From: Synergistales bacterium
GTDB lineage: Bacteria; Synergistota; Synergistia; Synergistales; Aminithiophilaceae
Length of the DNA stretch: 64,000 nucleotides
Reading direction: 5' to 3'
Assembly (NCBI GenBank): GCA_018433595.1
Contig: JAHDQY010000014.1
Location: 2,793-66,792 of the forward strand
The notes beneath the pieces were generated by a model. That model was not told the origin of the DNA, ran no database searches, and saw nothing but the letters and a program-made list of their open reading frames with translations. How positions within the stretch are numbered: position 1 is the stretch's first letter; the number at the start of each line of letters is the position of its first letter. Made by a program: the position numbers and the translations under genes. Shown here piece by piece: positions 1 to 64,000 of this stretch.

Positions 1-70
1 AAAGGCCCCGATCGGAGACACTCCCTTTTGATTCCGGCAGACGCCGAAACCCTGCAAGGAGAAGAAAACC

Positions 71-1342
71 ATGGCGGAACTACGCAAGGAAATCACGACG
101 GGGCGGGGCATCATTCTCGCCGTGACGATGGTCCTCGGTTCGGGACTCTTCGGCCTTCCCGGCCTGGCCCTGGAAAGGGGGACCCCCTACGAGGCTCTGG
201 CGGCCTGGTTTCTCATCTCTCTGGCCATGGTCCCTCTCATCTTCATCTTCTCCGACCTGGGCGTGCGCTTCACCACCGCCGCCGGACTTTCCCGCTACGC
301 CGAGGAGGCCGTCGGCGCCTGGGGAAACTACGCCGTCGTCTACCTCATGATCGGCAGCGTGGCCTTCGGCATGCCGGCCATGTCCAACATCGCCGCCGCC
401 TACATCGCCCGCCTCATCGGCACCCCGGAAAGCTCCGTCACCGCCCTGTCCCTGCTTTTCATCGTCACCATGGTGGCGAGCAACCTCTTCGGCGTCCGGG
501 CCACCTCCGCCGTCAACGGCATCGCCTTCTCGACCCTGGCGGGGCTGCTGCTCGTCGTCATCGCTCACAACGCCCTCTTCATCCACAGCGGCGCCACGGC
601 GGCAACGGAACTTCTTTCGGGACGTCACCCCCTCTCCTTCCGTTCCATCGGAAGCCTCTGCGCCCTGCTCTTCTGGGCCTTTCTCGGATGGGAGAACCTC
701 TCCTACGGCCTCGAGGAGTTCCAGAACCCCCGGCGGAACATTCCCATCGCCTTCTGGGGCAGCTTCGCCGCCGTCACGATCCTCTACCTCCTGCTGGCCC
801 TGACGACGACAGGGGCGGCCCTTGCGGGAAGGACCGTGGGAGGCGCCTCGGGAATGGCCGACCTGCTCCCCCGCAACGTCGGCGAGAAGGGACTCATCAT
901 CGTCATGATCCTCGTCCTCCTGGCCAACGGCAACGTCTGGGTCTTCTCCATCAGCCGCATGCTCTACGCGGCGGCCCGTGACGGCATCCTTCCGTCGAGG
1001 CTGGCCCGCCTCGACAGTCGGGGAGTCCCGACGTGGAGTCTGCTGACCCTGCTCGTCCTCTTCTCGGCGGTGACGATTCTCTCGCCCCTGACGGGCCTCT
1101 CGACGGGAGAGCTCGTCATCCTGGTAAGCCAGAACTTCGTCTTCCTCTTCGCCTTCGCCGTCATCGCCTACTGGAGGCTCAGCAGAGGCCTCAAGGGCCG
1201 GATCGTCGGCACTGCCGCCGTTCTCTCGTCGGCCCTGCTCCTTTCGGATCTCTCCTGGTGGATCCTTTTCCCGGCGGCCCTCACCGCCGCCGGCTTCGTC
1301 GTCTGGAAAAAGCGCACCACCGCCGCCGGCTGTGCCCCCTAG
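71..1342 (+). CDS. amino acid permease, APC superfamily
   Basis: 423-aa ORF that is hydrophobic throughout (about 12 TM). It has the Gly-rich TM1 'GIILAVTMVLGSGLFGLPG' typical of amino acid/polyamine/organocation transporters. AAGGAG lies upstream of the ATG. Confidence 0.7.
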   Translation: MAELRKEITTGRGIILAVTMVLGSGLFGLPGLALERGTPYEALAAWFLISLAMVPLIFIFSDLGVRFTTAAGLSRYAEEAVGAWGNYAVVYLMIGSVAFGMPAMSNIAAAYIARLIGTPESSVTALSLLFIVTMVASNLFGVRATSAVNGIAFSTLAGLLLVVIAHNALFIHSGATAATELLSGRHPLSFRSIGSLCALLFWAFLGWENLSYGLEEFQNPRRNIPIAFWGSFAAVTILYLLLALTTTGAALAGRTVGGASGMADLLPRNVGEKGLIIVMILVLLANGNVWVFSISRMLYAAARDGILPSRLARLDSRGVPTWSLLTLLVLFSAVTILSPLTGLSTGELVILVSQNFVFLFAFAVIAYWRLSRGLKGRIVGTAAVLSSALLLSDLSWWILFPAALTAAGFVVWKKRTTAAGCAP

Positions 1343-1701
1343 GCCTCGCGCTCCAGAAGAGCGCCGGGCCTGAGATCGCTTTTGCGGAGCCTTTCGGCCG
1401 CCTCGGCTGCCGGGAGGCTCCGCAGCACCTTCCCCGTATCGGCGTCGACGACGTCCACCATGTAGCTTTCGTCATCCCGGCGGAGGCGAAGCTTCGTCGG
1501 CCGCTCTTTCCGTCTCCCTCCAGCCGGAAAGAGACGCTCAAGATCCTCGCGGAAGGCGGCCGAGCGCTTCAACTGCCGTCGAAGCTCCTCCCAGAAGGCC
1601 TCGCCTTCGCCAAAACGGAACCGGGACTTGCCGTAGCTTCTGAAATCGAGTTTTTTGCGCTCCAGCGGGTCGACGCGGCGATCGCTTGCCACCCCTCTCA
1701 C
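1339..1701 (-). CDS. FlaG-like protein
   Basis: 120-aa ORF. The C-terminal 'SYMVDVVDADTGKVLRSLPAAEAAERL' resembles the FlaG family signature (VxVVDxxTGEVIRQIP). The start is uncertain, GTG at 1701 or GTG at 1692. Confidence 0.5.
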   Translation of the reverse strand: MRGVASDRRVDPLERKKLDFRSYGKSRFRFGEGEAFWEELRRQLKRSAAFREDLERLFPAGGRRKERPTKLRLRRDDESYMVDVVDADTGKVLRSLPAAEAAERLRKSDLRPGALLEREA

Positions 1702-1706
1702 GCTCC

Positions 1707-1741
1707 TTTCTCTTTTCTCTTTTCTCTTTTCTCTCTTCTCT
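1707..1741. repeat. heptanucleotide tandem repeat (TTTCTCT)x4 plus one imperfect copy
   Basis: Four perfect copies of TTTCTCT at 1707-1734 are followed by CTTCTCT. On the minus strand this reads (AGAGAAA)n and sits directly 5' of the FlaG-like start/RBS. Confidence 0.9.
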
Positions 1742-1780
1742 GCGTCTTTTCATGTCAGAGCGATCTCCCCCAAGGCGTTC

Positions 1781-1789
1781 ATTGTAACA
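1781..1789 (-). promoter_or_regulatory. candidate extended -10 promoter (TGtTACAAT) for the FlaG-like gene
   Basis: The minus strand reads TGTTACAAT, with TTGATT about 15 nt upstream. No sigma-28 consensus was seen. Confidence 0.3.
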
Positions 1790-1869
1790 TGATCTGTTTT
1801 AAATCAAAAAACAACATGACATCCGCCCCGGCCCCATGGGGCGGATGATCCAGAAGGAGCGCAGTCGCG

Positions 1870-1897
1870 AGAGGAGGCCCCCTAGGGGGCCTCCTCT
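1870..1897 (-). terminator. perfect 13-bp palindromic hairpin spanning the GIY-YIG stop codon
   Basis: AGAGGAGGCCCCC-TA-GGGGGCCTCCTCT. The TAG stop (1882-1884) sits at the centre. There is no clear U tract. Confidence 0.4.
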
Positions 1898-2217
1898 TCT
1901 TCGAGACCGAAGGCTTTGACGAGAGCCTCCTTTTCCTCTTTGGACAGCGCCTTCAGGCGGATTTCGGCCCGCAGGGCCTCTCCCCGGGAGGGGCAGGGCT
2001 CCCAGTAGGCGAGGCGCAACGGGCCTCGCCCGCGGGTGTAGCGGGCGCCTTTTCCCCGGCGGTGCTCCTCGAGACGGCGGGCCAGATCGACGGTCCATCC
2101 GCCGTAGAGGGTGCCGTCGCCGCAGCGGATCAGGTAGGCACAGCATATTCCCCGGGGAGGGAACTTCTCTGAAGGGTGGTCGTGACGGGGCATCTTCGGG
2201 TCCGCCTCTGTCTTCAA
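1882..2217 (-). CDS. GIY-YIG nuclease family protein (UPF0213-like)
   Basis: 111 aa. 'CAYLIRCGDGTLYGGWTVDLARRLEEHRRGKGARYTRGRGPLRLAY...RGEALRAEIRLKALSKEEKEAL' matches the GIY-YIG small stand-alone family layout. Confidence 0.75.
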   Translation of the reverse strand: MKTEADPKMPRHDHPSEKFPPRGICCAYLIRCGDGTLYGGWTVDLARRLEEHRRGKGARYTRGRGPLRLAYWEPCPSRGEALRAEIRLKALSKEEKEALVKAFGLEEEEAP

Positions 2218-2231
2218 CGGGCTGCGACGGA

Positions 2232-2264
2232 AACGTCCCTCGGCAGGAAGTGCCGAGGGACGTT
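2232..2264 (-). terminator. 14-bp perfect stem-loop after the 39-codon micro-ORF
   Basis: AACGTCCCTCGGCA-ggaag-TGCCGAGGGACGTT lies 1 nt downstream of the micro-ORF stop. There is no U tract. Confidence 0.4.
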
Positions 2265-2265
2265 C

Positions 2266-2385
2266 TCATCGCAGCTGATAGGCCCGGATGACGTTTTTTA
2301 GGGCATACCGTTTCTGGCAGGCCTGGAAGCGGCCGATCAAAAGTCCCAAGGCGACGCCGACTCCTAGAATGGTAACAAAATGCAT
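2266..2385 (-). CDS. 39-aa single-TM micro-protein (not in the ORF track)
   Basis: Hand translation gives MHFVTILGVGVALGLLIGRFQACQKRYALKNVIRAYQLR*. GAGGAGG lies 7 nt upstream of the ATG. It has its own promoter (2424-2452) and a downstream hairpin. Confidence 0.5.
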   Translation of the reverse strand: MHFVTILGVGVALGLLIGRFQACQKRYALKNVIRAYQLR

Positions 2386-2423
2386 GACCGTGCCTCCTCT
2401 GTGTTATCTTTTTTGTTGACTAC

Positions 2424-2452
2424 AGTCTAGCACGGCCTGATTCAGCTTGCAA
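2424..2452 (-). promoter_or_regulatory. sigma70-like promoter TTGCAA-17-TAGACT
   Basis: The minus strand has the -35 at 2447-2452 and the -10 at 2424-2429 with a 17-nt spacer, about 35 nt upstream of the micro-ORF ATG. Confidence 0.45.
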
Positions 2453-2490
2453 GAGGTATGCTTGTTGAAAAAAAACATACTTTTTGATTC

Positions 2491-4047
2491 TCAGGACCGG
2501 TCAGGAGAGACGCCGGGCTCTGCCTCAGGAGCCGCTTCCCCTTCAGGCGCCTCTTCAGGCGCGGCTTCGGAAACGGGTGGGAACCCTTCCGCAGGAGCCT
2601 CAGGCTCCTCGGCGGGCGCTGCGGGGACAGGCTCCTCGGAAGGCTCTGCCGGGACCGGCTCCTCCGCCGGCAAAACCGGAGCAGGCGCCTCGGAAGACCC
2701 GCTCTTCAGATGCTGCAGCTCCTGGCGGGCAGCCTCCAGGCTGGCTTCGGTGGAGGTCAACTTGGCCTGCGAGGCCTGGAGCTTCTCCTCCATGGCCACC
2801 GCCTTGTCCTCAAGGGCCTTGATCTTCCCCAAAAGGCCCTCTATCTCTCCGGCGCCCTCGACCTTCTCGGCCTGAACCCTTTCCAGAAGCGCCTTCGTTT
2901 CGGCGAGACCGGCCTCGGCGGCTTCGGCGCGGCTGCGCTCGTCGGCGACGAGTTTCTCAAGTTCGGCGATCTTTTCCTCCCGGGCGGCCTGAGCCTCTTC
3001 GGAGGTCTTGAGCGAAGCGGCAAGCTCCGCCTTGACCTCTTCAACGGTCTTGAGAGCCTCTCCGAGCTCCGCTTCGGCCTTCTCCGCCCGGGCCGTTACG
3101 GCGGCCTGGGCCTCTTCGACGCCGGCCTTTTCGGCTTCACGGGCGCTTTTCAGGGTTTCGAGCTCCTTCTCGGCGGCCTCGGCACGGGCCTCGGCAGCGG
3201 CGAGGCGGCCTTCCGTCTCCTTCAGAGCAGCCTTGGTCATCTCGAGGGATTCCTTGGTGAGGCGCAGGGTTTCCACGTTGATGCGAAGCTGCTCCTCAAG
3301 AACGCCGGGGGCGGCGGCAGCCGGAGCCGAAACAGGCGTCTCCGAGCCTTCTCCGGCGGGGAGGCCCTCAAGAAGCGATTCCTGGACCGCAACGAGACGG
3401 GAGATCTCGTCGGCAGCGGCTCTCTGGCGGTTCAGATCGTTGCGAAGGTAGGCCTCATGGCGCTGCGAACTGCCCTCGACCTTGCCGAGGGACTCCTGGA
3501 AACCGGCCATTTCCTCCGTCAGGACCGCCACGGCTTCCTTCATCTCTCCCAGGTTTTTCACGGAAGCCTCGTAGTCACCGTTCATCTTCTCCACCAGGGC
3601 CTGAAGGGCGTGGGTCGTCTCGAGCTGAGAGGCGATCTTTCTGTTCATCTGAGTCCACATGACGTTGAGAACGATGAGGACGACGACGGCCAGGGCCAGA
3701 GGGCGCCACCAGGAGCAACGGGATCTCTCCTGTTTGGGCGGGACGTCGCAGGGCGGAGGCGTCGCCTCGTCGGCTCGGCCCCAGTCCTCCTCCTCTTCCC
3801 CTTCTTCGGCTTCCCTCTCCTCCTGGAAATCGGCTTCTCCCGGCCCGTCGGGCTCCGTCTCGTTCAGAGTTTCGACGTCGACGTCCTCCGTGAGGAGAAT
3901 TTCCTCTTCTTCGCCGAGGGGCTTTTTAACGGGTTCGTTCTCCTGGCGCTCTTCTTCCATGTTTTCGGGGATCCGTCCGTCTTGAAGGTTGTCTTCGTTC
4001 ATTCCCTCATCTCCTCTCAAAGGCCGCCGACCGGCGGGGAACTCCAT
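2491..4047 (-). CDS. membrane-anchored coiled-coil protein of unknown function
   Basis: It has an acidic N-terminus, one TM segment (WWRPLALAVVVLIVLNVMW), a long Ala/Glu/Lys-rich heptad-like region and a C-terminal Pro-Ala-Glu repeat (AEEPVPAEPSEEPVPAAPAEEPEAPAE). The better start is probably the ATG at 4002 (MNEDNL), which has GGAG 8 nt upstream. Confidence 0.55.
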   Translation of the reverse strand: MEFPAGRRPLRGDEGMNEDNLQDGRIPENMEEERQENEPVKKPLGEEEEILLTEDVDVETLNETEPDGPGEADFQEEREAEEGEEEEDWGRADEATPPPCDVPPKQERSRCSWWRPLALAVVVLIVLNVMWTQMNRKIASQLETTHALQALVEKMNGDYEASVKNLGEMKEAVAVLTEEMAGFQESLGKVEGSSQRHEAYLRNDLNRQRAAADEISRLVAVQESLLEGLPAGEGSETPVSAPAAAAPGVLEEQLRINVETLRLTKESLEMTKAALKETEGRLAAAEARAEAAEKELETLKSAREAEKAGVEEAQAAVTARAEKAEAELGEALKTVEEVKAELAASLKTSEEAQAAREEKIAELEKLVADERSRAEAAEAGLAETKALLERVQAEKVEGAGEIEGLLGKIKALEDKAVAMEEKLQASQAKLTSTEASLEAARQELQHLKSGSSEAPAPVLPAEEPVPAEPSEEPVPAAPAEEPEAPAEGFPPVSEAAPEEAPEGEAAPEAEPGVSPDRS

Positions 4048-4099
4048 CGGCGATTCCAGGAAGTCTCCACTGTTACGTGAATATTATACCGTCGGGGCA

Positions 4100-4142
4100 C
4101 ATAAAGAGAAAGGGAAGTCCCTCTGAGAGGCTTCCCTTTCTC
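4100..4142 (-). terminator. rho-independent terminator of the ilv-leu operon
   Basis: 12-bp perfect stem GAGAAAGGGAAG/CTTCCCTTTCTC (4106-4142) with an internally pairing loop. It is followed on the minus strand by TTTAT and lies 28 nt after the ilvB stop. Confidence 0.6.
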
Positions 4143-4169
4143 CTTATCTGTCGGCCCATGATCACGGGA

Positions 4170-5855
4170 TCAATGGAGGCTGCCCCCCTTTTCTTCCGCT
4201 TCCGGCCAGATAAAGTCACCCAGATCGGCACCGGCGGGAACCATGGGGAAGACCTTGTCCCTCCAGGGAATGACACAGTCGACCAGGGCCGGTCCCGGGC
4301 TCTCCAGAGCTTCCCTGAGGGTCGACTCCATCCCCTCCGGGCCGGTGATGCGGTACCCCCTCATGGAAAAGGCCTCGGCGAGAGCGACGAAGTCACAGCG
4401 GGGCGCCTCCATCGTCTGAACGTAGCGTTCGTCGTAGAAAAGCTCCTGCCACTGGCGGACCATGCCGAGGCTGCCGTTGTTGAAGACGATGATCTTGACG
4501 GGAAGGTTGTAGCGGGAGCAGCTTTCCAGTTCCTGAAGGTTCATGAGGAGGCTGCCGTCGCCGGCGAGACAGACGACGGGCTTGCCCGTGGCAAAGGCCG
4601 CGCCGAGAGAGGCCGGTAGACCGAATCCCATCGTCCCCAGCCCTCCCGAGGAGATGAAGCTGCGGGGGCGGTTCGCCTCCCAATGCAGCCCCGCCCACAT
4701 CTGATGCTGCCCCACCTCGGTGACGACCGTTGTCGCTTCGTCGACGAGGCGACGGACGGTCCGAATGAGGAGGGGAGCCGAAAGGATCTCTCCCGAAGGT
4801 TCGAGGGGATAGCTCCGCCTCCAGCCGTCGATCGTCTCCTGCCAGGCCCTGCAGTTCTTCCCCCTGACGGCCCCCGTCAGGAGAGACAGAACCTTAGCCG
4901 CATCGCCGACGAGGCCTATCTGGGGAGCAAGGGTCTTGCCCACCTCGGCCCGGTCCATATCGATATGGATCAGCTTGGCCTTGGGAGCAAAAGCATCGAG
5001 GCGCCCCGTCGTCCTGTCGGAAAAACGCATTCCCACGGCGACGACGATGTCGGCCTCGCAGAGGGCCCTATTGGCCTGAGCCTGTCCGTGCATCCCCGCC
5101 GTCCCCAGGGCAAGAGGGTGTCTCTCGGGAAAACCGCCCTTGCCCATGAAGGTCGTCGCCACGGGGATCGATCCGGCCTCGGCGAAGTCGAGGAGTTCCT
5201 GCGTGGCACCGGAGAGGATGATGCCTCCTCCGGAAAGGACCAGGGGGCGCTGGGATCGCTTGAGAAGACGCCGGGCCTCGTCAAGCCCGGAAAGCTCTTC
5301 GGCCGCTTCGGCGCTGTAACCGGGAAAGCTCAATGCCGGCGGGTAGTCGAATTCTCCCCGGGCGTTCTGGACGTCGACGGGGATGTCGACGAGAACCGGG
5401 CCGGGCCGCCCGGTACGGGCGATGAAGAAGGCCCCGGCCAGCGCCGCCGGCAGTTCTTCGAGGTTCCTGACGAGAAAGCTGTGCTTCACCAGGGGCATGC
5501 TGCATCCGAAGATGTCAGCCTCCTGGAAGGCATCGGTTCCGATGAGGGAGGTCTTGACCTGGCCGGTGATGACGACGAGGGGGACCGAATCCATGCGGGC
5601 ATCGGCGAGACCGGTCAGGGTGTTGGTCGCACCCGGCCCGGATGTGACAAGGCAGACACCCACCTTGCCGGAGACGCGGGCATAGCCTTCCGCGGCATGG
5701 ACGGCTCCCTGTTCATGGCGGGTCAGGACCTGGCGAAAGGGGGCATTCACCATCGCGTCAAAGAGGGGGATGACCGTCCCTCCGGGAATTCCGAAAAGGA
5801 CTTCGACGCCCTCGCGGTGCAAGGCCTCGACGACCATCTGTGCCCCGTTCATCAT
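4170..5855 (-). CDS. ilvB: acetolactate synthase (acetohydroxyacid synthase) large subunit
   Basis: 561 aa. 'MNGAQMVVEALHREGVEVLFGIPGGTVIPLFDA' at the N-terminus and the ThDP motif 'GDGSLLMNLQELES...NNGSLGMVRQWQ'. Confidence 0.9.
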   Translation of the reverse strand: MMNGAQMVVEALHREGVEVLFGIPGGTVIPLFDAMVNAPFRQVLTRHEQGAVHAAEGYARVSGKVGVCLVTSGPGATNTLTGLADARMDSVPLVVITGQVKTSLIGTDAFQEADIFGCSMPLVKHSFLVRNLEELPAALAGAFFIARTGRPGPVLVDIPVDVQNARGEFDYPPALSFPGYSAEAAEELSGLDEARRLLKRSQRPLVLSGGGIILSGATQELLDFAEAGSIPVATTFMGKGGFPERHPLALGTAGMHGQAQANRALCEADIVVAVGMRFSDRTTGRLDAFAPKAKLIHIDMDRAEVGKTLAPQIGLVGDAAKVLSLLTGAVRGKNCRAWQETIDGWRRSYPLEPSGEILSAPLLIRTVRRLVDEATTVVTEVGQHQMWAGLHWEANRPRSFISSGGLGTMGFGLPASLGAAFATGKPVVCLAGDGSLLMNLQELESCSRYNLPVKIIVFNNGSLGMVRQWQELFYDERYVQTMEAPRCDFVALAEAFSMRGYRITGPEGMESTLREALESPGPALVDCVIPWRDKVFPMVPAGADLGDFIWPEAEEKGGSLH

Positions 5856-5900
5856 GATCGGCCGCCTCCTTTCTTTCGGTTGTTTTTTCGCTCCCGGCTT

Positions 5901-7457
5901 CTAGTGGGAGCCCTCGACCACCCTGGCGACCTGGCGGCCTTCGCAGATCTGGAAGAGACGGTTCAGGGCGTTGATGTAGGCTTTGAGGCTGGCCTCGATG
6001 ACGTCGGTGCTGGCCCCACGGCCGGCGGCGCTGACGCCGTCGAGGCTGATGACCAGGGCGGCCTGGCCGACGGCGTCGGTCCGCTCCGTGACGGCTTCGA
6101 TGTTGTACCGAAGCAGCTGGGGCTCGAGGCCGGTGACGCGCTTCACGGCCGAAAAGACGGCGTCGACGGGACCATTGCCGGTGGCGGCATCGGTCCGCTC
6201 CGTCTCGCCTTCCACGAGGGTCACCGTCGCCGTCGCCCTGTCGCGCCCGGCCGACTGGACCATGTAGTCCTTCAGAACCAGCCGTTTCTGGGGAGTGACG
6301 GCAAGGATCTCGTCGACGATAAGAGCCTCCAGATCGTCGTCGGTGACGATCTCCTTCCTGTCACAGAGGTTCTTGAAGAGGACGAAGGCCTCCTCGACCA
6401 TCTCCCGCTCCAGGGAGTAGCCGAGGGCCTCGATGCGGCTGGAGAAGGCATGTCGGCCCGAATGCTTGCCCAGCACGAGGCGGCTGCTGGGAGCACCGAC
6501 ATCTTCCGGCTTCATGATCTCGTAGGTGCTCCGGTTGCGCAAAACCCCGTGCTGGTGGATGCCGGCCTCGTGGGCGAAGGCGTTCCGTCCCACGACGGCC
6601 TTGTTGGGCGGCACGGGAAAACCCGTCAGGCGAGAGACGAGGCCGCTGAGGCCGGCAAAGACCGTCGTGTCGAGCGTCGTGTCGGGGCCGTCGACGCCTC
6701 GCCGGACCCTGAGGGCCATGGCGATCTCCTCCATGGCGGCGTTTCCGGCCCGTTCGCCGATGCCGTTGACGGTGCACTCCACCTGACGGGCCCCGCGGCG
6801 GACGGCCTCAAGGGAGTTGGCCACGGCCAGGCCCAGATCGTCATGGCAGTGGACGGACCAGACCACCTCGGGAGGGGCATCGACGCGGGCGATGACGTCG
6901 CTCAGAAAGTCCCCGAACTCACTGGGAATGGCGTAACCGACGGTATCGGGGACGTTGAGGGTCGTGGCGCCGCACTGGACGGCCATGCGGAAGACCTCGG
7001 CCAGGAAGGCGGGATCGGACCGGCTGGCGTCCTCGGCGGAAAATTCCACGTCGGATGTGAGGGAGCGGGCCAGGGTAACGGCCCGGCGCACCTCCTCGAG
7101 AACCTCCTGGCGGGTCATGCGGAGCTTGTGCTCCAGGTGGATGTCGCTGGTGGCGATGAAGGTGTGGATCCGGGGCCTTTCGGCCTCCTTCACGGCCTCC
7201 CAGGCGGCCCTGATGTCCTCGTCGCGCGTTCTGGCCAGACCGGCCACGATCGGACCCTGCACCTCACGGGCAATGGCACGCACCGACTCGAGATCGCCCT
7301 CGGAAGCGGCGGGAAAGCCTGCCTCGATCACATCGACTCCAAGTCGCGCCAGCTGGCGTGCGATCTGAAGCTTTTCGGCCCTGTTCAGGTTGATGCCGGG
7401 CGACTGCTCTCCGTCTCTCAGCGTGGTGTCAAAAATGCGTACCCTGTCGGGATTCAT
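5901..7457 (-). CDS. leuA: 2-isopropylmalate synthase (citramalate synthase not excluded)
   Basis: 518 aa. 'RIFDTTLRDGEQSPG' HMGL-like barrel motif, 'HCHDDLGLAVANSL', and a C-terminal LeuA-dimerisation/regulatory domain length. Confidence 0.8.
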   Translation of the reverse strand: MNPDRVRIFDTTLRDGEQSPGINLNRAEKLQIARQLARLGVDVIEAGFPAASEGDLESVRAIAREVQGPIVAGLARTRDEDIRAAWEAVKEAERPRIHTFIATSDIHLEHKLRMTRQEVLEEVRRAVTLARSLTSDVEFSAEDASRSDPAFLAEVFRMAVQCGATTLNVPDTVGYAIPSEFGDFLSDVIARVDAPPEVVWSVHCHDDLGLAVANSLEAVRRGARQVECTVNGIGERAGNAAMEEIAMALRVRRGVDGPDTTLDTTVFAGLSGLVSRLTGFPVPPNKAVVGRNAFAHEAGIHQHGVLRNRSTYEIMKPEDVGAPSSRLVLGKHSGRHAFSSRIEALGYSLEREMVEEAFVLFKNLCDRKEIVTDDDLEALIVDEILAVTPQKRLVLKDYMVQSAGRDRATATVTLVEGETERTDAATGNGPVDAVFSAVKRVTGLEPQLLRYNIEAVTERTDAVGQAALVISLDGVSAAGRGASTDVIEASLKAYINALNRLFQICEGRQVARVVEGSH

Positions 7458-7493
7458 GATTTCCTCCTCCCGAGGCCGGTCAAGGCCTCGCCT

Positions 7494-8510
7494 TCAGCTC
7501 TCGGGGGCCTCCTTGGCCTCCATCCAGGGCATCATCGTTCTCAACGACTTGCCGACCTGTTCGATGGGGTGGTTCTTCTCGGAGCGCATCCAGGCCCTCA
7601 TGCGGGGGCGGCCGCAGAGATTCTCGGCGATCCAGTCCTGGGCGAAGGATCCGTCCTGAATCCGCTGGAGCAGCTCCTGCATGGCCTCACGGGTGTACTC
7701 GTCGACGACCTTCCTGCCGGCCACGAGATCGCCGTACTTGGCCGTGTCGCTGACGGAGTAGCGCATCCAGGAGAGGCCGCCTTCGTAGATCATGTCGACG
7801 ATGAGCTTGAGCTCGTTGAGGCATTCGAAGTAGGCGATCTCCGGCTGGTACCCGGCATCGACGAGGGTGTCGAACCCGGCCTTGATGAGCTCCGTCACGC
7901 CGCCGCAGAGGACGGCCTGCTCTCCGAAGAGGTCCGTCTCCGTCTCCTCGGCGAAGGTCGTCTCGATGACGCCGGCCCTGCCGCCGCCGATGGCCGAGGC
8001 ATAGGCGAGGCCGATCTCCTTGGCCTGGCCCGAGGGATTCTGATAGACGGCGATGAGGCAGGGAACGCCCTTGCCTTCGGCGAACATGCGCCGCACCAGA
8101 TGGCCCGGCCCCTTGGGAGCGACCATGAAGACGTCATGGTCGGCGGGAGGCACGACCTGGCCGTAGTGGATGCAGAAGCCGTGGGCGAAGACCAGGGCCG
8201 CGCCCTCTCTGAGGAAGGGCGCCACGTCGTTGCGGAAGACTTCGGCCTGAACGTGGTCGGGCATGAGAAACATGACGACGTCGGCGGAAGCGACGGCATC
8301 CTTCACGGAGAGGACTTCGAAGCCGTCGGCCTGGGCCTTGGCCCGGCTGCGGCTCGTCTCGTGAAGACCGATGACGACGGAGACGCCGCTGTCACGGAGG
8401 TTCTGGGCATGAGCGTGACCCTGGCTGCCATAGCCGAGGACGGCCACCCTCCTGCCCTTGATAAGTTCGAGATTCGCATCCTTGTCGTAGTAAACCTGTG
8501 CCATCTTCAA
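7494..8510 (-). CDS. ilvC: ketol-acid reductoisomerase
   Basis: 338 aa. '[21 protein letters not shown]' Rossmann motif and class I KARI length. Confidence 0.9.
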
Positions 8511-8543
8511 AAACCCCTTTCGATTTTGTCTATCGGCTTCGCC

Positions 8544-9065
8544 TTAGATCTGAAACACCTCGACGGGCGATTCCTTCCTGGCTCCGAAGCCGGTGCGCCC
8601 CAGGGCGACGGCTCCGCTGCTGGCAACTTCAATGACCCCGAAGGGACGGACCGCTTCAAGGCAGGCCTCGACCTTCCCCCGATCACCCGTCGCCTCGAGA
8701 ACGATGGCGTCTTCGCCGATGTCGACGATGCGGCAACGGAAGATTTCCGCCGTCTGGAGAACGTGGGGACGGACATCGAGGGGGGCCCGAACCTTGATGA
8801 GCGCCATCCACCGCTCGACAAAGCTGTTTTCGCTCAGGTTTCGGACCTCGACGACTTCAATGAGCTTGTCCAGCTGGCGGACGATCTGCTCCACCACCGT
8901 CTCGTCCCCCTTGACGACGAGAGTGAAGCGGGACAGGCCCGGCCTGTGGGTCCTGCCGACGCTGAGACTCGTCACGTTGTACCCTCTCCGCGAGACCAGC
9001 CCGGCGAGACGGGAAAGGACACCGGGATGGTCCTGGGCCAGAACGCTGATCGTGTGAATCGTCAT
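8544..9065 (-). CDS. ilvH: acetolactate synthase small (regulatory) subunit
   Basis: 173 aa. ACT domain 'HTISVLAQDHPGVLSRLAGLVSRRGYNVTSLSVG' followed by an ALS_ss_C-like half. Confidence 0.85.
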   Translation of the reverse strand: MTIHTISVLAQDHPGVLSRLAGLVSRRGYNVTSLSVGRTHRPGLSRFTLVVKGDETVVEQIVRQLDKLIEVVEVRNLSENSFVERWMALIKVRAPLDVRPHVLQTAEIFRCRIVDIGEDAIVLEATGDRGKVEACLEAVRPFGVIEVASSGAVALGRTGFGARKESPVEVFQI

Positions 9066-9112
9066 CTTCCTCCCCTCCCTATCGTTGAGGCGCGAAAGGA
9101 GCGCCTCATCCG

Positions 9113-9154
9113 AAAAAAAAAGCCGGAGCCCCTTGATAACAAGGGGCCCCGGTC
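9113..9154 (-). terminator. attenuator terminator upstream of ilvH
   Basis: Minus-strand RNA CCGGGGCCCCUUG-UUAU-CAAGGGGCUCCGG forms a 13-bp stem with one G-U pair, followed by U9. It lies 47 nt upstream of the ilvH ATG and 18 nt downstream of the leader-ORF stop. Confidence 0.75.
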
Positions 9155-9172
9155 CTGTAAGGTTCCGCCGGT

Positions 9173-9256
9173 CTAGACGACGACGGAAGCTCCAGGAGGG
9201 GACCCGCAGCTAATAAGTACGAGGACAAGGCTGATAAGGGAAAGGGCCTTTTTCAT
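9173..9256 (-). CDS. 27-codon Leu/Ile/Val-rich leader peptide (not in the ORF track)
   Basis: Hand translation gives MKKALSLISLVLVLISCGSPPGASVVV*. 12 of 27 codons are Leu/Ile/Val and the last three are Val. AGGAGG lies upstream. The ORF sits between the promoter at 9305-9333 and the terminator at 9113-9154. Confidence 0.6.
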   Translation of the reverse strand: MKKALSLISLVLVLISCGSPPGASVVV

Positions 9257-9304
9257 GCTCACTGCGATCCACCTCCTGCGCCGGATTTCGTTGGATTGGT
9301 GGAC

Positions 9305-9333
9305 ATTCTAGGCTGCCCGGCGAGATCTGTCAA
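9305..9333 (-). promoter_or_regulatory. sigma70-like promoter TTGACA-17-TAGAAT for the ilv-leu leader
   Basis: The minus strand has the -35 TTGACA at 9328-9333 and the -10 TAGAAT at 9305-9310, with an exact 17-nt spacer. Confidence 0.6.
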
Positions 9334-9458
9334 CAGCAAAGGGATCATTTTGAAGTTTTCCCAATATTCAACGGCCTTTCGGATGCCGCCCCGGAGCCCT
9401 TTGCAGCCTCCGGGGCTATAATGGGTCCAACACAACAAGGAAGACCGGAGGCTCCGTC

Positions 9459-10703
9459 ATGACGCCAGCGCCCTCGATGAAGAAAATCGATCCCGCCTTG
9501 TCCCACCTGCTTTATTCCCTTCTCGTGACAGCCTACTTCCTTTCCTTCTTCTTCCGCGTCTCGGCCTCGGTCGTCCTGCCTCAGGAGGCCTCCCGGCTGG
9601 GGCTGTCGGCCTCCCTGGCCGGCTTCATCTCCAGCCTCTACTACTACGCCTACGCCGTGACCCAGCCTCTCTGCGGCATCCTCCACGACCGTTTCGGCCC
9701 CTTGCGGATCGTCACCTTCGGCATGGCTCTGGCCGGGTTGGGAGAGATCCTTTACGTCCTTTCGCCGACAGCCCTATCCCTCGGCCTCTGGCGGCTCCTG
9801 ACAGGGCTGGGGCTGGCACCGATGTTTTCAGGAGCCCTGCTCTTCCAGTCTCAGGCCTTTCCAATGGAGCGTTACCCCTTCTATGCCGGGCTCACCATCG
9901 CCGCCGGCAACTTCGGAGCCGTCGTCTCCGTAGGCCCCCTGGGCTTCGCCCTGGAGCGATGGGGCAAAGAAGGGGTCTTCTCCGCACTGGCCCTCTTCAG
10001 CTTCGGCCTGGCCGCCCTGATCTTTCTGTTCCGCAACAGCGGGCCCGCCCAAGAAACGGCGGAGAAGGGAACCTTCTCCGCCGTTCAGCAGCTGAAAGAG
10101 GCGGGAAAAGCCATCGCCTGCTCTCCCCGCCTACGGGCCATAACGGTTCTCTGGAGTCTTCTGATCAGCGCCCTGCTGACTTTTCAGGGACTCTGGGCCG
10201 TCGCCTGGTATGAGGCGGCCTTCAACGTCCCCCTCAAGGCGGCGAGAGACCAGGCGACTCTCATCGGCGTCGGCGTCATGATCGGGACCCTCCTGGGCAG
10301 CCGCATTGAGGGAAAGCGAAGAACGGCCGTCCTCAAAAAAGGATATCTTGTGACGGGGGCGTTCTGGCTCCTCCTTCTGGCGGCGACCGCCCCGGGCCGC
10401 TTCCTCTTCCTGGCGGGAGCGACGGGCTTCCTGCTGGGAGTCGCTTCGGGCGTTTTCATCGTCCACTGTGCCTCGGCCCTCAACGAAACGGCGCCTCCGA
10501 CGAAACGCGGCGCCGTTCTGGGAGTGGCCAACATGGTCATCTTCTTCGGCGTCATCGCCTTCCAGTGGGGGACGGGGAGCCTCATCGGCCTCTTCGAAAC
10601 CGCACCGGGACGATACGACGCCACAGGCTTCCTTGTCGCCTTCGGCGTGACGACGGCGCTCTTCTGGGCTGGAACGCTTCTTTTCCCTTCATTGAAGGAA
10701 TAA
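9459..10703 (+). CDS. MFS transporter
   Basis: 414 aa with 12 predicted TM segments and an MFS-like 'GILHDRFGPLRIV' loop motif between TM2 and TM3. GGAGG RBS. Confidence 0.7.
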   Translation: MTPAPSMKKIDPALSHLLYSLLVTAYFLSFFFRVSASVVLPQEASRLGLSASLAGFISSLYYYAYAVTQPLCGILHDRFGPLRIVTFGMALAGLGEILYVLSPTALSLGLWRLLTGLGLAPMFSGALLFQSQAFPMERYPFYAGLTIAAGNFGAVVSVGPLGFALERWGKEGVFSALALFSFGLAALIFLFRNSGPAQETAEKGTFSAVQQLKEAGKAIACSPRLRAITVLWSLLISALLTFQGLWAVAWYEAAFNVPLKAARDQATLIGVGVMIGTLLGSRIEGKRRTAVLKKGYLVTGAFWLLLLAATAPGRFLFLAGATGFLLGVASGVFIVHCASALNETAPPTKRGAVLGVANMVIFFGVIAFQWGTGSLIGLFETAPGRYDATGFLVAFGVTTALFWAGTLLFPSLKE

Positions 10704-10742
10704 ATTCCGAACATGCAACCAGGACAGGAAAGTGAGCGTGTC

Positions 10743-12725
10743 ATGCCGATAAAATCGATGCACTTGGTATCTTTTGAAAAAAAAATATTTTTAATCGTCA
10801 TGGCTGTCTGTTTATTTGATTTTTTCATCACAATTGAAGAGTTATATGCAAAAGAAAAATTAAAAGATATAAAAATTGGAATTATTAATGATTCTATGCC
10901 TCAATTTGCAATTGATCCCTCAGGCAAGGCCAGAGGATCAACTATTGACATCATCAATGCCATTGCAAGAGAAACAAAATGCCACGTCACCTTTGTTGAC
11001 GTCAATTCTTGGGAAGAAGCCCTCACCCTTTTAAAAAAAGATATCGTTGACGCAATCCCATCTTGTGGAATAAGTACCCAACAGATCCAAGACGAAAATC
11101 TTATTGCCTCTTTTCCTTTTGAAACCTTTCAAGTCAGACTCTTTTTTAAAAAAGGTAGTTTTCCATTTTCTTCAAGAAAAAAAATGACATTAAACACCAT
11201 TGGAGTAGTAAAAGGCAGCCCATCAGATAGGTATCTTCAAAAAGCAAATATACCCTTTGTGATAAGATTTGATACTATGATAGAAAACCTTTTTGGACTC
11301 TTAAAAGGAGAAGTTAATGCTTCTATCGCTGAAGAAGAAGTCTTCTTGTCCCTTGCAAGACAAATCAAAGAAGATCACTCCATATTTTCATATGGATATA
11401 GTTTATTAAAGAGTGAAACTTGTCTTATCGTAAAAAAAGACAATCAACGCCTAGTAACACTCATAAATGATAGTATAGATAAATTTTTAAGAACAAACAA
11501 TTGTAAGTCGATCTACAAGAAATGGTATATATATACTCCTTTTTGGAATTTAACTAAACTAATATCTGTAATGGTAGCAATATTAATTAGTATAATTTGT
11601 TTTTTTCAGTATGTACACCATAAAGAAAGAACCATTTCTCAAAAAAATATTGAACTAAACGAAAAGCGATTAGCTGCCCAATACAACAGCATTCCAACAC
11701 CAACATACACTTGGCACAAGGAAAAAAATGAATTAATTCTTATAAATTTTAACAAGGTGGCATTATCTTTTAGTCCGGAACGCCTTCAAAAAGGCTTGGG
11801 AAGTTCTATAAAAACACTGTTTAATGATATAAGTGCAATAGAAAAAATGGTTGAAAGTTGCTTTATGCTTAAGTGCCCGCTAGAAGAGAGCGTGTCTTTC
11901 TTTAGTAATAACGCGATAACACATTGGCACGTTTTATGTTCTTTTGTTCCACCAGATTTAGTTTTAATGCACATAGAAGACGTTACTTCAAATTATAACG
12001 CTCAAAAAAAGGAAAATGAATATAAGAAGAAACTACGTGGATTGGCATCGACCTTGTCAAAAGCTGAAGAACAAGAGCGACGAAGAATCTCTACGCTTAT
12101 ACACGATGCCATAGGACAGCCTCTTGCCTTAGCCAAAATCAGGGCAGTCATGTTATCCCAAGAAATCAAAAATAACACTTTTAAAGAAGATCTTTCTGTA
12201 ATAATAGATCAACTTGATAGCTCTATATCCACAACAAGGACTTTAACATTTGACCTTGGAACGCCAGTCCTTTATAAACTTGGATTTGTCCCTGCTATAG
12301 AATGGCTTATCGGACGTTTAGAGGATCAGTTCAAGCTAGACCTTGTTTACGAAAATAGAGGTGTTCCTAAATATATAAATGACGATATTAAATCTTTTCT
12401 TTTTAGATCGATTCATGAATTAATAATAAACGTTATAAAACATGCTGAAACGAAGCAAGTTTGTCTTAGGACTTCTCAATGGCCTAGTGGAAGCTTAATC
12501 GTCATCGTGTCTGATAACGGGAAGGGTTTTTCAGCAAAAGAATATAAATTAAGAGCTCCTTTCATTAATTCGTTTGGCCTTTTCAGTCTCGAAGAACGTA
12601 TCAATTACCTGGGCGGTAAGTTTAAGATTTTCAGTAAACCTGGCCAGGGAACGACGGTTTCTTTCGTTGTTCCACCCAGCGCTTTCGGGGAGGTTGCCAC
12701 TGATGAAAATTCTTCTAGCGGATGA
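10743..12725 (+). CDS. sensor histidine kinase with an extracytoplasmic solute-binding (SBP_bac_3-like) domain, PAS-like region, HisKA_3 and HATPase domains
   Basis: TM segment, then a roughly 230-aa periplasmic region resembling polar amino-acid binding proteins, then TM2. 'EEQERRRISTLIHDAIGQPLA' is an H-box of the NarX/DegS (HisKA_3) type. 'DNGKGF ... GLFSLEERINYLGGKF' are the N/G boxes. The gene is strongly AT-rich. Confidence 0.75.
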   Translation: MPIKSMHLVSFEKKIFLIVMAVCLFDFFITIEELYAKEKLKDIKIGIINDSMPQFAIDPSGKARGSTIDIINAIARETKCHVTFVDVNSWEEALTLLKKDIVDAIPSCGISTQQIQDENLIASFPFETFQVRLFFKKGSFPFSSRKKMTLNTIGVVKGSPSDRYLQKANIPFVIRFDTMIENLFGLLKGEVNASIAEEEVFLSLARQIKEDHSIFSYGYSLLKSETCLIVKKDNQRLVTLINDSIDKFLRTNNCKSIYKKWYIYTPFWNLTKLISVMVAILISIICFFQYVHHKERTISQKNIELNEKRLAAQYNSIPTPTYTWHKEKNELILINFNKVALSFSPERLQKGLGSSIKTLFNDISAIEKMVESCFMLKCPLEESVSFFSNNAITHWHVLCSFVPPDLVLMHIEDVTSNYNAQKKENEYKKKLRGLASTLSKAEEQERRRISTLIHDAIGQPLALAKIRAVMLSQEIKNNTFKEDLSVIIDQLDSSISTTRTLTFDLGTPVLYKLGFVPAIEWLIGRLEDQFKLDLVYENRGVPKYINDDIKSFLFRSIHELIINVIKHAETKQVCLRTSQWPSGSLIVIVSDNGKGFSAKEYKLRAPFINSFGLFSLEERINYLGGKFKIFSKPGQGTTVSFVVPPSAFGEVATDENSSSG

Positions 12726-13356
12726 TCACACCATTGTCAGAGAGGGATTACGACTGATTTTGAGCCGCCAGTCGGGTCTTGACATCATCGCCGAGGTCTC
12801 TGACGGAGCTCAGGCTCTCGAAAAAACGAAGGAGCTTGAACCCGACGTTGTCGTCATGGATGTCGTCATGCACGGGATGGATGGAATCACCGCCACAAGA
12901 AGAATCAAATCCATCTGTCCGGAAACACAGGTCGTCGCTTTGTCGATGTACGCCGACAAAAACTTCATCAACGAGATGTTGAAAGCCGGGGCTTCGGCCT
13001 TCCTGCTCAAGGACTGCGCATCGACGGAGCTCATTGAAGCCATCAACGCCGTGAAGGAGGGCACTCTCTATCTCGGCCCCAGCGTTTCGGGCATTGTCGC
13101 CAGGATGTACGTCGATTCCATCGGGGGGGTTGAAGCGGCCGGCGAAAAGGACACTCTTTCCGACCGGGAGATGGAAATTCTCAAACTGCTTGCCGAAGGA
13201 AAAACAAATGGCGAAATCGCCCTTGAACTGCATGTCAGCATCAAAACCATCGGCTCTCACAGGAGGAACATTCTCCACAAATTAGGCCTTCGCAATATCG
13301 TCGAACTGACGAAATATGCCCTTGCCAAAGGAATCATACCGACTATTTCTTCTTGA
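12703..13356 (+). CDS. NarL/FixJ (LuxR-type HTH) response regulator
   Basis: 'MKILLADDHTIVREGL...DVVVMDVVMHGMDG' receiver domain and 'LSDREMEILKLLAEGKTNGEIALELHVSIKTIGSHRRNILHKLG' GerE HTH. The ATG at 12703 overlaps the kinase 3' end by 23 nt. Confidence 0.85.
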   Translation: MKILLADDHTIVREGLRLILSRQSGLDIIAEVSDGAQALEKTKELEPDVVVMDVVMHGMDGITATRRIKSICPETQVVALSMYADKNFINEMLKAGASAFLLKDCASTELIEAINAVKEGTLYLGPSVSGIVARMYVDSIGGVEAAGEKDTLSDREMEILKLLAEGKTNGEIALELHVSIKTIGSHRRNILHKLGLRNIVELTKYALAKGIIPTISS

Positions 13357-13400
13357 TTAAAACAACCACAAACCAACATAAGGCAGGCTTATATTCATAC

Positions 13401-13449
13401 GGTAAGCAAAAAGGGAAGCGGTCGCTTCCCTTTTTGCTTACCGGTTTTC
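13401..13449 (+). terminator. rho-independent terminator after the response regulator
   Basis: 20-bp perfect stem GGTAAGCAAAAAGGGAAGCG-gt-CGCTTCCCTTTTTGCTTACC followed by GGTTTT. Confidence 0.75.
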
Positions 13450-13563
13450 AGTGAATAAGGCAACCTCCCGCTGTATCTTTCCTCCTTTGCCTGATTGAAG
13501 GAGTCCAAAAGACCGAGTAGTCTGATAACAAAACACCACCTCCCGAGGAAAGGGGGAAGCAAA

Positions 13564-13644
13564 ATGACAATCAGTAGTTTAACCTTGTTCGCATTACCTT
13601 TGTTTATTTCTCTTGCTCTTGCATTGATATATTTCCTTAAATGA
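13564..13644 (+). CDS. 26-aa hydrophobic micro-protein upstream of the symporter (not in the ORF track)
   Basis: Hand translation gives MTISSLTLFALPLFISLALALIYFLK*. GGGGGAAG lies 5 nt upstream of the ATG. The stop is 13 nt before the symporter ATG. Confidence 0.45.
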   Translation: MTISSLTLFALPLFISLALALIYFLK

Positions 13645-13657
13645 GAGGGGTACAAAA

Positions 13658-15124
13658 ATGCTTATTAACTACATGGTTTTCGGATCATATTTATTCTTGC
13701 TGGTTGCCATTGGCTATCTATCTTACAGAAAAACAACATCTTACGCAGATTTTAGCCTAGCAGGGAGAAGTAATAATAAGTGGATCACTGCTTTGGCTGC
13801 CGAATCTTCAGATATGAGCGGATGGCTTCTTCTAGGATTGCCAGGTATGGCATTTGCAAGCGGATTTGGGGCTATTTGGGTTATTATAGGAATTTTATCA
13901 GGAACTATTTTTAACTGGGTTGTCGTTGCAAATAAATTAAGAACGGCAACGGAACATTACAATGCTTATACCCTTACTGAGTTTTTTGAGAAGCGCTTAA
14001 AAGATTTTAATGGTAATATAGGGTTTATAGCTGCCATAGTAATTGTTATTTTTATGATAATTAACGCTTCTGCTGAAATAATTGGCAGTGGCAAGCTGTT
14101 AAATATAGCTTTTGGAGTAGATTACAAAACTGGAGTTGTTTTAGGTTTAATAATTGTCGTTGTTTATACCTACCTTGGAGGTTTTCTCGCTATAAGCTGG
14201 AGCAATCTAATTCAGGGTAGTATTATGTTTCTTGCTCTCATATTTGTTCCAATTGTGGGTTTTTATCAAATTTCCGGAAGCGACTGGTTATCTAAGATAT
14301 CTGTTGAATCTCCTGGGTTTTTTACCTTTTTTGAGGGAACTACAGGTTTTTGGCCAAGGGTTGCATTGATACTTGGTGGCATCGGGATTGGAATAGGCTA
14401 TCCTGGGCAACCTCATATTTTAACTAGTTTTATGGCAATCAAAGATCCAAAAGAAGTAAAAGACTCTACTCTTATAGCTGTTTTCTGGGTCGCGATCTCG
14501 ACATATGGAGCCGTTCTGGTTGGCATTATCGGTAGAGCTATTTTCCTTGAAATAGGTGATCCTGAGCAGATTTTCCTAGCCCTTACCGGTGAAGTTTTCC
14601 CCGCCTATACGATCGGACTTTTTGCAGCTTCCGTAATGGCCGCCATCCTTTCTTCAGTAAGCGCCTACTTCCTTGTAGCTGCTGCGTCTTACGCCTCTAA
14701 TATTTATAAACGCTTCAAAAAAGTCAAAAACGACGATGCCCTTGTCAAAATCGAGCGCTTTGCTATTGTGGTTATCGCTTTGGCCGCCTTTCTGATGTCC
14801 ATCTCTGGAGGCATCGTCTTCAAGGTCGCCCTCTACGCATGGGGAGGATTAGCCGCCTGTTTCGGACCTCTCGTCATCCTAAGCCTTTATTGGAAGAACC
14901 TGAACCGTAAGGGTGCCATTTGGGGGATGGTTGTAGGAATGGTCACCATCATAGGATGGTATAATCTAGGGCTTTCCAACTACCTTTATGAACTTCTTCC
15001 AGGATTTGCTTTTAGCATGATAACAATGATATTGATCAGTCTCGCCACAGGTGGTGCCGATGCTAATGTCAAAAATGAATTTTTGGCATATAAAAAGGCT
15101 TTAGGTGAGGCAAACCATGTCTAG
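13658..15124 (+). CDS. sodium:solute symporter family (SSF) transporter, PutP/PanF-like
   Basis: 488 aa with about 13 TM segments. The N-terminus 'YRKTTSYADFSLAGRSNNKWITALAAESSDMSGWLLLGLPG' is typical of SSF. The 5' two thirds are AT-rich. Confidence 0.8.
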   Translation: MLINYMVFGSYLFLLVAIGYLSYRKTTSYADFSLAGRSNNKWITALAAESSDMSGWLLLGLPGMAFASGFGAIWVIIGILSGTIFNWVVVANKLRTATEHYNAYTLTEFFEKRLKDFNGNIGFIAAIVIVIFMIINASAEIIGSGKLLNIAFGVDYKTGVVLGLIIVVVYTYLGGFLAISWSNLIQGSIMFLALIFVPIVGFYQISGSDWLSKISVESPGFFTFFEGTTGFWPRVALILGGIGIGIGYPGQPHILTSFMAIKDPKEVKDSTLIAVFWVAISTYGAVLVGIIGRAIFLEIGDPEQIFLALTGEVFPAYTIGLFAASVMAAILSSVSAYFLVAAASYASNIYKRFKKVKNDDALVKIERFAIVVIALAAFLMSISGGIVFKVALYAWGGLAACFGPLVILSLYWKNLNRKGAIWGMVVGMVTIIGWYNLGLSNYLYELLPGFAFSMITMILISLATGGADANVKNEFLAYKKALGEANHV

Positions 15125-16214
15125 GCAAATAATCGTTCCAATAGATCGAATGGGTGTCGAAAACTACCAGACTGACATCGTTTCAACTATTAAATCGATC
15201 AACGATTCTATCTCCAGCGGTTTTTCTGTCTTGAGAACTTCTGCTGACACCGAATTTAAAACAGATTTGTTTCCTGAAGGTCATATCTTTTCAGCCGGAG
15301 CTTTTTTGATCGATGAAGCCGCAAAGGACGTTCTGATCGAGCATGGAACCCGCTTTCAACAAGTGATTCAGGGCAACAGCGATCGCCCATCAGAAGTTTT
15401 CCCTGTTGAAAGACGCAAGATCGCCCTTTACGTCGGGAGTGGTGCCGCCGATTTCTGCACCGGGCCGCTGCGCGAGGTACTGGATCATTTCGGGTTTTCA
15501 TATGACCAGGTCGACGAACAGGACATCCGCAACGATGCCCTGCGGAGCTTCTCCATTTTGATCGTCCCCGGCGGGCCCGATGCCGGAGAATCCTACTATG
15601 CCGGGCTGGGCACGCTCGGTTACGACAAGCTGAAGCGTTTCGCCCTGGCGGAGGGCTCCTATTTTGGGATCTGCGCCGGAGCCTATCTCGCCTTGAAATC
15701 AAGAACGAAGAAAAACCGTTTTTGGCTGGACCTGGCCGACGTAACCGACGAGGAAGATCTCGACTACTGGCGAACGGGGACGGCCTTCGTCAGAATCCGG
15801 ATGGACGGAAGCGAGAACCCCTGCTTCTACGGACTCACGGCGGGGAGCCGGAACACGGCCGACATGATTTACTGGGAAGGGCCGGCGATGCGCGTGATCG
15901 GTCCCAACGCGACCTCCCTTGCCCGTTTCGATGATTTCGTCGCCGGAGGCGCTCCGGGAGAAGAACCTGGATGGAACTTGCTCGACAACAGACCCGCCAG
16001 AGACTGTATCTCCGGGTGGTATAACGTGATGAGCCGCCAGCGCTTCGAAAGGCATCTGAAGGGCACGGCGGCCGTCGTCGAGGCGATGCCTGGCGAAAGG
16101 AGGATGTTGCTCTATTCCCCTCATGCCGAATTCGGCAATATCGGCATTTGCGAACGGCGCAAGAGTACGATTTTCCTTTTGCTTGCGAACGGCATCTTTT
16201 ACCTCTCCCGATAG
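15117..16214 (+). CDS. BPL_N-like / class I glutamine-amidotransferase-fold protein of unknown function
   Basis: 'ILIVPGGPDAGESYYAGLG...GSYFGICAGAYLA' matches the biotin-protein-ligase N-terminal (GATase1-like) domain with a nucleophile-elbow Cys. The ATG at 15117 overlaps the symporter stop by 8 nt. Confidence 0.5.
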   Translation: MSRQIIVPIDRMGVENYQTDIVSTIKSINDSISSGFSVLRTSADTEFKTDLFPEGHIFSAGAFLIDEAAKDVLIEHGTRFQQVIQGNSDRPSEVFPVERRKIALYVGSGAADFCTGPLREVLDHFGFSYDQVDEQDIRNDALRSFSILIVPGGPDAGESYYAGLGTLGYDKLKRFALAEGSYFGICAGAYLALKSRTKKNRFWLDLADVTDEEDLDYWRTGTAFVRIRMDGSENPCFYGLTAGSRNTADMIYWEGPAMRVIGPNATSLARFDDFVAGGAPGEEPGWNLLDNRPARDCISGWYNVMSRQRFERHLKGTAAVVEAMPGERRMLLYSPHAEFGNIGICERRKSTIFLLLANGIFYLSR

Positions 16215-16232
16215 ACAAGTCCTGTCTAAACC

Positions 16233-16272
16233 AAGGAGTGAGGCCCGCTGTCTTCGGCCTCACTCCTTTTAT
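16233..16272. terminator. bidirectional terminator between convergent genes
   Basis: 13-bp perfect stem AAGGAGTGAGGCC/GGCCTCACTCCTT with a 10-nt loop, followed by TTTAT on the plus strand. Confidence 0.6.
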
Positions 16273-16321
16273 GCCTTTGTAAGTAACGTTCCTCGTCAAA
16301 CCGGCAAGCTCCCCTCTTCCG

Positions 16322-16927
16322 TCAAGATCTTTTCGCTTCGACCTTTTCCCGGAAGGACCTGGCCATGTTGCGGTAGTGGAGCTGAAGCTCTTCGGCCACG
16401 GAGAGCCCGTCCCTGCCGTAGAAACGCTCGATCATCTCGTCGTAGCTTTTCCCCGAGAGGGTCAGCCTGTCGGCCATGAGCGCGCAGCCCATCCGGACGT
16501 TGAGGACAGGCTTCATCAGAATGCGGGGCTCCTTGATCCGCGGGTCGGTTTTGACGATCCACGTCTTGTTGGCCGCCCAGTCGATCCGCATCAGACCGTA
16601 CTCGCCCTCCCCCTTGGAGAGCCAATCGAGGCCGGAACGCTGGATCATGACGGCGGCGGCGACGAAGGGATCAAGGCCGTACTGGGCCGCCGAACGATCG
16701 ACGTAGACGGCGTACCGCCTGAGCCGTTCCTGAGAGAGGCTCCGGTTGACGATGGAGAAATAGTCGATCATCGTCTCCTGACGGGCGGCGCTCCACTCCT
16801 TCCCCAAGTAGCGGCGGCTGAAGGCGGCCAGGCGGGATCCATCGAGGGAAAGGGTCGTCTCCGCCCCGGCGACGGCCACAAGAACCACCAACAGGACCAG
16901 GGACAGGCCTATCGAAACTCTTCTCAT
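16322..16927 (-). CDS. secreted lytic-transglycosylase-like protein
   Basis: 201 aa with a signal peptide (LVLLVVLVAVAGA). 'YGLDPFVAAAVMIQRSGLDW...GEYGLMRIDW' resembles the SLT domain, but the canonical catalytic ES is not obvious. Confidence 0.4.
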   Translation of the reverse strand: MRRVSIGLSLVLLVVLVAVAGAETTLSLDGSRLAAFSRRYLGKEWSAARQETMIDYFSIVNRSLSQERLRRYAVYVDRSAAQYGLDPFVAAAVMIQRSGLDWLSKGEGEYGLMRIDWAANKTWIVKTDPRIKEPRILMKPVLNVRMGCALMADRLTLSGKSYDEMIERFYGRDGLSVAEELQLHYRNMARSFREKVEAKRS

Positions 16928-17122
16928 CCTTATTCTTCCTCCTGCCGATCAGGACTTGCATTCTCTTGAAAAAAGGTCCTCGCTTCATCGGCCCTCTTTT
17001 GATAGGATGCCATTGAAAGGCCGAAGGGGTGTCGGCCTTATTGTACCGTTCCGTCCATCAGGAAACCACCGTCCAACCTCTCACGGGCCTGAAGACAGTA
17101 AAAACACGAAGGAGGCACAACG

Positions 17123-17644
17123 ATGGCCCTTCTCTTTGCGGCCGCTCTCATCTTTTTCGCCCGCGTCACCGACGTCTCCATGTCGACGGTGCGCATGCTG
17201 CTTCTCGTCAAGGGTCGACGAATCCTCGCCGCCTTCGTCGGCTTTTTCGAGGTCTCCCTCTATCTCCTCTCCCTCCAATACGTCCTGAAGGCCGGCCTCT
17301 CGAGCCCCCTTAACTTCATCGCCTATGCCGGGGGATATGCCATCGGGAACTTCATGGGATCCCTCCTGGAGGAAAAGCTCCTTTCGGGACACGTCCTCGT
17401 CGAAATCATCGCCAACGACGTTGAACGAGGCAGCGATATCGCCCAGAGACTTCGGGACGGCGGCTTCGGAACCACCGTACTCACCGGCGAGGGTCGGAGC
17501 GGACCGAGGCTGGTTCTCAAGACGGTCTGCGACCGCAACGACCGTTACAAGGTGGTCGCGGCGGCGAAAGGGTCCGGCACCTTCGTCTTCATTTCCGACC
17601 TCAAGGGCGTCCAGGGCGGCCATTTCCAGAGAAAGGCCAAATAG
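17123..17644 (+). CDS. UPF0316 family membrane protein (DUF2179-containing)
   Basis: 173 aa. The N-terminal TM region 'FFARVTDVSMSTVRMLLLVKGRR' and the C-terminal DUF2179-like 'GFGTTVLTGEGRSGPRLVLKTV' match the UPF0316 layout. Confidence 0.6.
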   Translation: MALLFAAALIFFARVTDVSMSTVRMLLLVKGRRILAAFVGFFEVSLYLLSLQYVLKAGLSSPLNFIAYAGGYAIGNFMGSLLEEKLLSGHVLVEIIANDVERGSDIAQRLRDGGFGTTVLTGEGRSGPRLVLKTVCDRNDRYKVVAAAKGSGTFVFISDLKGVQGGHFQRKAK

Positions 17645-17647
17645 AAA

Positions 17648-18604
17648 GTGGCTCACATCCTGGCTTCCGACATCGGCGGAACGGGGAGCCGCTTCGCCCA
17701 TTTCCTTTTCGACGGAAGGGAGCTGACCCTTCTTGCCACGACCCGGCTTTCCACCGCCGACTACCGGGACGGAAGGGAACTCTTTGAAGATCTCGCCTCG
17801 GGAGATTTCAGCCTGGCCCCCTCCGAAGCCGACATGGTCGTTCTGGCCGTGGCGGGTTTCGTCGGCAAGGACATGAAGGCGCGCATCACCTCCCGAGGCT
17901 GGGAGATCGACGGCGCCGCCCTTGCCTCCATGATTTCCGGCGAGGTTCTGGTCATCAACGATCTGGTGGCCCAGGCCTGGGCCACCAGATCGCCTCTTGC
18001 CGCCACGATGAGAATCGTTCTTCCCGGAATGTCCCGTCCCGACAGCATCGAGGCCGTCATCGCCTCAGGGACGGGCCTGGGCAAGGCCTTCATCGTCCCT
18101 GAAGGCCGGGGCGGCCTTCTCGTCCTCCCCTCCGAAGGGGGTCACGGCGCCTTTCCCGTCGCCAGCGCCGAAGAGCTCGATTTCGTACGCTTCCTCTGCG
18201 ACCGGGTGGGAGAAAGGGGAAAAGAGGCGGACTTCATCGTTTCAGGGAGAGGCCTCCCCCACCTTCAGGTTTACCTCTACGGCGAAGAGCTCAATGAGCG
18301 GCAGGTCGTCGCCGCTCTGGAACGGTCGCCTCGGACGGTGGAGTGGATGGCCCGCTTTCTGGGAAGGGTCTGCCGCGACACGGCCCTCGACACCCTCGCC
18401 CTGGGGGGCGTCACCCTTGCGGGCGGAGTCGTCGGGCGTTTTCCCGCCTTCGCCGATCACCGGGCCTTCAGAGAGTCCTTCCGGCATTCGGCGACGATGG
18501 CCGATCTCCTGGCATCGATACCGGTGAGGCTTCTGGCCGACGAGGCCAGCGGCCTCTGGGGAGCGGCCAGGGCAGGGATGGAGCGCCTCAAAGAAGGGGG
18601 CTGA
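17648..18604 (+). CDS. glk: glucokinase family protein
   Basis: 318 aa. 'LASDIGGTGSRFAHF' phosphate-1 motif and Glk-family (PF02685-like) length. GTG start 3 nt after the upstream stop. Confidence 0.6.
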   Translation: MAHILASDIGGTGSRFAHFLFDGRELTLLATTRLSTADYRDGRELFEDLASGDFSLAPSEADMVVLAVAGFVGKDMKARITSRGWEIDGAALASMISGEVLVINDLVAQAWATRSPLAATMRIVLPGMSRPDSIEAVIASGTGLGKAFIVPEGRGGLLVLPSEGGHGAFPVASAEELDFVRFLCDRVGERGKEADFIVSGRGLPHLQVYLYGEELNERQVVAALERSPRTVEWMARFLGRVCRDTALDTLALGGVTLAGGVVGRFPAFADHRAFRESFRHSATMADLLASIPVRLLADEASGLWGAARAGMERLKEGG

Positions 18605-18608
18605 GGGC

Positions 18609-18911
18609 TTATTCCTCGACGGACTCGATCCTGTGGGCCAGAAGGTAGATCTCTCCGCTTCCAAGGGAAGAGCGGATCTCCCCCTCCACCATCAGCCGGA
18701 CCCCCTCCGCATAGGCCCCGAGCTGCTCCTGAAGAGAGCCGTCAAAGGCTCTGGCGACGATAAAGTCGCGCCTCATCGTCCCGTCGTCAAGAATCCGCTC
18801 CTGGCAGATGGAGAAGCCGACGTATCCGCCGGCGCGGCTGTCCCTGACCGCCTCGCCTCTGAGATGATGAAGGGTTCCGCTGACGCGGGCGCTGTTTTCC
18901 GTAAGATTCAT
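18609..18911 (-). CDS. small tail-less OB-fold protein (SSB/PriB-like), paralogue 1
   Basis: 100 aa. The pattern 'N..RVSGTL..LRGEAVR..R.G.Y..FS..QE...DG..RRDFI.ARAF......L....EG..L.VEGEIRSSLGSGEIYLLAHRIE' mirrors the SSB/PriB OB-fold layout without an acidic C-terminal tail. Confidence 0.45.
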   Translation of the reverse strand: MNLTENSARVSGTLHHLRGEAVRDSRAGGYVGFSICQERILDDGTMRRDFIVARAFDGSLQEQLGAYAEGVRLMVEGEIRSSLGSGEIYLLAHRIESVEE

Positions 18912-18991
18912 GGCGTTGCAACCTCCTTCGTGACGGCTGAAGAACCTGCTCTTTCTACCTCAAAACTGAAACCGGTGCAAGGGGACCCGAC

Positions 18992-19020
18992 GAAAAGGGC
19001 GTCTCCTTTCGGAGACGCCC
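18992..19020 (-). terminator. rho-independent terminator of the superoxide reductase gene
   Basis: GGGCGTCTCC-GAAA-GGAGACGCCC (10-bp perfect stem) followed by TTTTCG on the minus strand. Confidence 0.75.
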
Positions 19021-19045
19021 CGAAAAGGCGGGACTTGCGGAATGT

Positions 19046-19441
19046 TCAGGCCTCGACGGCGATCTCCCTGAAGCTCTCCCAGAGGCCGTGAATGTTGCAG
19101 TACGACGCGGCCACGAGAATGCCCGGCTTGTCGATACGGATGACGGCCGAAGCGACGGGCTCGGCGTAGACCGGTCCCTGGTTGGGCCCGGCCACGGATT
19201 CGCCGTGAACGTTGAACTCGACGTTGAAGACCTCGAAGGGAAACTTCCCATCGGCGGGCTTGTAGTAGAGTTTAATCCAACGGATGTGATGTTCCGTCGT
19301 GTTGGGATGGGCGATCTCCTTGCCCACACTGACGTGAACGGTAAACTTCTCGCCGGCCTTGACTTTCTCGGGGGCCTCGATAACGGGGACATGTTTCTCA
19401 CCCTTGAAATCGCCGGACTGAATCAGATGTTCGAACTTCAT
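19046..19441 (-). CDS. sor: superoxide reductase (neelaredoxin-type, 1Fe-SOR)
   Basis: 131 aa from the ATG at 19441 (GGAGG RBS). 'GEKHVPVIE', 'HPNTTEHHIRWI' and 'YCNIHGLW' are the SOR iron-ligand motifs. The track ORF 19046-19585 is over-extended. Confidence 0.85.
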   Translation of the reverse strand: MKFEHLIQSGDFKGEKHVPVIEAPEKVKAGEKFTVHVSVGKEIAHPNTTEHHIRWIKLYYKPADGKFPFEVFNVEFNVHGESVAGPNQGPVYAEPVASAVIRIDKPGILVAASYCNIHGLWESFREIAVEA

Positions 19442-19556
19442 CCCTCCGTTGCCTCCTCTCAGAGCGTAGAGACTTTCTTCCGGGCGGGAAAGTCCGCTCG
19501 GAAGCAATGACATCTGCGAAGAATACCCCACCAGGTTCCTGTCGAACCTCCTCAAG

Positions 19557-19585
19557 AGAGTACCCCAGGATTCTCCGGATTTCAA
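19557..19585 (-). promoter_or_regulatory. candidate promoter TTGAAA-17-TACTCT for sor
   Basis: The minus strand has the -35 at 19580-19585 and the -10 at 19557-19562. Confidence 0.35.
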
Positions 19586-19630
19586 GTCCTTTAAATTTTT
19601 TGATCAGAAGGATGGCTCAAGGGTACACAC

Positions 19631-19667
19631 AAAAAAAAGGGAGAGCCGACCACACGGTCTCTCTCCT
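19631..19667 (-). terminator. rho-independent terminator after OB-fold paralogue 2
   Basis: GGAGAG-A-GACC-GUGU-GGUC-GG-CUCUCC hairpin followed by U8 on the minus strand. It begins at the stop codon. Confidence 0.65.
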
Positions 19668-19965
19668 ACTCGAGGATCTTCACCTCGTCAGCCAAGATGT
19701 ACATCGCTCCGCTTCCGACGGAGGAACGGACTTCACCCGAGACTCGGATCGGCGTTCCCTCCTCAAGCGCCTTAAGGAGGTCCTGCACCTCGGGTTTGTA
19801 GGCCCTTACAAGAAGGAAATCGTTACGGACACCGCCGTCTTCCCAGGGCGTTTCCTGCTTCACGGAAAACCGGAAATAACGGCCCATCCGGTTCTCTCGG
19901 ACCGCTTCGCCGTGGACCAGGTGGAGCTTCCCGGCCACGGCCACCGCATTCTCCAGGGTGTGCAT
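19666..19965 (-). CDS. small tail-less OB-fold protein (SSB/PriB-like), paralogue 2
   Basis: 99 aa from the ATG at 19965 (GGAGAGGAGAGGG upstream). It aligns along its full length with the 18609-18911 product: GEAVR, DF, EG, GE(I/V)RSS(L/V)GSG, Y(L/I)LA. Confidence 0.45.
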   Translation of the reverse strand: MHTLENAVAVAGKLHLVHGEAVRENRMGRYFRFSVKQETPWEDGGVRNDFLLVRAYKPEVQDLLKALEEGTPIRVSGEVRSSVGSGAMYILADEVKILE

Positions 19966-20157
19966 GTCGACCCTCTCCTCTCCGCAGGAGATCGGTACGG
20001 CTGGACCGCACCTTTTTTTAATTTTACCTCTTTGCATCAGACCTTACAAGATGCCTTCTTCGCTCGTCGATGGAAAAAGACCGTGATAAGATGGCAGAAA
20101 AAGGGCACAGGCCCTCTAGGTTCCTTACCGCGAATTTCCACCGGGGAGGTAGCGTTC

Positions 20158-20976
20158 ATGATGAAGCGACTCGTGGCACTGCTGCTTGCGCTTGCCGCCT
20201 TGACAGGCTTTCTTTCTCCCTCTCAGGCCGAAACGGTCTCCGAGGAGGGGGACTGGAACTACACGCTGTCCGGCGGCCGGGAGGGAAGGGGCGCCGACCT
20301 TTTCCGCTTTTTCCACAGGCGTTTCTCTCCTGAGGAGATGACTCTCGTCATCGACGGACACCCCGACGAGACGGGAAAGGTCCGCCACCTCTACCTCGAC
20401 GTCCGGGGAGCCGTGGTGGACCGCATGAGGCTGGACCGGATCGCCATCGAGGCCTTCGACGTCCAGTTCAGCGACCCCGGCTTCTGGAGGGAGGAGGACC
20501 CCGCCGTCCACTCCATGCTGGCCGTCTATTCCCAGGCGACGCTCCGTGAGGAGGACATCAACGACCGTCTCCGGGAGAAGCAGATCGGCGACGACGACGA
20601 ACACTGGCGGCGCATCGGAATCGATTTCCGTGAAAACGGCGACGTCCATGCCGAGGGAGTCTACCAGGCCAAGCTGCTCTTCACCTTCGACATCCTCATC
20701 GAGATCGACGGCCGGTTCGACCTCGTCCGGGGACGGCAGGTCTGGCTCTCCGACTACACCCTCAAGATCAACCGGAGAGAGATCCCCGAATCCCTGGCCC
20801 GGCGCGCCGTCGGCAAGCTCCAGCCCATCCTCGACCTGGACCGCTTCATCTTCCCGCTGAAGCTCTCCTCCATCGACCAGGACGACGAAAAGGTCACCCT
20901 GAGGAGCCGTCACCTGCCGACACGCTTCGAGGGGATCACCTACCGCTACGAGGGGGGAACCTCTCTCAGTCGTTGA
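20158..20976 (+). CDS. exported protein of unknown function
   Basis: 272 aa from the ATG at 20158 (GGGGAGG RBS). Signal peptide MMKRLVALLLALAALTGFLSPSQA. Two-lobed beta-rich sequence, possibly DUF2993/LmeA-like (weak). Confidence 0.5.
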   Translation: MMKRLVALLLALAALTGFLSPSQAETVSEEGDWNYTLSGGREGRGADLFRFFHRRFSPEEMTLVIDGHPDETGKVRHLYLDVRGAVVDRMRLDRIAIEAFDVQFSDPGFWREEDPAVHSMLAVYSQATLREEDINDRLREKQIGDDDEHWRRIGIDFRENGDVHAEGVYQAKLLFTFDILIEIDGRFDLVRGRQVWLSDYTLKINRREIPESLARRAVGKLQPILDLDRFIFPLKLSSIDQDDEKVTLRSRHLPTRFEGITYRYEGGTSLSR

Positions 20977-21715
20977 GCCACCACCAGATCCGCTTTCGTC
21001 CGTCACGAACGCGATAGATCCGCCCCCTTTCCCGATCCCAGGCATAGCTGCCCAGCCCCGAAGCGATACGGCCGTAGCCATCGAGAAAGGTCATGTCGAG
21101 CGTCAGGGCCCTCTCCTGGCTGACCCAGCCCCGCACCGGGCAAGCCACCGGAAAGGAACCCTTCATCTCTCCACGGGGCCAGGGAGGGCCGTAGGAGGGG
21201 ACCCGCGCGACGAGCCTCCCGTAGACGGGAGGAGCCGTCATGAAGGCGTGAATCCTCGCCCGAGGCGACTGGAGAAGCCTCCGCAGCAGCATCGAAGCCA
21301 GATAGGGCCCCCCCTTGCCGGGAAGGTCGGCAAGGGCCAGGGCGGCCCCATAGACGGCGTCGAGGGCGGCCAGACAAAGGGGGATCTCCTGGGGATTCCA
21401 GAAGCCGCCGACCTCCTCCCATCGGGCGGGATCACCCTCGGGGAAGAGAGCCTCCACCAGGGCAAGAGCCCGCGAGGCCCTCGCCCGAGGCTCCTCGGGG
21501 AGGAGGAGGCCTTCCCAGAGGAGATAGGCCTCTTCCCTGGGAGCCTCGGCCAGAAGGAGGTCTCTGAGACGTTCCGCCTCACGGCGCCCTTCGTCCCTCT
21601 CCCCGTAGGAGACGACGAGAGATTCCCAGGTCCATTCCCCTGCCGCGGCAGCAGAGGCCACGGCGGCCAGCGACAGAATGAGGACGACCCGGCACAACCT
21701 CCCCTGATGCCTCAT
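20966..21715 (-). CDS. exported protein of unknown function
   Basis: 249 aa with signal peptide LILSLAAVASAAAAG. I recognise no family. Its 3' end overlaps the convergent gene by 11 nt. Confidence 0.45.
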   Translation of the reverse strand: MRHQGRLCRVVLILSLAAVASAAAAGEWTWESLVVSYGERDEGRREAERLRDLLLAEAPREEAYLLWEGLLLPEEPRARASRALALVEALFPEGDPARWEEVGGFWNPQEIPLCLAALDAVYGAALALADLPGKGGPYLASMLLRRLLQSPRARIHAFMTAPPVYGRLVARVPSYGPPWPRGEMKGSFPVACPVRGWVSQERALTLDMTFLDGYGRIASGLGSYAWDRERGRIYRVRDGRKRIWWWLND

Positions 21716-21782
21716 ACCCTTCTCCCCTTTCTTCAGGTATAATGATCTCTCCGCTACCTGTAGGTATGTTCATCGCTGGAAC

Positions 21783-22340
21783 ATGCAAATATGTACAAAG
21801 AAGGTGTCGCCCTTGAACACGAAGACCAAGGCCACTCTCGCCGTCCTCGTCAGCTTTCAGATCGTCCTTGCCCGACTGGCAAGCCTCCGGATCAGCATCG
21901 GAGGCATCGAGGGAATACGCCTCGGCTTCGGCGCCTTTCCCTCCATCTTCGCCGGCATCGCCTACGGTCCCCTGGCCGGTGCCGTCGTCGGCGCCCTCGG
22001 CGATATCATCGGCTTCTTCATCAACCCCATGGGGGCCTACATGCCCCATTTTACCCTGACAGCGGCCCTGACGGGAGCGATTCCGGGATTTGTCGTCAAA
22101 GCCCTGGGCGGCCCGTCGAAAATAAACCTGAGCCGCCTTCTCGTCGCCGTCGCGGCGGGTCAGATCGTCAGCTCGGTGCTTCTCGTCCCCCTCTTCCTCA
22201 GACAGCTTTTCGGCCTCCCCCTGGCGGCGACGCTGCCGGCCAAGATCGTCGGAGAGGCCGTCAACATCCCCCTTTACGCCCTGCTTTTCGACGCCCTCCG
22301 AAAGAGATTTCCGAGCCTTCACATCGCAGGGAACCGCTGA
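21783..22340 (+). CDS. ECF-transporter S component, folate-family-like
   Basis: 185 aa with about 6 TM segments. 'IRLGFGAFPSIFAGIAYGPLAGAVVGALGDIIGFFINP' resembles FolT-type S components. No EcfA/EcfT genes are nearby. Confidence 0.5.
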   Translation: MQICTKKVSPLNTKTKATLAVLVSFQIVLARLASLRISIGGIEGIRLGFGAFPSIFAGIAYGPLAGAVVGALGDIIGFFINPMGAYMPHFTLTAALTGAIPGFVVKALGGPSKINLSRLLVAVAAGQIVSSVLLVPLFLRQLFGLPLAATLPAKIVGEAVNIPLYALLFDALRKRFPSLHIAGNR

Positions 22341-22414
22341 AACAACGAGGCGCCGGGAGCATTGACGCTCCCGGCGCTCTTTCGTTCGAAGGCTTCGACC
22401 GACACGGCGTCCCG

Positions 22415-24391
22415 TCAGGAAACCTCAAGGGATGCCTTGGATCGGGCGCAGAGCAGGACCATGACGACGGCGATGGCGGCCAGCGAGGCCAGCTTGACCG
22501 CGCTGCTGGGAAAGAAGGCCGCCAGGCCGGGAACGACCAGGAGGGCCCGGACGGCGGGGGTCAGGTTTTTCAGAAGCCATCCCTGAAGAGCCCCGGCGAG
22601 TGCGGCGATTCCCGCCAGAGCGGCGACGATGATGAGGGCCAGCGTCAGAGGCTGGGCCTGTTCCAGAAGAACCGCCGGCGTGTAGATGAAGGTGTAGGGG
22701 AGGGCGTAGGCGACGAGGGCGATCTTCGTCGCCTCCAGTCCCGTCTTGCCCGGATTGGCTCCGGCGATGCCCGCCCCGGTGAAGGCGGCGAGGCAGACGG
22801 GAGGCGTCAGATCGGCCATGATACCGAAGTAGAAGACGAACATGTGAGCCGCCAGCGGCAGGACGCCCATCTTGATCAGGGCCGGGGCGATGATGGTGCT
22901 GGTGACGATGTAGTTGGCCGTCGTCGGCAGCCCCATGCCGAGGACGAGACAGGCCACCATGGCCATGAGCAGCGTCGGCAGGAGCTTGCCTCCGGCGATG
23001 TCGATGATGTTGTTGGAGAGGGTCAGCCCCAGGGCCGTCAGAGAGGATGTGCCGACGACGAAACCGACGAGGGCGCAGGCCAGCGCGACGCCGAGGGCGC
23101 CTCGGGCCCCTTCCTCGAGGGCCTTGATGATCTGGGCCGGGCCCATGCGGGTATGGGAGCGGAGGGCGCTGACGACGACGACCGTCACGATGCCCCAGAA
23201 GGCCGCAGCCAGAGGCGTGTACTTCATGAGCAGCATGGCGATGATGGCGAAAAGGGGAACGAGAAGATGGCCGTCGCGGGCGAAGACCTCCTTCGCCCTG
23301 GGCAGGAGCTCCCGTTCGATCCCTTCGAGGTTGCGGTATTTGGCCCGGACGTGGACGTTGATGAAGAGGGCCGCGTAGTAGATGAGGGCCGGCACGACGG
23401 CCGCCGCGGCGATGCGCAGGTAGGAGATGCCCAGAAACTCGCTCATGATGAAGGCGCCCGCTCCCATGATGGGCGGCATGAGCTGGCCTCCCGTCGAGGC
23501 GCAGGCCTCGACGGCCCCGGCGAACTCTCCCTTGTAGCCGACGCGCTTCATCAGCGGGATGGTGAAGGCTCCCGTCGTCGCCACGTTGGCGACGGAAGAG
23601 CCGTTGATCGTCCCCAGAAGGCCCGAGGCGACGATGGCCACCTTGGCCGGTCCTCCCGGCAGATGACCCGCCAGGGCCAGAGAGAGCTCGTTGAAGAAGC
23701 GGGCCCCGCCGCTTCCCGAGAGGAAGGCGCCGAAGAGGATGAACATGAAGACGAAGGTGCTCGAAACGCCCAGGGCGACGCCGAAAACCCCTTCGGGAGT
23801 GAGGTACATGTGCTGGACGATGCGGGAGAGCGAGTAGCCTCGGTGCATGAAAATGCTCGGCATGTACCGTCCGAAATAGCAGTAGAGGAGGAAGAAGAAG
23901 GCCAGGGCGGGAAGGACCTTGCCGACGATGCGCCGTCCCGCCTCGAGGACGAGGGCCATGAAGCCCAGCCCCAGCCAGAGTTCGTAGGACTGGACCTGTG
24001 CGCCCCGGCGGGCGATGTCGTTGAAAAAGAAGACGATGTAGGCCGATCCGCCTCCGGCCATGAGAGCCAGAATCCAGTCGTACCAGGGAATGGAGGTGCG
24101 GCTCGACTTGGCCGTGGCCGGGTAGAGGAGGAAGACGGCCGTGATGGCGAAAGTCAGATGGATGGCGCGGTGTATCGAAATCGGCAGAAGACCGAAGCCC
24201 GCCGTGTAGAGATGATAGCAGGACATGGCGACGAGAAGGGCAACGACGATCTTGGCTGGGATACCGTCGAGGACGCGATAGCGACTCTCCGTGTCGTACT
24301 TTTCGACGAGCTTCTGAATCTTTTCTTCTTCGACAGTGGTTTGATCGAGAAGCGCGGAAGGTCTTTCTTCGACTTGGGCCATGGATGACAC
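22415..24391 (-). CDS. TRAP transporter fused permease (TAXI type, DctQ-DctM fusion)
   Basis: 658 aa. The N-terminus 'KLVEKYDTESRYRVLDGIPAKIVVALLVAMSCYHLYTAGFG' is characteristic of TAXI-associated fused permeases, and there are many TM segments. Confidence 0.85.
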   Translation of the reverse strand: MSSMAQVEERPSALLDQTTVEEEKIQKLVEKYDTESRYRVLDGIPAKIVVALLVAMSCYHLYTAGFGLLPISIHRAIHLTFAITAVFLLYPATAKSSRTSIPWYDWILALMAGGGSAYIVFFFNDIARRGAQVQSYELWLGLGFMALVLEAGRRIVGKVLPALAFFFLLYCYFGRYMPSIFMHRGYSLSRIVQHMYLTPEGVFGVALGVSSTFVFMFILFGAFLSGSGGARFFNELSLALAGHLPGGPAKVAIVASGLLGTINGSSVANVATTGAFTIPLMKRVGYKGEFAGAVEACASTGGQLMPPIMGAGAFIMSEFLGISYLRIAAAAVVPALIYYAALFINVHVRAKYRNLEGIERELLPRAKEVFARDGHLLVPLFAIIAMLLMKYTPLAAAFWGIVTVVVVSALRSHTRMGPAQIIKALEEGARGALGVALACALVGFVVGTSSLTALGLTLSNNIIDIAGGKLLPTLLMAMVACLVLGMGLPTTANYIVTSTIIAPALIKMGVLPLAAHMFVFYFGIMADLTPPVCLAAFTGAGIAGANPGKTGLEATKIALVAYALPYTFIYTPAVLLEQAQPLTLALIIVAALAGIAALAGALQGWLLKNLTPAVRALLVVPGLAAFFPSSAVKLASLAAIAVVMVLLCARSKASLEVS

Positions 24392-24473
24392 CCCTTCATT
24401 TCAGAATAAACGGGACAAGCTGCCTGGAAAATTAAAAAACAAAGTGGACATTATTAAAACACTGACCTAAAGA

Positions 24474-24504
24474 AGCGGGGGCAGGCCACAGGCCTGCCCC
24501 CGCT
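24474..24504 (-). other. intercistronic 14-bp stem-loop between the TRAP binding-protein and permease genes
   Basis: AGCGGGGGCAGGCC-aca-GGCCTGCCCCCGCT, followed by TTCTTTAGG on the minus strand. Confidence 0.6.
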
Positions 24505-24514
24505 GAAACGTTTC

Positions 24515-25468
24515 CTACTGGATGGCGCCGACCTCTTTATAGTAGCGCTCGGCTCCGGGATGGAGGGGGATGAGGATGTACTTGACGTTTTCTTCGACCA
24601 TGGAGGCCATCTTGGAATTGACGGCGATCAGATCGTCGCGCTTGTCGAAGAGGGCCTTCGTCATCTTGTAGACGAGCTCCTCGTCGATCTCCTCACGGAT
24701 GGTGACGATGTTCCAGCTGGCGTAGGTCTTGACGTCCTTGTCCTGACCGTGGTAGGTGCCGGCGGGGATGGTGAAGGGAACCCAGTAGGGCGTCTCGGCC
24801 ATGACGGCCGCCACGAGCTCGTCGGGAACGTCGATGAATTCGACGAGGCCCAGCGTCGTGGGCTCGACGACGCCTGCCATGCCGAGGGCGCCGACCATGA
24901 CGGCGGCGTCGATTCGCTTGTCGCCGAAGGCGCTGCCCGTGTCGCCGACGCCGAGGTTCTCGGCCTGGATGTCCTTGTCGGGGTCGATGCCGGCCAGGCG
25001 GAGGAACTGGCGGGCCGTGACCTCCGTGCCGGAGGCGACGGCGCCGATGGAGACGCGCTTGCCCTTCATGTCGGCGACGGACTTGATGCCGCTTCCCTTG
25101 GCGACCATGAGCTGAATGGGCTCAGGGTAGAGGGGGACGAGGGCGCGGATGTACTTCTGAGCCTTGCCTTCGTACTGTCCCTGACCGGTATAGGCGAAGT
25201 AGTAGAGGCCGTCCATGAAGCCCATTTCGGCTTCCTTGTCGCCCATGAGCTGGATGTTGTTGACGGTGCCGCCCGTCGACTGGGCGCTCGCCTGGATGCC
25301 TTCGATGGTATCGTTCCAGATCTTGGCCATGCCGGCCCCGACGGGATAGTAGGTTCCCCCGGTGCTTCCCGTGGCGATGTTGAGGAACGTGGCAGCCGAA
25401 GCCGCCGTGGCAAAAACGGTTACGAGACAGAGAATTCCCAGCAGGTAAAGCCCGCTTTTTCGTGACAC
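24515..25468 (-). CDS. TAXI-family TRAP transporter solute-binding protein
   Basis: 'NIATGSTGGTYYPVGAGMAKIWN' signature. The likely start is the GTG at 25468, 6 nt after GGAGGG. The track ORF start at 25558 overlaps the promoter. Confidence 0.85.
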   Translation of the reverse strand: MSRKSGLYLLGILCLVTVFATAASAATFLNIATGSTGGTYYPVGAGMAKIWNDTIEGIQASAQSTGGTVNNIQLMGDKEAEMGFMDGLYYFAYTGQGQYEGKAQKYIRALVPLYPEPIQLMVAKGSGIKSVADMKGKRVSIGAVASGTEVTARQFLRLAGIDPDKDIQAENLGVGDTGSAFGDKRIDAAVMVGALGMAGVVEPTTLGLVEFIDVPDELVAAVMAETPYWVPFTIPAGTYHGQDKDVKTYASWNIVTIREEIDEELVYKMTKALFDKRDDLIAVNSKMASMVEENVKYILIPLHPGAERYYKEVGAIQ

Positions 25469-25520
25469 TCGAATCCCTCCTTCGTAATTGTTCATATCAT
25501 CCATCGTTGGACATTTTAAG

Positions 25521-25548
25521 AATATAGTACCGAACGTCAAACTGTCAA
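25521..25548 (-). promoter_or_regulatory. sigma70-like promoter TTGACA-16-TATATT for the TAXI-TRAP operon
   Basis: The minus strand has the -35 at 25543-25548 and the -10 at 25521-25526. Confidence 0.5.
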
Positions 25549-25661
25549 CGCGGTCCATTTGAGAAAAAAGAAACGGGAAAACGGATACAGCGCGTACTTT
25601 ATCCGTTTCAGGTATGCGATTGAATCGTTTTATTTAAAAGCAGGCTCTTAAGTTATTAAAT

Positions 25662-26762
25662 CTAGAGATTTTCCTTCCTGTTTTTAAAGAAATCATCAAA
25701 AATATCGTCGACCGTCCGAATTCTGTCGCAACGGGCGACATTGTCTCCGCAGAAGTAGAGTCCCCGTTCCCAGTCGCCCTTAAAGGCGTCGATGAGAGCC
25801 TGGGCGATGCAGAAGGACTGACGGTCCTTTCTGTAGGAGCAATGGGCGAGGCAGTTGGCGATGCAGGGGCTGCTTTTGACGTCGCCTTCGAGGTAGCGGG
25901 CGATGAAGGGCGTTTTGAGAGCCCGGCCGGGAATGCCGACGGGGCTTTTGATGATCACCACATCCTCCGCCTTCGCATCGATATAGGCCTGCTTGAAGCG
26001 GGGGCTGGCGTCGCACTCCTCGGTGCAGGCGAAGATCGTCCCCAGCTGGACTCCCCTGGCACCGAGAGCGAACTGAGCCTCCATGTCCTCGCGGGTCCAG
26101 ATTCCTCCGGCGGAGATGACGGGGATCGTTTCCTCCCATCCCTCCTGGCTCAGGTAGGCGACGATCTCGGGGACAATGGCCTCCAGGGAAAAGGCGGGGT
26201 CGGTCACCTGTTCGGCTCGGGTGACGCCCAGATGTCCTCCGGCATGAAGAGGCGTCTCGACGACGATGCCGTCGGGACGCCGATCGTAGCTTTTCTGCCA
26301 TCTTCGGATGATGAGCTGTGCCGCCTTGAGAGAGCTGACGATGGGAACGAGGGCGACGTCGGGGAAGTCCTGGGTCAGCTCGGGAAGTCTCAGGGGAAGG
26401 CCCGCTCCCGAGATGATCACGTCGGCCCCTCCCTCGCAGGCGGCCCGGACGTGATCGTCATAGTCGGTGAGAGCGGCCATGCAGTTGACGGCGATGACTC
26501 CTTCCGGGGCCGTCGCCCTCGCCTCGGCCAGCGCCTCCTTCAGGGCCAGCACGTTGGCTTCGAAGTAATTTCGCCCGTTGTAGTGAGGCGAATCGCAGGC
26601 CAGGCCGACGCTGGCGATGGTTCCCACCCCTCCGGCCCTGGCCACCGCACCAGCCAGTCGAGGACCGGAAATCTTGACTCCCATGCCGCCCTGAATCAGA
26701 GGGTAGCGAGGGGTGTGTTTGCCGAGGCGAAGATGGGGCAACCGGGTGGTTTCTCTACTCAC
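25662..26762 (-). CDS. NAD(P)H-dependent flavin oxidoreductase, nitronate monooxygenase (NMO/FabK-like) family
   Basis: 366 aa. 'YPLIQGGMGVKISGPRLAGAVARAGGVGTIAS' and 'VISAGGIWTREDM' are NMO TIM-barrel motifs. Confidence 0.75.
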   Translation of the reverse strand: MSRETTRLPHLRLGKHTPRYPLIQGGMGVKISGPRLAGAVARAGGVGTIASVGLACDSPHYNGRNYFEANVLALKEALAEARATAPEGVIAVNCMAALTDYDDHVRAACEGGADVIISGAGLPLRLPELTQDFPDVALVPIVSSLKAAQLIIRRWQKSYDRRPDGIVVETPLHAGGHLGVTRAEQVTDPAFSLEAIVPEIVAYLSQEGWEETIPVISAGGIWTREDMEAQFALGARGVQLGTIFACTEECDASPRFKQAYIDAKAEDVVIIKSPVGIPGRALKTPFIARYLEGDVKSSPCIANCLAHCSYRKDRQSFCIAQALIDAFKGDWERGLYFCGDNVARCDRIRTVDDIFDDFFKNRKENL

Positions 26763-26777
26763 GACATCAACACTCCT

Positions 26778-27308
26778 TCATTCTTTCGTTGAACGGTCGA
26801 TTCCGTCTCCAGGTGAGGTTCCCCCGAAGCGCCGTCCGTAGACGGCCAGGAGCCGGGCAAGGGCGGACGATATCGTCTCGTCCCGGACGAAGGGGGCGAT
26901 CCTCCGTTTTGCCGCCGCCAGCTCCTCCCTCGTGAACTGAAAAGCATTTTGAAAGCGGGGAGGCGGTTTTTTGCGCTTTTTCAGGACCGGCCCCACGATG
27001 ATGCGAAGCCCCTTGACGGGCAATCCCCATCCTTCCTTGATTTTCCGCGCCATGCCTCCCGACTGGATTCTGAAGCGCTGAGCCAGTGCCGGCGATTCGA
27101 CGATAACGACGAGAAGGTCGCCCTCGACGCGTAGAGGGCGACTTTTCGCTGCAAAGGGTCCGGCGACGCTTTCCCATTTGAGAGTCAGGTCGGCCAGGGA
27201 AAGGCCCTGTTTCACCGGAGCCGAAAGAGCTCCTTCAAGAAGGGCTCCAAGGGGGAGGGCGCCGGTCTCAGGTCTTCCTCGTCTCACCGCTGCGCCTCCT
27301 CGCTTCAA
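26778..27308 (-). CDS. dciA: DUF721 / DciA-family protein (putative replicative helicase operator)
   Basis: 176 aa. 'LADLTLKWESVAGPFAAKSRPLRVEGDLLVVIVESPALAQRFR' fits the DUF721 core, and the gene lies in the dnaA-dnaN-recF neighbourhood. The annotated start overlaps mnmG by 41 nt, so the true start is uncertain. Confidence 0.6.
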   Translation of the reverse strand: MKRGGAAVRRGRPETGALPLGALLEGALSAPVKQGLSLADLTLKWESVAGPFAAKSRPLRVEGDLLVVIVESPALAQRFRIQSGGMARKIKEGWGLPVKGLRIIVGPVLKKRKKPPPRFQNAFQFTREELAAAKRRIAPFVRDETISSALARLLAVYGRRFGGTSPGDGIDRSTKE

Positions 27309-29151
27309 GGGTGACCCAGATGAGCTGAATATCGGCGGGAGTCACGCCGGAAACGCGACCCGCCTGGCCCAGGGTAAGGGGACGGATTGCGGTCAGCTTC
27401 TGAAGGCTTTCCGAAGAGAGACCCCTTACCAGAGCATAGTCGAAATCGGCGGGCAACGGTACCCTCTCCATCTTCTCCATGCGGGTCACCTGACGTTCCT
27501 GCCGGGCGATGTAGCCTTCATAGCGGATCTCCGTCTGAAGGCAGGCCAGAAGATCCCTATCCGGCGGCTCTCCCAGATCGAGAAGGGACCAGACCGCCTC
27601 CAGGTCGATTTCAGGCCTCCGGACAAGTTCCAGCACGGAGATCTTCTCCGATAGGGGGGAGGAACCCAAGGACGCTAACCGCTCCAGGAGAGCCGCACCG
27701 GGGCGGACGAAGGTCGATCGAAGGAGATCCTTCAGGCTGTCCGACTCCTTCCACCGTCCCTGAAGGGCCTTCCAGCGCTCATCGTCGAGGAGACCCAACC
27801 GACGGCCGATAGGGGCCAACCGATGGTCGGCATTGTCATGGCGAAGGAGGAGGCGATGCTCGCAACGGCTGGTGAGCATCCGATAAGGCTCGGATGTCCC
27901 CTTGGTGACGAGATCGTCGACGAGAACGGCCATGTAGGCCTCATGGCGTCCGAGCTGCAGCGGCTCATCGCCTCTCACGGCGAGGGCGGCGTTGATTCCG
28001 GCGAGAAGTCCCTGGGCGGCCGCCTCCTCGTAGCCCGAAGTGCCGTTGATCTGGCCGGCACAGAAAAGCCCCCGCACCCTTTTCGTCTCAAGCCAGGGCA
28101 AAAGCTGCGTCGGCGGCAGGTAGTCGTACTCGATGGCGTATCCGGGCCGGACGATGCGGGCTCGGGAACAGCCAGGCAGCGAATGGACCATTTCGACCTG
28201 GGCATCGTAGGGAAGGCTGGTCGAAAAATTCTGCATGTAGATCTCCCTGTTCCTCCGGCCGACGGGTTCGAGGAAAACGGGATGGGACTCCCTGTCGGGA
28301 AAGCGCTGAACCCGATCCTCGATGGAGGGGCAGTAGCGGGGGCCCTTCCCTTCCATATCGCCCGTGAGGAAAGGAGAACGGTCCATGGCGTCGCGGATGA
28401 CCCGGTGGGTCGCCTCTCCCGTTCGGGTGAGGAAACAGGCGAAACCGCGATAAGCCCGCTTTTCGCCCCAGTGGCTGAAGGCAAGGGGTTCATCGGCGCT
28501 TTCCTGACGATCCAGTTCGGACCAGTCGACGCTGTCCGCATGAAGCCTCGGTGTCGTATCCGTCCTGAGACGTCCCGTCTCAAAGCCGAGCCTCCGGAGC
28601 GATTCCGTCAGACCCAGGGCGGCCACCTGACCGAGAGGCCCCGAGGAGAAGTTGACCCTCCCGATGAAGACTTTCCCCCCCAGGTAGGTTCCTGTCGCGA
28701 GGATGACCGTCCTCCCCCGGTAGACGCTCCCGAGGCGCGTGACCACGCCCGCGATGCGCCCCTCGTCGACGAGGAGCTCCGTGACCAGATCCTGATGGAG
28801 ATGGAGGTTCTCCTGTTCCTGAACCCGCTCCAGATAGTAGCGATGATAATCGTCGAGGTCACATTGAGCCCGGAGGGTCCGGACGGCCGGTCCCTTGGAG
28901 GTGTTGAGCCACCGGATATGGAGAGTCGACCCGTCCGTCGCCCGGGCCTGTTCGCCGCCCAGGGCGTCGATCTCCCGGACCAGGTGCCCCTTGGCCGGAC
29001 CTCCGATGGAGGGATTGCAGGCCATCAAGGCCAGATTATCGACGTAAAGGTTCAGGAGAAGGGTCGAAGCCCCCATCCTGGAGGCGGCAAGGGCCGCCTC
29101 ACAGCCGCCGTGTCCCCCTCCGACGACGATGACATCGTAAATTCCCTGCAT
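27268..29151 (-). CDS. mnmG: tRNA uridine 5-carboxymethylaminomethyl modification enzyme
   Basis: 627 aa from the ATG at 29151. 'YDVIVVGGGHGGCEAALAASRMG' FAD motif and full-length GidA similarity. The Arg/Pro-rich 96-codon extension in the track ORF is rejected. Confidence 0.9.
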   Translation of the reverse strand: MQGIYDVIVVGGGHGGCEAALAASRMGASTLLLNLYVDNLALMACNPSIGGPAKGHLVREIDALGGEQARATDGSTLHIRWLNTSKGPAVRTLRAQCDLDDYHRYYLERVQEQENLHLHQDLVTELLVDEGRIAGVVTRLGSVYRGRTVILATGTYLGGKVFIGRVNFSSGPLGQVAALGLTESLRRLGFETGRLRTDTTPRLHADSVDWSELDRQESADEPLAFSHWGEKRAYRGFACFLTRTGEATHRVIRDAMDRSPFLTGDMEGKGPRYCPSIEDRVQRFPDRESHPVFLEPVGRRNREIYMQNFSTSLPYDAQVEMVHSLPGCSRARIVRPGYAIEYDYLPPTQLLPWLETKRVRGLFCAGQINGTSGYEEAAAQGLLAGINAALAVRGDEPLQLGRHEAYMAVLVDDLVTKGTSEPYRMLTSRCEHRLLLRHDNADHRLAPIGRRLGLLDDERWKALQGRWKESDSLKDLLRSTFVRPGAALLERLASLGSSPLSEKISVLELVRRPEIDLEAVWSLLDLGEPPDRDLLACLQTEIRYEGYIARQERQVTRMEKMERVPLPADFDYALVRGLSSESLQKLTAIRPLTLGQAGRVSGVTPADIQLIWVTLEARRRSGETRKT

Positions 29152-30212
29152 CAACGTTCGGTGACCTCCCCCTGACGAACCATCCAGACCACCCCCGGCC
29201 ACTCGTAGGCCGCACCTCCCGCCGTGGCGGCGAAAACCTGCCACGAAGACGCCTGGAGGACGGCGAAAGTCCTGTTGCGCCCGGCCTCGTCGAGCTCCGC
29301 CGTCACCTCGTCGAGGAGGAGGATGGGCCTGCGTCGAAGGCGCCGCTCGACGGCCCATCCGGCGCCGAGCATGAGGGCGACGGCGGCGCGGCGACGATGG
29401 CCGCGGCTGAACCGGGCTGAAGCCTCTCTTTCCTCGCACCGGAGAAGAAGATCGTCACGCTGGGGACCGACGAAGACCCTCCCGGAAACCCGCTCCCTGT
29501 CGGCGGTCTGTCGGAAGGCCTCGAAAAGGTCCTGCTCCGGTTCATCCAATCCCCGGCTCCCTCCCCGCTGAAACTCGACGTCAAGAGCCCCGGGAAGAAG
29601 ATCCCCCGTATGAGCCAGGCCGAGGCGAAGCAGGTCGACGGCACTCCTTCGGGCCGACCAGATCCAACCCCCGAGGGGCACGAGAACCTTCGTCGTCAGA
29701 GAGCAGTCCCGATGCTGGCGCAGGAGGCAGATTCTCTGGCGCAGAGCCCGTCGATATTCATAAAGCCTAAGAGCGTAAAGAGGAAAAAGAAGGGCGCAAA
29801 GGCGGTCGAGAAAAAGCCGCCTCACCGACGGAGACCCTTCGACGAGGGCCAGATCGCCGGGTTGAAAGGCCAGCAGCGGGAGCCTCGCCCGGATTTCCGA
29901 GGCTTTCGTCATCTTGCCGTCGAGGCGGAGAGAGGACCTCCCCCGAATCAAGGCCTCGACTCGGAGACTTTCCTCGCCTCCGAAGGAGCCCTCGATCCGA
30001 GCCGTCGCCCCGGAAACGGACCAGGAAGGAAGGTCCGCGACGGACCGGCCTCCCTGAAAAGGCCCCCATCCTCCCAGCAGGTGAAGGGCCTCAAGGATGT
30101 TGGTCTTGCCCGATCCGTTAGGGCCGATCAGCAGGTTCAGCCCCGAAGACCACTCCGTTTTCCGGGGCCCGAGATTGCGGAAATGAACCCAAGCAACAGA
30201 AAGACAGTGCAT
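29151..30212 (-). CDS. recF: DNA replication and repair protein RecF
   Basis: 353 aa. 'LNLLIGPNGSGKTNILEALHLL' Walker A and 'ILLLDEVTAELD' Walker B/signature region. Confidence 0.9.
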   Translation of the reverse strand: MHCLSVAWVHFRNLGPRKTEWSSGLNLLIGPNGSGKTNILEALHLLGGWGPFQGGRSVADLPSWSVSGATARIEGSFGGEESLRVEALIRGRSSLRLDGKMTKASEIRARLPLLAFQPGDLALVEGSPSVRRLFLDRLCALLFPLYALRLYEYRRALRQRICLLRQHRDCSLTTKVLVPLGGWIWSARRSAVDLLRLGLAHTGDLLPGALDVEFQRGGSRGLDEPEQDLFEAFRQTADRERVSGRVFVGPQRDDLLLRCEEREASARFSRGHRRRAAVALMLGAGWAVERRLRRRPILLLDEVTAELDEAGRNRTFAVLQASSWQVFAATAGGAAYEWPGVVWMVRQGEVTER

Positions 30213-31354
30213 CAGACCTCGTCGTCGTCGCTTTCCTCTTCCGAAAGGGTGATGGGCATCAGCACGTAGAGAAAGCTCTCCTCTCCAGGCCGCGACATCC
30301 TCATCTGACCGTGAGAGCCGTTAAAGGAGAGTTCGACGACCTCATCCCTGAGCGCCCTGATTCCGTCCAGAAGGTAGGAGATGTTGAAAGCCACCCGGAG
30401 AGGTTCCCCGTCGATATCGGCAGCCAGCTCTTCCCGGGCCTCTCCGATGTCGGGGGCCTGTCCCCGGATCCTCAGGGAGCCTCCCGGCGTCAGCTGGAGG
30501 ATGACTGATTTCGTGAAATCCCGAACGACCACATTGGCCCTCTCCAGGGCCTCCTCCAGAGAGCTGCGCCCCACCATCATCCAGCTCGTGCGCTCGGGCA
30601 ACAGAATCTTCTCATAGGGGGGAAAGCTGGAATCGACGCGGCGAATGGAGAACTCGACTCCCTGGACCTGGAAATAGGCCTGGCTGTCGTCTTCGAGAAT
30701 CCGGACCGGAGCCTCACTCTCGACGGCGGACAGAAGACGATGAAGCTCCCGAAGGCCGTTCAGGGGGAGAAGAAGCTGCCCCTCGCCGGAAGCGTCGGAA
30801 AGGGGAGTCTGAGAGAGGGAGAGGCGCCGCCCGTCCGTCGCCACGGTTTTGAGTTTTCCCTCCTGGATCTGCAGCAGGGCCGCACTGAGATATTGGGGAA
30901 ACTCCTCGTTGGGCGAACCGGCGAAGGTCCCCTCCTCGAAAAGTCGGCTCAACGCCTGGACCGTCGTATCGCAGAAAAGACGGGCACTCTCGGAACGGGG
31001 GAGAAGGGGAAACTCCTCGACGGGAAGAACCGTCAGCGTGTAGCGGCTTCGTCCGGCTGTCAGGGTGGCCCGTCCCTTGGTGACTTCGAGGGAAAAACGG
31101 TCACCGGGAGCCTTTTTGAAAAGTTCTCCCATCGCCTTCGTCGGCAGGATGGTTTCCCCGGGTTCCTGGACCTCCGCCCCCTCGGCGCGGCACTTGAGGG
31201 AGGTCTTCAGATCCGTCGCTTCCAGGTGAAGTCCGGTTTCATCGGCCAGACAGCGAATTCCGGCCAGGATGCTGACGGTACTTTTGCTTCCCGTCGTCCG
31301 TTCCGCCATTTGCCAACTCTTGAGGAAACTGTTCTTTTCGATGAGTAACTTCAA
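30212..31354 (-). CDS. dnaN: DNA polymerase III beta sliding clamp
   Basis: 380 aa with three-domain clamp length. The N-terminus 'MKLLIEKNSFLKSWQMAERT' and 'LRVAFNISYLLDGIRAL' are typical DnaN segments. Confidence 0.9.
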   Translation of the reverse strand: MKLLIEKNSFLKSWQMAERTTGSKSTVSILAGIRCLADETGLHLEATDLKTSLKCRAEGAEVQEPGETILPTKAMGELFKKAPGDRFSLEVTKGRATLTAGRSRYTLTVLPVEEFPLLPRSESARLFCDTTVQALSRLFEEGTFAGSPNEEFPQYLSAALLQIQEGKLKTVATDGRRLSLSQTPLSDASGEGQLLLPLNGLRELHRLLSAVESEAPVRILEDDSQAYFQVQGVEFSIRRVDSSFPPYEKILLPERTSWMMVGRSSLEEALERANVVVRDFTKSVILQLTPGGSLRIRGQAPDIGEAREELAADIDGEPLRVAFNISYLLDGIRALRDEVVELSFNGSHGQMRMSRPGEESFLYVLMPITLSEEESDDDEV

Positions 31355-31640
31355 GGAGAGCTCCCCTCCCTACGGTTATTCCTGTTCCTTATGATATAAG
31401 AACAGTAGTCGTTGTACTAGGCATGGTGCATAGTGTGGATAACTGCCTTCAAGTCACTTCTCCTCGCGGTTTGTCCTGTGGATGAAGGAGTGGATGGTCC
31501 GGTGTATAGAGAGGTGGTTTATCCACAGTTTCCACAATTTTTTTGTGGAAACCTTTTAAAATCATCTTATCCACGAACAATTCACAGGCCCTTCCACCCT
31601 TCATTCACGGCTTATTCCGGATGTTATCCACAATAGACCG
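31355..31640. other. oriC part 1: DnaA-box cluster and AT-rich element in the dnaA-dnaN spacer
   Basis: Perfect TTATCCACA boxes lie at 31434-31442 (reverse), 31519-31527 and 31624-31632, with a 1-mismatch box at 31567-31575. The AT-rich palindrome GTTTCCACAA-ttttt-TTGTGGAAAC lies at 31528-31552, followed by CTTTTAAAATCATC. Confidence 0.8.
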
Positions 31641-32927
31641 TATCCGGGCGTCGTTGTCGACGACTTCGGCGATCTTGCGGCAGGCGTGAAGAACGGTCGT
31701 GTGATCCTTCTTGTGAAAGGCGTATCCGATCTGCTGAAGGCTCGTATCGGTAAGCTCCCGGCAGAGATACATGGCGACCTGACGGGCCAGAGCGAAATCG
31801 GCCGTCCGCTTCGTGCTCGTCAGATCCTTCACATCGAGGTTGAAGGCTTCGGCCACCTGCTCCTGGATGCTTTCGATCGTGACGGGGCCCCGCTGATCGT
31901 GGCGGATCAGATCCTTCAGCCATTCGGCGGCGCGTTCGACGGTGACGGACTCGGAATTCAGTTCCGAGCAGGCGACGACACGGTTGAGGGCCCCCTCGAG
32001 CTCGCGGATGTTGCTGGGAATGTTCTGGGCGAGAAAATAGATGATCTCCTCCTCCAGGCGATATCCCCTGAGTTCGGCCTTTTTCTGGAGAATGGCGATG
32101 CGCGTCTCCAGATCGGGCGGCTGGATATCGGTGACCAGTCCCCACTCGAAACGGCTGACGAGCCGGTCTTCGACCATCTTGATCTCTTTGGGGGGCCTGT
32201 CGGAGCTGATGACGATCTGTTTTTTCGCGTCGTGAAGGCTGTTGAAGGTGTGAAAGAACTCTTCCTGAGTGCTTTCCTTGTTGGCCAGAAACTGAATGTC
32301 GTCGATGAGAAGGACGTCGACATTCCGGTATTTCGACTTGAATTCCTGCATTCGCTTGTTCTGAATGGAAGAAATGAGCTCGTTCGTGAATTTTTCCGAA
32401 CTCAGGTAGACGATGCGTGCCCCAGGCCCCTTTTCCAGAACGTAGTGGCCGATGGCGTGCATCAGATGTGTTTTGCCCAGGCCGACGCCCCCCCAGATGA
32501 AAAGAGGGTTGTAGGCGACGCCGGGCGATTCGGCCGAGGCGAGGCTGGCAGCATGGGCGAGACGATTCGATTTGCCTACGACGAAGTTGCCGAAGACGTA
32601 GGCGGGGTTCAGGCCGGAGCGCGGTGCCTGAGGCGGCTGGGCCGCCTTTTCGGCGCGGTCCTGCTCGCCGGACCGGACCTCGGTGCCGACGCGGAGTTCG
32701 ACGCAGGAGGCGATCTCCGATTTTTCGACCATTTTCTGCAGAGGAACCAGAAAACGGGTCTGTATCTGCTCCTTGACGAAGACGTTGGGAACGTCAAGCA
32801 GGAGCGTGCCCTCCTGAAGCGAGACAGGCATGCAGGTCTTGAGCCAGATGTCTCCGGCACCGGGAGGCAGTTCGTCCCGGGCCTGAAGCAGTATCTGTTC
32901 CCAGATCAGGTCGAGATCCTTATCCAC
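31605..32927 (-). CDS. dnaA: chromosomal replication initiator protein DnaA
   Basis: 440 aa. 'LFIWGGVGLGKTHLMHAIG' Walker A, 'VDVLLIDDIQFL', and C-terminal DNA-binding 'HTTVLHACRKI'. The start codon is GTG (32927-32925). Confidence 0.95.
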   Translation of the reverse strand: MDKDLDLIWEQILLQARDELPPGAGDIWLKTCMPVSLQEGTLLLDVPNVFVKEQIQTRFLVPLQKMVEKSEIASCVELRVGTEVRSGEQDRAEKAAQPPQAPRSGLNPAYVFGNFVVGKSNRLAHAASLASAESPGVAYNPLFIWGGVGLGKTHLMHAIGHYVLEKGPGARIVYLSSEKFTNELISSIQNKRMQEFKSKYRNVDVLLIDDIQFLANKESTQEEFFHTFNSLHDAKKQIVISSDRPPKEIKMVEDRLVSRFEWGLVTDIQPPDLETRIAILQKKAELRGYRLEEEIIYFLAQNIPSNIRELEGALNRVVACSELNSESVTVERAAEWLKDLIRHDQRGPVTIESIQEQVAEAFNLDVKDLTSTKRTADFALARQVAMYLCRELTDTSLQQIGYAFHKKDHTTVLHACRKIAEVVDNDARIRSIVDNIRNKP

Positions 32928-33290
32928 AGGCGTTCACCTCTAGAGGGCGTCTGAAAGGTTATCCACAGCTTCCTGCCATCATACCACAGCTTATTCCACA
33001 ACAGTTATCCACCTATCCACAACTTTTCCCCACGTCTTGTGGATAAACGAAGCCCCTGTCCATGGGGTTTGCCCCTTTTTCACGATCTCATGAAAGTTCT
33101 CACCAACCGTGACGGGCCTGTAAGGGGCCCCTCAGGGGAGGATCGGGAAGGTTATCCACATGCGTTGTGGATATGTGGATAACAATTCATGGAATCGGCC
33201 TCATCGGAAAGCCTTTTGTCGGGTAGAATTGGGGATAAGGCTCTCACAGGGGGGATCCCCTCAGCAGAGGAGGCGTCATTGTGGATAGAA
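32920..33290. other. oriC part 2 / dnaA promoter region: DnaA-box cluster upstream of dnaA
   Basis: Perfect boxes lie at 32920-32928 (overlapping the dnaA GTG), 32959-32967, 33038-33046 (reverse), 33152-33160 and 33174-33182 (reverse). 1-mismatch boxes lie at 33005-33013, 33013-33021, 33166-33174 and 33280-33288. Confidence 0.8.
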
Positions 33291-34288
33291 TGCTGCATCT
33301 CATCAGTCATACCGACCTGGACGGAGTGACGGCTGCGGCCGTGGCATGGCATGCTCATTTCCCTGAAAAGGCTCCTCTGAAAGTCACCCTGACCGGCTAC
33401 GGCGAGGTGGACGCCCTCATCCTGGAGACGCTGAGGGACGGCCAGGATCTGCTTGTCGTCGACCTCTTCTGTCAGAGGCGTGAAACGGTCGACGAGATGG
33501 ACCGGTTCTACGAGGGGTGCTCCGAGCCGGTCCTTTTCGACCATCACAAGACGACGGCCGACGTCTTCGCCAACCGGCGCTGGGCCGTCGTCGACGTGGC
33601 CCATTGCGCCGCCAAGGTCTATTATCTCTGGCTCCTGGAGCGGACCCCCGCAGGCCCCGTCCGGGACCGCCTCCTCGGCCTGGAGCGTCTCGTCGAGATC
33701 GCCAACGACCGCGATCTCTGGCTGGGCCGGTACGAGGAGAGCCGCTACTGGCAGGCCCTGATCACTCTCTGCGGGCCCTGGAGCGTCTTCAGCCGTCTTG
33801 TGGCCGACAGCCGGGCCGATCTCTCGGTCCGGGAGCTGAAGATGGCCAGAGACTTCGTCGCCCGTCAGGAGGAGCGCTTCCGCAAGGCCCTGGAGCAGGT
33901 GGAGCGTCTCGGTGACGATCTGGCTTTTGTCCCTTCAGGACTCCTCGAGTTCGGTGACGCCTCCGACTTCTGCGGTCTTATCCTTGACCGGTCGGAAAAC
34001 CCGCCCGAGATGGTGGCCGTCTGCAACCGTCGCGTCTACGGCGACTGGGCCGTCTCGCTCCGGAGCCGTGACGGGCTGGCGGCCCGCATCGTCGGCCTCC
34101 TCAAGGACGGAAAAAAAGTCCGCGGCGGCGGACACGGAGATGCCGCGGCCCTCTATTTTCCCGCCCATTTCAGCCAGAATCAGATCCGGGATACCCTGAT
34201 GTCGGGGATCCGCACGGCCCGCGACCAGGAACGCCCTGTCGGCCTGACCCTGGGCGATCTCCTCAAGGCCAAGCTGGAGGGCAAGTAG
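33281..34288 (+). CDS. DHH-family phosphoesterase (NrnA-like)
   Basis: 335 aa. 'ISHTDLDGVTAAA' (motif I), 'VVDL', 'FDHHKT' (DHH motif) and 'GGGHGDAA' (DHHA1 GGGH). The start is the GTG at 33281 or the ATG at 33290. Confidence 0.65.
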   Translation: MDRMLHLISHTDLDGVTAAAVAWHAHFPEKAPLKVTLTGYGEVDALILETLRDGQDLLVVDLFCQRRETVDEMDRFYEGCSEPVLFDHHKTTADVFANRRWAVVDVAHCAAKVYYLWLLERTPAGPVRDRLLGLERLVEIANDRDLWLGRYEESRYWQALITLCGPWSVFSRLVADSRADLSVRELKMARDFVARQEERFRKALEQVERLGDDLAFVPSGLLEFGDASDFCGLILDRSENPPEMVAVCNRRVYGDWAVSLRSRDGLAARIVGLLKDGKKVRGGGHGDAAALYFPAHFSQNQIRDTLMSGIRTARDQERPVGLTLGDLLKAKLEGK

Positions 34289-34309
34289 AGGAAAAGAGGC
34301 CGACCGGCG

Positions 34310-35338
34310 ATGAAGGAGCTCGTCAGTTTTTCCGCCTACCCCTTCGATCTGGAGCCCTTCGGCGACTGGCCGAGCGCTCTGGTCCACTGGCGCTCCCTGG
34401 GTCTGGACGGCCTGGAGCTGCTCACCTCCTTCGACGGCGTCGACGGCGTTCCCCCTGAAGCGGCGACGGCCGTCCATCTCCCCTACTGGATGGACTGGTT
34501 CCATCTCTGGCAGGGCCGTCCCCTGCCGGAAGATCTTGGCGGCGAAGAGCCTCTCTTCTACTTCGGCGGCTCCAGCCGGGAGGAGCTCGTCGCCAACCTC
34601 GCCCGCTACCTGGAAGACGCGGCGTCGCTGCGACCCGAGTACGCCGTCTTCCACCTGGCCAACGCCGGCGCCGACGACATCCTCACCAACCGTCCGGCCA
34701 ACGAGGCCGGCTCCGTCCTCAGGGCGCTCGTCGAGCTCCTGACGGAGGCCTGCTCCCCCTTCGGAGGCGGGCCTCCGGTGCGCCTTTTTTTCGAAAACCT
34801 CTGGTGGCCGGGGCTGACCTTTCTCGATTCCGGCCTCATCGACTCCTTCGCCGAGGCCCTCCCCTTCGATGACTGGGCCTTCCTCCTCGACGTCGGCCAT
34901 CTTCTGAACACGACCGATGCCGTCGCTACCGAAGAGGAGGCCGTCAGCTACGTCCTGGACCGCCTCGACGCCCTGCCCGGGTGGGTCGTCGACCGCATCG
35001 AGGGGATGCACCTTCACAAAAGCCTTTCGGGGCCTCTGAGGCGGAGCGTCGGGTTTTTCTCCGAAGGCCCCCCCGGGGGGCTCTCTCTCGGCGCAAGGGC
35101 GGACCGTGCCCGACGGATGCTCTCCCGTATCGATGAGCACCGCCCCTTTGAAACCTCGGCGGTCCGGGATCTCGTCGAAAGGGTCGAGCCCCGTTTCATC
35201 ACCCATGAACTGAGCGCTCCGACGGTGGCGGCCAAAAGTGTTGCCGTCGCCGTCCAGCGTCGTGCCCTCGGTTTCTGCGGGGAGACCTTCTGCGGCTTTT
35301 CTCCTCATCATCTTCAGGAAGGGGTTCGACAGCAATGA
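34310..35338 (+). CDS. xylose-isomerase-like TIM-barrel (AP_endonuc_2) family protein
   Basis: 342 aa. 'GLDGLEL', 'VRLFFENL', 'FLLDVGHLL' and 'IEGMHLHKS' fit the sugar-phosphate isomerase/epimerase barrel metal-ligand pattern. Confidence 0.45.
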   Translation: MKELVSFSAYPFDLEPFGDWPSALVHWRSLGLDGLELLTSFDGVDGVPPEAATAVHLPYWMDWFHLWQGRPLPEDLGGEEPLFYFGGSSREELVANLARYLEDAASLRPEYAVFHLANAGADDILTNRPANEAGSVLRALVELLTEACSPFGGGPPVRLFFENLWWPGLTFLDSGLIDSFAEALPFDDWAFLLDVGHLLNTTDAVATEEEAVSYVLDRLDALPGWVVDRIEGMHLHKSLSGPLRRSVGFFSEGPPGGLSLGARADRARRMLSRIDEHRPFETSAVRDLVERVEPRFITHELSAPTVAAKSVAVAVQRRALGFCGETFCGFSPHHLQEGVRQQ

Positions 35339-36456
35339 AAAACAGGCGTATCGCCCTGCTCTACGCTTCGGCGGGGACGGGGCACAAGACGGCGGCACTG
35401 GCCCTGTCCCGGTGGTTCGAAAAGGAGTCCCCCGGCTGCGAGACGCTCTGCCTCGATACGCTGGACTTCACCAATGCCCTTGTCCGCGGCTTCTATGCCC
35501 GCTCCTACCTGGAGATGGTCCGGAGGGCGCCCCGTCTCTGGGGCTACTTCTACGATACGTTTGACGAACCTGAGGCCGCCGACGGCATCGTGGCCGCCCT
35601 CAACGAACTGACGGAGAGGCTTCACCTGAACCGCCTCATCGAGCGCCTCGAGGCCTTTGCTCCCGACGCCCTTCTCTTCACCCACTTTTTCGGCGCCGCA
35701 GCCGTCGCCGAGCAGCTCCAGCCTCATCGGCCCGTCTTCTACGTCAACACCGATTTCCTGAGCCACGTCTTTCACCGCAGCCGCCGCTTCACCGGGTGGT
35801 TCGTGGCGAGCGAGGAGACGCGCCTCCAGTACGAGGCCGACGGCATCGACATGGCCCGCGTCGTCGTCTCGGGCATTCCCGTTTCGCCGCGCTATCTCTC
35901 CCTTCCGTCGAAGGAGGAGGCCCGCCGGAATCTGGGTCTGTCCGGGAAAGACCCCGTCATCCTCGTCATGGGCGGCGGCATCGGTGTCGGGCCCTTCGAG
36001 GAGGTTGTCGCCTCCCTCGTCGGCGACGAGAGGCTCACCGTCCTCGCCGTCTGCGGCAACAACAAAAAGATCAAGGCAAGGCTGGAGGAGACCTTCGACG
36101 GGGCCGAGAACCTGAAGATCTTCGGTTTCGTCGACGCCATCGAAAACCATTACGTCGCCTCCGATCTCATCTTCACCAAACCCGGCGGCCTCTCGACGTC
36201 GGAGATCCTCTGCTCGGGGACGCCCATGATCATTGTCGATCCCATCCCGGGGCAGGAGCAGCGCAACAGCGACTACCTCCTCGACAGGGGGGCGGCGAGA
36301 ATCCTTTTCGACTACCGCTCGGCCCGAGCCAAGGCGAAGGCCCTCCTCGCCGACGAAGAGGCCCTCAGGAAACGGGAGCGGGACGCTGCCGCCCTGGCCC
36401 GACCCGAGGCGGGGAGGACGGTGGTCCGGGAGATCCTCTCCCGCATCGGATCGTGA
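35335..36456 (+). CDS. diacylglycerol glycosyltransferase (MGDG-synthase / UgtP-like, GT28)
   Basis: 373 aa. 'IALLYASAGTGHKTAALAL' N-terminal MGDG_synth motif and C-terminal 'TKPGGLSTSEILCSGTPMIIVDPIPGQEQRNSDYL'. Confidence 0.7.
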   Translation: MKNRRIALLYASAGTGHKTAALALSRWFEKESPGCETLCLDTLDFTNALVRGFYARSYLEMVRRAPRLWGYFYDTFDEPEAADGIVAALNELTERLHLNRLIERLEAFAPDALLFTHFFGAAAVAEQLQPHRPVFYVNTDFLSHVFHRSRRFTGWFVASEETRLQYEADGIDMARVVVSGIPVSPRYLSLPSKEEARRNLGLSGKDPVILVMGGGIGVGPFEEVVASLVGDERLTVLAVCGNNKKIKARLEETFDGAENLKIFGFVDAIENHYVASDLIFTKPGGLSTSEILCSGTPMIIVDPIPGQEQRNSDYLLDRGAARILFDYRSARAKAKALLADEEALRKRERDAAALARPEAGRTVVREILSRIGS

Positions 36457-36507
36457 GGCCGGGCCTCGGGAGGGCGAAAAGACCTTAGAGAAGAAACGGG
36501 ACAGCCC

Positions 36508-36536
36508 TTGACTTGCCGGGGCGCTGCACCTATCTT
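36508..36536 (+). promoter_or_regulatory. sigma70-like promoter TTGACT-17-TATCTT
   Basis: The -35 is at 36508-36513 and the -10 at 36531-36536, directly upstream of the riboswitch. Confidence 0.5.
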
Positions 36537-36549
36537 GATTTTGCGGCGG

Positions 36550-36770
36550 TCGGCAGATCGGACCGTCGGGTCAATCCATTAAGAGGGATCTTTCGGGAAG
36601 CCGGTGCGAAGCCGGCACAGCCCCGCTACGGTAAGGGTGACGAAGCGCGCGCAAGACCACTGACTTTCACAGAGTCGGGAAGGTGCCCGCCGAGGATGAC
36701 CCCGAGTCCGGATACCGAATTCCCTCGGACGGCGTTTCCCTCGAGGGTCGGGGAGGCGGCGGGAGTTGTG
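36550..36770 (+). promoter_or_regulatory. cobalamin (B12) riboswitch
   Basis: 'GGGAAGCCGGTGCGAAGCCGGCACAGCCCCGCTACGGTAAGG' matches the conserved core (GGGAA..GGTG..A..CC..C..CCCGC.AC.GTAA). 'AAGACCACTGAC....GGGAAGGTGCC' is the B12-box region and 'GAGTCCGGATACC' is the 3' conserved element. Confidence 0.85.
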
Positions 36771-36773
36771 TTC

Positions 36774-36798
36774 AGGGCCCCTTGGGGGTCCTTTTTTT
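36774..36798 (+). terminator. riboswitch expression-platform terminator
   Basis: AGGGCCC-(loop)-GGGUCCU stem followed by U7, 40 nt upstream of the first regulated ATG. Confidence 0.65.
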
Positions 36799-36838
36799 GT
36801 GGGCATCAGAGATTCGAAAAACCGAGGAGGAATGGGAA

Positions 36839-38110
36839 ATGATGCAACGGATAGGAAAAAAACGCTTGACCGGCGCGCTTCTTCTGGGGCTCCTGCTGGC
36901 TGCCGGCGCCGCCTGGGCTGCCCTGACCGACGCCGACATCGTCTTTCTGACCGTCGACGACAGCTACACGGCCGGAGCTCTCGGGACGATCGAGGTCGGC
37001 AATCCCCCCACCAAGAACCTGGTCACGGGGCTGGCCGGTGACGAGATGGGGGTCGTCGTCGATATCTGGGGCCAGAAGAAGATCCTTTTGAGACGCTACC
37101 ACTTTGGCTCCACTTCCGATACGGTCCGCCTCTACCCCGGAGAGAGTTGGTCGCCCATCGCCGAAAGCAAGCTCGGTGACAATATCTGTCAGGTCAAGGT
37201 CGTCGGCGACGGTCTCTACGTCGCCAACTGGGGCGACACGGGGCTCCGCCGCGGGTCGATCGAGCAGTACGACGTGCAGGACCTTCTCGACAGCGCCGCC
37301 TCCATGACGCCCGTCAAGAAGGTCACCTTCGACGACGGCGACGACTTCTTCGAGCATGTCAAGGATTTCCGCGTCGTCGGCAACTATCTCTACGCCGTCG
37401 TGGCCGACGTCAAGGGGTCGTGGCCTCCGGTCTACGACAAGAGCCGGCTCTACAAGGTCTCCCTCTCCGACATGACCGTCGCGGACAGCCTTGAGGTCGC
37501 CAAGAATCCCGGAGGCTCCGTCAACAAGGCCGTCCTGGCCGAGCACGGCAGCGCCCTCTACGTCGCCTGTTTCGGCGGCGCCTACGGAGAGGTCCTCACT
37601 TCCTCCCTGGTGAAGGTCGACCTGGCGACGTTCAAGGCGACGGTCCTCGACGGCGGATCGGCCCTTCCCGCAGGCTACGGCTACTCGGGAATCGCCGTTG
37701 CTCCCGACGGATCGGTCCTCATCAACGCCGCCTCGACGAACTGGGAGGAGCCGACGAAGCTCTTCCGCTCCACCGTCGCCGATCTGGAAGCCTCGACGCC
37801 GAAGCTGACGGCGCTGGATGTCTCCGACGTCGGCTTCGGAGGCACTCTCTTCTTTGACGCGGCCACGGACCGGTTCTGGGTCGAGGGGAGCAAGGTCATC
37901 GTCGCCGTCGGCAGGGACGGCGCGGTCCTGAGGACCTACACCGCCACGGACCTGGGCGGCAACCCCTATGACGTTCTCTCCGCCGCGGGCCTGAGCTTCT
38001 CCGGCGAGGTCCTTCCTCCCGGCGGCGGCTCGGGAGGCTGCGCCCTCGGATTCGCTCCGGCCGGGCTGCTTTTGGTGCTCCCCCTGCTGATCCTTGTCGG
38101 CAGGCGCTGA
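36839..38110 (+). CDS. B12-riboswitch-controlled secreted, C-terminally anchored beta-rich protein of unknown family
   Basis: 423 aa. GAGGAGG RBS and signal peptide 'LLLGLLLAAGAAWA'. Recurrent motifs are DGLYVANWGD, NYLYAVVADVKG, SALYVACFGG and GTLFFDAATDRFWV. The C-terminus is 'PPGGGSGGCALGFAPAGLLLVLPLLILVGRR'. Confidence 0.6.
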   Translation: MMQRIGKKRLTGALLLGLLLAAGAAWAALTDADIVFLTVDDSYTAGALGTIEVGNPPTKNLVTGLAGDEMGVVVDIWGQKKILLRRYHFGSTSDTVRLYPGESWSPIAESKLGDNICQVKVVGDGLYVANWGDTGLRRGSIEQYDVQDLLDSAASMTPVKKVTFDDGDDFFEHVKDFRVVGNYLYAVVADVKGSWPPVYDKSRLYKVSLSDMTVADSLEVAKNPGGSVNKAVLAEHGSALYVACFGGAYGEVLTSSLVKVDLATFKATVLDGGSALPAGYGYSGIAVAPDGSVLINAASTNWEEPTKLFRSTVADLEASTPKLTALDVSDVGFGGTLFFDAATDRFWVEGSKVIVAVGRDGAVLRTYTATDLGGNPYDVLSAAGLSFSGEVLPPGGGSGGCALGFAPAGLLLVLPLLILVGRR

Positions 38111-38216
38111 GGCCGCCCGCTTAAGCGCGGCTCTTCCTGAAGCTCGACGGGCCGGGACGGCGATTCAGCCGCCCCGGCTCGTTCCCGAAAAAACGCCTGA
38201 GAGGATGTCACGGAGC

Positions 38217-40187
38217 ATGAAGAGGTTGATGGTATTTCTGGCGGCCCTCGCCGCCGCCGTCTGCGGCCCCCTGGGGGCTCCCCTGGAGGCCGTGACGGAG
38301 CTTCCCGCCGTTCTCGTCACGGCGGGCGCTCTCGGTGAGGAGGATCAGGAGCTTTCGCCCGGCGCCGTGGCGGTCATCCGCCCTGAAGAGGTGCAGGGCG
38401 AGTTCAAGACCCTTCCCGAACTGCTCGATCAGTCCGTGGGGGTCCACGTCATCCGCACCCAGGGACGGGGCGGCTACACGGTGGCCTCCGTCCGGGGCAG
38501 CACCTCGGCCCAGGTTGCCGTCTACGTCGACGGCACGCTGGCCAATCTCGAGAGCGAAGCCGCCGTCGATCTTTCGACGATCCCCGTCGAGAACGTCGAG
38601 CGCATCGAAGTCTACCGGGGCCACGTGCCGGCCGCCTTCGGCGTCTCCGGCATGGGGGCCGTCATCAACATCGTCACCGTGGCGCCGCGGAAGGCCGAAA
38701 GCTCCCTTCTCGTCGGCCTGGGAGACTACGGGGAGTACCGCTCGGCCCTGCGCCACGCTGCTCCCCTTCTCGGCGGAGATTTTCTTTTCACCGCCGAATT
38801 TTCCGGGAGCGACGGCGATTTCTCCTATCTCAACGACAACGGCACCCCCTACAACACCAACGACGACTATGAGGCCACTCGGCTCAACAACGGCTGGGAG
38901 GGGCGGAACGTCCTCCTCAAATGGAGCCGCGACGCCTGGGCGGCCCGCCTCTCCTGGGAGGATCGGACGCGGGATCTTCCCCTTCAGGCCCCGGGCAACG
39001 ACAAGCCGGCACTCCAGAAGCCCGGCACCCGCCTGGAGACGGAAAAATGGGACGTCGCGCTGGGGCGGAGCTTCCGCGTCGGCGACGTCGACATGAGCCT
39101 TCAGGTCGGCCATCTGGAGCAGGACAAGGAGTTCTTCAACCCCCACAACTACCTGGGCCAGTACGGCGATTACCACAACCGCTACAGATCGGACCGTGAT
39201 TTTCTCTCTCTCTCGGCCTCTCTTCCGGTGGGCCTCAGCCACTACCTGGAGTTCTTCGGTAACGTCTCCCGCGAGGAGCTTCGCGTCGAGGGGGACGTCA
39301 CGGCCAAGCTGGGCGGTCAGAGCCGCTACAGCCGGGACAAGATCGACCTCTCCCTTCAGGATTCGATCACCGTCGGGGCCTCGGGAAACCTTCTGCTTGT
39401 CCCCACCCTTCGATGGAACGACGTCGACGGCGAAGACCATCTCTCCTGGTCGCTCGGTGCCGACTGGCTTTTCGCCCCCTCCTGGCGCCTCAAGGCCTCC
39501 TACGGGCGTTACCACAGGGCCCCCAACCTCTACGAACTCTACGGCGACAGCGCCATGATCCTTCCCAGCCCGAACCTCTCCTGGGAAGAGGGGAGCCAGT
39601 GGGACTTCGGCCTTCACTGGCAGGGAAACTGGAACCGTGTCGAGACCCGCGTCGGCCTCACCTACTTCCGCTCCGAAATGGACGATCTGATCGAATTCGT
39701 CATGATCAATCCCCGTTACGGTCAGTACCGCAACATCAGTAGAGCCGAGATCGACGGCGTCGAGCTGGAGACCCGCTTCATCCGGGCCCCCTGGGACCTG
39801 ACCCTCTCCTACACCTGGATGAAGGCCCTGAACAGGACTCCGGAGAGCTTCCGCAACGACATGAGGCTGCCCAACCGCCCCGAAAACGCCGCCCACGCCC
39901 GATTGGCCTATGACTACTCCGAAAGGCTGACCCTCTACGGCGAGGTCGATTACACGGGAGACAACTTCCTGGATCAGCGGGAGACCATCCGGTACAGCGA
40001 CCTCACCGTCGTCAACGCCGGCCTCCGCTGGGATCTGGACGACGACAAGGTCCTGACCGTCGGCGTCGACGACGTCTTCGACAAGTCGAAGGAGATGACC
40101 CTCGTGCCCACGTCGGGGGCCGAAGGCCTGGCCTGGTACCCTCTCCAGGGACGGACGTGGCACGTGAGCCTGCTCTGGAAATTCTGA
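38217..40187 (+). CDS. TonB-dependent receptor (BtuB-like by context)
   Basis: 656 aa with a signal peptide. TonB box 'ELPAVLVTAG', plug 'VRGSTSAQVAVYVDG...ERIEVYRG', and a beta-barrel ending 'WHVSLLWKF'. The start is the ATG at 38217 or 38205. Confidence 0.85.
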   Translation: MKRLMVFLAALAAAVCGPLGAPLEAVTELPAVLVTAGALGEEDQELSPGAVAVIRPEEVQGEFKTLPELLDQSVGVHVIRTQGRGGYTVASVRGSTSAQVAVYVDGTLANLESEAAVDLSTIPVENVERIEVYRGHVPAAFGVSGMGAVINIVTVAPRKAESSLLVGLGDYGEYRSALRHAAPLLGGDFLFTAEFSGSDGDFSYLNDNGTPYNTNDDYEATRLNNGWEGRNVLLKWSRDAWAARLSWEDRTRDLPLQAPGNDKPALQKPGTRLETEKWDVALGRSFRVGDVDMSLQVGHLEQDKEFFNPHNYLGQYGDYHNRYRSDRDFLSLSASLPVGLSHYLEFFGNVSREELRVEGDVTAKLGGQSRYSRDKIDLSLQDSITVGASGNLLLVPTLRWNDVDGEDHLSWSLGADWLFAPSWRLKASYGRYHRAPNLYELYGDSAMILPSPNLSWEEGSQWDFGLHWQGNWNRVETRVGLTYFRSEMDDLIEFVMINPRYGQYRNISRAEIDGVELETRFIRAPWDLTLSYTWMKALNRTPESFRNDMRLPNRPENAAHARLAYDYSERLTLYGEVDYTGDNFLDQRETIRYSDLTVVNAGLRWDLDDDKVLTVGVDDVFDKSKEMTLVPTSGAEGLAWYPLQGRTWHVSLLWKF

Positions 40188-40214
40188 TCCGGCCCGCTCC
40201 ATAGCCTGTGGAAG

Positions 40215-40254
40215 AAGCCCTGTGCCGCCCATCTCCGGGCGGCACAGGGCTTTT
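40215..40254. terminator. bidirectional terminator between the receptor and the dehydrogenase operon
   Basis: 16-bp perfect stem AAGCCCTGTGCCGCCC-atctcc-GGGCGGCACAGGGCTT followed by TT. Confidence 0.7.
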
Positions 40255-40268
40255 GAACGAGGATGCCT

Positions 40269-41429
40269 TTAAACGACCATCAGGTCCTTGAACTTTTTCC
40301 CCTGGGCGTAGCGTCTCCAGTGAAAATCGGAAATGTCCAGATCCGACGATCCGCGGATGATCATCTGAGCGACGAGCTCGCCGGCGACGGCGCCGAACAT
40401 GAAGCCACGGCAGCCGGAGACGTTGAGCCAGAGACCCTTGATCTCGTCGGTCTCCCCGATGCAGGGCTGGAGATCGGGCGTGAGGTCGTACATGCCTGAC
40501 CACTGATGGGTGATGCCGATGTTTCTGGTCCGGGGGAGGACCTTCAACAGCACCTGGGCCGTTCGTTCAAGGAAGCCCCAGGAGTTTCCCATGACCTCGG
40601 GATCATGGTCGGCCTTGGTGTAGGCGTTCGGGCCGCATCCGGCGATGATCGTTCCGTTGGGGCGTTGCTGGATGTAGTAGTCTCCTACGAAGCTCATGAG
40701 CATGGTGGGACAGACGTCGAAGTCGACGGCTTCCGTGATGAGGGCTTCGTGGCGTTCTCCGACGACGGGGAAATCGATTCCGGCCATGTCGCCGATATGG
40801 CGGTTCCAGGCCCCGGCGGCGCTGACCACAACGGGGGCATCAATCTCGCCCCGGCTGGTCACCACACCTTTGATCCGCCCGCCGGCCACCTTCAGGCCGG
40901 TGACCTCCGTGAACTTCTGGAATTTGACGCCGAGGCGCTTGGCCGCCTCCTGGTGGGCGATATTGCAGAGGAAGGGATCGGCCTGGCCGTCCCGTTCGTA
41001 GTAGGAGAAGCCGAGAGCATCGTCGACGTTGATGCCGGGGCAGATCGCCCGGGCCTCGTCGTGATCGATCATCCGGGAGGGAACGCCCATGGAGTTTTGA
41101 AGAGCCACGCTCTCCCGGAAGATCTCGACCTCTTTTTCCGTGTAGCCGATCATGAGGTAGCCGTTCTGATAGAGGCCGATATCCATGCCGGTCTCTTCCT
41201 GCATGTGCTCGAACTTATCGATGCACCGCTTCCCCATTTCGATGTTGAGACGTGATCCCCACTGGGCCCGAAAGGCGGCCCCGCAACGTCCCGTCGCTCC
41301 GGAGGCGACGGTTTTCTTTTCCACGAGCACGACGTTTTTCATGCCGAGCTTGGCCAGATGGTAGGCCGTGCACGTGCCCATCATTCCGCCGCCGATCACG
41401 ACGGCGTCAGCGGTTTTCTGCCATTCCAT
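40269..41429 (-). CDS. FAD-dependent oxidoreductase, DAO family (sarcosine-oxidase-beta / HcnC / proline-dehydrogenase-beta-like)
   Basis: 386 aa. 'DAVVIGGGMMGTCTAYHLAKLG' dinucleotide fold and DAO-family length. Confidence 0.75.
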   Translation of the reverse strand: MEWQKTADAVVIGGGMMGTCTAYHLAKLGMKNVVLVEKKTVASGATGRCGAAFRAQWGSRLNIEMGKRCIDKFEHMQEETGMDIGLYQNGYLMIGYTEKEVEIFRESVALQNSMGVPSRMIDHDEARAICPGINVDDALGFSYYERDGQADPFLCNIAHQEAAKRLGVKFQKFTEVTGLKVAGGRIKGVVTSRGEIDAPVVVSAAGAWNRHIGDMAGIDFPVVGERHEALITEAVDFDVCPTMLMSFVGDYYIQQRPNGTIIAGCGPNAYTKADHDPEVMGNSWGFLERTAQVLLKVLPRTRNIGITHQWSGMYDLTPDLQPCIGETDEIKGLWLNVSGCRGFMFGAVAGELVAQMIIRGSSDLDISDFHWRRYAQGKKFKDLMVV

Positions 41430-41710
41430 TACCGGTCACCGCCTTTCGCCGCAACCTTGACCTTGATGGCCTTCACCGGGGGCCGGAAGGTTCCGCAGGG
41501 GATCTCGGCGATCGGGGTGCCCGTCCTGCGGGAGATCTCCCTGAGGATGATGTCCCGGCAGCCCCGTCCCTGACAGGGGCCCATCCCCACGCGAAGAACC
41601 CTCTTCAGCTCATCGAAGGTGTCGTAACCCTTGTCGATCCACTCCCGGATCTCCTCGAGTTCCACCTCTTCGCAACGGCAGACGACGATATTCTGAGGCT
41701 CTTCAGGCAT
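41429..41710 (-). CDS. BFD-like [2Fe-2S]-binding protein
   Basis: 93 aa. 'VVCRCEEVELEEI ... GMGPCQGRGC' is the C-x-C...C-x2-C BFD-like pattern. Its stop overlaps the next ATG by 1 nt (TAATG). Confidence 0.7.
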   Translation of the reverse strand: MPEEPQNIVVCRCEEVELEEIREWIDKGYDTFDELKRVLRVGMGPCQGRGCRDIILREISRRTGTPIAEIPCGTFRPPVKAIKVKVAAKGGDR

Positions 41711-41712
41711 AG

Positions 41713-42222
41713 CTACTTCACCACCCTGACGGCGCGGATATCCATGACCCGATCTCTGGGGACAACGACATGGACGACGCGGGTTTTATCTCTCAACGGT
41801 TCCGTGACGTGGAGAACCTTGCCCTTGGCGACGGCTTCGCCGACCCGATTCAGGCAATCCACGGAAGTTCCCTCGACGGGAACGGGGAGCATCTCGAAGG
41901 GAAGCTTCACGAGAGCCTCATCCGCCTCGCCGTAGGTGAGATCCACCACAAAACAGGCCAGCCCGGGGCACTGGGCCACGCACTTGGCGCAGCCGATGCA
42001 TTTTTCGTAGTCGATGGCGGGCGTATCGTTGATGTCCTTGAAGGGCCTGATCGCGCCGGTGGGGCAACTGGAGGCGCAGGGGTTGCAAGGGATCCTCTGG
42101 GGGCATTCGATGACGACGAGTCCGTTTTTCTTCTTTTCCCAGAGTTCCCGGGGAGGAAGCTCCGCACCGGGACAACGTTCCGTCAAGACTCCGCTGTTGA
42201 AAAGAAGCTCCTTTTCCGTCAT
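41713..42222 (-). CDS. 4Fe-4S ferredoxin-domain subunit
   Basis: 169 aa from the ATG at 42222 (GAGGAGG RBS). 'CPQRIPCNPCASSCP' and 'CIGCAKCVAQCP' are cluster motifs. The track ORF is over-extended. Confidence 0.7.
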   Translation of the reverse strand: MTEKELLFNSGVLTERCPGAELPPRELWEKKKNGLVVIECPQRIPCNPCASSCPTGAIRPFKDINDTPAIDYEKCIGCAKCVAQCPGLACFVVDLTYGEADEALVKLPFEMLPVPVEGTSVDCLNRVGEAVAKGKVLHVTEPLRDKTRVVHVVVPRDRVMDIRAVRVVK

Positions 42223-42224
42223 GG

Positions 42225-43340
42225 TTATGCCTCCTCGCCCCAGTCGCAGCCGCAGTTCGAACATTTTTCGAGGCCGCTCCGGATCTTTGCCCCCACCTCG
42301 CCGGCCCGCAGGTTGGAGAGTCTCTGCCAGAGCTCCAGATATCGCTCCTGGAAGGCCTCTCCCTGGATGCGGCCCAGGGCCCTGGCGATGCTGATCCCGG
42401 AAATCCTTCCCTCGACCATTGCGGCTGAAGCCTCCTCGATTCCCGAGGCGTCGCCGGCGACCCAGAAGTTCGGATTGGTCGTCTGCATGAAGGCGTTCCG
42501 TTGAGGAACGTGTCCGCAAAGCTCCGGGACGTAGGTCATCTTGCAGCCGGCCTGCCAGAGGATTTCCGCCGTCGGGATCAGCCCGACGGCCATGCAGATG
42601 GTATCGCAGTCGATCTTCCTGATCTCCTCCGTCGGGCGGCCCTTTTCATCGACCCGCTGGATATGGGCCCCTGCGACCACGCCCTTTTCCACGATGGCGT
42701 CGGTGATAGTGTGCCTGAGATAAATGGGAACGCCCAGCCGTCTCACCTTGGCCGCATGAACCCAGTAGCCGCCGACTTTCGGCATGAACTCGACGATCCC
42801 GGCGATCTCGACGCCGGCCTGCATGAGCTGGTAGCTGACGATAAGACCGATATTCCCCGCTCCGATCATCAGGACCCGCTCTCCGGGAAAGACCCCGTAG
42901 ACGTTCATCAGGGTCTGGATGGCCCCGGCTCCGTAAACGCCGGGGGCGTCGTTGTTGGGGAAGGGCAGGAGCCTCTCCATCGCGCCGGTGGCGACGATCG
43001 TCTTCTTGGGCCTCAGCCGGATGTACTCTTCCTCGTCTTTGACCAGAGCGACGACTCCGTCATCGGGATAGAAGCCGTTGGCCGTGGTGTTGGACAGGAC
43101 CGTGACGCGGTCTTTGGCCGCCTCCAGCTCCTCGAAGAGGATTTTCGCGATTTTGATCCCTCGGGTCCCGGCATACTCCGCCTCGGATCCGAAGAATTTG
43201 TGAGTCTGCTTCACGAGCTGCCCGCCCAGGGCGAGATCGCTGTCGACCAGAGTCACGTCGCAGCCGTGTGAGGCGGCTTCCACCGCCGCTGAAAGCCCCG
43301 CAGGGCCTCCGCCGATGACAAGAACCTCAGTTTCACGCAA
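42225..43340 (-). CDS. NAD(P)/FAD-dependent pyridine-nucleotide-disulfide-type oxidoreductase subunit (HcnB / OoxA / PDH-alpha-like)
   Basis: 'EVLVIGGGPAGLSAAVEAASHG' and a second 'RVLMIGAGNIGLIVSYQL' dinucleotide fold. The proposed TTG start at 43340 lies 8 nt after GGAAGG, but the start is uncertain. Confidence 0.7.
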   Translation of the reverse strand: MRETEVLVIGGGPAGLSAAVEAASHGCDVTLVDSDLALGGQLVKQTHKFFGSEAEYAGTRGIKIAKILFEELEAAKDRVTVLSNTTANGFYPDDGVVALVKDEEEYIRLRPKKTIVATGAMERLLPFPNNDAPGVYGAGAIQTLMNVYGVFPGERVLMIGAGNIGLIVSYQLMQAGVEIAGIVEFMPKVGGYWVHAAKVRRLGVPIYLRHTITDAIVEKGVVAGAHIQRVDEKGRPTEEIRKIDCDTICMAVGLIPTAEILWQAGCKMTYVPELCGHVPQRNAFMQTTNPNFWVAGDASGIEEASAAMVEGRISGISIARALGRIQGEAFQERYLELWQRLSNLRAGEVGAKIRSGLEKCSNCGCDWGEEA

Positions 43341-43683
43341 GACCGTCACCTTCCTTTTGCGCTTCGGGCTCGCTCCAGGGAACAGAGCCGTTTCCTTTCT
43401 GGCTCTGGACGACCATTCCCGCCTTGAGGGGCGTGACGCAGATGCGAACGTTGGGAACCCCGTCAACGGTCATAAAACAGGAAGAACACTTGCCGATGGC
43501 ACAGAAAAAGCCGCGGGGGCGCTTCGTCTTAGGCGTCTCCCTGTAGATCCTGATCTTGTTGGCATGAAGGGCCGAAGCGATCGGCTCCCCCTCGTAGCCC
43601 TCCAGACTCCTGCCGTCGAAGCTGAACGTCACTTTCCTTGCATGATGAAACTCCAGGATCGGGTGTTCCTTGATCAAGTTCAT
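43333..43683 (-). CDS. small [2Fe-2S] subunit (Fer2_4; HcnA / sarcosine-oxidase-alpha N-terminal-like)
   Basis: 116 aa from the ATG at 43683 (GGAGGAGGG upstream). 'FFCAIGKCSSCFMTVDGVPNVRIC' is the Cys pattern. Confidence 0.65.
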   Translation of the reverse strand: MNLIKEHPILEFHHARKVTFSFDGRSLEGYEGEPIASALHANKIRIYRETPKTKRPRGFFCAIGKCSSCFMTVDGVPNVRICVTPLKAGMVVQSQKGNGSVPWSEPEAQKEGDGLA

Positions 43684-43719
43684 CCAGAGACCCTCCTCCA
43701 TGAGTGATGAAAGGGACAG

Positions 43720-45879
43720 CTAGAGTTGCTGATACTTCAGACAGAGATCCATAACGTCGGGATCGTCAAGTCCGAGACGGGTGAGGGTTTCCGGCTTGGG
43801 AACCCCTTCGTCCGTCCAGCCCCGCCGCTCATACATGGCTGTCATGAGATCCTCGTAATAGCCTTCCCGGTACTTGCGGAGCTTGGCGATCTTCTTTTCC
43901 AGTTTCATCCCGTCGGTGTCGAGCTCCGTCTTCTCTCTCAGGCACTCGTCGTAGTAGACCTCGCGATGGAGGTACTCGTCAGGGGTGACGGGCCCCATGG
44001 CGCGGTAGGGGCCTCGGTCGTGAGCTCTGCCGACGAGGCCCATCTTGATGTTGATCATGCGCTGCAGGTTGTAGATCCTCTCGGATTGCTCGAGCATTCC
44101 GGCCTCGCCCAGAGGTCTTCCAGTAACGGCCGTGTAGATCCGGATGTAATTGTCGACGTGTTCGGGAATGCGCTCGGGGTGCTTCGTCATCCCGTTGTCG
44201 GCCGGCTGGATGTCGGCCCAGGGCATCTTGCAGATCCCCTGGAGGCCGAACCAGGTGCGCAGAGTGCTCAGGTACCAGACGGCCTCCACTTTCTCTTCGA
44301 TGGTGTTGAGACGGCCGCTCATGACCTCCATCCCCATCATCCAGGTCTCGTCGTGCTGAGCGCCCTTGTTGGCCATGGCGTAGCCGATCTGCTGGGTCGT
44401 GCACTCTTTGGTGACGTACTCGGAGTATTCGAGGCCCTTGGCCTCCATCCCGAAATCCCGGAGCTCTTCGGGATCGGCGCCGTACTTCCTGGCAAAATAG
44501 GCTTTCATTCGTCGGATGCCCATACCGAAGATTTTGCCGAAGCCTTCGCCCCGGGCAAGCCGGTGCAGCAGTTCAAGCTGGGCGTCGCTATTGCCGAAGC
44601 GCAGCTCGAGGCCGCCGGTGCGTTCCCTGTCGAGGATGCCGCGCTCGTAGCACTCCATGACGAAGGCGCAGCATGTGCCGAAGGAGATCGTATCCAGTCC
44701 GTAGGTGTCGCAGTAGAAGTTGCACTCGGCGATGACATAGGGGTCGAAAATGCCGCAGTTGCTTCCCACGGCGCCCAGAGTTTCGTACTCGGGGCCATCC
44801 ACGCAGACCCGTTTTCCTCTGTAGGGGCCGGTCTTGAGCTCGAAGCCGTCGATGGCCTTGGCGCACTGAAGAGAGCAGCCGTACCAGCAGCCGTCGGGTG
44901 CCTTTTGAGTAAAGAGTTTCTCCCAAACGGGCGAGTCGATCTTGTGATATTCAGGGTGGCAAGTGTACTTGAAATTATTGACAGGCAACAGATTAAAGCC
45001 ATTGCAGACATGTACGAGGAATGTCGTTCCGTTGCGGCGCATGTTGACCTGCTTGCGATCCAGGGAGAAAACTTCATCATGAACGATCCGTCCCAAGCGC
45101 GCAACCGTTTCAGGGTCATCGGCATTGACAAGATCACCGCGAACGCCCATGGATTTAACAACGATAGCTTTAATTTTTTTGTCTCTTAAGACCGTGCCGA
45201 TACCGCCTCTTCCTGCCTGCTTGAGACGCACGCAGCCGCGCCTGAGATCGTAGAAGGAGAAGTTCAGCATCCCGAAGAGGGCGTTTTCGGCACCAGAGCC
45301 TGTCGAAATGACTGAAACGGCCCGTTTTTCCGTTTCGTTACGGCCGAAGGCCTGCGTGATCTCCTCGGCCAAGAGGTGGCTGTCCTGGACCTCGGGAAGA
45401 AAGTCCCTGACGATGAGAACTTCCTCCCGGTCTCCGTCGATGACGAGCATGACATCGTCGTCGGCCTTGCCTCGGATTTCCAGGGCGTCCCATCCGGCAC
45501 ACTTGAGCAGAGGGCCGAAGTAGCCGCCGACGTTGCTGTCGATGGCCGTTCCCGTCATCGGGGATAAAGAGACGACCATCGATTTGCCGATGCCCGGATA
45601 GGAGGTGACGCCTGCGAGAGGCCCGGGCGAAACGATGATCTCGTTCTCGGGATCGTCCCATCGGGTCCCCTCTTTGACGGCATCCCAAAGGAACTTGATG
45701 CCGAAGCCGCGGCCGCCGATGTACTTCCGCTTCATCTCTTCGGAGACATCCTTCGAGATGATGCCGTTGGAGGAGAGATCGACGAAGAGCGTCCTGCTCG
45801 TGTAGCCTTTTTCGATGGTCGCCCGCCTGTACGGGTAACGGGCGAGGAGATCGTCTCCGAAGGCGATGTCGAGATTCAT
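43720..45879 (-). CDS. aldehyde:ferredoxin oxidoreductase (AOR) family tungsto/molybdopterin enzyme
   Basis: About 719 aa. The AFOR_N-like N-terminus is 'YTSRTLFVDLSSNGIISKDVSEEMKRKYIGGRGFGIKFLWD'. 'CNFYCDTYGLDTISFG' and 'DETWMMG' are AOR family segments. The start is uncertain: the 45879 ATG is preferred, but 45903 and 45924 are possible. Confidence 0.8.
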   Translation of the reverse strand: MNLDIAFGDDLLARYPYRRATIEKGYTSRTLFVDLSSNGIISKDVSEEMKRKYIGGRGFGIKFLWDAVKEGTRWDDPENEIIVSPGPLAGVTSYPGIGKSMVVSLSPMTGTAIDSNVGGYFGPLLKCAGWDALEIRGKADDDVMLVIDGDREEVLIVRDFLPEVQDSHLLAEEITQAFGRNETEKRAVSVISTGSGAENALFGMLNFSFYDLRRGCVRLKQAGRGGIGTVLRDKKIKAIVVKSMGVRGDLVNADDPETVARLGRIVHDEVFSLDRKQVNMRRNGTTFLVHVCNGFNLLPVNNFKYTCHPEYHKIDSPVWEKLFTQKAPDGCWYGCSLQCAKAIDGFELKTGPYRGKRVCVDGPEYETLGAVGSNCGIFDPYVIAECNFYCDTYGLDTISFGTCCAFVMECYERGILDRERTGGLELRFGNSDAQLELLHRLARGEGFGKIFGMGIRRMKAYFARKYGADPEELRDFGMEAKGLEYSEYVTKECTTQQIGYAMANKGAQHDETWMMGMEVMSGRLNTIEEKVEAVWYLSTLRTWFGLQGICKMPWADIQPADNGMTKHPERIPEHVDNYIRIYTAVTGRPLGEAGMLEQSERIYNLQRMINIKMGLVGRAHDRGPYRAMGPVTPDEYLHREVYYDECLREKTELDTDGMKLEKKIAKLRKYREGYYEDLMTAMYERRGWTDEGVPKPETLTRLGLDDPDVMDLCLKYQQL

Positions 45880-45976
45880 CGGCACTTCTTGATTTTGTGG
45901 CATCTGGCTGAAGGTACCCCCCAAAGATTTCGTATTGGAAAAATCCGTGAAACCGGGCCGGATTTCTCTTCGTCGG

Positions 45977-46022
45977 TTCCATCAAGAGAGCGGACCCCCA
46001 GGGCGACGCTCTCTTGATGGAA
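45977..46022 (-). other. 16-bp perfect stem-loop between the symporter and AOR genes
   Basis: TTCCATCAAGAGAGCG-(14 nt)-CGCTCTCTTGATGGAA with no adjacent U tract. A second small hairpin (AAATCCG...CGGATTT + T5) follows on the minus strand. Confidence 0.6.
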
Positions 46023-46063
46023 CGCTTCACTTCAACACCCGATTCACAGAGCTCTCTTGAGGT

Positions 46064-47536
46064 TCAGGCTGTGCGGAGCTCAGCCGCTTTCGTCTCGCCG
46101 TACCTGCTGCCCAGGTAAGCGGCGATCACGGCGGCGGCAAACCCGACGATCCGGGCGCTCACCACGGCCTCCATCGGCGAATAGTTCCAGATCATGGTGG
46201 TGATGAAGCCCACGACCATGGTCCATACGGCACCGTAGGCGTTGAACTTTTTCCAGAAAAGAGTCATCAGGGTCAGAGCGGAGAAGGAGTTGCCCAGTCC
46301 GGCCCAGGCGAAGGCGACGATGGCGTAGACGAGCCCCTCCGGAAGGAGAAAAACCAGCGCAAAGGCGGCCAGTCCGCCGATCAGCGTCACCCAGCGGGAG
46401 ATCCAGAGACTCTGCTTGCCGGTCAGATTCGCACCCTTGAGGAAAAAGGGCTTGATGATGTCTTCTGAGAGTTCCGAGGCCGTCAGGATGAGCATCGAGT
46501 CGGCCGTGGAAAGCATGGCGGCGATGGCCGACGTGACAAAGAGGGCACCCAGGAAGGGGGGGAAGACCTTCATCACGACCATGGGCATGACCGTCTCCGC
46601 ATCGGTCAGCTGATCGGGGCCGAAAATGGCTAGCCCGGCGAGGCCCAGAAGAATGGCGCCGGCATAGCCGCAGATCGTCCAGGCGATGCCAATGTTCCGG
46701 GCCTGCTTCGCCGCCTTGTCGTTTTCGATGGACATGAAGCGGACCGTAAGGTGAGGGCATCCCCCGAGGTAGGCGAAAAACCAGGAGAAGGCGTTGCCGA
46801 TCATCAGGCCTGCGGCGAACCCCTTGGCCCCCCCGGTCCAGCTGCCATAGGATCCCCCAGCCATCTTGAGAGCGGCCCCGATCGAAGGGGCGTAGACGTC
46901 GGGATGGCTACCGATATATTTGACGGCGAAGATGGGACCGAGAATGAGGGTGGCGATCATGAGGAGGGACTGGACGCAGTCGGTGTAGACGACGCTCTGG
47001 TAACCGCCGTAGAAGGTGTAGGGGATGATGATGCAGACCGTGACGATGATGCCTGTTATCGGCTTGATCCCGAACATGGCGTTCAGGGTCTTGCCACCGC
47101 CGATGAGCTGCGCCTCGACATAAAAGGTGAAGAGAAAGACGATGATCATGGCTCCGATAAATCGGATGGCGGCGTTGAGCTGGGGATGCTTCTTGGCCGC
47201 CCAGTCGACATAGGTGGAGGCGTCGACATCCTCCGCTTGGTCGCGCATTTTCCTGGCGATGACCCACCAGGCCACGATATTGCCGGCGGCCAGCCCTAAG
47301 GCGACCCACACCGTCACAAGTCCCGCTGCGTAGGCGTATCCGGGAAAACCTACGAGGCACCAGGCCGACTCGCCAGTAGCGCGCTCGGAAAGCGCCGCGG
47401 CCCAGCCGGGGATCTTGCGTCCACCCATCGTGTAATCGGAATCGGATTTGACCTTTCGCCCCTGGAACATTCCCACCCCGAGAAGGAGTAGAAGGTATCC
47501 GACCAGAACTAATAATCGTATCGTGGATTCCTGCAT
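46064..47536 (-). CDS. sodium:solute symporter, PutP-like (proline by context)
   Basis: 490 aa from the ATG at 47536 (GAGGGGGG RBS). 'SDYTMGGRKIPGWAAALSERATGESAWCLVGFPGYAY' is a typical SSF N-terminus. The 71-codon upstream extension in the track is rejected. Confidence 0.8.
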   Translation of the reverse strand: MQESTIRLLVLVGYLLLLLGVGMFQGRKVKSDSDYTMGGRKIPGWAAALSERATGESAWCLVGFPGYAYAAGLVTVWVALGLAAGNIVAWWVIARKMRDQAEDVDASTYVDWAAKKHPQLNAAIRFIGAMIIVFLFTFYVEAQLIGGGKTLNAMFGIKPITGIIVTVCIIIPYTFYGGYQSVVYTDCVQSLLMIATLILGPIFAVKYIGSHPDVYAPSIGAALKMAGGSYGSWTGGAKGFAAGLMIGNAFSWFFAYLGGCPHLTVRFMSIENDKAAKQARNIGIAWTICGYAGAILLGLAGLAIFGPDQLTDAETVMPMVVMKVFPPFLGALFVTSAIAAMLSTADSMLILTASELSEDIIKPFFLKGANLTGKQSLWISRWVTLIGGLAAFALVFLLPEGLVYAIVAFAWAGLGNSFSALTLMTLFWKKFNAYGAVWTMVVGFITTMIWNYSPMEAVVSARIVGFAAAVIAAYLGSRYGETKAAELRTA

Positions 47537-47816
47537 TAAGGTTCCCCCCTCATCATTGTAAAGGAAGTGCGACAATTCGAAAGGGCAGCTCATTCTAGAC
47601 GTTGTTGGGTGATCATGTCGTCTGAAGGTCTTGGGACAACCGTATTCTCTGGAAGGGATGTCCCCAGGGAACATGGTCGAACGGGTGTTTTGTGAACCCC
47701 TGCTTTGACAAAGAGCCGCTTTTCTTTGGCGCGCGACAAGGTGGTGCACCAGCCTGTGAATCCTCCTAAAGATTCTTTGTCCTCACGACCTCCCTTCCTT
47801 GAAAACTCAATTAGTG

Positions 47817-47844
47817 AATGAAAGATCTTGATCTAATAGAAGGC
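47817..47844 (-). promoter_or_regulatory. conserved element copy 1 (core AATGAAAGATCTT) in the putP-like leader
   Basis: A 13-nt perfect match, and 25/31 nt overall, to 49332-49362. It contains the palindrome AAGATCTT and lies about +25 to +52 from the predicted TSS. Confidence 0.55.
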
Positions 47845-47875
47845 TTATAAAAAAGAAATATTTCTTTCTTTTTTC

Positions 47876-47903
47876 AGTATATATGGCGAACTTGTTTTGT
47901 CAA
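47876..47903 (-). promoter_or_regulatory. sigma70-like promoter TTGACA-16-TATACT for the putP-like gene
   Basis: The minus strand has the -35 at 47898-47903 and the -10 at 47876-47881. This implies a 5' leader of about 330 nt. Confidence 0.5.
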
Positions 47904-48072
47904 GCATATAATCCTGACGAGTGAGCATTGATTGCGGAGAGCCGTTGCGTTAGGGATCTCTGTTCGTTTGGTTTTGAGCTTTCAGGGGGTTGGGGGAGGA
48001 ATTGAAGGGGCTACACAAGTCGCCCGAGTGTTCCCTCTTCGAAGGAATCCGTCGGCGGAAGAAGGGGGCGTC

Positions 48073-48117
48073 AAAAAAATAAAGGAGAGGATCTCGTCGA
48101 TCCGCGAGATCCTCTCC
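48073..48117 (-). terminator. rho-independent terminator of the cyclodeaminase-family gene
   Basis: 13-bp perfect stem GGAGAGGATCTCG/CGAGATCCTCTCC with an 8-nt loop, followed by TTTATTTTTTT on the minus strand. Confidence 0.8.
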
Positions 48118-48135
48118 CTGGAGGATCTTGAGGTT

Positions 48136-49260
48136 CTACCTCCAGTAGGCTTCTTCGAAGAAGACGTATTCCGTACCGAGGCCCATCTCCAGAGCCTTCT
48201 CATAAAGCGTGTAGCCCCAGGCCAGGTCATGGACGGGCATGCCGCCCGTGGGGAAGAGGATGATCTCGTCGTCGTCCTTCCGCCCGGGGTCGTCGCCGTT
48301 GACGACATCGCCAAGGTTGCGGATTTTCGATTCGTCGTAGAGTCCGTCGTTGACGTATCGGAGGAGGAAGAAGGAAGGCGCTACGACGCCGACGGCGTCG
48401 ATTCCCTGGGGATGCTCCTTGCCGTCGAGAATGAAGGCCTGATGCATCTTCCAGTTGTCGGCGATGACGGTGTTCTCCGAGAAGCAGTCCAGGTCCATTT
48501 CGGCGGCTCCGGTGAAGGTGACGAGACAGCCTTTCTTGAGCCACTCCTTCTCGATGCGGGGAAAGGTCGCTCCGGAGGTGGCGATGGTGACGATGTCGGC
48601 GGGGCAGACGGCGGCCTCGATAGAGGGAGCCCAGTGAACCTTGACGCCGACCTTGTCGGCCATCTCCTTGGCGAAGGAGTCGAATTTGTCCTTGTTGATG
48701 TCGTAGAGGTAGGCCTCCTCGACGGTGGGACATCCGGCCTTGATGGCCAACAGGCAGGCGCGGTTGATGACGCCGCCGCCGATGACGCCCACCGTCTTGG
48801 CGCCCTTCCGGGCCAGATGGCGGGCTGCGACGCCGGGGACAGCGCCGGTGCGCATGGCGCTGATGAGGTTTCCTGAGAGAATGGCGAAGGGGACACCCGT
48901 ATCGGAATCGTTGAGGATGGTCGTCAGAATCGAGCGAGGGAGCCCCTTTTTCCAGTTCTGGGCGTTGGATCCGTACCACTTCTCGCCGCAGATCTTGTAG
49001 CGGCCGCCCAGGTAGGCGATCATGGCCATGAAACGACGGTCGGGACCGGTGACGGGCATCCCGGGGAAGCGCTCCGTATCGGGGAAGTAGATCATCTGTC
49101 CGTGTTCGTTCTCGAGCGGCCCTCCCATAAGGTAATCGCCCTTGCCCAGGAGACTGAAAACTTCCTCGATGACGTCGACGCACTTGGGCATATCGAGAAC
49201 GCCTGCCTTCACCAGATCCGACTGGGACAGAAGTAGTGTCTTGACGCTTGTATCAGCCAT
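48136..49260 (-). CDS. ornithine cyclodeaminase / mu-crystallin family protein
   Basis: 374 aa. 'AMRTGAVPGVAARHLARKGAKTVGVIGGGVINRACL' Rossmann segment and family-typical length. Substrate not determinable from the sequence. Confidence 0.7.
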   Translation of the reverse strand: MADTSVKTLLLSQSDLVKAGVLDMPKCVDVIEEVFSLLGKGDYLMGGPLENEHGQMIYFPDTERFPGMPVTGPDRRFMAMIAYLGGRYKICGEKWYGSNAQNWKKGLPRSILTTILNDSDTGVPFAILSGNLISAMRTGAVPGVAARHLARKGAKTVGVIGGGVINRACLLAIKAGCPTVEEAYLYDINKDKFDSFAKEMADKVGVKVHWAPSIEAAVCPADIVTIATSGATFPRIEKEWLKKGCLVTFTGAAEMDLDCFSENTVIADNWKMHQAFILDGKEHPQGIDAVGVVAPSFFLLRYVNDGLYDESKIRNLGDVVNGDDPGRKDDDEIILFPTGGMPVHDLAWGYTLYEKALEMGLGTEYVFFEEAYWR

Positions 49261-49334
49261 GGCAAACCCTCCTTGTAGAGATAGATGGGAACGGCAAATT
49301 CACAAAAGGTGCGGAGAAGAACCGCAACATCGTT

Positions 49335-49362
49335 AATGAAAGATCTTTATCACATAGCAGCC
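49335..49362 (-). promoter_or_regulatory. conserved element copy 2 (core AATGAAAGATCTT) in the cyclodeaminase leader
   Basis: See 47817-47844. It lies about +20 to +47 from the predicted TSS of the promoter at 49388-49416. Confidence 0.55.
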
Positions 49363-49387
49363 ATTGAGTGATATTTATTTCACCGCT

Positions 49388-49416
49388 ACTCTAGCAGAGG
49401 GCGATTTAGAAAGCAA
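49388..49416 (-). promoter_or_regulatory. candidate promoter TTGCTT-17-TAGAGT for the cyclodeaminase-family gene
   Basis: The minus strand has the -35 at 49411-49416 and the -10 at 49388-49393. Confidence 0.4.
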
Positions 49417-49645
49417 GCATTTCATTGATCTTGTTTTTTGAAAGAGTTGTTTCTCGGATGGCCTTTCGGATGGAACCACAAGGGAGCGTCTTTCTCCCGG
49501 GGTTGGACCGCTTCAGCTCGTTGCCGCGGAATGGGGAGAGCCTGGCCTTTTCTTTGCGCGATGTGGCATAATGCTAAGGCATTTAAAGTATGAAAAATGT
49601 CGGTTTCTCGAGGCCGATGGAGACATCAGGAGAGCAGGTGACCCC

Positions 49646-50536
49646 ATGAACGTCAACAAGCAGGTCGATGGTGATCTTTTCAGCCGCCTCCGCCGGGGGG
49701 CGGAAGCCTTTCCGAGCCAGCAGCAGCTTGTCTGCGGCTACATCATCGGCCACTACCAGGAGGTGGCCTTCATGACCGTCGAGGAGCTGGGCCAGGCCAG
49801 TGGCGTCAGCCCCGCAACGGTGGTCCGTACGGTGGCCCGTCTCGGTTACGAGAGCTACCACGATCTTCTTCAGGAGATTCAGGAGATGCTCATCTCTACC
49901 AGGACCTCCCTCTGGTGGCAGATCGAGAAATCCTGGGACTACCGGGAAAACCCCGAGTTCGAATCGGGAGGGCGTGTCCTCTCCGAGGTGGCCCGCCAGA
50001 ACGTCGAGAGCATCCAACGCTCCCTTTCCCCTCTGCTGCTTGAGAACTTCGCCAAGGCCTGCGACATCCTCAAGGGGGCGCGGAAGCTGGCTATTCTGGG
50101 CCTGCGCTCTTCCCGTGGTGCCGCCCTTATCTGCTACTCCCTTTTCAACCAGTTTCTCGACAACGTCCTCCTCCCCGATCATGCCGGTTCCGACGAGATG
50201 TACGCCGATCTCGTCGATCTCGATGGGAACGACGCCCTCCTGGCCATTTCTGTCGGAGGCCCCCACTTCGCCTGCCGGACCCTCGAGGCCGTCGACTTCG
50301 TTCATGGCCAGGGAGTGCCCGTCGTTCTCATCACCACCGACATGGCCTGTCCCGCAGCCCCCTCGGCCGATGTTCTCCTTCACGTCGTCGCCACTGAAGG
50401 GCATTACTCTCTCGTGCCGGTCCTCACCGTTGTCGATGCCCTCGTCGTGGAGCTGGGTCACCACTATCGCGATAGCGCTATCAAGAAACTGCGGACCCTG
50501 GAAAAGCTTCTCGTCGATAAGAAGATCACCCTTTGA
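49646..50536 (+). CDS. MurR/RpiR-family transcriptional regulator (HTH_6 + SIS domain)
   Basis: 'LVCGYIIGHYQEVAFMTVEELGQASGVSPATVVRTVARLGYESYHDL' HTH and a C-terminal SIS-like 'LAILGLRSSRGAA...ALLAISVGG'. The ATG at 49646 has an AGGAGAG RBS. Confidence 0.75.
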   Translation: MNVNKQVDGDLFSRLRRGAEAFPSQQQLVCGYIIGHYQEVAFMTVEELGQASGVSPATVVRTVARLGYESYHDLLQEIQEMLISTRTSLWWQIEKSWDYRENPEFESGGRVLSEVARQNVESIQRSLSPLLLENFAKACDILKGARKLAILGLRSSRGAALICYSLFNQFLDNVLLPDHAGSDEMYADLVDLDGNDALLAISVGGPHFACRTLEAVDFVHGQGVPVVLITTDMACPAAPSADVLLHVVATEGHYSLVPVLTVVDALVVELGHHYRDSAIKKLRTLEKLLVDKKITL

Positions 50537-50624
50537 GACAGATCTGATCGGTGATGTTTGAAGCCGCGATTCAGGTCCCTTCGAGGGCCTCGACGTCTTC
50601 GGAAAGATGGAGGTGTAAAAACCA

Positions 50625-53600
50625 ATGAAAAGGCGCGCTTTGGCTTGGATCTGTCTCTTTTTTTGCTGGATCGGGGCATCGATGGCCCGGGCCGACGATT
50701 TTCAGGTGCTCTCCGTTATGCCCCAGGGAGAGACGGCCGGGCGTCCCGAGATCAGTCTGACCTTTTCGGCGCCGGTGGCCGACGAGTCCCTTCAGGGGAG
50801 GACCCTCCCTCCGGAGCGGCTGCCCCTGGAGATCCGCCCCCGCCTCGAGGGGGACGGCGCCTGGGACGGCGCCGATCGGCTGGTTTTCACGCCCCGGGCG
50901 CCCCTGGCTCCGGCCACGGAGTACCGGTTGACCCTCAAGCCCCTCCGGGACCGCTCCGGCCGGCTTCTGGCCGGCCCTCAGTCCTTCGAGTTCCGCACGG
51001 CTCCCCTGAAGCTCCTTGAGGTGCGCCCCGTCGAGAGGGACCCCTACGGCGGGATGACGCTGGAGTTCGTTTTCTCCCTTCCCGTCCCCCCTCAGAGGCT
51101 TTCGGGTTTCGTCTCGGCCGAGAGCGGAGGCCAGACGGTGAATCTGGCCCCTCAGGGTCAGGTCCCGTCGGAGAAGGTCCGCGTCACGGCCGACTCCGTC
51201 CCCGGTCCGACGCTGACTCTGAAGGTGGAGAAGGGCCTCGCCGCCGATGTCGGGCCTCTGGGGCTGGAGGAGACGCGGACGATCACCGTCGACGCCTCGG
51301 CAAGGCTGACCGTCACCGGAAGCTATGCCGAGAGCCGGGATGACCAGGGACGCATCTTCCTCTACACCTCCCGCCCCGTCGACCCCGGTGACGTGAAGGG
51401 CTACCTGACCCTGTCGCCGCAGAGATCCTTCCGGGTCGAGCCGCTTTACGCCGGTTTCGCCCTCGTCGGCGATTTCGCCCCTAGGGAACGGATCACCGTC
51501 ACCCTGAAGAAGGGGCTGGGCGGGAGCGACGGCCTCGAAGCCGATAAAGTCCAGTCGTTCGTCATGCCCGATCGGGACCGGTCCGTCCGGTTTCCCCTGG
51601 CGGGGACCTTCCTCACCCCCGTCGAGGAGCCCCGCATCGCCCTGGAGACGGTCAATCTCGACGCTGTCGAGATTTCAGCCTGGAAGCTCTACCCCAACAA
51701 CATTCCTCTCGTGACGGGGGCCCTCGGCGACGGGGGTGAGCCGCCCAAGGCCCTGGCCCTCTCTTTCGGGACGAAGCGCTTCCGCGTCGACAACCGGCTC
51801 AACGGGACGGTGCGGGGAGCCGTCGATCTCGGTGAGCTTCTCGGCGAGAGTCGAGGCGTCTTCCTCATCGAGGCCGGCGACGGCGAGGGAGGCTGGAACG
51901 TGGCCCGCCAGATGGTGACCCTCACCGATCTGGGCCTTTCGGCCCGGGTTTGGGAGAGGGGGATGCTGGTCTGGGTCAACGCCCTATCTTCGGCCGAGCC
52001 CCTCAAGGGAGCCTCCGTCTCGGTCTACTCCTCGAGCAATCAGCTTCTGGCACGGGGAGTCACCGACGGAGACGGTCTCTGGGTCGCCCGCCGGGAGAGC
52101 TCCTGGGAGAGTCAGCTGCGCCCCGCCGTGATCACCGTCGAGCACGAGGGGGATCTCTCCTTCCTGATCCTCGCGGGGGACCGCTTCGCCGACGCGGGAG
52201 TGGACGGTTCCGGCGCTCCCTGGGTGACGACCTACGAGGTCGACTGCCTCCTCCCCCGGGGGATCTTCCGCCCCGGCGAGACCGTCGACGTGACGGCTCT
52301 CGTCCGGGACGGCAGGATGAACCCGGCCGGCACCTTCCCCCTCCTCTGGAAGGTGACCAACTCTGTCGGAATGGAGGTCTTCCGGGGGTCGGAGAAGCTC
52401 TCTCCGGCGGGGACGATGAGGGCCGCCTTCGATCTTCCCCCTGAGGCCCCCACGGGGCGCTACCGTTTCGATCTCTTCGCGGCGGGTCAGGAGGAGAGGC
52501 CTCTGGGAGGTGCCGCCTTTCAGGTCGAGGATTTCACCCCTCCCCGGATCGATGTCAACCTCACCTCACCCCGGAGCCTTCTCCTGGCGGGAGAGACTCT
52601 TCACCTCGATTTCAACGCCGCCTATCTCTTCGGGGCCCCCTCGCCGGGGCTCAACTGGGAAATTCAGGCCGTGACGCTGCCCCGGACCTTCCGGTCCCTG
52701 CGCTTTCCCGAGTTCGCCTTCGGCGACGGTGAGAAGAGCTTCCAGAGATCGGAAGAGCATCTCGGGTCGGGGACGCTCGACGACGAGGGGCGGGGCGGTC
52801 TCGACTGGACCGTTCCCGAGGGCTGGAAGGCTCCCTCCCAGGTGGATCTGGTCTGCTCTTTCCAGGTGATGGAGCCCGGCGGCCGCTGGGTCTCGCGTCA
52901 TCTCTCGCTGCCTTGTGCCGTGACGCCTCTTCAGATCGGCATCCGCTCCCCCGTCGGCGATCTCCGGCCCGGTGTGCCCCTCCCCTTCCGGGTGGCGGCG
53001 GTGACGGCCGACGACACTCCCGCCGAGGCTTCCCTCACCTGGGAGCTCTTCTCCCTCGCCGACCGCTACGTCATGGTCCGCGAAGAGGGACGGACGCGGA
53101 TGCGCTGGCAGGAGGAGAAGGTCCCCCTTGCCGAGGGCGGTCTTGTCCTGAAGGAGGGTCTTGCCGATCTCTCCCTTGAACCCGGGGGCGAAGGGCGGTT
53201 CCTCCTTCTCCTCTCCGACGGCAAAGGGTCGTCGGCCTCGGCCCGTTTCGATGTCTGGCACCCCTGGGGGCAGTCGGCCAAAGGGGCCTCGCTCCCCGAC
53301 CGGGTCGATCTGGAGCTGGACAAGCCGCTCTACAGGCCCGGCGAGAGGGCCTCTCTCGCCTACCGGGCCCCCTTCCCCGGGCGGGCTCTCGTCACTGTCG
53401 AGGCGGAGGGGCTCGTCCGGGCCCAGGTCCTCAAATCGGTCGACGCCGAGGGGACCGTCACCGTCGATGTCGACCGATCGATCTGGCCCAACGGCTGGTG
53501 CACCTTCCAGGTGATCCGTCCCATGGAGGGGGGCGACGGAGGACCTTCGAGCGCCCTGGGCGCCCTCCCGCTGACGGTGGAGAGCGAACGCCTCAAGGCC

Positions 53601-55817
53601 CGCCTGAAGCTGGAGGTGCCTGAAAAGGTCGAGCCGGGGGGAACCGTCGACGTGGCCCTCTCCGTGACCGACGCGAGGGGAAAGCCCCTCTCGGGAGAGC
53701 TCTGGCTCGCTTTGGTGGACCGGGGCATCCTGGGCCTGACGGACCACGAGACGCCCGATCCCTTCAAGAGCTTCACGGCCCGGCGCAGGCTCGGTTCCCG
53801 CGCCTGCGACCTCTACGACGAACTGATCCCCATCGAATCGCGCCAGACGCCGCTCCTTCACCCCGCCGGCGGCTCCGATGCCTCCCCCCTCCTGGGGCTG
53901 GCCCTTTCGCCTCTTCAGGCCCGGGGCTTCCGGGTGCTCTCGGAGGTGCGCTCCGTCGCCGTCGAAAAGGGCTCGGCCCGCGTCTCTTTCGATCTGCCCG
54001 AGTTCTCCGGAGGCGCCCGGATCATGGCCGTCTTCTCCGGCCCGACCGTCGGCTCGGCCCAGGGAGATGTGGCCATCGCCCGTCCCGTGACCGTCGATCC
54101 CCCCCTTCCCCAGGTTCTCGCCCCGGGCGACAGGGCCGTCGTTCCCCTCCAGGTTCTCTCCACGGCTTCGGCCGACCTGGCTCTGGAGCTGACCGTCAGC
54201 GCCGAAGGAGCCCTCTCCCTTGAAGGAGAGAACGCCTTCTCCCTGACGGTTTCGCCCGGCGAGAGCCGCCTCATCGACCTCCCCCTGAGGGCCTCCTCCG
54301 AAGCGGGCGGCGGGAGCCTCTCCGTCTCCGTGAAGGGGCCCGGGCTCGATTTCATCGTCGGCCGGGAGACCGTCGTCCGCCCCGCCATGCCGCCCGTTAC
54401 CCTTTCGGGAGGCGCCGTCATCGAACCCGGCACCTTCGTCTTGAAGGAAGCGGGACGATGGTTTCCCGGAACGCTGCGGACCTCCCTCTATCTCTCGGGG
54501 TCGCCCAAGGCCGACCTGCTCCCCCTTCTGACCTTCCTGAGAGGCTACCCCTACGGCTGCCTCGAACAGATCGTCTCCTCGGCCTGGCCTCTCGTCGCCG
54601 TCCCCGATATGGTCGGAAGCGACGCCGCCGAGATCCGGCGTCTCCTCGGAGAGGTCGTGGCCCGCCTCCAGACCTACCAGCTCTACAGCGGAGCCTTCGC
54701 CTCCTGGCCCAACGGCTCCTTCGACGGCTGGGGGAGCCTCTACGCCGCCCACTTTCTGGCCTCCCTCGACGCCGGCCTGGTCCCCGAGGCCATGTCCCGC
54801 CGCGTCGACGTCTTCCTTCAGTCCGTCCTGGCCGATGTCTCCGACGACGGGGGCGATCTCTCCCGCAAGGCCTATGGGGCCTACGTCATGGCCCTCTCGG
54901 GGAACCCTCCTCTGGGGTGGATGGCCTGGCTCTCGGAACGGATCGGCGAGATGGACGACGCCGGCCGGACCCTCCTGGCCGGAGCCTACGGCCTGGCGGG
55001 GAAGAAGGAGACGGGGCTGACGCTGCTCGGAGGCGGTCTCCCGGGGCGTGACCCCTACGCCTCGCCCCTGCGGGATCAGGCCCTCCGCCTGCTGGCCCTG
55101 GGAGCCCTCGAACCGGGCGGCGCCGATGAGGCCGCCCTGGCCTCGGAGCTGCTTCGCTCCATCGGCTCGCGGCCTCTCTCCACCCAGGAGGCGGGGGTGG
55201 CCCTTCTGGCCCTGGGCCGATACCTGGCCCGGGCCGATCTGCGTCCCTTCTCCGCCGCCGTCGGCGACGGGCTGTCGAGCTTCTCCCTGGCCACCGGCGA
55301 TGACCGGCTCCTTTCGGCCGATCATTTCGTCGCCTGGCGCGTGGAAAACAGCGGTCCCGGGCCGCTCTACGCGAACTGGACCGCATCGGGAGTCCCCCTC
55401 GACCCCGTCGAGGCCGAAGACCGCGGCGTTCAGGTGCGGCGCACCTTCACCGACCGGGAGGGGAACGTCCTGGACCCGGCCCTCCCCCTCAAGCCGGGCC
55501 AGGAGATCCGCGTCCGCATCGATATCGTCCCCACCGGAACGGTCCGAGATCTCATCGTCATCGACGTTCTCCCCGGCTGTTTCGAAGTCTGGAATCCCGC
55601 CCTCGCCCCCGGAGAGGAGACGTTGAGCGCCCGGAGAGAGGTCCGTTTCGACCGGGTCCTCTTCTTCCCCGACGCGGTGGACCGGACCGTGACGCTGGGC
55701 TATCGCTGCCGCGTCGTCACCCGGGGCGATTTCGAGCTGCCTCCCGTCGTCGCCGAGGCCATGTACGCCCCCGGAATCCGGAGCCTCAGCGGCGGAGGGC
55801 GGTTGACGGTCCGCTAG
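50625..55817 (+). CDS. bacterial alpha-2-macroglobulin family protein with thioester motif
   Basis: 1730 aa with an N-terminal signal/lipobox-like 'LFFCWIGASMA'. The thioester 'GYPYGCLEQIVSS' is present. Size and position upstream of pbpC are as in yfhM-pbpC pairs. Confidence 0.85.
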   Translation: MKRRALAWICLFFCWIGASMARADDFQVLSVMPQGETAGRPEISLTFSAPVADESLQGRTLPPERLPLEIRPRLEGDGAWDGADRLVFTPRAPLAPATEYRLTLKPLRDRSGRLLAGPQSFEFRTAPLKLLEVRPVERDPYGGMTLEFVFSLPVPPQRLSGFVSAESGGQTVNLAPQGQVPSEKVRVTADSVPGPTLTLKVEKGLAADVGPLGLEETRTITVDASARLTVTGSYAESRDDQGRIFLYTSRPVDPGDVKGYLTLSPQRSFRVEPLYAGFALVGDFAPRERITVTLKKGLGGSDGLEADKVQSFVMPDRDRSVRFPLAGTFLTPVEEPRIALETVNLDAVEISAWKLYPNNIPLVTGALGDGGEPPKALALSFGTKRFRVDNRLNGTVRGAVDLGELLGESRGVFLIEAGDGEGGWNVARQMVTLTDLGLSARVWERGMLVWVNALSSAEPLKGASVSVYSSSNQLLARGVTDGDGLWVARRESSWESQLRPAVITVEHEGDLSFLILAGDRFADAGVDGSGAPWVTTYEVDCLLPRGIFRPGETVDVTALVRDGRMNPAGTFPLLWKVTNSVGMEVFRGSEKLSPAGTMRAAFDLPPEAPTGRYRFDLFAAGQEERPLGGAAFQVEDFTPPRIDVNLTSPRSLLLAGETLHLDFNAAYLFGAPSPGLNWEIQAVTLPRTFRSLRFPEFAFGDGEKSFQRSEEHLGSGTLDDEGRGGLDWTVPEGWKAPSQVDLVCSFQVMEPGGRWVSRHLSLPCAVTPLQIGIRSPVGDLRPGVPLPFRVAAVTADDTPAEASLTWELFSLADRYVMVREEGRTRMRWQEEKVPLAEGGLVLKEGLADLSLEPGGEGRFLLLLSDGKGSSASARFDVWHPWGQSAKGASLPDRVDLELDKPLYRPGERASLAYRAPFPGRALVTVEAEGLVRAQVLKSVDAEGTVTVDVDRSIWPNGWCTFQVIRPMEGGDGGPSSALGALPLTVESERLKARLKLEVPEKVEPGGTVDVALSVTDARGKPLSGELWLALVDRGILGLTDHETPDPFKSFTARRRLGSRACDLYDELIPIESRQTPLLHPAGGSDASPLLGLALSPLQARGFRVLSEVRSVAVEKGSARVSFDLPEFSGGARIMAVFSGPTVGSAQGDVAIARPVTVDPPLPQVLAPGDRAVVPLQVLSTASADLALELTVSAEGALSLEGENAFSLTVSPGESRLIDLPLRASSEAGGGSLSVSVKGPGLDFIVGRETVVRPAMPPVTLSGGAVIEPGTFVLKEAGRWFPGTLRTSLYLSGSPKADLLPLLTFLRGYPYGCLEQIVSSAWPLVAVPDMVGSDAAEIRRLLGEVVARLQTYQLYSGAFASWPNGSFDGWGSLYAAHFLASLDAGLVPEAMSRRVDVFLQSVLADVSDDGGDLSRKAYGAYVMALSGNPPLGWMAWLSERIGEMDDAGRTLLAGAYGLAGKKETGLTLLGGGLPGRDPYASPLRDQALRLLALGALEPGGADEAALASELLRSIGSRPLSTQEAGVALLALGRYLARADLRPFSAAVGDGLSSFSLATGDDRLLSADHFVAWRVENSGPGPLYANWTASGVPLDPVEAEDRGVQVRRTFTDREGNVLDPALPLKPGQEIRVRIDIVPTGTVRDLIVIDVLPGCFEVWNPALAPGEETLSARREVRFDRVLFFPDAVDRTVTLGYRCRVVTRGDFELPPVVAEAMYAPGIRSLSGGGRLTVR

Positions 55818-55820
55818 ACC

Positions 55821-57977
55821 TTGGCCTCCTCGAAGGTTCCTTTCTGGGCGCTCCTTTTTCTGGCGGCGCTTTGCATCGTCAGGGGGGTCCTGCCGCCCCC
55901 CCTTCCCACGGAGGAGGTTGCCGCCATCGAGCCGTCGCCGACGGTGACGGACCGGTCGGGGCGCCTCCTCTGGGTGGGGCTGACCCAGGCCGATCAGGTC
56001 TGCATCCCCCTCTCCCTGGACCAGATGGGACGGTGGCTCCCCCTCGTCGTCGTCGAGGTGGAGGATCGGCGTTTCTTCAGCCACCGGGGCATCGACTGGC
56101 TCGGCCTGGCCCGCGCGGCCTGGCAGAACCTCTCCCAGCGGCGGATCGTCTCGGGGGGGTCGACCCTGACGAGCCAGCTCGTGCGGCTCGTCCGTCCCCG
56201 GGAGCGGAATCTCGCCTCCAAGGCCGTCGAATTCCTCCAGGCCCTGGGACTGGAGCGAAAGCTCTCGAAAGAGGAGATCCTCGAGCTCTACCTCAACAGG
56301 GCCCCCTTCGGAGGCAACCTGCAGGGAGCCGCCGCCGGGGCCTTGGCCTGGTGGGGGAAGCGGCCGGCCGATCTCTCCCTGGCCGAGGCAGTCACTCTCG
56401 TGGCCCTCCTCAAGGGGCCCACCCGCTACCGGCCCGATCTCTACCCGGAGCGGCTCAAGGCGCGAAGGGATCTTATCCTCGACGACCTGGTCCGTCGGGG
56501 GCGCGTGAACGAGATCGAGGCCCGTCTGGCCCGATCGGAGGCGCTCCCCCGGACCATGACCCTCCCTCGGGAGGAGTTTCTTTTCGTCTCCCAGCTTTTG
56601 AGGCGCCATCCCCAGGGCGGAGTTTCCACCCTCGACCCCTGCCTGCAGAGGCTGGTGAGCCGCGGCGTCGCCGCAGGGCTTCGCCCCCTGCCGCCGGAGG
56701 TCACGGCTGCGGCCGTCGTCGTCGACAATCAGGACGGCTCCGTCCGGGCCTACGTGGGCAACGGCCGCTTCGGAGATTCCCTCCCCTGGGGGTGGGTCGA
56801 CTGCGGAGACGCCCCCCGGTCGCCGGGGTCGGCGCTGAAGCCCTTCGTCTACGCCATGGCCCTCGACGAGGGGTTGCTCTCCCCGTCATCCCTCATGGCC
56901 GACACCCCCCTCGCCCTCTCGGGGCGGGCTCCCCGAAATTTCGATCTCCGCTACCGCGGCCCCGTCTCCATGGCCGACGCCCTGGCCGACTCCCTCAACG
57001 TCCCCGCCGTCCGGGCCATGAGGGCTCTCGGCGCCGACCGCTTTCTTCACCGGCTCAGGAATCTCGGCTTCTCGCGCCTCATCGGCGACGGCGCCCACTA
57101 CGGCGACTCCCTCGTCCTGGGCGGCTGCGAGGTGACGCTGCTGGAAATGGCCCGCGCCTACCGGAGCCTTGCCTCGGGGCGCGCCGGTCCCCTGCGCTTC
57201 ACCGAAGGCCCGACCGAGAGGGAGGGGCGCTCCCCCTTCTCCGATGAAAGCGCCTTTCTTGTCGGCGAGATCCTCCGTGACGGGCGGCGCCTCTCCCGGG
57301 CCCAGCGATCCCTCCTTCAGGGGCGCGTCGACATGGCCTTCAAGACGGGCACCTCCTACGGCCTTCGAGACGCCTGGGCCGTTGCCTGGAACGGGAAATG
57401 GACCGTCGCCGTCTGGATGGGCGATCCCCTGGGGACGCCCCACTCGGAGCTGGTGGGGCTTTCCGCCGCCGTTCCCGTCGTGGTCGAGATCATGGCCGCT
57501 CTGGGCGGCACCATGGCCGATCCGCCTCCGGGAGTCGCCCGACGGCAGGTCTGCTCCCTTTCGGGACGGCCTCCCACCTCCGCCTGTCCCCGCCTCCGCG
57601 AAGCCTGGCATATCCCCGGCCTCTCCCCCTCCATGCCCTGCCGCCTTCACCGCTGGCAGGGAGGAGAGGCGGTCACCGTCTGGCCCCGGGAGCTGGCGGC
57701 TCCGGGGGAGCGCTCCCTGAAGGAGGCTCCCTTGCGGATCGTCTCCCCTCTTGAGGGGACGACCTACGTGGTCCCTCCCTGGGGCGACCCGCCGCGGATC
57801 GCCCTCTCCTGCGAAGCCTCTCAGGGGGTCGTGAGCTGGTTCGTCGACGGCCGCCACGTCGGCGATGCCCCGGCGGGGCGTCCCCTCTTCTGGACGGTCA
57901 CGGAGGGGCGGCACCGCATCGGCGCCGTCGACGAGGCGGGACGGTCCCACGGCGTGGAAATGAACGTCTCCCGTTGA
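55821..57977 (+). CDS. pbpC: penicillin-binding protein 1C (transglycosylase/transpeptidase)
   Basis: 718 aa. GT51 motifs 'EDRRFFSHRGID' and 'GGSTLTSQL', transpeptidase 'SPGSALKPF' (SxxK) and 'KTGTS', and a C-terminal PBP1C domain. TTG start 3 nt after the A2M stop. Confidence 0.85.
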   Translation: MASSKVPFWALLFLAALCIVRGVLPPPLPTEEVAAIEPSPTVTDRSGRLLWVGLTQADQVCIPLSLDQMGRWLPLVVVEVEDRRFFSHRGIDWLGLARAAWQNLSQRRIVSGGSTLTSQLVRLVRPRERNLASKAVEFLQALGLERKLSKEEILELYLNRAPFGGNLQGAAAGALAWWGKRPADLSLAEAVTLVALLKGPTRYRPDLYPERLKARRDLILDDLVRRGRVNEIEARLARSEALPRTMTLPREEFLFVSQLLRRHPQGGVSTLDPCLQRLVSRGVAAGLRPLPPEVTAAAVVVDNQDGSVRAYVGNGRFGDSLPWGWVDCGDAPRSPGSALKPFVYAMALDEGLLSPSSLMADTPLALSGRAPRNFDLRYRGPVSMADALADSLNVPAVRAMRALGADRFLHRLRNLGFSRLIGDGAHYGDSLVLGGCEVTLLEMARAYRSLASGRAGPLRFTEGPTEREGRSPFSDESAFLVGEILRDGRRLSRAQRSLLQGRVDMAFKTGTSYGLRDAWAVAWNGKWTVAVWMGDPLGTPHSELVGLSAAVPVVVEIMAALGGTMADPPPGVARRQVCSLSGRPPTSACPRLREAWHIPGLSPSMPCRLHRWQGGEAVTVWPRELAAPGERSLKEAPLRIVSPLEGTTYVVPPWGDPPRIALSCEASQGVVSWFVDGRHVGDAPAGRPLFWTVTEGRHRIGAVDEAGRSHGVEMNVSR

Positions 57978-58398
57978 TCCCGATCGGAAGGCTCCAGCCG
58001 CTTCCGAGATCCGGCGGCTCCTGCCCGCCCTGTCGGCGGGGGCAGACCGTCTTTGGACGACCCTGACATTCCGTCAGGGTTTTCTCTTTTCTTCGATGCC
58101 GTTTGGTTCCGCCAATCAGGAAGACGTTGTCGCTTCTTCGATATTTTTTGAAGGGTTTTTTGTTTTGATTCTCAATAAAACATTGAAACAAGAGCCCATG
58201 TTTATTGAGCTTTCATAGTTTTATTTATCATTTGGAATCATGTAGTTCAAAATCGCCTTCTGATGATTCAAATCTGGCGACCTTTGCATTTTTTGCCCGA
58301 TGTCACGGTTGTAAGTCTCTATGGAGCATGTTTTAATGGCGAAGAGCCGCCGTTGAACCTAATCAATTACGCATTGTCGGACGAGGAGGTAAATTGCA

Positions 58399-60567
58399 TT
58401 GAAATGGAGATTGCAGTTGCGGGGAAAGATTACCGCTATCGTTCTGATCGTGGTGCTCGCTGTCCTGGCCGTCATCGTCGGCGCCATCACCTATCTGAAC
58501 CGCGAAGAAAGCATGGAACAGGCCCGCGACCTCGCTCTCAGCCACTCCCGGGAATTGGCAAGCGTGGTGCAGCTGGAGTTTGAACGGGCTCTTGATGTGG
58601 CCCGGTCCCTGGCTTATTTCCTCGAAGGGTTGGGTGCCAGCTCCAATCTCGACCGGGGCCTTGTCAACGAAGTGCTTGCCCAGACCTTGAGGCGGAATCC
58701 CCACTTTTTCGGGATCTGGACCTGCTGGGAGCCCAATGCCTTCGACGGGCGGGACAGGGATTTCGCCGGCATGACGGGGCACGATGGGACGGGACGTTTC
58801 ATCCCCTACTGGCACCGCGACGGCGAGAAAATCGTCCTGGAGCCCCTGGCCGGATATGACGTGCCCGGCGACGGCGACTACTACCTGAAGGCGATGGAAC
58901 GGGGCAGGGAAACGATCCTGGAGCCCTACGGGTATGCGGTGGGGAGTCGGTCGATGAAGATGACGACGTTGACCGTGCCCGTTGAGGTGCAAGGCAAGAG
59001 AGTCGGTGCTGTCGGCGTCGACATTGCCCTTGACTCCATCCAGGAAATGACGGCGATGATGAAGCTTTACGAGACAGGCTTCGGCCGCCTTTTGACTCAT
59101 AAGGGTATCGTGGCCAGCCAGCCCAACCGGGACCGCATCGGCGAGATGGCCGGTGAGACTCAGGGGTCGGAAGGCGACGAAGTGCTCAGACGCATCGCCC
59201 GCGGCGAAAGCTGGTTTGAGGAGGCGTGGTCGCCGGTGCTGAAACAGACGGTCTACAAGGGCTTCGCTCCCGTAGAGGTCGGTGACACGGGCACGCCCTG
59301 GAACTTCAGCACTGTCATTCCGAAAAAGGAGGTGCTGGCCGCCGCGAACCGGACTCTTTTCCTCTCCGTCGTCCTGGCCGGGACAGGGCTTCTGGCCATT
59401 ATCGTCGCCGTCTGGCTCATTGCCGGACGGATCGTCAGACCGGTCAAGAAAGTCGCCGAGATGGCTGCCAGGGCCCAGGGAGGCGACCTCACCATAACCC
59501 GCGAGGAATTCGCCATCCGCTCGGCCGACGAGCTGGGGCTCATGGCCGATGCCCTTGCCTCCATGGTCCGGGCTCAGGCCGAGACGGTCTCTCAGATCCG
59601 CCAGACCGCCGAGGCCGTTTCGGAGACGTCGGCTTCCTTGGCGGCCCTCTCCCAGGAGACGAACGCCTCCATGGAGGAGGTCCGAGGCAGTCTTGACCAG
59701 GCCTCGGAGCTTTCCGAATCGAACGGCGCCTCCATCGAGGAGACGACGGCCTCCGTTCAGGAGATGGCAGGCAGCGCCCAGACGATGGCCAGGGTCGCCG
59801 CCGAGGGTGCGGCGGCGGGTGCGAAGGCGGGGACGACGGCCTCCGCCTCCGTCGAGAAGGTTCAGGCTGTGGTCCGTGACCTTGGGGCGGTGGAGGGGAA
59901 ATCGCGGGAGAGCGTCGAGGTCATGAGCCATCTCGCGACAGCAGTCAAGGATATCGCCGGCTTTGTCGGCGTTATCAGCTCCATCGCCGATCAGACGAAC
60001 CTGCTGGCGTTGAACGCGGCCATCGAAGCCGCCCGGGCCGGCGACGCCGGACGGGGCTTCGCCGTCGTCGCCGAAGAGGTCCGAAAACTGGCGGAAGAGT
60101 CCAATCGCGCCGCCTCCGAGGTCTCCGGGCTTATCGGAGAGCTGGAGAAGAGCACTCGGGACTCCATCGCCGTTACGGAAGAGGCCGGCACGATCATGAA
60201 GGAGACCGTCGCACGGGCCGATGAGGCCGGACGGGAGCTTCAGATCGCCCTGGGGGAGATCGGCAACGTTATTGAGTCGATCGACAGTGCGGCTGCCACG
60301 TCGCAGGAGCAGGCCGCCTCGAGCGAGGAGATGGCTGCGGCCATGGATCAGATCTCCGGGGGGACGGTGCGCATTTCCGAGCTGATCCGCTCCATCGACA
60401 ACGCCTCGGAGGAGACCTCGAAGGCTGCCGAGGGGGTTGCCCGTCAGGCCCAGGAGATGAGCCTCAGAGGCGAGGAGCTGCTCTCGCAGATAACCCGATT
60501 CAAGGTGGAGCGGGAAGCGACGGCGGGTCTTGCCCCTCTGGCGAGCGGCGAAAGACGGCTGTCCTGA
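58399..60567 (+). CDS. methyl-accepting chemotaxis protein with extracytoplasmic Cache-type sensor and HAMP
   Basis: 722 aa with TM1, a roughly 280-aa periplasmic domain, TM2 and HAMP. The highly conserved signalling hairpin is '[38 protein letters not shown]'. Confidence 0.9.
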
Positions 60568-60571
60568 AGTC

Positions 60572-60621
60572 CTTAAGATCACGAGGCCGGAGCCTTAAGG
60601 CTCCGGCCTCGTGATCTTAAG
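60572..60621. terminator. bidirectional terminator, 23-bp perfect palindrome
   Basis: CTTAAGATCACGAGGCCGGAGCC-ttaa-GGCTCCGGCCTCGTGATCTTAAG lies between the convergent stop codons at 60567 and 60630. Confidence 0.7.
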
Positions 60622-60629
60622 GCGAGATG

Positions 60630-62735
60630 TCAGATCGGTTCCCATCGCTCCAGAAATCGGGCGAACGCTTCCGCCCAGCGGGGGTCGAACTGACTTCCGG
60701 CACAGAGACGGATCTCGGCGACGGCCTCCCCGTGGCTTCGGGGGGAGGCGTAGGTGCGTCCCGTCATGGCCTCGTAGGCGCCGACGAGGCTCATGACGCG
60801 GCTTTCCAGGGGAATGGCCTCGCCGGCCAGGGGGGTCTTGCGGAAGGGGTAGCCCCGGCCGTCCCAGCGCTGGTGGTGATGAAGGATGGCTTCGGCCAGA
60901 TCGGCCAGGTGCGGGATGGCCGAGGCGATGCGATAGCCGATTTCGGGGTGGCTCCGTACGGCCCGGCGCTCCTCTTCGGTGAGAGACCCTCTCTTTCCGA
61001 GAAGATCGGCGTCGACGCCGGCGAAGCCGATGTCGTGAAGCGAGGCCAGCCGGGCCATGCGTTCCCGGAAAGAGTCATCGATCCCGGGCCGGGCGATCAG
61101 GAAGGTCTCCATGATGGCCCGGCATCTCTCCATATGGCTGATGCGGCGCCGTTCACGGCGGCGGATTCTCCGGAGGAAGATGTCGAGGATTCCCTTCTGA
61201 GTGTCGGCGCGGCGCTGCTCCTTGCGGGCGTACATCCGCTCGTCGGCGTCCTTGACGATCTCTTCCAGACTGCGTCGGGCCGCATCTCCCCTGGCAATGC
61301 CCCAGGCCATGTAGAGGGGGATGTCGTCCCCGTCGTCCTGGCTTTCCCTGAGTCGGGTCTTGAGCTGCTCTTCCAGCGCTCTTTCCCGGTCGCCGCCGCT
61401 TTGTGGGAGGATGAGGGCGAATTCGTCGCCGCCGATGCGGGCCGCGATATCGTCGGGCCCCGCCGCCTCGCGAAGGATCCGGGCCGCTTTTTCGATGAGC
61501 CTGTCTCCCCAGTGGTGCCCCAGCCCGTCGTTGATCAGCTTGAGGCCGTTGATGTCGCACATGACGACGGTCACGGGGTCCCTGTCTCCCCGGGCCAGCC
61601 GCGCGAGTTCTTCATCGAAGAACACCCGGTTGTGAAGTCCCGTCAGGGGGTCCCGGATCCCCCGCTCCCGGATTTCGTCGATGGAGGCGTTCACGGCTTT
61701 TTTGAGGCTGTTCGCGGCCCGGGCGATGCCGCGGATCTCTTCGGGCAGGCCGGAGAGGCCTTCTTCCGGGAGGAGGGCATAGGTCCCCTTTTTTACGGAG
61801 GAGAGGCTCGTCGCCAGAACGTCGAGGGATCGGGAGATGCGTCGGGAAAGGAGGACGAAAAGTCCCGTTCCCATCCCCCCCAGAAGGAGGATGGCCGCGA
61901 TCGTCGCCCGGGCGATGCGGCGTGACCCGGCCCGGACCTCTTCCAGGCTGAGGACTCCTCCCACGAAGAGGCTGCCCTGGGAGACGGGGACGACGTAGAG
62001 AAAGGCGGGCTTTCCCGAAGAGTCCAGGGTCTCCGTCAGGAGAGAGCCCTTCTTCCGGGTCGCCTCGCCGTCGAAGCCGGCGGAGGCGTCCGACGGGAGA
62101 TCGAAGCGCTCCAGGTCGAGGTCGGAGCCGTTGAAGAGCCGGAAACGGCCCGACTGGCCGAACCTGTGGCTTGAGATCGTGGCGGCCAGATGGTCCAGCT
62201 GGACGGCGCCGAGGATCAGGCCGTCGAAGCTCTTTTCCCGCATGAGGGGGACGGCGAAGGCGATGACGGGCTCTCCCGAGACGCGGTCGATGAGGATGGA
62301 AGAAACCGCCTCCTCGCCTCGTCGGGCGGCCTGAAAATAGGTCCGGTCCGTGAAGGAGAGGGAGGTCGCCGGCATGACTCCCAGGTCGCTGTCCACGACA
62401 GGATAGCCTCGGGCGTCGATGTAGGTCAGGCTTGCCAGGTCGGCCCGGCCTTCGATGACGGTCCTGAAATCGTCCAGCATGGTCTGAAAATCTCTGGCGC
62501 GGACCGAGGAGAGTCCGGCAAGGGTGCGGACCTCCTCGATCATGTTGCGCTCGAACCACCGATCCAGATGGGAGACCTGAAGCCCGACGGCGTTTTCCAT
62601 GGCCCTGACGGCCGCCTCCCTGTCCCGGCTTTGTTCCACCCGGACGAGAAAGAGAACCGGGGCGGCCGTGGCGGCGACGAGAACGGCAAGGATCACGAAA
62701 AAGGTTTTTCGGACGCTGTCGGGAAAGGGTCTCAT
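60630..62735 (-). CDS. sensor diguanylate cyclase / HD-GYP phosphodiesterase (Cache-like sensor + GGDEF + HD-GYP)
   Basis: 701 aa. 'DPLTGLHNRVFFDEEL...RIGGDEFALIL' is the GGDEF domain. 'LHDIGFAGV...HPEIGYRI...HHHQRWDGRGYP' is the HD-GYP domain. The N-terminus has TM, periplasmic domain and TM. Confidence 0.85.
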   Translation of the reverse strand: MRPFPDSVRKTFFVILAVLVAATAAPVLFLVRVEQSRDREAAVRAMENAVGLQVSHLDRWFERNMIEEVRTLAGLSSVRARDFQTMLDDFRTVIEGRADLASLTYIDARGYPVVDSDLGVMPATSLSFTDRTYFQAARRGEEAVSSILIDRVSGEPVIAFAVPLMREKSFDGLILGAVQLDHLAATISSHRFGQSGRFRLFNGSDLDLERFDLPSDASAGFDGEATRKKGSLLTETLDSSGKPAFLYVVPVSQGSLFVGGVLSLEEVRAGSRRIARATIAAILLLGGMGTGLFVLLSRRISRSLDVLATSLSSVKKGTYALLPEEGLSGLPEEIRGIARAANSLKKAVNASIDEIRERGIRDPLTGLHNRVFFDEELARLARGDRDPVTVVMCDINGLKLINDGLGHHWGDRLIEKAARILREAAGPDDIAARIGGDEFALILPQSGGDRERALEEQLKTRLRESQDDGDDIPLYMAWGIARGDAARRSLEEIVKDADERMYARKEQRRADTQKGILDIFLRRIRRRERRRISHMERCRAIMETFLIARPGIDDSFRERMARLASLHDIGFAGVDADLLGKRGSLTEEERRAVRSHPEIGYRIASAIPHLADLAEAILHHHQRWDGRGYPFRKTPLAGEAIPLESRVMSLVGAYEAMTGRTYASPRSHGEAVAEIRLCAGSQFDPRWAEAFARFLERWEPI

Positions 62736-62862
62736 GGGCGGCGCCTCCCGGGATCGAGTCGTGTCGTCTGGATCGCTTTTTAAATCATACCTCCTTCAAA
62801 CTATACTCCCTAAACCCGGCAAACCGCCAGAGGCGAATCCTTTCAGTCTCCGAGGCCGTCGC

Positions 62863-64000
62863 CTACCGGCCGATGAGTTTTTTGACGGCGTTGCGGATGA
62901 CGTCGAGTTCCGTCCCGTAGAGTCCCTTCAGCTCCTTGAGAGGGGCGTCGAGAGGGGCGTCGGCGGGCCAGGGCGAGTTTTCCAGGATGGCGGCCGGATC
63001 GAGGCCGTAGAGGGCGGCCAGGTCGCGCAGGGTCTGGGAGCCGCGGATTTCGTCGGGGTTGGGGAGTTTGTCCGCCGGTGCGGAGGCCGCGCCCTCAGGA
63101 CGCTCCCTGAGGTAGAGGGAGATCCGCTCCTTCAGCTCCTCGTCGTCGACGCCCTCCGCCTTTTTGAGGGAGAGGTTGCGGTCGATGTCGGCGTGAAGGC
63201 CGCCGGCGGCGATGATCTCCTCCGCCGTGAGGCCTACCGTTTCGGCGATCTGGTTGACGCTCATCCAGCCGTAGAGGGCTTCCGTGGGGTCGGCGATCCG
63301 GGTCTCTTTGGGGAGGGAGGCCGAGGTCCGCCAGAGCGAGGTGGTCCGTGCCAGGCCGTAGCCTCCGAAGAAGAGAGCCAGCCCCAGAAGTCCTGTGGCG
63401 GTGACGGAGAGGGCCTTTCTCCCGAGGCCGAAAAAGAGGGTCCCCTCGACGGGGCAGGCCTCGACGCAGCGGCCGCAGGCGAGACATTCGGCGCTTTTGA
63501 CGCTCTCGGCGGCCATCGGATCGAGGCCGACGGGGCAGCGGCGGCTGCAGGCGCCGCAGGAGATGCAGCCGTCGCCGTCGCGGCGGACCTTGATGAGGGC
63601 CAGCTTCTGCAGAGGGGCCAGAGAGGCGCCCAGGGGGCAGAGGTAGCGGCACCAGAAGCGCTCGATGAAGAGGGAGGCGCCGATGACGAGGCCGAAGAGG
63701 GCGACGTAGGCCCAGGGGCGCTCGGCCACCTCGGCCCAGCCGGCGGAGAGGTGCATCCAGGCCACCCAGGGATCGAAGTCGCGCCAGACGAGGGTTCCCA
63801 GCCTCCAGGTCCCGGTGATGATGGCCGCGAGGCCGACGTATTTGAGCCACCGCAGGGGCCTGTCGATGGAGGGGGGGAGTTCTCGGGGCCTGATGCCCAG
63901 CTTGCGCCCGGCCAGGGCCGTCCATTCGCCGATCGTCCCCAGAGGGCAGATCCAGCCGCAGAAGACGCGGCCGACGAGGAGAGTCATGACGACGACGATG
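62863..64000 (-). CDS. membrane polyferredoxin (NapH/MauN-like 4Fe-4S binding protein), 5' end outside the window
   Basis: 'FCGWICPLG', 'FWCRYLCPLG', 'CISCGACSRRCP' and 'CLACGRCVEACP' motifs with TM segments. The reading frame is open to the window edge. Confidence 0.65.
   Translation of the reverse strand, partial: IVVVMTLLVGRVFCGWICPLGTIGEWTALAGRKLGIRPRELPPSIDRPLRWLKYVGLAAIITGTWRLGTLVWRDFDPWVAWMHLSAGWAEVAERPWAYVALFGLVIGASLFIERFWCRYLCPLGASLAPLQKLALIKVRRDGDGCISCGACSRRCPVGLDPMAAESVKSAECLACGRCVEACPVEGTLFFGLGRKALSVTATGLLGLALFFGGYGLARTTSLWRTSASLPKETRIADPTEALYGWMSVNQIAETVGLTAEEIIAAGGLHADIDRNLSLKKAEGVDDEELKERISLYLRERPEGAASAPADKLPNPDEIRGSQTLRDLAALYGLDPAAILENSPWPADAPLDAPLKELKGLYGTELDVIRNAVKKLIGR

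Follow-up and report, generated by a model that had tools for sequence, protein, structure and literature searches.

Organization of the locus

The DNA analyzed here (the window) is a 64-kb stretch from an uncultured Synergistales bacterium, and it contains a two-gene operon behind a cobalamin riboswitch, with all features on the + strand. A consensus scan predicts a sigma-70-type promoter-like site, TTGACT-17 nt-TATCTT, at 36508..36536 (9/12 matches), unique within 36300-40500, where shuffles give a mean of 0.3 expected sites. Downstream, at 36550..36740, cmscan detects the cobalamin riboswitch aptamer RF00174 with 95.6 bits (E 1.6e-22, against a gathering score of 31.5). The alignment is full length, covering model positions 1-189 of 189, and this is the sole Rfam match anywhere in the 64-kb window. 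The intrinsic terminator of the expression platform, located by a terminator scan at 36774..36798, consists of an 8-bp GC-rich stem (36774-36792) with a UUG loop, and a U7 run (36792-36798); its hairpin is present in the MFE fold, with a local energy of -22.5 kcal/mol. An earlier interpretation made from the letters of the DNA (the sequence-only reading) had proposed the same promoter, riboswitch and stem-plus-U7 terminator, and all three were recovered here, the riboswitch by the very Rfam search it had called for. At low corrinoid levels the aptamer would be empty and RNA polymerase would read through; with corrinoid on the aptamer, the hairpin and U7 run would stop transcription. A ribosome-binding site read from the sequence, GAGGAGG (36824..36830), lies 8 nt 5' of the ATG at 36839, and the homologues described below are also preceded by GGAGG-like sites.

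Gene 1 (36839..38110) is an open reading frame whose translation is a 423-aa, BtuG-like acidic beta-propeller protein with a signal peptide and a Synerg-CTERM tail; its start could instead be the second ATG, at 36842. By inspection, the signal peptide spans residues 1-27 (36839..36919), with a K/R-rich N-region, a Leu/Ala core and a putative cleavage site AWA/A, and residues 7-27 form a helix in the AlphaFold model. There is no lipobox cysteine in the window protein, and none of 34 family members shows a lipobox within residues 1-40. The AlphaFold (AF2) model m0921dd8a2d2c (pLDDT 88.6, pTM 0.84) is an all-beta propeller, to which DSSP assigns 27 strands in ~7 blades over residues ~34-381 (36938..37981). 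The computed net charge of this domain is -17, and the propellers are acidic in all 34 family members examined; the B12-binding face of BtuG is likewise reported to be acidic (PMC10404256). The signal peptide that the sequence-only reading saw in gene 1 corresponds to a signal-peptide-like N-terminal segment, and the recurrent motifs it quoted were all found in the protein. Its statement that the protein belongs to no assignable family holds for Pfam, where a search of the window protein assigned none, but not for profile methods, which link the protein to BtuG.

Gene 2 (38217..40187) encodes the 656-aa TonB-dependent receptor that the sequence-only reading had placed there, with Plug (4.7e-16) and TonB_dep_Rec_b-barrel (4.6e-43) domains in Pfam. 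The BtuB-like product has a signal peptide, a TonB-box-like ELPAVLVTA, a plug and a barrel. Its top NCBIfam model is TonB-B12 (TIGR01779), with a score below that model's cutoff and far under the NCBIfam BtuB equivalog cutoffs, and its nearest solved relatives are E. coli BtuB (E ~3e-23), ahead of Cir (1e-16). No btuF gene was found in the window operon.

We interpret the two genes as a corrinoid-uptake operon serving the outer membrane, in which the gene 1 protein would capture corrinoid for the gene 2 receptor, and give this reading a probability of roughly 70%.

Gene context of the propeller family

The gene 1 protein belongs to a Synergistota family of ~80 representative clusters (84 representatives), and the members compared share 24-62% identity with it. 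A cobalamin riboswitch lies directly 5' of the propeller gene in all 11 evaluable distinct members (the window and 10 other loci), and a Plug/barrel TonB-dependent receptor directly 3' of it in 11 of 12. The linkage that the sequence-only reading had suggested looking for among homologues thus extends down to 24-29% identity. The gene 2 orthologues found 3' of the propeller gene in the 10 other loci share 42-83% identity and form one orthologous group; in two loci the propeller and receptor genes overlap by 4 nt. Hairpin and U-run elements like those of the window occur in 7/11 loci, the window counted. The long-form member P0018 keeps the riboswitch, with large beta-helix-like proteins rather than a receptor downstream. 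Peripla_BP_2/FecCD/ABC (btuFCD-type) genes come next in L005, L006, L009 and L011, and in L094 such genes are close by on the opposite strand. Neighbours in several loci include ExbB, ExbD, TonB, CobU or RACo genes. Two family members come from one MAG, which suggests that they are paralogues.

Relation to BtuG

In a Foldseek search of the gene 1 model against the PDB, BtuG1, BtuG2, BtuG3 and 3DSM take ranks 1-7 and 10, with E values of 4e-10 to 1e-7, target-normalised TM-scores (TMt) of 0.67-0.72 and only 13-15% identity to BtuG. XusB is found at rank 8 (TMt 0.65) and YncE reaches a TMt of 0.63. As a general caveat, beta-propellers readily match each other in such searches. The resemblance to a BtuG propeller that the sequence-only reading proposed to look for is seen in the model, with BtuG structures in the first seven places.

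Against 177,635 PDB sequences, the family HMM matches the BtuG1 chains 8ptf, 8ptd and 8blw with E values between 2e-10 and 1e-9. Designed propellers follow at 3e-6, 1L0Q is also matched, YncE is undetected at E <= 10 and XusB is undetected by sequence. Aligned by hhalign to 79 BtuG propellers, the family gives a probability of 97.9% (E 3.7e-13) over 247 columns, and its HMM matches 67 of the 79 at 37-42 bits. Because of the E value of 2e-10 in the PDB search and the 97.9% in hhalign, the gene 1 family is, judged from profiles, a remote homologue of BtuG, beyond a mere analogue. This is a stronger relation than the one supposed in the sequence-only reading.

Nevertheless, a generic YncE/YVTN-type propeller could have been recruited independently to a B12 operon in Synergistota, so that it works like BtuG without being its relative. 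YVTN/YncE-like repeats typically carry the shared motifs vG[KR]NP ... gKLYV..GG, and the HMM search also picks up 1L0Q and the designed propellers. Identity to BtuG is low, and the window protein has no match at E <= 1 to DUF5074, the Pfam family containing BtuG; only 1 of 34 family members gives a weak match (E 0.15). Also counting against the BtuG-like reading, the Synergistota proteins reach no more than 20.6 bits with an HMM made from the narrow BtuG1 clade. The type of anchor, the gene order and the blade insertions are all unlike BtuG: in hhalign against BtuG1 the gene 1 family has a ~22-residue extra segment and lacks a stretch of ~40 residues. However, BtuG1 is about four orders of magnitude ahead of any other PDB propeller in the HMM search, in which YncE does not appear, the alignment spans most of the propeller and the seven top fold ranks are all BtuG structures. 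We consider convergence unlikely, if still worth keeping in mind.

A second alternative concerns the ligand. The propeller could be a receptor accessory that does not bind corrinoid but serves as a structural cap, helps with assembly or stability, or binds some other ligand, and be co-regulated through the shared operon. In its favour, the BtuG1 ligand contacts are unconserved at the aligned positions (Q139->H173, R141->K175, E180->G225, R244->A298), and YncE and the ferrichrome-bound XusB likewise match the fold well; the SEGxF loop of BtuG1 has no reliable alignment to the gene 1 protein. The unconserved contacts are weak evidence, because BtuG paralogues have only ~60% of their own contacts in common. 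Against it, the riboswitch precedes the propeller gene in 11/11 lineages, even in the member without an adjacent receptor, the best fold and profile match is BtuG and not XusB or YncE, and all family members are strongly acidic. A role without corrinoid binding thus seems improbable to us. The BtuG-like role, which the sequence-only reading had posed as a question, is supported by the riboswitch, the fold and the context of the homologues, and from these we infer corrinoid binding by the gene 1 protein.

The C-terminal tail and cellular location

Residues 397-423 of the gene 1 protein (38027..38107) match the Synerg-CTERM sorting domain TIGR04564 with 25.7 bits (E 8.8e-6; cutoff 22.5 bits). 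The tail, GGGSGGC-ALGFAPAGLLLVLPLLILVG-RR, is tripartite, with GSGGC including Cys401 (codon 38039-38041), a Pro-containing hydrophobic helix and a terminal RR, and this arrangement is kept in 31 of 34 family members. Synerg-CTERM is described in a single paper, which proposes that the invariant Cys is lipidated and that cleavage follows; its route through MrtS and the type II secretion system (T2SS) is a purely bioinformatic prediction (bioRxiv 10.1101/2023.06.07.544157). The Gly/Ser-Cys-hydrophobic-RR anchor noticed in the sequence-only reading is thus present, but it is not anonymous, as it matches a curated model. That reading also took it for a sorting signal rather than a lipid. The first part stands, whereas the second is doubtful because the sole paper on Synerg-CTERM predicts a lipid on the Cys itself.

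Alternatively, the C-terminal helix could keep the protein in the inner membrane, so that the propeller would face the periplasm and act there as a corrinoid chaperone from receptor to ABC importer or as a replacement for BtuF. The hydrophobic helix with RR does resemble a stop-transfer anchor, btuF is missing from the window operon and the processing of such tails is a prediction. However, the tail matches a curated sorting-signal model, including the invariant Cys and the helix Pro, and for the related Cys-containing MYXO-CTERM signals both cleavage and surface exposure through a T2SS have been reported. Several loci encode Peripla_BP_2 (BtuF-type) proteins in the same gene string, so that the propeller is no BtuF substitute there, and the homologue BtuG acts at the cell surface (PMC10404256). 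We regard an inner-membrane location as very improbable.

Proposed mechanism

After synthesis, the gene 1 protein would be exported by its Sec signal peptide and retained by the C-terminal Synerg-CTERM helix. In the probable next steps, Cys401 would receive a lipid, MrtS, a predicted myxosortase-like protease, would cleave the tail, and the type II secretion system would carry the protein to the cell surface. There the propeller would capture cobalamin and related corrinoids and pass them to the BtuB-like receptor, on which it would most likely sit as a lid, as BtuG does. Import would be completed by BtuFCD-type genes encoded elsewhere.

The founding study of 2018 found BtuG only in Bacteroidetes. 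A B12-capturing propeller related to BtuG would thus exist outside that group, with another type of membrane anchor. In the literature searched we found no specific physiological role for any Synerg-CTERM cargo; if the proposal is true, corrinoid capture would be such a role for one cargo family.

Comparison with known systems

Like E. coli btuB, gene 2 has an RF00174 riboswitch upstream and encodes a plug, a barrel and a TonB-box-like motif, and among solved structures its product is most similar to BtuB. However, BtuB needs no surface partner, whereas here the riboswitch precedes the partner gene and then the receptor gene. XusB is paired with a TonB-dependent transporter, and the SusD/RagB-type lids of such transporters are comparable. 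XusB of Bacteroides (PDB 9hqk, ligand-bound) is a xenosiderophore-binding surface lipoprotein that shares the propeller fold of the gene 1 protein, but it binds ferrichrome, is an N-terminal lipoprotein and is missed by the family profile; the riboswitch points to corrinoids rather than ferrichrome as the ligand here. BtuK1 of B. thetaiotaomicron, with a seven-bladed propeller, is also a B12-binding propeller lipoprotein in a cobamide-uptake operon, but has an N-terminal PKD domain and is not reported as a receptor lid. It is absent from the top 50 Foldseek matches of the gene 1 model.

The gene 1 protein resembles Synerg-CTERM and MYXO-CTERM cargo (TIGR04564; predicted protease MrtS; T2SS-dependent display) in its tripartite tail, which scores above the cutoff, and its host belongs to the Synergistales, the sole order reported to carry the Synerg-CTERM signal.

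The closest parallel is BtuG of Bacteroides thetaiotaomicron (BtuG1/BtuGH, BtuG2 BT1954, BtuG3 BT2095; DUF5074), which has a similar all-beta propeller fold and profile homology (PMC6143338, PMC10404256). The gene 1 protein differs from it in phylum (Synergistota), in having a C-terminal Synerg-CTERM in place of an N-terminal lipobox or Bacteroidota lipoprotein export signal, in scoring below the DUF5074 threshold, in the mapped BtuG1 contacts, and in one inserted and one missing segment; its gene also lies upstream of the receptor gene, whereas that of BtuG lies downstream. In both cases, however, the propeller is acidic, its gene is the neighbour of one for a btuB-type TonB-dependent transporter and a cobalamin riboswitch controls the locus. 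A flexible linker joins the propeller to a cysteine-based membrane anchor, putative in the gene 1 protein, and the two family members in one MAG suggest that paralogues occur in Synergistota as they do for BtuG.

Riboswitch and operon

Scanning the window at the Rfam gathering thresholds gives a single match in the whole 64 kb, a cobalamin riboswitch (RF00174) on the + strand at 36550–36740, and no tRNA, rRNA or other RNA family anywhere from 1 to 64000. A promoter-like TTGACT-17-TATCTT lies 14 nt 5' of the aptamer (36508–36536) and is the single such site in 4.2 kb, where 0.3 would be expected. A terminator hairpin, with an 8-bp GC-rich stem followed by U7, lies 33 nt 3' of the aptamer (36774–36798), and a strong hairpin with a U-run in the same place recurs in 7/11 loci of the family described below. 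Our claim is limited to this local hairpin: the 146-nt platform region as a whole folds no more stably than shuffled versions of it (z −0.31), and our analysis identified no antiterminator there. These elements show the operon to be preceded by what, from its sequence, is predicted to be a corrinoid-responsive transcription-termination switch.

A ribosome-binding site, GAGGAGG, precedes the ATG at 36839 that opens the first gene (36839–38110, 423 aa), and the second gene (38217–40187, 656 aa) has the Plug and TonB-dependent-receptor barrel domains of Pfam. The sequence-only reading had described the promoter, the riboswitch, the terminator, an unassigned first gene and a receptor as the second, and had left the aptamer to be checked against RF00174; all of these elements are present, and the aptamer match runs over model positions 1–189 of 189 (cmscan 95.6 bits against a gathering score of 31.5, E 1.6e-22). 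The flanking genes are unrelated to B12: those upstream encode a DHH-family protein and an MGDG-synthase-like glycosyltransferase, and those downstream, which are convergent, are sarcosine-oxidase-like and AFOR genes. Because the next downstream gene is convergent and the flanks have no relation to B12, the riboswitch appears to control a two-gene unit.

The operon also adjoins a probable replication origin, since a dnaA-dnaN-recF-gidA group (27268–32927) lies 3.6 kb upstream of the riboswitch: gidA/mnmG at 27268–29439, a recF-like 353-aa ORF at 29151–30212, dnaN at 30212–31354 and dnaA at 31605–32927, all on the − strand. Locus L001, at 62% identity, has the same order of dnaA-dnaN-recF, MGDG synthase and riboswitch. 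Elsewhere in the window, 50625–57977 (+) encodes a 1730-aa bacterial alpha-2-macroglobulin (MG2, bMG3, bMG5, bMG6, bMG10 and a bait region) and, immediately after it, a penicillin-binding protein of PBP1C type (Transgly, Transpeptidase, BiPBP_C), which we take to be the classical A2M-PBP1C pair. The putative ORFs at 4683–9176 (+, 1497 aa) and 21791–24388 (+, 865 aa) match nothing in Pfam at E ≤ 1e-4; in this GC-rich window, ORFs often overlap others on the opposite strand.

The receptor

The second gene encodes a divergent BtuB-type receptor. Its top NCBIfam model is the TonB-dependent B12 receptor TIGR01779, and in the PDB six entries of E. coli BtuB match its sequence best (E ~3e-23), followed by Cir (1e-16) and FepA-type receptors (1e-8). 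Although BtuB is thus both its best family and its best solved relative, the BtuB equivalog cutoffs are missed, with 161 bits against 599.7 for TIGR01779 and 113 bits against 836 for NF007926. Immediately after the signal peptide stands ELPAVLVTA, which is kept among receptor orthologues and which we take to be a putative TonB box by its resemblance to DTLVVTA of E. coli BtuB.

The first gene product and its sorting tail

As a single query the 423-aa protein finds only LVIVD in Pfam, at E 0.81, and phmmer finds no match in the PDB. Near-identical public proteins, all from Synergistales MAGs, are titled merely 'hypothetical protein' or 'Synergist-CTERM protein sorting domain-containing protein'. 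The protein had been put down as assignable to no family, which holds for Pfam and for the single-sequence PDB search and fails in two respects: a profile of its family reaches BtuG, the surface B12-binding propeller of Bacteroides, and its C-terminal tail is TIGR04564.

That tail reads GGGSGGC-ALGFAPAGLLLVLPLLILVG-RR, and residues 397–423, at the very end of the protein, match Synerg-CTERM (TIGR04564) over positions 1–27 of 27 at 25.7 bits (NCBIfam cutoff 22.5); the first Cys of the protein is residue 117. In its published layout this signal begins with a Gly/Ser cluster whose last residue is an invariant Cys; a Leu-rich helix containing an invariant Pro comes next, without a spacer, and then a basic cluster (Haft, bioRxiv 10.1101/2023.06.07.544157). 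The tail matches that description exactly. According to the same paper, the sole one on this signal, Synerg-CTERM is confined to Synergistales, where it is found together with MrtS, predicted to be a CPBP/Rce1-like protease, and with a type II secretion system of divergent kind; from the parallel with MYXO-CTERM, the Cys probably receives a lipid, the helix is removed and the protein is placed at the cell surface (bioRxiv 10.1101/2023.06.07.544157). The supposed anchor is therefore a known sorting signal, itself predicted from bioinformatics. The earlier proposal of a C-terminal sorting signal fits this match, and its rider that this would stand in for a lipid is probably wrong, given the predicted lipidation of the Cys. 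No MrtS or type II secretion genes were found among the scanned ORFs of the window.

Size and composition of the family

A word-indexed search found three relatives (99, 62 and 50% identity) and, repeated with a 34-sequence profile, five. The family came to light when 1.84 billion cluster representatives were searched exhaustively with an HMM, which gave 84 proteins at E ≤ 1e-3, 51 of them at E ≤ 1e-10. One candidate, a 1259-aa insect protein (P0010), is a low-complexity false positive, and the other 423-aa ORF of the window (71–1342), considered as a possible paralogue, is an amino-acid permease. The source names are Synergistaceae, Synergistales and Aminiphilus.

Most members are 400–445 aa long and some 600–680 aa, and those examined share a signal peptide, a beta-rich domain and a Gly/Ser-Cys-hydrophobic-basic tail. 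An N-terminal lipobox is absent from all 34 aligned members and a Synerg-CTERM-like tail is present in 31 of them; the propeller domain is acidic in every one (net charge −6 to −47, with −17 for the window protein). Residues conserved within the family include G49, D94, N223, D340, H173 and a GGD loop at 66–68.

The long forms of 600–680 aa are P0023 (locus L095, 5001–7040), P0018 (locus L096, 1642–3564), P0015, P0019, P0021, P0025 and P0029. In P0018 and P0023 the extra ~200–250 residues sit between the propeller and the Synerg-CTERM tail, an arrangement reminiscent of the BtuG1-BtuH fusion; the extra region of the long forms has no Pfam match, and a BtuH- or BtuJ-like assignment was dropped for want of one. 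A short form (P0013) and a long form (P0015) both come from the Synergistaceae MAG 'LBS45', which points to paralogues within a single genome, comparable to BtuG1–3 in Bacteroides.

Genomic context across the family

The sequence-only reading had made its proposal depend on whether homologues are also linked to B12 riboswitches or TonB receptors. We surveyed the loci of twelve further distinct members, of which those compared by BLASTP are 24–62% identical to the window protein; P0004, on a 1.5-kb contig, and the locus L093 are too short to show context and were left out of the linkage counts. A full-length RF00174 immediately precedes the propeller gene, in the same orientation, in 11/11 members having upstream sequence (the window protein, P0002, P0003, P0005, P0006, P0013, P0032, P0027, P0014, P0023 and P0018). 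This count does not include P0031, whose upstream sequence extends for just 1.2 kb and is occupied by exbD and tonB. A Plug/barrel receptor follows the propeller gene immediately in 11 of 12 distinct members, and in two loci the two genes overlap by 4 nt. The lone exception is the long form P0018, where the riboswitch is kept and the propeller gene is followed by two large proteins without a clear Pfam domain in place of the receptor. The riboswitch–propeller–receptor module is conserved across the family, and its persistence among members this divergent firmly connects them with corrinoid acquisition.

The partner receptors are mutually orthologous over their full length (42–83% identity) and conserved much better than the propellers, a difference that one would anticipate were the propeller more exposed than its partner. 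Genes of BtuF/BtuC/BtuD type (Peripla_BP_2, FecCD, ABC_tran) lie downstream in four loci (L005, L006, L009, L011) and nearby in a fifth (L094), and genes for ExbB, ExbD, TonB, CobU and RACo adjoin the module in several. The RACo gene, for a reductive activase of corrinoid proteins (Raco_middle/RACo_C_ter), does so in two unrelated loci (L001, 14273–16114; L005, 1286–2971), a hint that corrinoid-dependent methyltransferases make use of the imported corrinoid.

Fold and relation to BtuG

A first AlphaFold2 model built on four sequences was mediocre (pLDDT 63.6), and its fold matches mixed BtuG with Sec12 and Kelch proteins; it was replaced by a confident monomer model built on the 34-sequence alignment (pLDDT 88.6, pTM 0.84), whose 27 strands fall in residues 34–381. 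The strands of this model would fit about seven four-stranded blades, a number taken from the strand count and not from the coordinates. Whether the protein is a propeller resembling BtuG had been posed as a test of the original idea, and the model bears it out: against the PDB, Foldseek places BtuG structures at ranks 1–7 and 10 (E 3.7e-10 to 1.1e-7, target-normalised TM-score 0.67–0.72, rmsd 4.1–5.3), namely BtuG2 8bai, 8bn0 and 8bmx_D, apo 3dsm, BtuG1 8ptd and 8ptf, and BtuG3 8okv and 8p97. The PDB title of 8ptf reads BtuG2; its sequence is that of BtuG1. XusB, a lipoprotein that binds ferrichrome (0.65), and YncE of E. coli (0.63) come next, with generic Kelch and WD40 propellers lower.

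A less probable alternative is that a YncE-like propeller was recruited independently and that the likeness to BtuG is not one of descent. Sequence profiles speak against this alternative: the family HMM, searched against 177,635 PDB sequences, ranks BtuG1 chains first (8ptf, 8ptd and 8blw_B, E 2e-10 to 1e-9), with designed propellers and 1L0Q trailing by about four orders of magnitude, and does not find YncE among them. A 67-aa BtuG fragment used as query had returned only fragments; 79 BtuG propellers were recovered from Bacteroidota genome contigs. Aligning the 34-member alignment with these 79 by hhalign gives 97.9% probability in local mode (E 3.7e-13, 247 columns over most of the propeller) and 99.2% in global mode. 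The family HMM matches 67 of the 79 at 37–42 bits, and the reverse search, with a narrow BtuG1-clade HMM, gives weak matches to the family (≤20.6 bits). The two groups have in common the motifs vG(K/R)NP and gKLYV(A/S)x.GG. Descent from a common ancestor is the reading we prefer: judged by these profiles, the family and BtuG are remotely homologous.

Proposed mechanism and its implications

Our results show that the operon encodes a predicted exported, acidic, BtuG-like propeller carrying a putative surface-sorting signal, together with a BtuB-like receptor. The propeller would be displayed at the cell surface, tethered via Cys401; one of its faces would bind corrinoids and pass them to the receptor, on which it would probably form a hinged lid as in BtuBG complexes, and TonB-ExbBD and BtuFCD encoded elsewhere would complete uptake. 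A role of the operon and of the family in corrinoid uptake is very probable. For the specific model, in which the 423-aa protein is a BtuG-like surface capture protein, we estimate a probability of about 0.7.

Synergistota are common in anaerobic digesters, in oral and gut communities and in termite guts. If the model is right, lid-assisted corrinoid capture extends to another diderm phylum, and the predicted Synerg-CTERM sorting system gains a concrete cargo that can be assayed: the protein is expected to be pink when loaded, which would give a handle on surface delivery by C-terminal Cys signals. About 80 clusters of 'hypothetical proteins' could gain an annotation, and the family would offer new, very divergent B12-binding scaffolds to compare with BtuG.

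Comparison with the BtuG systems of Bacteroidota

BtuG falls within the Pfam family DUF5074 (PF16819), whereas the 423-aa protein does not reach that model: the window protein has no match at E ≤ 1 and one of the 34 family members matches at E 0.15, while B. thetaiotaomicron BtuG1, as a positive control, scores 43.9 bits against the cutoff of 27.2. Relative to BtuG1 the 423-aa protein has ~22 extra residues near residue 80 and lacks ~40 near residue 301. The published BtuG1 contacts are F60, Q/E139, R141, E180, R244, E249 and Y290 (bioRxiv 10.1101/2024.02.16.580637). By hhalign, with loops that align poorly at 14% identity, they fall on non-identical, variable positions (H173, K175, G225, A298) or cannot be aligned, and the SEGxF loop of BtuG1 has no alignable counterpart. 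BtuG1 and BtuG2 themselves have just ~60% of contacts in common at 24% similarity (bioRxiv 10.1101/2024.02.16.580637), so that, with loops aligning this poorly, the mapping, which shows no conserved binding site, should not be read as a negative result, and the corrinoid site of the 423-aa protein is a putative one. We also note that this preprint lists 'Glu139' as a contact where the B. thetaiotaomicron sequence (btuG1 locus L013, 3542–5530) has Gln (SSRQPRA); the other residues that it lists agree with that sequence after a numbering offset of one.

BtuG is an N-terminal lipoprotein, BtuG2 being anchored at Cys32 (PMC6143338, PMC10404256), whereas the family combines an ordinary signal peptide with a Cys signal at the opposite, C-terminal end. 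The gene order differs as well: in L013, the one Bacteroides locus examined, a 681-aa ORF, presumably btuB1, lies directly 5' of btuG1, while in the window operon the propeller gene precedes the receptor gene.

In Bacteroides, BtuG is a very-high-affinity B12 scavenger, with reported picomolar to femtomolar binding, and decides competitive fitness in the gut (PMC6143338); its homologues were reported exclusively in Bacteroidetes, BlastP finding none outside (Wexler et al. 2018, PMC6143338). In the passages retrieved by term searches, a September 2026 review covers BtuH and BtuJ beyond Bacteroidota, and not BtuG (PMC13616437), and full-text literature searches that combined BtuG with Synergist*, or BtuB with Synergistota, returned nothing relevant. 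We hold, at about even odds, a broader proposition: that Synergistota build the BtuB-BtuG 'pedal-bin' machine with its lid tethered from the opposite end, by a C-terminal lipidated Cys made by the Synerg-CTERM/MrtS/type II secretion pathway. Capping by a surface lid would then not be peculiar to Bacteroidota. The family would be the first cargo of that pathway to have an assigned function, and it would also be a relative of BtuG from beyond the sole phylum in which BtuG has been reported. The class of system, a riboswitch-controlled btuB with a surface B12-binding propeller, is already known; the new elements are the phylum, the anchoring system, the gene order and a protein family that lies outside DUF5074.

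Follow-up and report, generated by a model that had tools for sequence, protein, structure and literature searches.

The locus occupies positions 40,269–50,536 of a window of 64,000 nt (the whole stretch of DNA analysed: positions 2,793–66,792 of contig JAHDQY010000014.1 of a Synergistales bacterium, assembly GCA_018433595.1) and comprises nine genes (Table 1). Domains were called by Pfam and NCBIfam profiles, structural relatives by PDB matches. The ORF and Pfam check of the window bore out the genes, sizes and domains of the original prediction throughout, including the DAO, Pyr_redox_2, Fer2_4, Fer2_BFD and Fer4-type (Fer4_7) domains that it had named for profile searches.

Table 1. Genes and putative regulatory features of the locus (window coordinates)
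Feature	Position	Strand	Evidence
Beta, DAO-family catalytic flavoprotein, 386 aa	40269..41429	-	Pfam DAO 2.3e-67; PDB 1y56_B 2.8e-66
Delta, BFD-like [2Fe-2S] / SO_alpha_A3 subunit, 93 aa	41429..41710	-	Fer2_BFD 9.5e-11, SO_alpha_A3 3.2e-9
Gamma, 2x[4Fe-4S] ferredoxin-like subunit, 169 aa	41713..42222	-	Fer4_7 6.8e-8; two 4Fe-4S motifs
Alpha core, FAD- and NAD(H)-type oxidoreductase, 371 aa (TTG 43340) or 374 aa (GTG 43349)	42225..43340/43349	-	Pyr_redox_2 3.9e-34
Fer2_4 [2Fe-2S] protein, 116 aa	43333..43683	-	Fer2_4 8.7e-32
AOR/WOR-family pterin oxidoreductase, large subunit only, 719 aa	43720..45879	-	AFOR_N 3.2e-48, AFOR_C 5e-99
Two hairpins between transporter and AOR genes	45938..46023	-	Perfect 17-bp stem 45976-46023; shorter stem then TTTTT 45938-45968
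Sodium:solute symporter, PutP-like, 490 aa	46064..47536	-	Pfam SSF 5.8e-63
Putative sigma-70-like promoter TTGACA-16-TATACT, upstream of transporter gene	47876..47903	-	11/12 matches; consensus match only
Predicted intrinsic terminator, 15-bp stem + T-run, directly after OCD-family gene	48082..48119	-	Inverted repeat confirmed
Long OCD/mu-crystallin-family enzyme, 374 aa, NCBIfam NF004848 subfamily	48136..49260	-	OCD_Mu_crystall 9.7e-61
RpiR-family regulator (HTH_6 + SIS)	49646..50536	+	Pfam SIS 3.9e-6, HTH_6 4.6e-5; RBS-supported ATG at 49646

The junctions of the five small genes measure −1, +2, +2 and −8 nt (the last being −17 nt if alpha starts at the GTG), in agreement with the tight packing of −8 to +2 nt noted originally, and the AOR stop codon lies 18–36 nt from the Fer2_4 start. 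The run of minus-strand genes described in the original prediction is complete, but probably represents three transcription units rather than one, because of the strong terminator predicted behind the OCD-family gene, the near-consensus promoter before the transporter gene, and the two hairpins between the transporter and AOR genes, which are candidates for a terminator, an attenuator or an RNA stabiliser. The OCD-family gene is accordingly predicted to be monocistronic with a terminator of its own. The RpiR gene is divergent from the catabolic genes; in numerous unrelated loci, homologues of it stand beside the long OCD-family gene.

In subunit order (alpha-gamma-delta-beta) and Pfam content, the five-gene module is identical to the PDH2-type operon of Pyrococcus horikoshii, which encodes alpha (Fer2_4 plus Pyr_redox_2, 479 aa), gamma (168 aa), delta (88 aa, giving the same two matches, Fer2_BFD and SO_alpha_A3) and beta (377 aa). 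Fer2_4 is the N-terminal domain of alpha in archaeal PDH, whereas it is encoded by a separate gene in the window: the Fer2_4 protein (with a C-x4-C-x2-C-x12-C motif read from the sequence) is 56% identical to residues 3–97 of the P. horikoshii alpha, and the alpha core, in which both GxGxxG motifs were found (VIGGGPAG and MIGAGNIG...E), is 51% identical to residues 119–473. HcnA/LhpE/OdhC are likewise separate Fer2_4 proteins. The identities of gamma, delta and beta to their P. horikoshii counterparts amount to 46%, 42% and 33%, respectively. The separate BFD-like ORF had been regarded as a peculiar split; it appears as such only against alphas of the HcnB/SoxA type and corresponds to the delta subunit of the archaeal enzyme, the real split being that of Fer2_4 from alpha. 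In the PDB, beta best matches its counterpart in the P. horikoshii PDH (1y56_B, 227 bits), compared with about 3e-31 and 112 bits for sarcosine oxidase beta (SoxB); H225 and Y251 of the Pyrococcus enzyme have conserved counterparts in the alignment. The earlier assignment to the HcnABC/OoxAB/LhpBEF/archaeal PDH family, nearest to the Thermococcales, is thus upheld by gene order, identities of 33–56% and the 1y56_B match. Judged by sequence, the five small genes encode a bacterial equivalent of the alpha-beta-gamma-delta L-proline dehydrogenase known from Pyrococcus/Thermococcus.

The five-gene order is kept in more than 70 independent loci (Synergistota, Bacillota and others), and the arrangement is therefore not due to chance; members of the Aldedh and Pro_dh Pfam families, which would be the standard alternative, were found in none of the annotated loci. 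Archaeal PDH1 and PDH2 and 69 other bacterial betas share the standard SGHGF motif of beta, whereas in the clade of the window beta it is changed to G-[ACS]-R-G-F (G-C-R-G-F in the window) and GAGIRAQW to A[AS]FRAQW; at the position of the putative FMN motif R-x-W (PMC4575208) the window beta has H-Q-W. In genomes with a window-type beta there is also a second module, whose beta has the standard motif (L007/L063 on one contig; L005/L044, L004/L072, L006/L062 and L001/L057), which suggests a different substrate for the window-type beta. As a result of this second module and of the motif change in the active-site region, L-proline is a plausible, but not a secure substrate of the window-type enzyme. 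The clade is accompanied by the long OCD-family gene, an SSS transporter and an aldehyde oxidoreductase. The transporter of the window has PutP as its best NCBIfam match (TIGR02121, 2.1e-95; 320 bits, under the cut-off of 515), and its orthologues (53–61% identity) adjoin the module in the window-type clade.

Aligned to 1aor, the AOR keeps three plus one cluster cysteines, GPEYE, DTYGLDTIS and the counterparts of Thr243, Tyr427 and His448, the residues that PMC13328260 names. It is 86% identical to the AOR of locus L081, 53–54% to module-linked AORs of Bacillota, where the order is SNF transporter-module-ferredoxin-AOR, and 47–50% to Synergistota AORs situated between module and HypD. The window-type clade is always accompanied by an aldehyde oxidoreductase, which is of W-type (tungsten) in the window and L081; in L005/6/7, L083, L086/87, L101, L105 and L107 its place is taken by a Mo-type enzyme, which scores above the cut-off of the NCBIfam equivalog “molybdopterin-dependent aldehyde oxidoreductase” (1115 bits versus 1100) and is accompanied by DVU_1555 and dicluster partners. 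That two unrelated enzyme types occupy the same position suggests an aldehyde as intermediate. The order module-AOR-activase-HypD (L027/28/40/49) places the AOR between two P5C-forming enzymes, HypD being the hydroxyproline dehydratase that forms delta-1-pyrroline-5-carboxylate (P5C). In A. flavidum, HypD, a proline racemase-family gene and an LhpI-like gene share a locus with the module; in another large paralogous module clade a 2-oxoacid:ferredoxin oxidoreductase follows, which fits an onward use of glutamate. On the basis of this gene context, the AOR is likely to be the P5C/glutamate-semialdehyde oxidising step, a role absent from the original prediction; proline is not mentioned in the 2026 WOR classification paper.

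The OCD-family enzyme scores 396 bits on NF004848 (cut-off 362). Its NCBI name is “tyramine oxidase subunit B”; no paper behind this name was traced. It is a member of the OCD family, as noted originally, but belongs to a separate subfamily; it retains K94/R137/D345, and M78, Ala and Leu replace the cyclisation triad E56/D228/K232 of the Pseudomonas enzyme. In the PDB, it is nearer to Pyr2C reductase (6t3e, 1.6e-38), SbnB and the archaeal AfAlaDH, its best matches, than to true OCD (1u7h, 4e-10) or the lysine cyclodeaminases (5gzi/5yu0, 1.5e-11, partial). In 80 metagenome loci, its commonest neighbours were transporters (GltS-like, n=29; TRAP/TAXI, APC, SSS), regulators (a sigma-54 activator closest to PrdR, and RpiR) being common as well; proline-racemase-like dehydratases were not among the commonest. 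These neighbours suggest that the enzyme acts on an imported amino acid, and in about 40 loci transporter, OCD-family gene and regulator form a stand-alone unit. Because the canonical triad is missing and the gene is transcribed separately, the ornithine step is weaker than the proline oxidation part, the enzyme being perhaps a cyclodeaminase.

As a tentative reading, to which we give somewhat less than an even chance, the locus would convert proline to glutamate without oxygen, quinones or PutA, with ferredoxin reduced by the AOR. The five small proteins would form a PDH2-type heteromeric dehydrogenase from beta, an FAD flavoprotein oxidising the C-N bond, with FMN at the alpha/beta interface, the alpha core with FAD and an NAD(H) site, two [2Fe-2S] proteins and one 2x[4Fe-4S] protein. 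The PutP-like symporter would import substrate, and the complex would oxidise L-proline, or else a cyclic imino acid closely resembling it, to P5C; after ring opening to glutamate gamma-semialdehyde, the co-transcribed AOR would yield glutamate and reduced ferredoxin. The OCD-family enzyme would feed the same route by acting on an imported amino acid, in the simplest case converting ornithine to proline and ammonia, and RpiR would control at least the OCD-family gene. Domain content, homology and gene order relative to the archaeal operon, synteny and the conserved catalytic and cofactor motifs are observed here, whereas the substrate, the role of the AOR, the electron acceptors and the cyclodeaminase activity are inferred from them. 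The points that speak against this reading are the altered motifs of beta (H-Q-W among them), the second module in the same genomes, the missing triad and separate terminator of the OCD-family gene, its Sox and ammonium-transporter neighbours in Stenoxybacter and its ammonium-transporter neighbour in L005, and the PutP score under the cut-off.

An unlikely alternative is the demethylation of N-methyl amino acids (sarcosine/N-methylproline type): a sarcosine-oxidase-like beta would release formaldehyde, since the complex is without a folate domain, the AOR or Mo-enzyme would form formate, and the OCD-family enzyme would be an N-methyl-amino-acid or alanine dehydrogenase. Besides the motif by which the window beta differs from proven PDHs, formaldehyde oxidation by some AOR-family enzymes (PMC12096430) and the N-methyl-L-alanine dehydrogenase activity of TlLhpI, the T. 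litoralis homologue (PMC4141209), are in line with it, as are several neighbours: the Stenoxybacter OCD-family gene (66% identical) has soxB-soxD-soxA-soxG-purU and a transporter for ammonium (methylammonium) beside it, in L005 the OCD-family gene is followed by an Amt transporter, genes for an MttB-family methyltransferase and a BCCT transporter border the L086 cluster, and L108 contains an MttB-like gene. However, the MttB/BCCT and Sox neighbours occur in single loci only, beta is far nearer to PDH beta than to SoxB, the transporter is PutP-like, and the same AOR family is tied to the P5C producer HypD in paralogous loci.

A lysine/pipecolate route, in which a lysine cyclodeaminase would supply L-pipecolate, the module would form piperideine-6-carboxylate, and the aldehyde oxidoreductase would make alpha-aminoadipate from ring-opened alpha-aminoadipate semialdehyde, is regarded as improbable. 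In its favour, L-pipecolate is a further substrate of archaeal PDH (PMC4141209), the OCD-family enzyme shares its superfamily with lysine cyclodeaminases, the semialdehyde likewise suits the aldehyde oxidoreductase, the second, standard-motif module could be the true proline enzyme, and L101 has an APC-type amino-acid permease; the partial PDB matches, however, reveal no specific likeness to lysine cyclodeaminases, aminoadipate-processing genes were not seen nearby, and the stand-alone unit would end at pipecolate, which is less sensible than proline. Equally doubtful is a T. litoralis-type route, in which the OCD-family enzyme, as a pyrroline-2-carboxylate (or ketimine) reductase, would turn Pyr2C from D-proline or 3-hydroxyproline into L-proline for the module. 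The best PDB match, the hydrophobic triad positions (M, A, L here versus L, V, A in TlLhpI), the clustering of an OCD-like Pyr2C reductase with two PDH operons in T. litoralis (PMC4141209) and a proline racemase-family gene upstream in L102 would agree with this; but a proline-racemase-family dehydratase and a D-amino-acid dehydrogenase are both absent from the window, the partners of the enzyme are transporters and regulators rather than Pyr2C-forming enzymes (about 80 loci), an invariant polar insertion (ADNWKMH...EHPxG) is peculiar to the long subfamily, and the LhpI-like protein beside HypD in A. flavidum belongs to a different subfamily (327 aa; 135 bits on NF004848, well under the cut-off). 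That no pathway is shared, with OCD-family gene and RpiR as an independent amino-acid deaminase unit and the AOR as a general aldehyde detoxifier placed in the operon by chance, has similarly little probability: the separate terminator and promoter, OCD-family relatives of 81–83% identity without a module nearby (L093-L096, L110) and detoxification as the default view for WOR clades, most of which have no defined role (PMC13328260), are outweighed by the short AOR-Fer2_4 distance and by the four-part combination of long OCD-family gene, SSS transporter, window-type beta module and aldehyde oxidoreductase, which recurs in at least 12 loci despite shuffled order and exchange of W-AOR and Mo-AOR.

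For the proline-to-glutamate reading, the PDH2-type homology and the conserved module support the proline-to-P5C route bypassing PutA that had been proposed originally, with a substrate that is plausible but not secure. The six-gene unit AOR-Fer2_4-alphaC-gamma-delta-beta would then represent an oxygen- and quinone-independent substitute for PutA.

According to the best of the readings weighed, which is drawn from the encoded proteins and is given a probability slightly short of even, a five-subunit complex would oxidize proline to delta-1-pyrroline-5-carboxylate (P5C), and an aldehyde oxidoreductase of the tungsten type (AOR) would convert the ring-opened semialdehyde to glutamate with reduction of ferredoxin. 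Proline would be taken up by the transporter or formed from ornithine; the NAD(H) site of the alpha subunit and the ferredoxin-like gamma subunit would serve as electron outlets. The genes named in the original prediction were all recovered by ORF listing, start-codon and RBS inspection and Pfam and NCBIfam searches, and the tight packing of the five small genes was confirmed (junctions of -1, +2, +2 and -8 nt, the last -17 nt with the alternative alpha start). An intrinsic terminator (15-bp stem plus T-run) is located behind the gene of the ornithine cyclodeaminase (OCD) family, and a putative promoter (TTGACA-16-TATACT) precedes the transporter gene, whose product has TIGR02121 (PutP) as its top NCBIfam match (2.1e-95), below the equivalog cut-off. 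Between the transporter and AOR genes, an inverted repeat (perfect over 17 bp, loop of 14 nt) is followed by a second hairpin with TTTTT; a role in partial termination or in RNA stabilisation is conceivable. No riboswitch or leader RNA was detected upstream of the transporter or AOR genes: Rfam at gathering threshold returned a cobalamin riboswitch elsewhere only, and a permissive RNA-family scan of 45800-49700 gave sub-threshold chance matches only. Likewise, no operator palindrome was detected in the intergenic region between the RpiR and OCD-family genes. Horizontal transfer of the locus was considered and rejected on composition, the GC content of 57-62% versus 64-65% in the flanks not being distinctive.

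Features of the locus and of the remaining window (window positions)
Feature	Position	Strand	Size	Assignment
Beta	40269-41429	(-)	386 aa	Pfam DAO, 2.3e-67
Delta	41429-41710	(-)	93 aa	Fer2_BFD + SO_alpha_A3
Gamma	41713-42222	(-)	169 aa	two 4Fe-4S motifs
Alpha core	42225-43340/43349	(-)	371/374 aa	Pyr_redox_2
Fer2_4 protein	43333-43683	(-)	116 aa	Fer2_4, 8.7e-32
AOR	43720-45879	(-)	719 aa	AFOR_N + AFOR_C
Inverted repeat	45976-46023
SSF transporter	46064-47536	(-)	490 aa	nearest PutP, 320 bits (cut-off 515)
Promoter	47903..47876
Intrinsic terminator	48119..48082
OCD/mu-crystallin family	48136-49260	(-)	374 aa	NF004848, 396 bits (cut-off 362)
RpiR	49646-50536	(+)	296 aa	HTH_6 + SIS
ORF	4683-9176	(+)	1497 aa	no Pfam match
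Low-GC island	10000-16200			43-47% GC
SSF transporter of the island	13658-15124
dnaA and dnaN	about 30270-32930	(-)
Cobalamin riboswitch	36550-36740	(+)		95.6 bits, E 1.6e-22
Protein downstream of the riboswitch	36683-38110		475 aa	no Pfam match
TonB-dependent receptor	38094-40187
Bacterial alpha-2-macroglobulin	50625-55817	(+)	1730 aa

Outside the locus, the TonB-dependent receptor gene converges on the beta gene; the cobalamin riboswitch, the 475-aa protein and the receptor probably form a unit for B12 uptake that has nothing to do with the locus. The gene calls of an identical contig (L084) place dnaA and dnaN some 8-10 kb away from the beta gene, and the window thus includes a replication-origin region. 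The low-GC island (about 63% around it), which encodes a sensor kinase/solute-binding fusion, a LuxR-type response regulator, an SSF transporter and a BPL_N-like protein, was possibly acquired horizontally. The alpha-2-macroglobulin gene adjoins that of RpiR; the long ORF near the start of the window is listed in the table.

In gene order (alpha-gamma-delta-beta) and domain content the module matches the PDH2 type of archaeal dye-linked L-proline dehydrogenase (PDH) known from T. profundus and P. horikoshii, in which beta carries the L-proline:acceptor oxidoreductase and alpha the NADH dehydrogenase activity. For the comparison, the P. horikoshii PDH1 beta was rebuilt from a PDB alignment and led via Thermococcales proteins to the second beta in the P. 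horikoshii genome. The P. horikoshii operon (L090) encodes an alpha subunit of 479 aa (Fer2_4 + Pyr_redox_2), a gamma subunit of 168 aa with 2x[4Fe-4S], a delta subunit of 88 aa (Fer2_BFD + SO_alpha_A3) and a beta subunit of 377 aa (DAO). Identity to the window proteins amounts to 56% for the Fer2_4 portion, 51% for the alpha core, 46% for gamma, 42% for delta and 33% for beta, in agreement with the original prediction, which had found the subunit sizes to be close to those of the alpha-beta-gamma-delta PDH of Thermococcales. The earlier view of the BFD-like ORF as a locus-specific split from alpha had to be abandoned: it corresponds to the known archaeal delta subunit, which has the same domains in P. 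horikoshii. As far as the predicted proteins tell, the sole architectural departure from the archaeal enzyme is the division of alpha into a separate 116-aa Fer2_4 protein, comparable to HcnA/LhpE/OdhC, and a core of 371-374 aa; Watanabe et al. (PMC4575208) equate the N-terminal ~120 residues of the archaeal alpha subunit with the heterotrimers' gamma subunit. Further differences are the mesophilic-type bacterial host, a member of Synergistota, and the co-transcription with an AOR-family gene, which the P. horikoshii operon lacks.

The alpha core retains both dinucleotide-binding motifs, and the module has the cysteine motifs needed to hold two [2Fe-2S] and two [4Fe-4S] clusters. In the PDB, the PDH beta structure 1y56_B was the best match of the window beta (2.8e-66), versus 1e-40 for dimethylglycine dehydrogenase and 3e-31 for SoxB. 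The window beta retains the counterparts of H225 and Y251 of the Pyrococcus beta (phmmer versus 1y56_B: ERHE/YKHQ, DYYIQQ/HAYLTQ), and both positions are invariant in the beta alignment; mutagenesis by Monaghan et al. in 2007 reportedly indicated a catalytic role of both. The heterotrimers HcnABC, LhpBEF and OdhABC resemble the module in their stand-alone Fer2_4 protein (HcnA/LhpE/OdhC), their DAO-type catalytic beta, which evolves faster than the common electron-transfer subunits, and the [2Fe-2S] motif C-x4-C-x2-C-x11-12-C (PMC4575208). However, heterotrimers consist of three subunits without a 2x[4Fe-4S] ferredoxin subunit and carry the BFD-like cluster within alpha, whereas the window encodes separate BFD (93 aa) and 2x[4Fe-4S] (169 aa) proteins; moreover, their hosts are aerobes, in which the electrons enter the respiratory chain. 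Features of SoxBDAG (a C-terminal, folate-binding GCV_T domain in alpha, SoxD, SoxG) were absent from the locus, and the respective models scored far below their cut-offs (TIGR01373 soxB, 158 versus 529 bits; TIGR01372 soxA, 170 versus 1164 bits). In two other loci, L059 (4921-7218) and L024 (10001-15398), two unlike betas stand beside one or tandem alpha/gamma/delta sets, with identities to the window beta of 38% and 47% or of 51% and 34%; this recalls the OdhB1/OdhB2 "subunit exchange" in opine dehydrogenase.

With one genome per species scanned, 532 beta relatives were obtained. The best 80 of these 532 loci belong to Synergistota, Bacillota, Atribacterota and Chloroflexota and, wherever flanking sequence sufficed, keep the order Fer2_4-alpha-gamma-delta-beta; the electron-transfer subunits are more conserved among the relatives (55-77%) than beta (42-61%). 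Identical copies of the locus were found only in the Logan assemblies of SRR13787006 and SRR13787013. The nearest relative (L081; beta 91% identical) likewise has the AOR gene and the five-gene block, and the closest beta in the GTDB representative set shows 61% identity. Clustering of the beta subunits separated a window-type clade of 14 loci with the motifs NVS-G[ACS]RGFMFG and GRC[GA]A[AS]FRAQW, whereas the archaeal PDH1, PDH2 and 69 other bacterial betas outside this clade keep SGHGF and GAGIRAQW. S-G-H-G-F and R-x-W (the latter the putative FMN site), which all characterised members keep, are replaced by G-C-R-G-F and H-Q-W in the window; in a survey of 150 representatives, with a search pattern that missed the window-type spelling, His was dominant and Arg sporadic elsewhere. 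Genomes with a window-type module carry, in addition, another module in which the motif is standard (for example the locus pairs L007/L063, on one contig, L005/L044, L004/L072, L006/L062 and L001/L057). The motif change and the second module are the main reasons why the identity of the substrate is uncertain.

The OCD-family protein belongs to the NCBIfam subfamily NF004848 ("tyramine oxidase subunit B", formerly PRK06199), whose 374-aa members are highly conserved. Traits of the superfamily are present (Pfam, 9.7e-61): the Rossmann GxGxxG/A motif (GVIGGGVINRA) and the substrate-binding residues K94, R137 and D345, all of them invariant. The enzyme had been expected to form proline from ornithine, but the cyclisation triad of canonical ornithine cyclodeaminase (EC 4.3.1.12, Pseudomonas/Agrobacterium type), E56-D228-K232 in P. 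putida numbering (PMC4141209), is missing and M78, Ala and Leu occur instead. M78 aligns with R52 of AfAlaDH (equivalent to E56), and Ala and Leu in FTGAAEMDLD align with V224 and A228 of TlLhpI; because this alignment spans a loop with indels, the last two positions are assigned with less certainty. M78 is invariant and the Ala nearly so in the subfamily, which additionally has a peculiar invariant insertion (ADNWKMH...EHPxG). Among PDB entries, the Pyr2C reductase 6t3e, SbnB and AfAlaDH were closest, and Pseudomonas OCD reached 4e-10 only. Ornithine cyclodeamination is nonetheless the most economical reading of the enzyme, held tentatively and at a chance of somewhat below even to even.

Among 80 metagenome loci, transporters were the commonest neighbours of the OCD-family gene (GltS-like in 29, further TRAP/TAXI, APC permease and SSS); recurrent regulators were a sigma-54 activator (nearest PrdR), RpiR and LysR. 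The combination of SSS transporter, window-type module and an aldehyde oxidoreductase of the molybdenum type (Mo-AOR) occurred only with Synergistota copies of 72-75% identity. This pattern fits an enzyme that converts an imported amino acid directly to a common metabolite. No paper on the origin of the name "tyramine oxidase subunit B" was found in the literature searches, and the name may be misleading, as the commonest partner is a GltS-like transporter and not an oxidase subunit. In Stenoxybacter acetivorans (L092, 1436-11063), a 66%-identical gene is flanked by a soxB-soxD-soxA-soxG-purU operon on one side and an ammonium transporter gene on the other; in a Synergistaceae locus (L005) the OCD-family gene is likewise followed by Amt, and in L086 MttB and BCCT genes are added. 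The contexts of L092 and L005 may hint at N-methyl amine or ammonia-releasing metabolism. Demethylation of an N-methyl amino acid coupled to formaldehyde oxidation is considered improbable for the window, whose beta matches PDH beta better than SoxB.

The cluster of T. litoralis (TlLhpI Pyr2C reductase, T3LHyp dehydratase, two PDH operons) resembles the locus in combining an OCD/mu-crystallin-family gene with heteromeric PDH genes, and Synergistota homologues (Thermovirga lienii) were already noted in the paper describing it (PMC4141209). In contrast to that cluster, the window encodes an OCD-family protein of another subfamily, lacks a proline-racemase-family gene and contains AOR and PutP-like transporter genes. 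An arrangement of this type with a Pyr2C reductase is distinctly improbable; the neighbour pattern of the OCD-family gene also argues against it, as such an enzyme would need a Pyr2C-forming partner.

A W-type AOR is predicted upstream of the module in the window and in L081; in L005, L006, L007, L083, L086/87, L101, L105 and L107 a Mo enzyme of 973-976 aa is the partner instead, which scores 1115 bits with the NCBIfam equivalog "molybdopterin-dependent aldehyde oxidoreductase", above its cut-off of 1100, and is accompanied by the usual DVU_1555-type and dicluster partners. A paralogous Synergistota clade has the order module - AOR (47-50%) - activase - glycyl radical enzyme (HypD), and Bacillota loci the order sigma-54 activator, SNF transporter, module, ferredoxin, AOR (53-54%). 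Downstream of beta (67 loci with at least 3 kb) a 2-oxoacid:ferredoxin oxidoreductase (KOR) was found in 23, AOR in eight and Mo-AOR in five cases; none of the annotated loci contained the Pfam families Aldedh or Pro_dh.

With reference to PMC13328260, the cluster cysteines, GPEYE and DxxGLDT are all found in the window AOR. It also retains the four counterparts of PfAOR Thr243/Glu313/Tyr427/His448, which lie in the second shell and are typical of those members of the family (WOR) that oxidise aldehydes. Judged by its sequence, it would belong to the aldehyde-oxidising Class I AOR/WOR proteins (AFOR_N and AFOR_C, four Cys, second-shell residues, pterin motif DxxGLD, no adjacent WorS), from which it deviates in the first cysteine spacing (C-x3-C, not C-x2-C) and in a Gly at the D489 position. 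It shares with P. furiosus FOR and Class I WORs the single large subunit with [4Fe-4S] and is about equally close to the solved AOR, FOR and WOR5 (4.6e-57 to 2.1e-46), yet it is about 100 residues longer, and its clade has no role in the published classification (PMC13328260), which never mentions proline. Membership in a WOR1-type bifurcating complex was ruled out: the partners of WOR1 are HydABC-like and unlike this module. For FOR, C4-C6 semialdehydes or dialdehydes are the presumed substrates (PMC12096430). The conversion of glutamate semialdehyde to glutamate is the simplest chemistry that requires either type of AOR beside P5C-forming enzymes; a route from lysine via pipecolate to aminoadipate is accorded only a small probability. 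Mere adjacency without a shared pathway deserves equally little credence. Tight coupling is limited to the AOR and the five small genes. Every locus with a long OCD-family gene, an SSS transporter or a Mo-AOR near the module belongs to the window-type clade.

The favored proline-to-glutamate route would have the same net conversion as PutA, via P5C/glutamate semialdehyde, but with unrelated folds (DAO-type flavoprotein and tungsto/molybdopterin enzyme versus TIM-barrel PRODH and aldehyde dehydrogenase) and different proposed acceptors (Fe-S, NAD and ferredoxin versus quinone and NAD+). A more speculative and rather unlikely extension is that the module acts as a flavin-based electron-confurcating PDH, transferring electrons from proline and ferredoxin onto NAD+. 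The P5C/proline potential is about -120 mV. Proline alone would therefore be unable to reduce NAD+ in a quinone-free fermenter, and reduced ferredoxin would add the low-potential electrons, so that both donors together yield two NADH; the lactate dehydrogenase/Etf complex performs confurcation of a like kind. Ferredoxin would be reduced by the neighboring enzymes, the AOR acting on glutamate semialdehyde in the window and KOR in the paralogous clade. Confurcation is in keeping with the chain of cofactors, which comprises three flavins, one NAD(H) site and four Fe-S clusters (those of the ferredoxin-like subunit included), and with the recurrence of ferredoxin-reducing enzymes beside the module; it would explain AOR and KOR as constant neighbours. 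No paper linking a proline dehydrogenase to bifurcation of this kind was found in the searchable literature.

To our knowledge, amino-acid-fermenting strict anaerobes have no PutA or quinone pool, and their route of proline oxidation is poorly defined. Heteromeric PDH-like genes of thermophilic bacteria with adjoining OCD-like genes were noted in 2014 (PMC4141209); the literature searched contained nothing relevant on a bacterial PDH in Synergistetes and no description of the split alpha, the coupling to W-/Mo-AOR, the G-x-R-G-F beta clade or the distinct OCD subfamily. This subfamily is widespread, and its database name looks unsupported; the substrate of the beta clade changed in its active-site region may be new. 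The locus offers a testable candidate pathway, in which a bacterial homologue of the archaeal heteromeric PDH would work with an aldehyde:ferredoxin oxidoreductase instead of P5C dehydrogenase, and it would give an AOR/WOR clade its physiological substrate, a defined role being assigned to only 5/92 WOR clades in a 2026 survey (PMC13328260). If confurcation holds true, AOR and PDH would together form an anaerobic, self-contained replacement for PutA, and one of the roughly 87 role-less WOR clades would gain a physiological function.

Follow-up and report, generated by a model that had tools for sequence, protein, structure and literature searches.

In the window, a stretch of 64,000 nucleotides from an amino-acid-fermenting Synergistales bacterium (contig JAHDQY010000014.1), the reverse-strand gene at 43720–45879 encodes a protein of 719 aa from the aldehyde:ferredoxin oxidoreductase (AOR) family. 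We propose, with a probability of roughly 0.6, that this enzyme is a glutamate-5-semialdehyde:ferredoxin oxidoreductase which completes the conversion of ornithine or proline to glutamate. The proposal is a comparative inference, without biochemistry or transcript data. In the textbook route from proline to glutamate the work is done by PutA, or by ProDH together with an NAD-dependent P5C dehydrogenase (P5CDH). An earlier note on this DNA had suggested that the AOR oxidises glutamate semialdehyde, and this idea is supported by its adjacency to genes for a proline dehydrogenase (PDH), by genome-wide co-occurrence with PDH in two independent lineages, by a swap with P5CDH at the same operon position, and by its intact residues.

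The AOR gene and its active site

The assignment to the tungsten/molybdopterin, [4Fe-4S] AOR family rests on Pfam, PDB matches, conserved residues, and comparative evidence. The open reading frame (43720–45924, reverse strand) matches AFOR_N (PF02730, 164.5 bits) and AFOR_C (PF01314, 332.4 bits), and has no Pfam match to Aldedh; what is proposed is a functional replacement and not membership of the ALDH family. The ATG at 45879, which gives 719 aa, is also the start in public gene calls (the representative of the 100% cluster is 719 aa); an alternative ATG at 45903, with GGGGGG 12 nt upstream of it, would give 727 aa. The Pfam matches and coordinates confirm the earlier description of an AOR-family gene of roughly 719 aa lying between the symporter and the dehydrogenase subunits on the same strand. 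The gene is under purifying selection, with a dN/dS of 0.097 against an 86% identical homologue.

A PDB sequence search gives matches to AOR, FOR, and WOR5 (164–197 bits). Residues C331, C335, C339, and C550 align with the [4Fe-4S] ligands C288, C291, C295, and C494 of PfAOR, spaced as C-x3-C-x3-C rather than C-x2-C-x3-C. Likewise, T285, E366, Y488, and H509 align with the PfAOR second-shell residues T243, E313, Y427, and H448, which are those listed for aldehyde-oxidising AORs (PMC13328260), and both sets are invariant in 25 homologues. Judged by these residues the active site is of the aldehyde-oxidising type, and catalytic activity itself is inferred. The first pterin-phosphate motif, D-x-x-G-L-(C/D), is invariant and present as D391-TYGLD396; in the second, G545 occupies the position of PfAOR D489, a change common to the whole clade of ~720 aa proteins. 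A bis-pyranopterin carrying W or Mo is likewise an inference, there being no metal analysis. MoeA and ThiF/ThiS-like genes are among those found next to clade members, as are genes for an ABC transporter, possibly of the tungstate/molybdate type, whose binding protein is SBP_bac_11.

Orthology to YdhV is ruled out (NF007354, 112 bits against a cut-off of 868, over the N-terminus only), as is orthology to BamB, where 4Z3W matches residues 28–243 only. These two clades are marked by an extra Cys metal ligand and by loss of the second-shell residues, which the window protein keeps.

FOR of P. furiosus (1B25/1B4N) is like the window AOR in belonging to the AOR/WOR family and in having one [4Fe-4S] cluster, a pterin, and the four second-shell residues. 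Its lowest Km is that for glutaric dialdehyde, and it has been crystallised with glutarate, which is why a C5 semialdehyde is suspected to be its natural substrate (PMC12096430). However, FOR matches at 161.8 bits only, over residues 25–536, is about 100 aa shorter than the window protein, and differs from it in the spacing of the cluster cysteines and in the second pterin motif, which in the window AOR lacks the Asp. No gene context links FOR to proline, and its role has yet to be defined. The remark in the earlier note that its author knew of no AOR assigned to this step agrees with the searchable papers, where a P5C or glutamate-semialdehyde role for the AOR family was not found, with the caveat that C5 semi- or dialdehydes (glutaric) have long been suspected as substrates of archaeal FOR (PMC12096430).

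The closest of the solved relatives are the AORs sensu stricto (1AOR of P. furiosus; the bacterial 9G7J and 8C0Z AorB, 185–197 bits), which have the same catalytic residues and convert aldehydes to acids with ferredoxin or polyferredoxin. These are broad-range detoxifiers of about 605–616 aa, that of A. aromaticum working with AorA polyferredoxin and AorC FAD subunits, whereas the window AOR clade has no polyferredoxin gene and is in an operon with proline dehydrogenase instead. Within the five classes (I–V) of WOR set out by Putumbaka et al. (2026, PMC13328260), the window enzyme would be Class I, a large subunit alone, and Class II, a large subunit with polyferredoxin, would take in the Bacillota paralogues and the one on C33. 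That classification names a physiological role for only five of 92 clades, and makes no mention of proline, ornithine, or semialdehydes.

The proline dehydrogenase genes and the layout of the locus

The five genes 3' of the AOR gene, all on the reverse strand, appear to encode a multi-subunit L-proline dehydrogenase of the Pyrococcus type, whose conversion of L-proline to P5C is inferred from the sequence. The first encodes a Fer2_4 [2Fe-2S] subunit of 116 aa resembling the N-terminus of SoxA (43333–43683; Pfam, 109.3 bits), with GGAGGAGGG as its Shine-Dalgarno sequence. It is followed by a PDH alpha-like FAD/NAD(P)-binding subunit of about 374 aa (42225–43349; Pyr_redox_2, Pfam, 118.4 bits), which scores 170 bits on the soxA family model and has PDB matches to SoxA alpha and PH1363 (1Y56_A). 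Then come a 4Fe-4S dicluster ferredoxin-like subunit of 169 aa (Fer4; 41713–42222; Pfam Fer4_7), whose start, with GAGGAGG, overlaps the preceding stop codon and whose homologue at another locus is also 169 aa, and a BFD-like [2Fe-2S] or SO_alpha_A3 small subunit of 93 aa (41429–41710; Pfam). The last is a PDH beta-like catalytic flavoprotein of the DAO family (40269–41429, 386 aa; Pfam DAO, 228.5 bits), with its best PDB match being 1Y56_B, the beta subunit of P. horikoshii L-proline dehydrogenase (227.5 bits, the next match being 142.8).

The heteromeric dye-linked L-proline dehydrogenases of Thermococcales, PDH1/PDH2 (1Y56), share the DAO beta, the Pyr_redox_2 alpha, and small Fe-S subunits with this set; the difference is that the window alpha subunit is split, with the separate Fer2_4 gene taking the place of PH1363 residues 1–108. 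In T. litoralis, PDH clusters with an OCD-like (LhpI) gene and a proline racemase gene, an OCD-family clustering that is also seen in the window, and in the portion of that source available no AOR-family gene is mentioned with the archaeal PDH clusters and the fate of P5C is undefined (PMC4141209). A TIGR01236 P5CDH lies directly 3' of orthologous Bacillota PDH operons, which gives indirect support only for the L-proline activity of the PDH.

From the AOR gene through the five PDH genes, neighbours either overlap or lie no more than 36 nt apart. The two gaps given in the earlier note are correct, with 36 nt (43684–43719) 3' of the AOR gene and 184 nt (45880–46063) between it and the symporter. 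The latter spacer contains a strong hairpin with a 17 bp stem and no U tract (45976–46023, reverse strand), read from the sequence, then a weaker one that has a T5 run. The predicted fold of the spacer is -71.6 kcal/mol (z = -4.07), and the strong hairpin is possibly an attenuating or stabilising element. No Rfam family reaches its gathering score in the leaders or in this spacer, where there are only three weak sub-threshold matches. A sigma-70-like promoter, TTGACA-16-TATACT with 11/12 matches, is predicted for the symporter-AOR-PDH unit at 47876–47903 (reverse strand), and none is predicted within the spacer. Given this structured spacer without a predicted promoter, the extent of the transcription unit is uncertain, and co-transcription of the AOR gene with its neighbours is inferred in the absence of transcript data.

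The gene 5' of the AOR gene (46064–47536, reverse strand) encodes a PutP-like SSF Na+/solute symporter of 490 aa from the ATG at 47536, the reading frame being open to 47749; homologues at two other loci are 492 and 493 aa. It matches Pfam SSF (213 bits), and its best NCBIfam model is PutP (TIGR02121, 319.6 bits), under the equivalog cut-off of 515.5.

Further 5' is a gene of the OCD/mu-crystallin family (48136–49260, reverse strand, 374 aa; Pfam OCD_Mu_crystall, 205.9 bits), with an AAGGAGG Shine-Dalgarno sequence. A predicted intrinsic terminator 3' of it (48082–48119, reverse strand), with a 15 bp stem and T run, would make it a transcription unit of its own. It exceeds the cut-off of NCBIfam PRK06199 (396 against 362 bits), a model whose function is annotation only, and its best PDB match is 6T3E, a pyrroline-2-carboxylate reductase (135.7 bits). 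There is no equivalog-level match to characterised OCDs (EC 4.3.1.12), the OCD models scoring 42–140 bits, under their cut-offs, and P. putida OCD (1U7H) matches at 42 bits. That this gene produces proline from ornithine is an assumption and not established, its best solved relative being a pyrroline-2-carboxylate reductase; the probable product is L-proline, derived from ornithine or else through the reduction of pyrroline-2-carboxylate. The homologues have only transporter and regulator genes as neighbours, which does not settle the reaction. NCBIfam calls this family "tyramine oxidase subunit B"; no paper behind the name was found in a literature search, and so it has been left out of the evidence.

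Divergent from the OCD-family gene is a gene for an RpiR-family protein (49571–50536, forward strand; HTH_6 and SIS, Pfam), which is the probable regulator of the proline/ornithine locus, and RpiR-type genes also flank AOR-OCD pairs at three other loci. An operator-like motif, identified by a 13-mer match and alignment, is present in the OCD leader (49332–49362), with the core AATGAAAGATCTT on the forward strand, and again in the symporter leader of roughly 340 nt (47814–47844). The exact 13-mer occurs only at 47817–47829 and 49335–49347. This sharing suggests that both leaders may answer to one regulator.

The DAO subunit of the window is only 54% identical to the other copy in the genome (on C58) and no more than 55% identical to that of any relative, which means that its imino-acid substrate may differ. 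It is conceivable, though unlikely, that this paralogous PDH supplies the AOR with a different amino- or oxo-acid semialdehyde to oxidise. Hydroxyproline would give 4-hydroxyglutamate semialdehyde, and pipecolate or lysine would give 2-aminoadipate semialdehyde; a third candidate is 2-oxoglutarate semialdehyde, in which case the AOR would replace LhpG in the oxidative hydroxyproline route. Some PDH-AOR loci have Pro_racemase-family genes beside them, and the available part of PMC4141209 places the best solved relative of the OCD-family protein in hydroxyproline metabolism and has pipecolate as a further substrate of archaeal PDH. At the window locus, however, there is no hydroxyproline epimerase or DHDPS-type deaminase, the genome has a single Pro_racemase gene, which is on a different contig, and the symporter matches PutP best. 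The enzyme that takes the same position in relatives is a glutamate-semialdehyde dehydrogenase equivalog, and just four residues, none of them catalytic, set the OCD-linked AOR clade apart (C493, S538, M552, and A555). As these lie outside the catalytic shell, a change of substrate is neither supported nor excluded by them.

P5C dehydrogenase and the distribution of the AOR clade

The earlier note had pointed out that the locus has no NAD-dependent P5C dehydrogenase, which holds for the locus and also for the whole genome (2.53 Mb, 99.65% complete), where there is no PutA/ProDH (Pro_dh, PF01619) and no match to P5CDH (TIGR01236) at E<=1e-100. A canonical P5C dehydrogenase elsewhere in the genome would have counted against the proposal; it was searched for and none was found. 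Only two Aldedh-family genes are present, one ExaC/BADH-like and one acylating EutE-like. The former scores 334 bits on a P5CDH model with a cut-off of 648, and a generic ExaC-like ALDH could in principle oxidise glutamate semialdehyde. The P5CDH counts given here rest on TIGR01236; P5CDHs of this type score only about 380 bits on NF002852, such that the finding of 0/61 genomes over the NF002852 cut-off is misleading as a sign of P5CDH absence.

Among 61 Synergistales genomes PDH is present in 37, of which 23 are missing P5CDH, and all 23 of these have the AOR clade. The sole PDH-positive genome without the AOR carries P5CDH (Fisher test of AOR with PDH, p = 1e-8, uncorrected for phylogeny). 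In a Tissierellales-like set, also of 61 genomes, the clade is found in 30, all PDH-positive, and in nine of the 30 it is less than 5 kb from PDH alpha, where about 0.1 would be expected by chance. Both AOR and P5CDH are present in 13 PDH-positive Synergistales and 17 Tissierellales-like genomes, which shows that the two are not strictly alternatives.

In genomes G151, G152, and G146 a gene for a TIGR01236 L-glutamate gamma-semialdehyde dehydrogenase (787–813 bits, cut-off 613.6) comes after the orthologous PDH operon, in the same orientation. The DAO subunits of these operons are 66–70% identical to that of locus L029, and at L029 and others an AOR with polyferredoxin stands at the P5CDH position. 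P5CDH (TIGR01236, RocA, or the C-terminal domain of PutA) catalyses the reaction proposed for the AOR, and in these three genomes is encoded at the same operon position, but it has the unrelated fold of the ALDH superfamily, is NAD+-dependent and metal-free, and yields NADH rather than reduced ferredoxin.

The window AOR falls in a clade of nine rows in the tree (SH-aLRT 92–98), every member of which adjoins OCD and/or PDH genes, with gene orders and transporters that vary among members. Seven rows elsewhere in the tree are wrong-strand open reading frames from high-GC DNA, on a long branch, which the residue analysis excludes and which have no effect on the window clade. A recurrence of AOR-PDH adjacency in related genomes had been proposed as a check, and it is indeed seen, as is AOR-OCD adjacency, with rearranged orders in at least two phyla. 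PDH also adjoins other members of the ~720 aa clade, among 48 genome loci viewed in full context and the Synergistales relatives. At those loci prolidase-type M24 peptidases, proline-racemase-family genes, and sigma-54 activators are among the neighbours.

Most of 80 clade loci have only cofactor, tungstate-type ABC transporter, and polyferredoxin genes as neighbours, about 25 Bacteroidota genomes have the clade without any PDH alpha homologue, and one relative, with a genome 97% complete, has an AOR-OCD pair and no PDH-type DAO. Since the tie to PDH is often missing, the ~720 aa clade may be a broad-range aldehyde oxidoreductase. The window AOR could then be a broad-spectrum detoxifier like the AORs sensu stricto, placed in an amino-acid catabolic locus only because such fermentation yields aldehydes generally; characterised AORs have broad substrate ranges (PMC13328260). 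There seems little prospect of this, as the adjacency to PDH and OCD is far over chance and has arisen in several lineages, the Tissierellales-like set has the clade in PDH-positive genomes only, the AOR stands at the P5CDH position in orthologous operons, and a second AOR paralogue with polyferredoxin is already present at another locus of the same genome, on C33.

The proposed route and its direction

On the preferred reading, that the AOR is the glutamate-semialdehyde oxidase, proline would enter through the PutP-like symporter, or come from the OCD-family enzyme out of ornithine or pyrroline-2-carboxylate, and would be converted to P5C by the five-gene flavin and Fe-S proline dehydrogenase. 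P5C would open spontaneously to L-glutamate-5-semialdehyde, which the AOR would oxidise to glutamate, with ferredoxin, or the Fe-S subunits encoded alongside, receiving two low-potential electrons; the substrate, the electron acceptor, and the direction are all inferred. This step would put the AOR in place of the NAD-dependent P5C dehydrogenase that is missing from the genome. The second PDH operon of the genome is followed by genes for a 2-oxoacid:ferredoxin oxidoreductase and a glutamate dehydrogenase, which may take the glutamate further, and [FeFe] hydrogenases, for which there are three genes, may dispose of the reduced ferredoxin.

The reaction might instead run in reverse, with reduced ferredoxin driving the reduction of glutamate to the semialdehyde by the AOR and proline then being made by the PDH complex or by the OCD-like reductase, as ATP-free proline synthesis or an electron sink. 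AORs can reduce unactivated acids once the product is drawn off, and cyclisation and the strongly exergonic reduction of P5C would, by inference, pull the reaction; there is also no ProA-type gene among the Aldedh-family matches of the genome. This is very improbable given the catabolic context, which comprises the uptake symporter, the RpiR regulator with its shared operator, and the prolidase and racemase genes of related loci, as well as the pairing of PDH operons with a catabolic P5CDH in relatives and the linkage of the paralogous PDH to glutamate dehydrogenase and 2-oxoacid oxidoreductase.

If the oxidative assignment is true, strict anaerobes would gain reduced ferredoxin from the second step, and hence H2 or energy from an ion gradient, and the "missing P5C dehydrogenase" gap would be filled in anaerobic amino-acid degraders, here 23/37 PDH-positive Synergistales. 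The tungsten oxidoreductase clade concerned is uncharacterised and very large, with at least 595 loci among species-representative genomes, and part of it would gain a first physiological role. The assignment would also predict a dependence on tungsten of the fermentation of proline, ornithine, and collagen peptides in digesters and gut communities.

The AOR and PDH may even form one wired or electron-confurcating system, an extension that is pure inference as to the coupling and must be considered a long shot. Very low-potential electrons from the semialdehyde and high-potential ones from proline would come together by way of the NAD(P)-binding alpha subunit and the Fer2_4, Fer4, and BFD subunits, reducing NAD+ or making H2. 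The midpoint potentials are about -580 mV for semialdehyde oxidation and about -120 mV for proline dehydrogenation. Such a coupling, if true, would make it understandable that proline is oxidised by a strict fermenter in the first place, and would also explain the loss of polyferredoxin from the OCD-linked AOR clade and the fact that this clade has changes only around its [4Fe-4S] ligand.

Gene content of the locus and the absence of a P5C dehydrogenase

The AOR-family gene (719 aa, 43720-45879, with an alternative start at 45903) is on the reverse strand, in a region of ~58-66% GC, and is preceded on that strand by the OCD/mu-crystallin gene (48136-49260) and an SSF symporter with PutP as its best match (46064-47536, the ORF being open to 47749). 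It is followed by genes for a Fer2_4 protein (43333-43683), a Pyr_redox_2 flavoprotein (42225-43349), a 4Fe-4S dicluster (Fer4) protein (41713-42222), a BFD/SO_alpha_A3 protein (41429-41710), and a DAO-family flavoprotein (40269-41429), all reverse. The gene for an RpiR-type regulator (49571-50536) is oriented divergently to the OCD gene. Gene calls, domain searches, and spacers agree with the AOR coordinates and locus description of the earlier note.

The best solved match of the DAO subunit is 1Y56 chain B, the Pyrococcus horikoshii L-proline dehydrogenase beta subunit (227.5 bits), followed by dimethylglycine dehydrogenase (142.8 bits); for the Pyr_redox_2 subunit the hits are SoxA alpha and PH1363 (1Y56_A). 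By these matches the dehydrogenase is a heteromeric PDH of the Thermococcales type, with a split alpha subunit and additional Fe-S subunits; activity on proline is inferred. In Thermococcus litoralis such PDH genes are described as clustering with proline-racemase-like genes and with an OCD-like gene, the product of which reduces pyrroline-2-carboxylate (PMC4141209). The OCD-family protein here is nearest to the pyrroline-2-carboxylate reductase 6T3E (135.7 bits) and SbnB, with Pseudomonas OCD reaching only 42 bits, and the nearest named homologues of its gene are from Synergistaceae/Synergistales, the group to which the organism most likely belongs. Its reaction is not established, although either candidate activity would give L-proline.

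Whole-genome profile searches of this assembly (2.53 Mb in 72 contigs, 99.65% complete) gave neither a Pro_dh domain nor a TIGR01236 match, and only two Aldedh-family genes: one ExaC/BADH-like, which reaches 334 bits against a P5CDH model whose cut-off is 648, and one acylating and EutE-like. NCBIfam model NF002852 gives TIGR01236-type P5CDHs only ~380 bits against the cut-off of 648, so that, used alone, it would make true P5CDHs look absent. The lack of an NAD-dependent P5CDH that had been noticed at the locus extends, with no TIGR01236 match and two unrelated Aldedh genes, to the whole genome; the Pro_dh, TIGR01236, and Aldedh searches found no canonical P5CDH elsewhere.

A second five-gene PDH operon (contig C58:216386-224104; 4386-12104 of locus L116), of the type widespread in the order, has subunits 54-75% identical to those in the window. 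Directly after it come the genes of a 2-oxoacid:ferredoxin oxidoreductase, with three subunits, and of glutamate dehydrogenase. There are also three [FeFe]-hydrogenase genes. This gene content would therefore encode a route from proline through P5C and glutamate to 2-oxoglutarate and succinyl-CoA, except for the P5C-oxidising step. Because the PDH of the window is a distinct paralogue, a related imino acid substrate (hydroxyproline, pipecolate) cannot be excluded. On contig C39 (~7900-14914, locus L118) another OCD-family gene, which shares 25% identity with that of the window, is grouped with DctP, an IlvD/EDD-family dehydratase, and the only Pro_racemase-family gene of the genome, and close by is a radical-SAM activase-like gene; the group may form a hydroxyproline-type module, for which an aldehyde oxidiser would also be needed.

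Association of AOR with proline dehydrogenase in other genomes

In three genomes (G151, G152, and G146) an ALDH gene comes next, on the same strand, after a PDH operon orthologous to that of locus L029 (DAO 66-70% identical); in G151 (L124) it is ~90 nt downstream. With 787-813 bits (cut-off 613.6), this ALDH is a TIGR01236 equivalog, L-glutamate gamma-semialdehyde dehydrogenase. This lends indirect support, from operon context, to the inference that such PDH complexes make P5C. In L029, L005, L018, L020, L021, L042, and genome G046 the P5CDH position is taken by polyferredoxin-AOR, and therefore the AOR clade can occupy the operon position of P5C dehydrogenase.

The 86%-identical AOR homologue (L084/L085) has the gene order of the window. 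At L086, where AOR is 60% identical, the order is sigma-54 activator, OCD (only 33% identical to that of the window), AOR, and SSF. The 58-60% homologues are paired with OCD and accompanied by RpiR and by TRAP or APC transporters; in L087 a PDH operon is 5 kb upstream. Nine AORs, those of the window and of these homologues, form one clade (SH-aLRT 92-98) in a 107-sequence maximum-likelihood tree; every member is next to OCD and/or PDH genes, and none has an adjoining polyferredoxin gene. The second AOR of the genome (C33:474-3129, L115), which has 50% identity and a 150-aa polyferredoxin encoded ahead of it, groups not with these but with a separate "generic" Synergistales clade.

Across the wider ~720-aa clade, 80 genome loci include 7, all from Bacillota, with a PDH operon directly upstream of polyferredoxin-AOR; the flanking genes there are for prolidase-type M24 peptidases, a proline-racemase-family protein, an SNF transporter, and a sigma-54 activator. 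Among Synergistales, G046 has the order PDH-polyferredoxin-AOR, and in G025 and G033 ProRac-PDH-PDH' adjoins polyferredoxin-AOR. The AOR-PDH adjacency thus recurs in relatives, in shuffled orders, in both Synergistales and Bacillota.

In G033 and G025 (L121, L122, L123) the two adjacent PDH operon types have the orders Fer2_4-PyrRedox-Fer4-BFD-DAO and DAO'-first, and DAO' shares only 34% identity. A proline-racemase-family gene adjoins them, polyferredoxin-AOR is 2-3 kb away, and the two types probably differ in imino-acid substrate. In G046 (contig C27; 10183-12320 of locus L120) the AOR following the PDH-polyferredoxin operon is split between neighbouring frames, one with residues 11-525 and the other with 525-717, which suggests a frameshift or assembly error. 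At locus L112 (G025, contig C1), 5-oxoprolinase-type genes (CT_C_D, CT_A_B, and a third; 1768-4369 of the locus) are upstream of DctPQM, RpiR, and AOR-OCD, a further tie of this pair to glutamate-family compounds.

Scoring PDH as DAO at least 50% identical, 36 of 61 Synergistales genomes have both the AOR clade and PDH, 17 neither, 7 AOR only, and 1 PDH only (Fisher p = 1e-8, uncorrected for phylogeny), and the co-variation is present within several families. TIGR01236 P5CDH is missing from 23 of the 37 PDH-positive genomes, all 23 of which have the AOR clade; the sole PDH-positive genome without AOR, G026, has P5CDH. In 61 Tissierellales-like genomes around G077, all 30 with the AOR clade are PDH-positive, 13 have PDH without AOR, and 18 have neither (p = 2e-7). 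In 9 of the 30, no more than 5 kb separates AOR from PDH alpha, against a chance expectation of ~0.1, and a P5CDH-type ALDH is present in 11 of the 13 PDH-positive AOR-negative genomes versus 17 of the 30 with AOR. The PDH alpha homologue of Fervidicola ferrireducens (G064:C22:33828-34922) has one in-frame TGA, which may be selenocysteine, a pseudogene, or a sequencing error.

The AOR protein and its proposed role

The protein matches AOR, bacterial AOR, WOR5, and FOR structures (164-197 bits, roughly 30% identity) and falls within a distinct and very widespread clade of ~715-725 aa. More than 8000 database proteins match it, and species-representative genomes (Chloroflexota, Bacillota, Bacteroidota, Cloacimonadota, and others) contain at least 595 such loci. 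Profile scores and structure matches rule out orthology to YdhV or BamB. In the HMMER alignment the [4Fe-4S] ligands C331, C335, C339, and C550 (C288, C291, C295, and C494 of the Pyrococcus furiosus AOR) are kept, as are T285, E366, Y488, and H509 (T243, E313, Y427, and H448), the second-shell set that marks aldehyde-oxidising family members (PMC13328260). All are invariant across 25 homologues, and dN/dS is 0.097 against the 86%-identical metagenomic homologue; the gene has stayed intact and under constraint. The OCD-linked clade has no more than four residues of its own (C493, S538, M552, and A555), near Tyr488 and the cluster ligand C550; by inference, these may go with the loss of the polyferredoxin partner and not with a change of substrate.

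The ~720-aa clade is not universally PDH-linked. Its Bacteroidota carriers are without PDH alpha homologues, its usual neighbours are cofactor and transport genes, and many genomes have AOR and P5CDH together. G007 has an AOR-OCD pair without PDH; there, glutamate semialdehyde could conceivably come from ornithine aminotransferase.

The earlier note proposed that AOR acts in the place of P5CDH, as a glutamate-5-semialdehyde:ferredoxin oxidoreductase. Adjacency, co-occurrence, and same-position replacement support this putative P5C-oxidising role, on comparative genomics alone, and it is biochemically untested. In full-text searches no paper was found that assigns this role to an AOR or tungsten enzyme, whether in connection with glutamate semialdehyde, P5C dehydrogenase, or proline dehydrogenase, in keeping with the remark that no such assignment was known. 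The June 2026 WOR classification states a defined role for only 5 of its 92 clades and nowhere uses the words proline, ornithine, or semialdehyde (PMC13328260); the nearest precedent is the suggestion that archaeal FOR acts on glutaric semi- or dialdehyde (PMC12096430).

Transcription signals

AOR and the five genes downstream overlap or have spacers of no more than 36 nt, several with good Shine-Dalgarno sequences. The 184-nt spacer between symporter and AOR, without a family match in an Rfam search, contains a perfect 17-bp hairpin without a U tract (45976-46023) and then a weaker hairpin with T5; the first may serve in processing, in stabilising, or as a partial terminator. The OCD gene has its own strong terminator at 48119-48082, and there is a near-consensus promoter at 47903-47876, upstream of the symporter. 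The leaders of the OCD gene and symporter have an exact 13-nt core in common, AATGAAAGATCTT, containing the palindrome AAGATCTT, inside a 31-nt similar stretch (49332-49362 and 47814-47844, respectively). This would fit one regulator for both units, and the motif is a likely operator of the divergent RpiR regulator.
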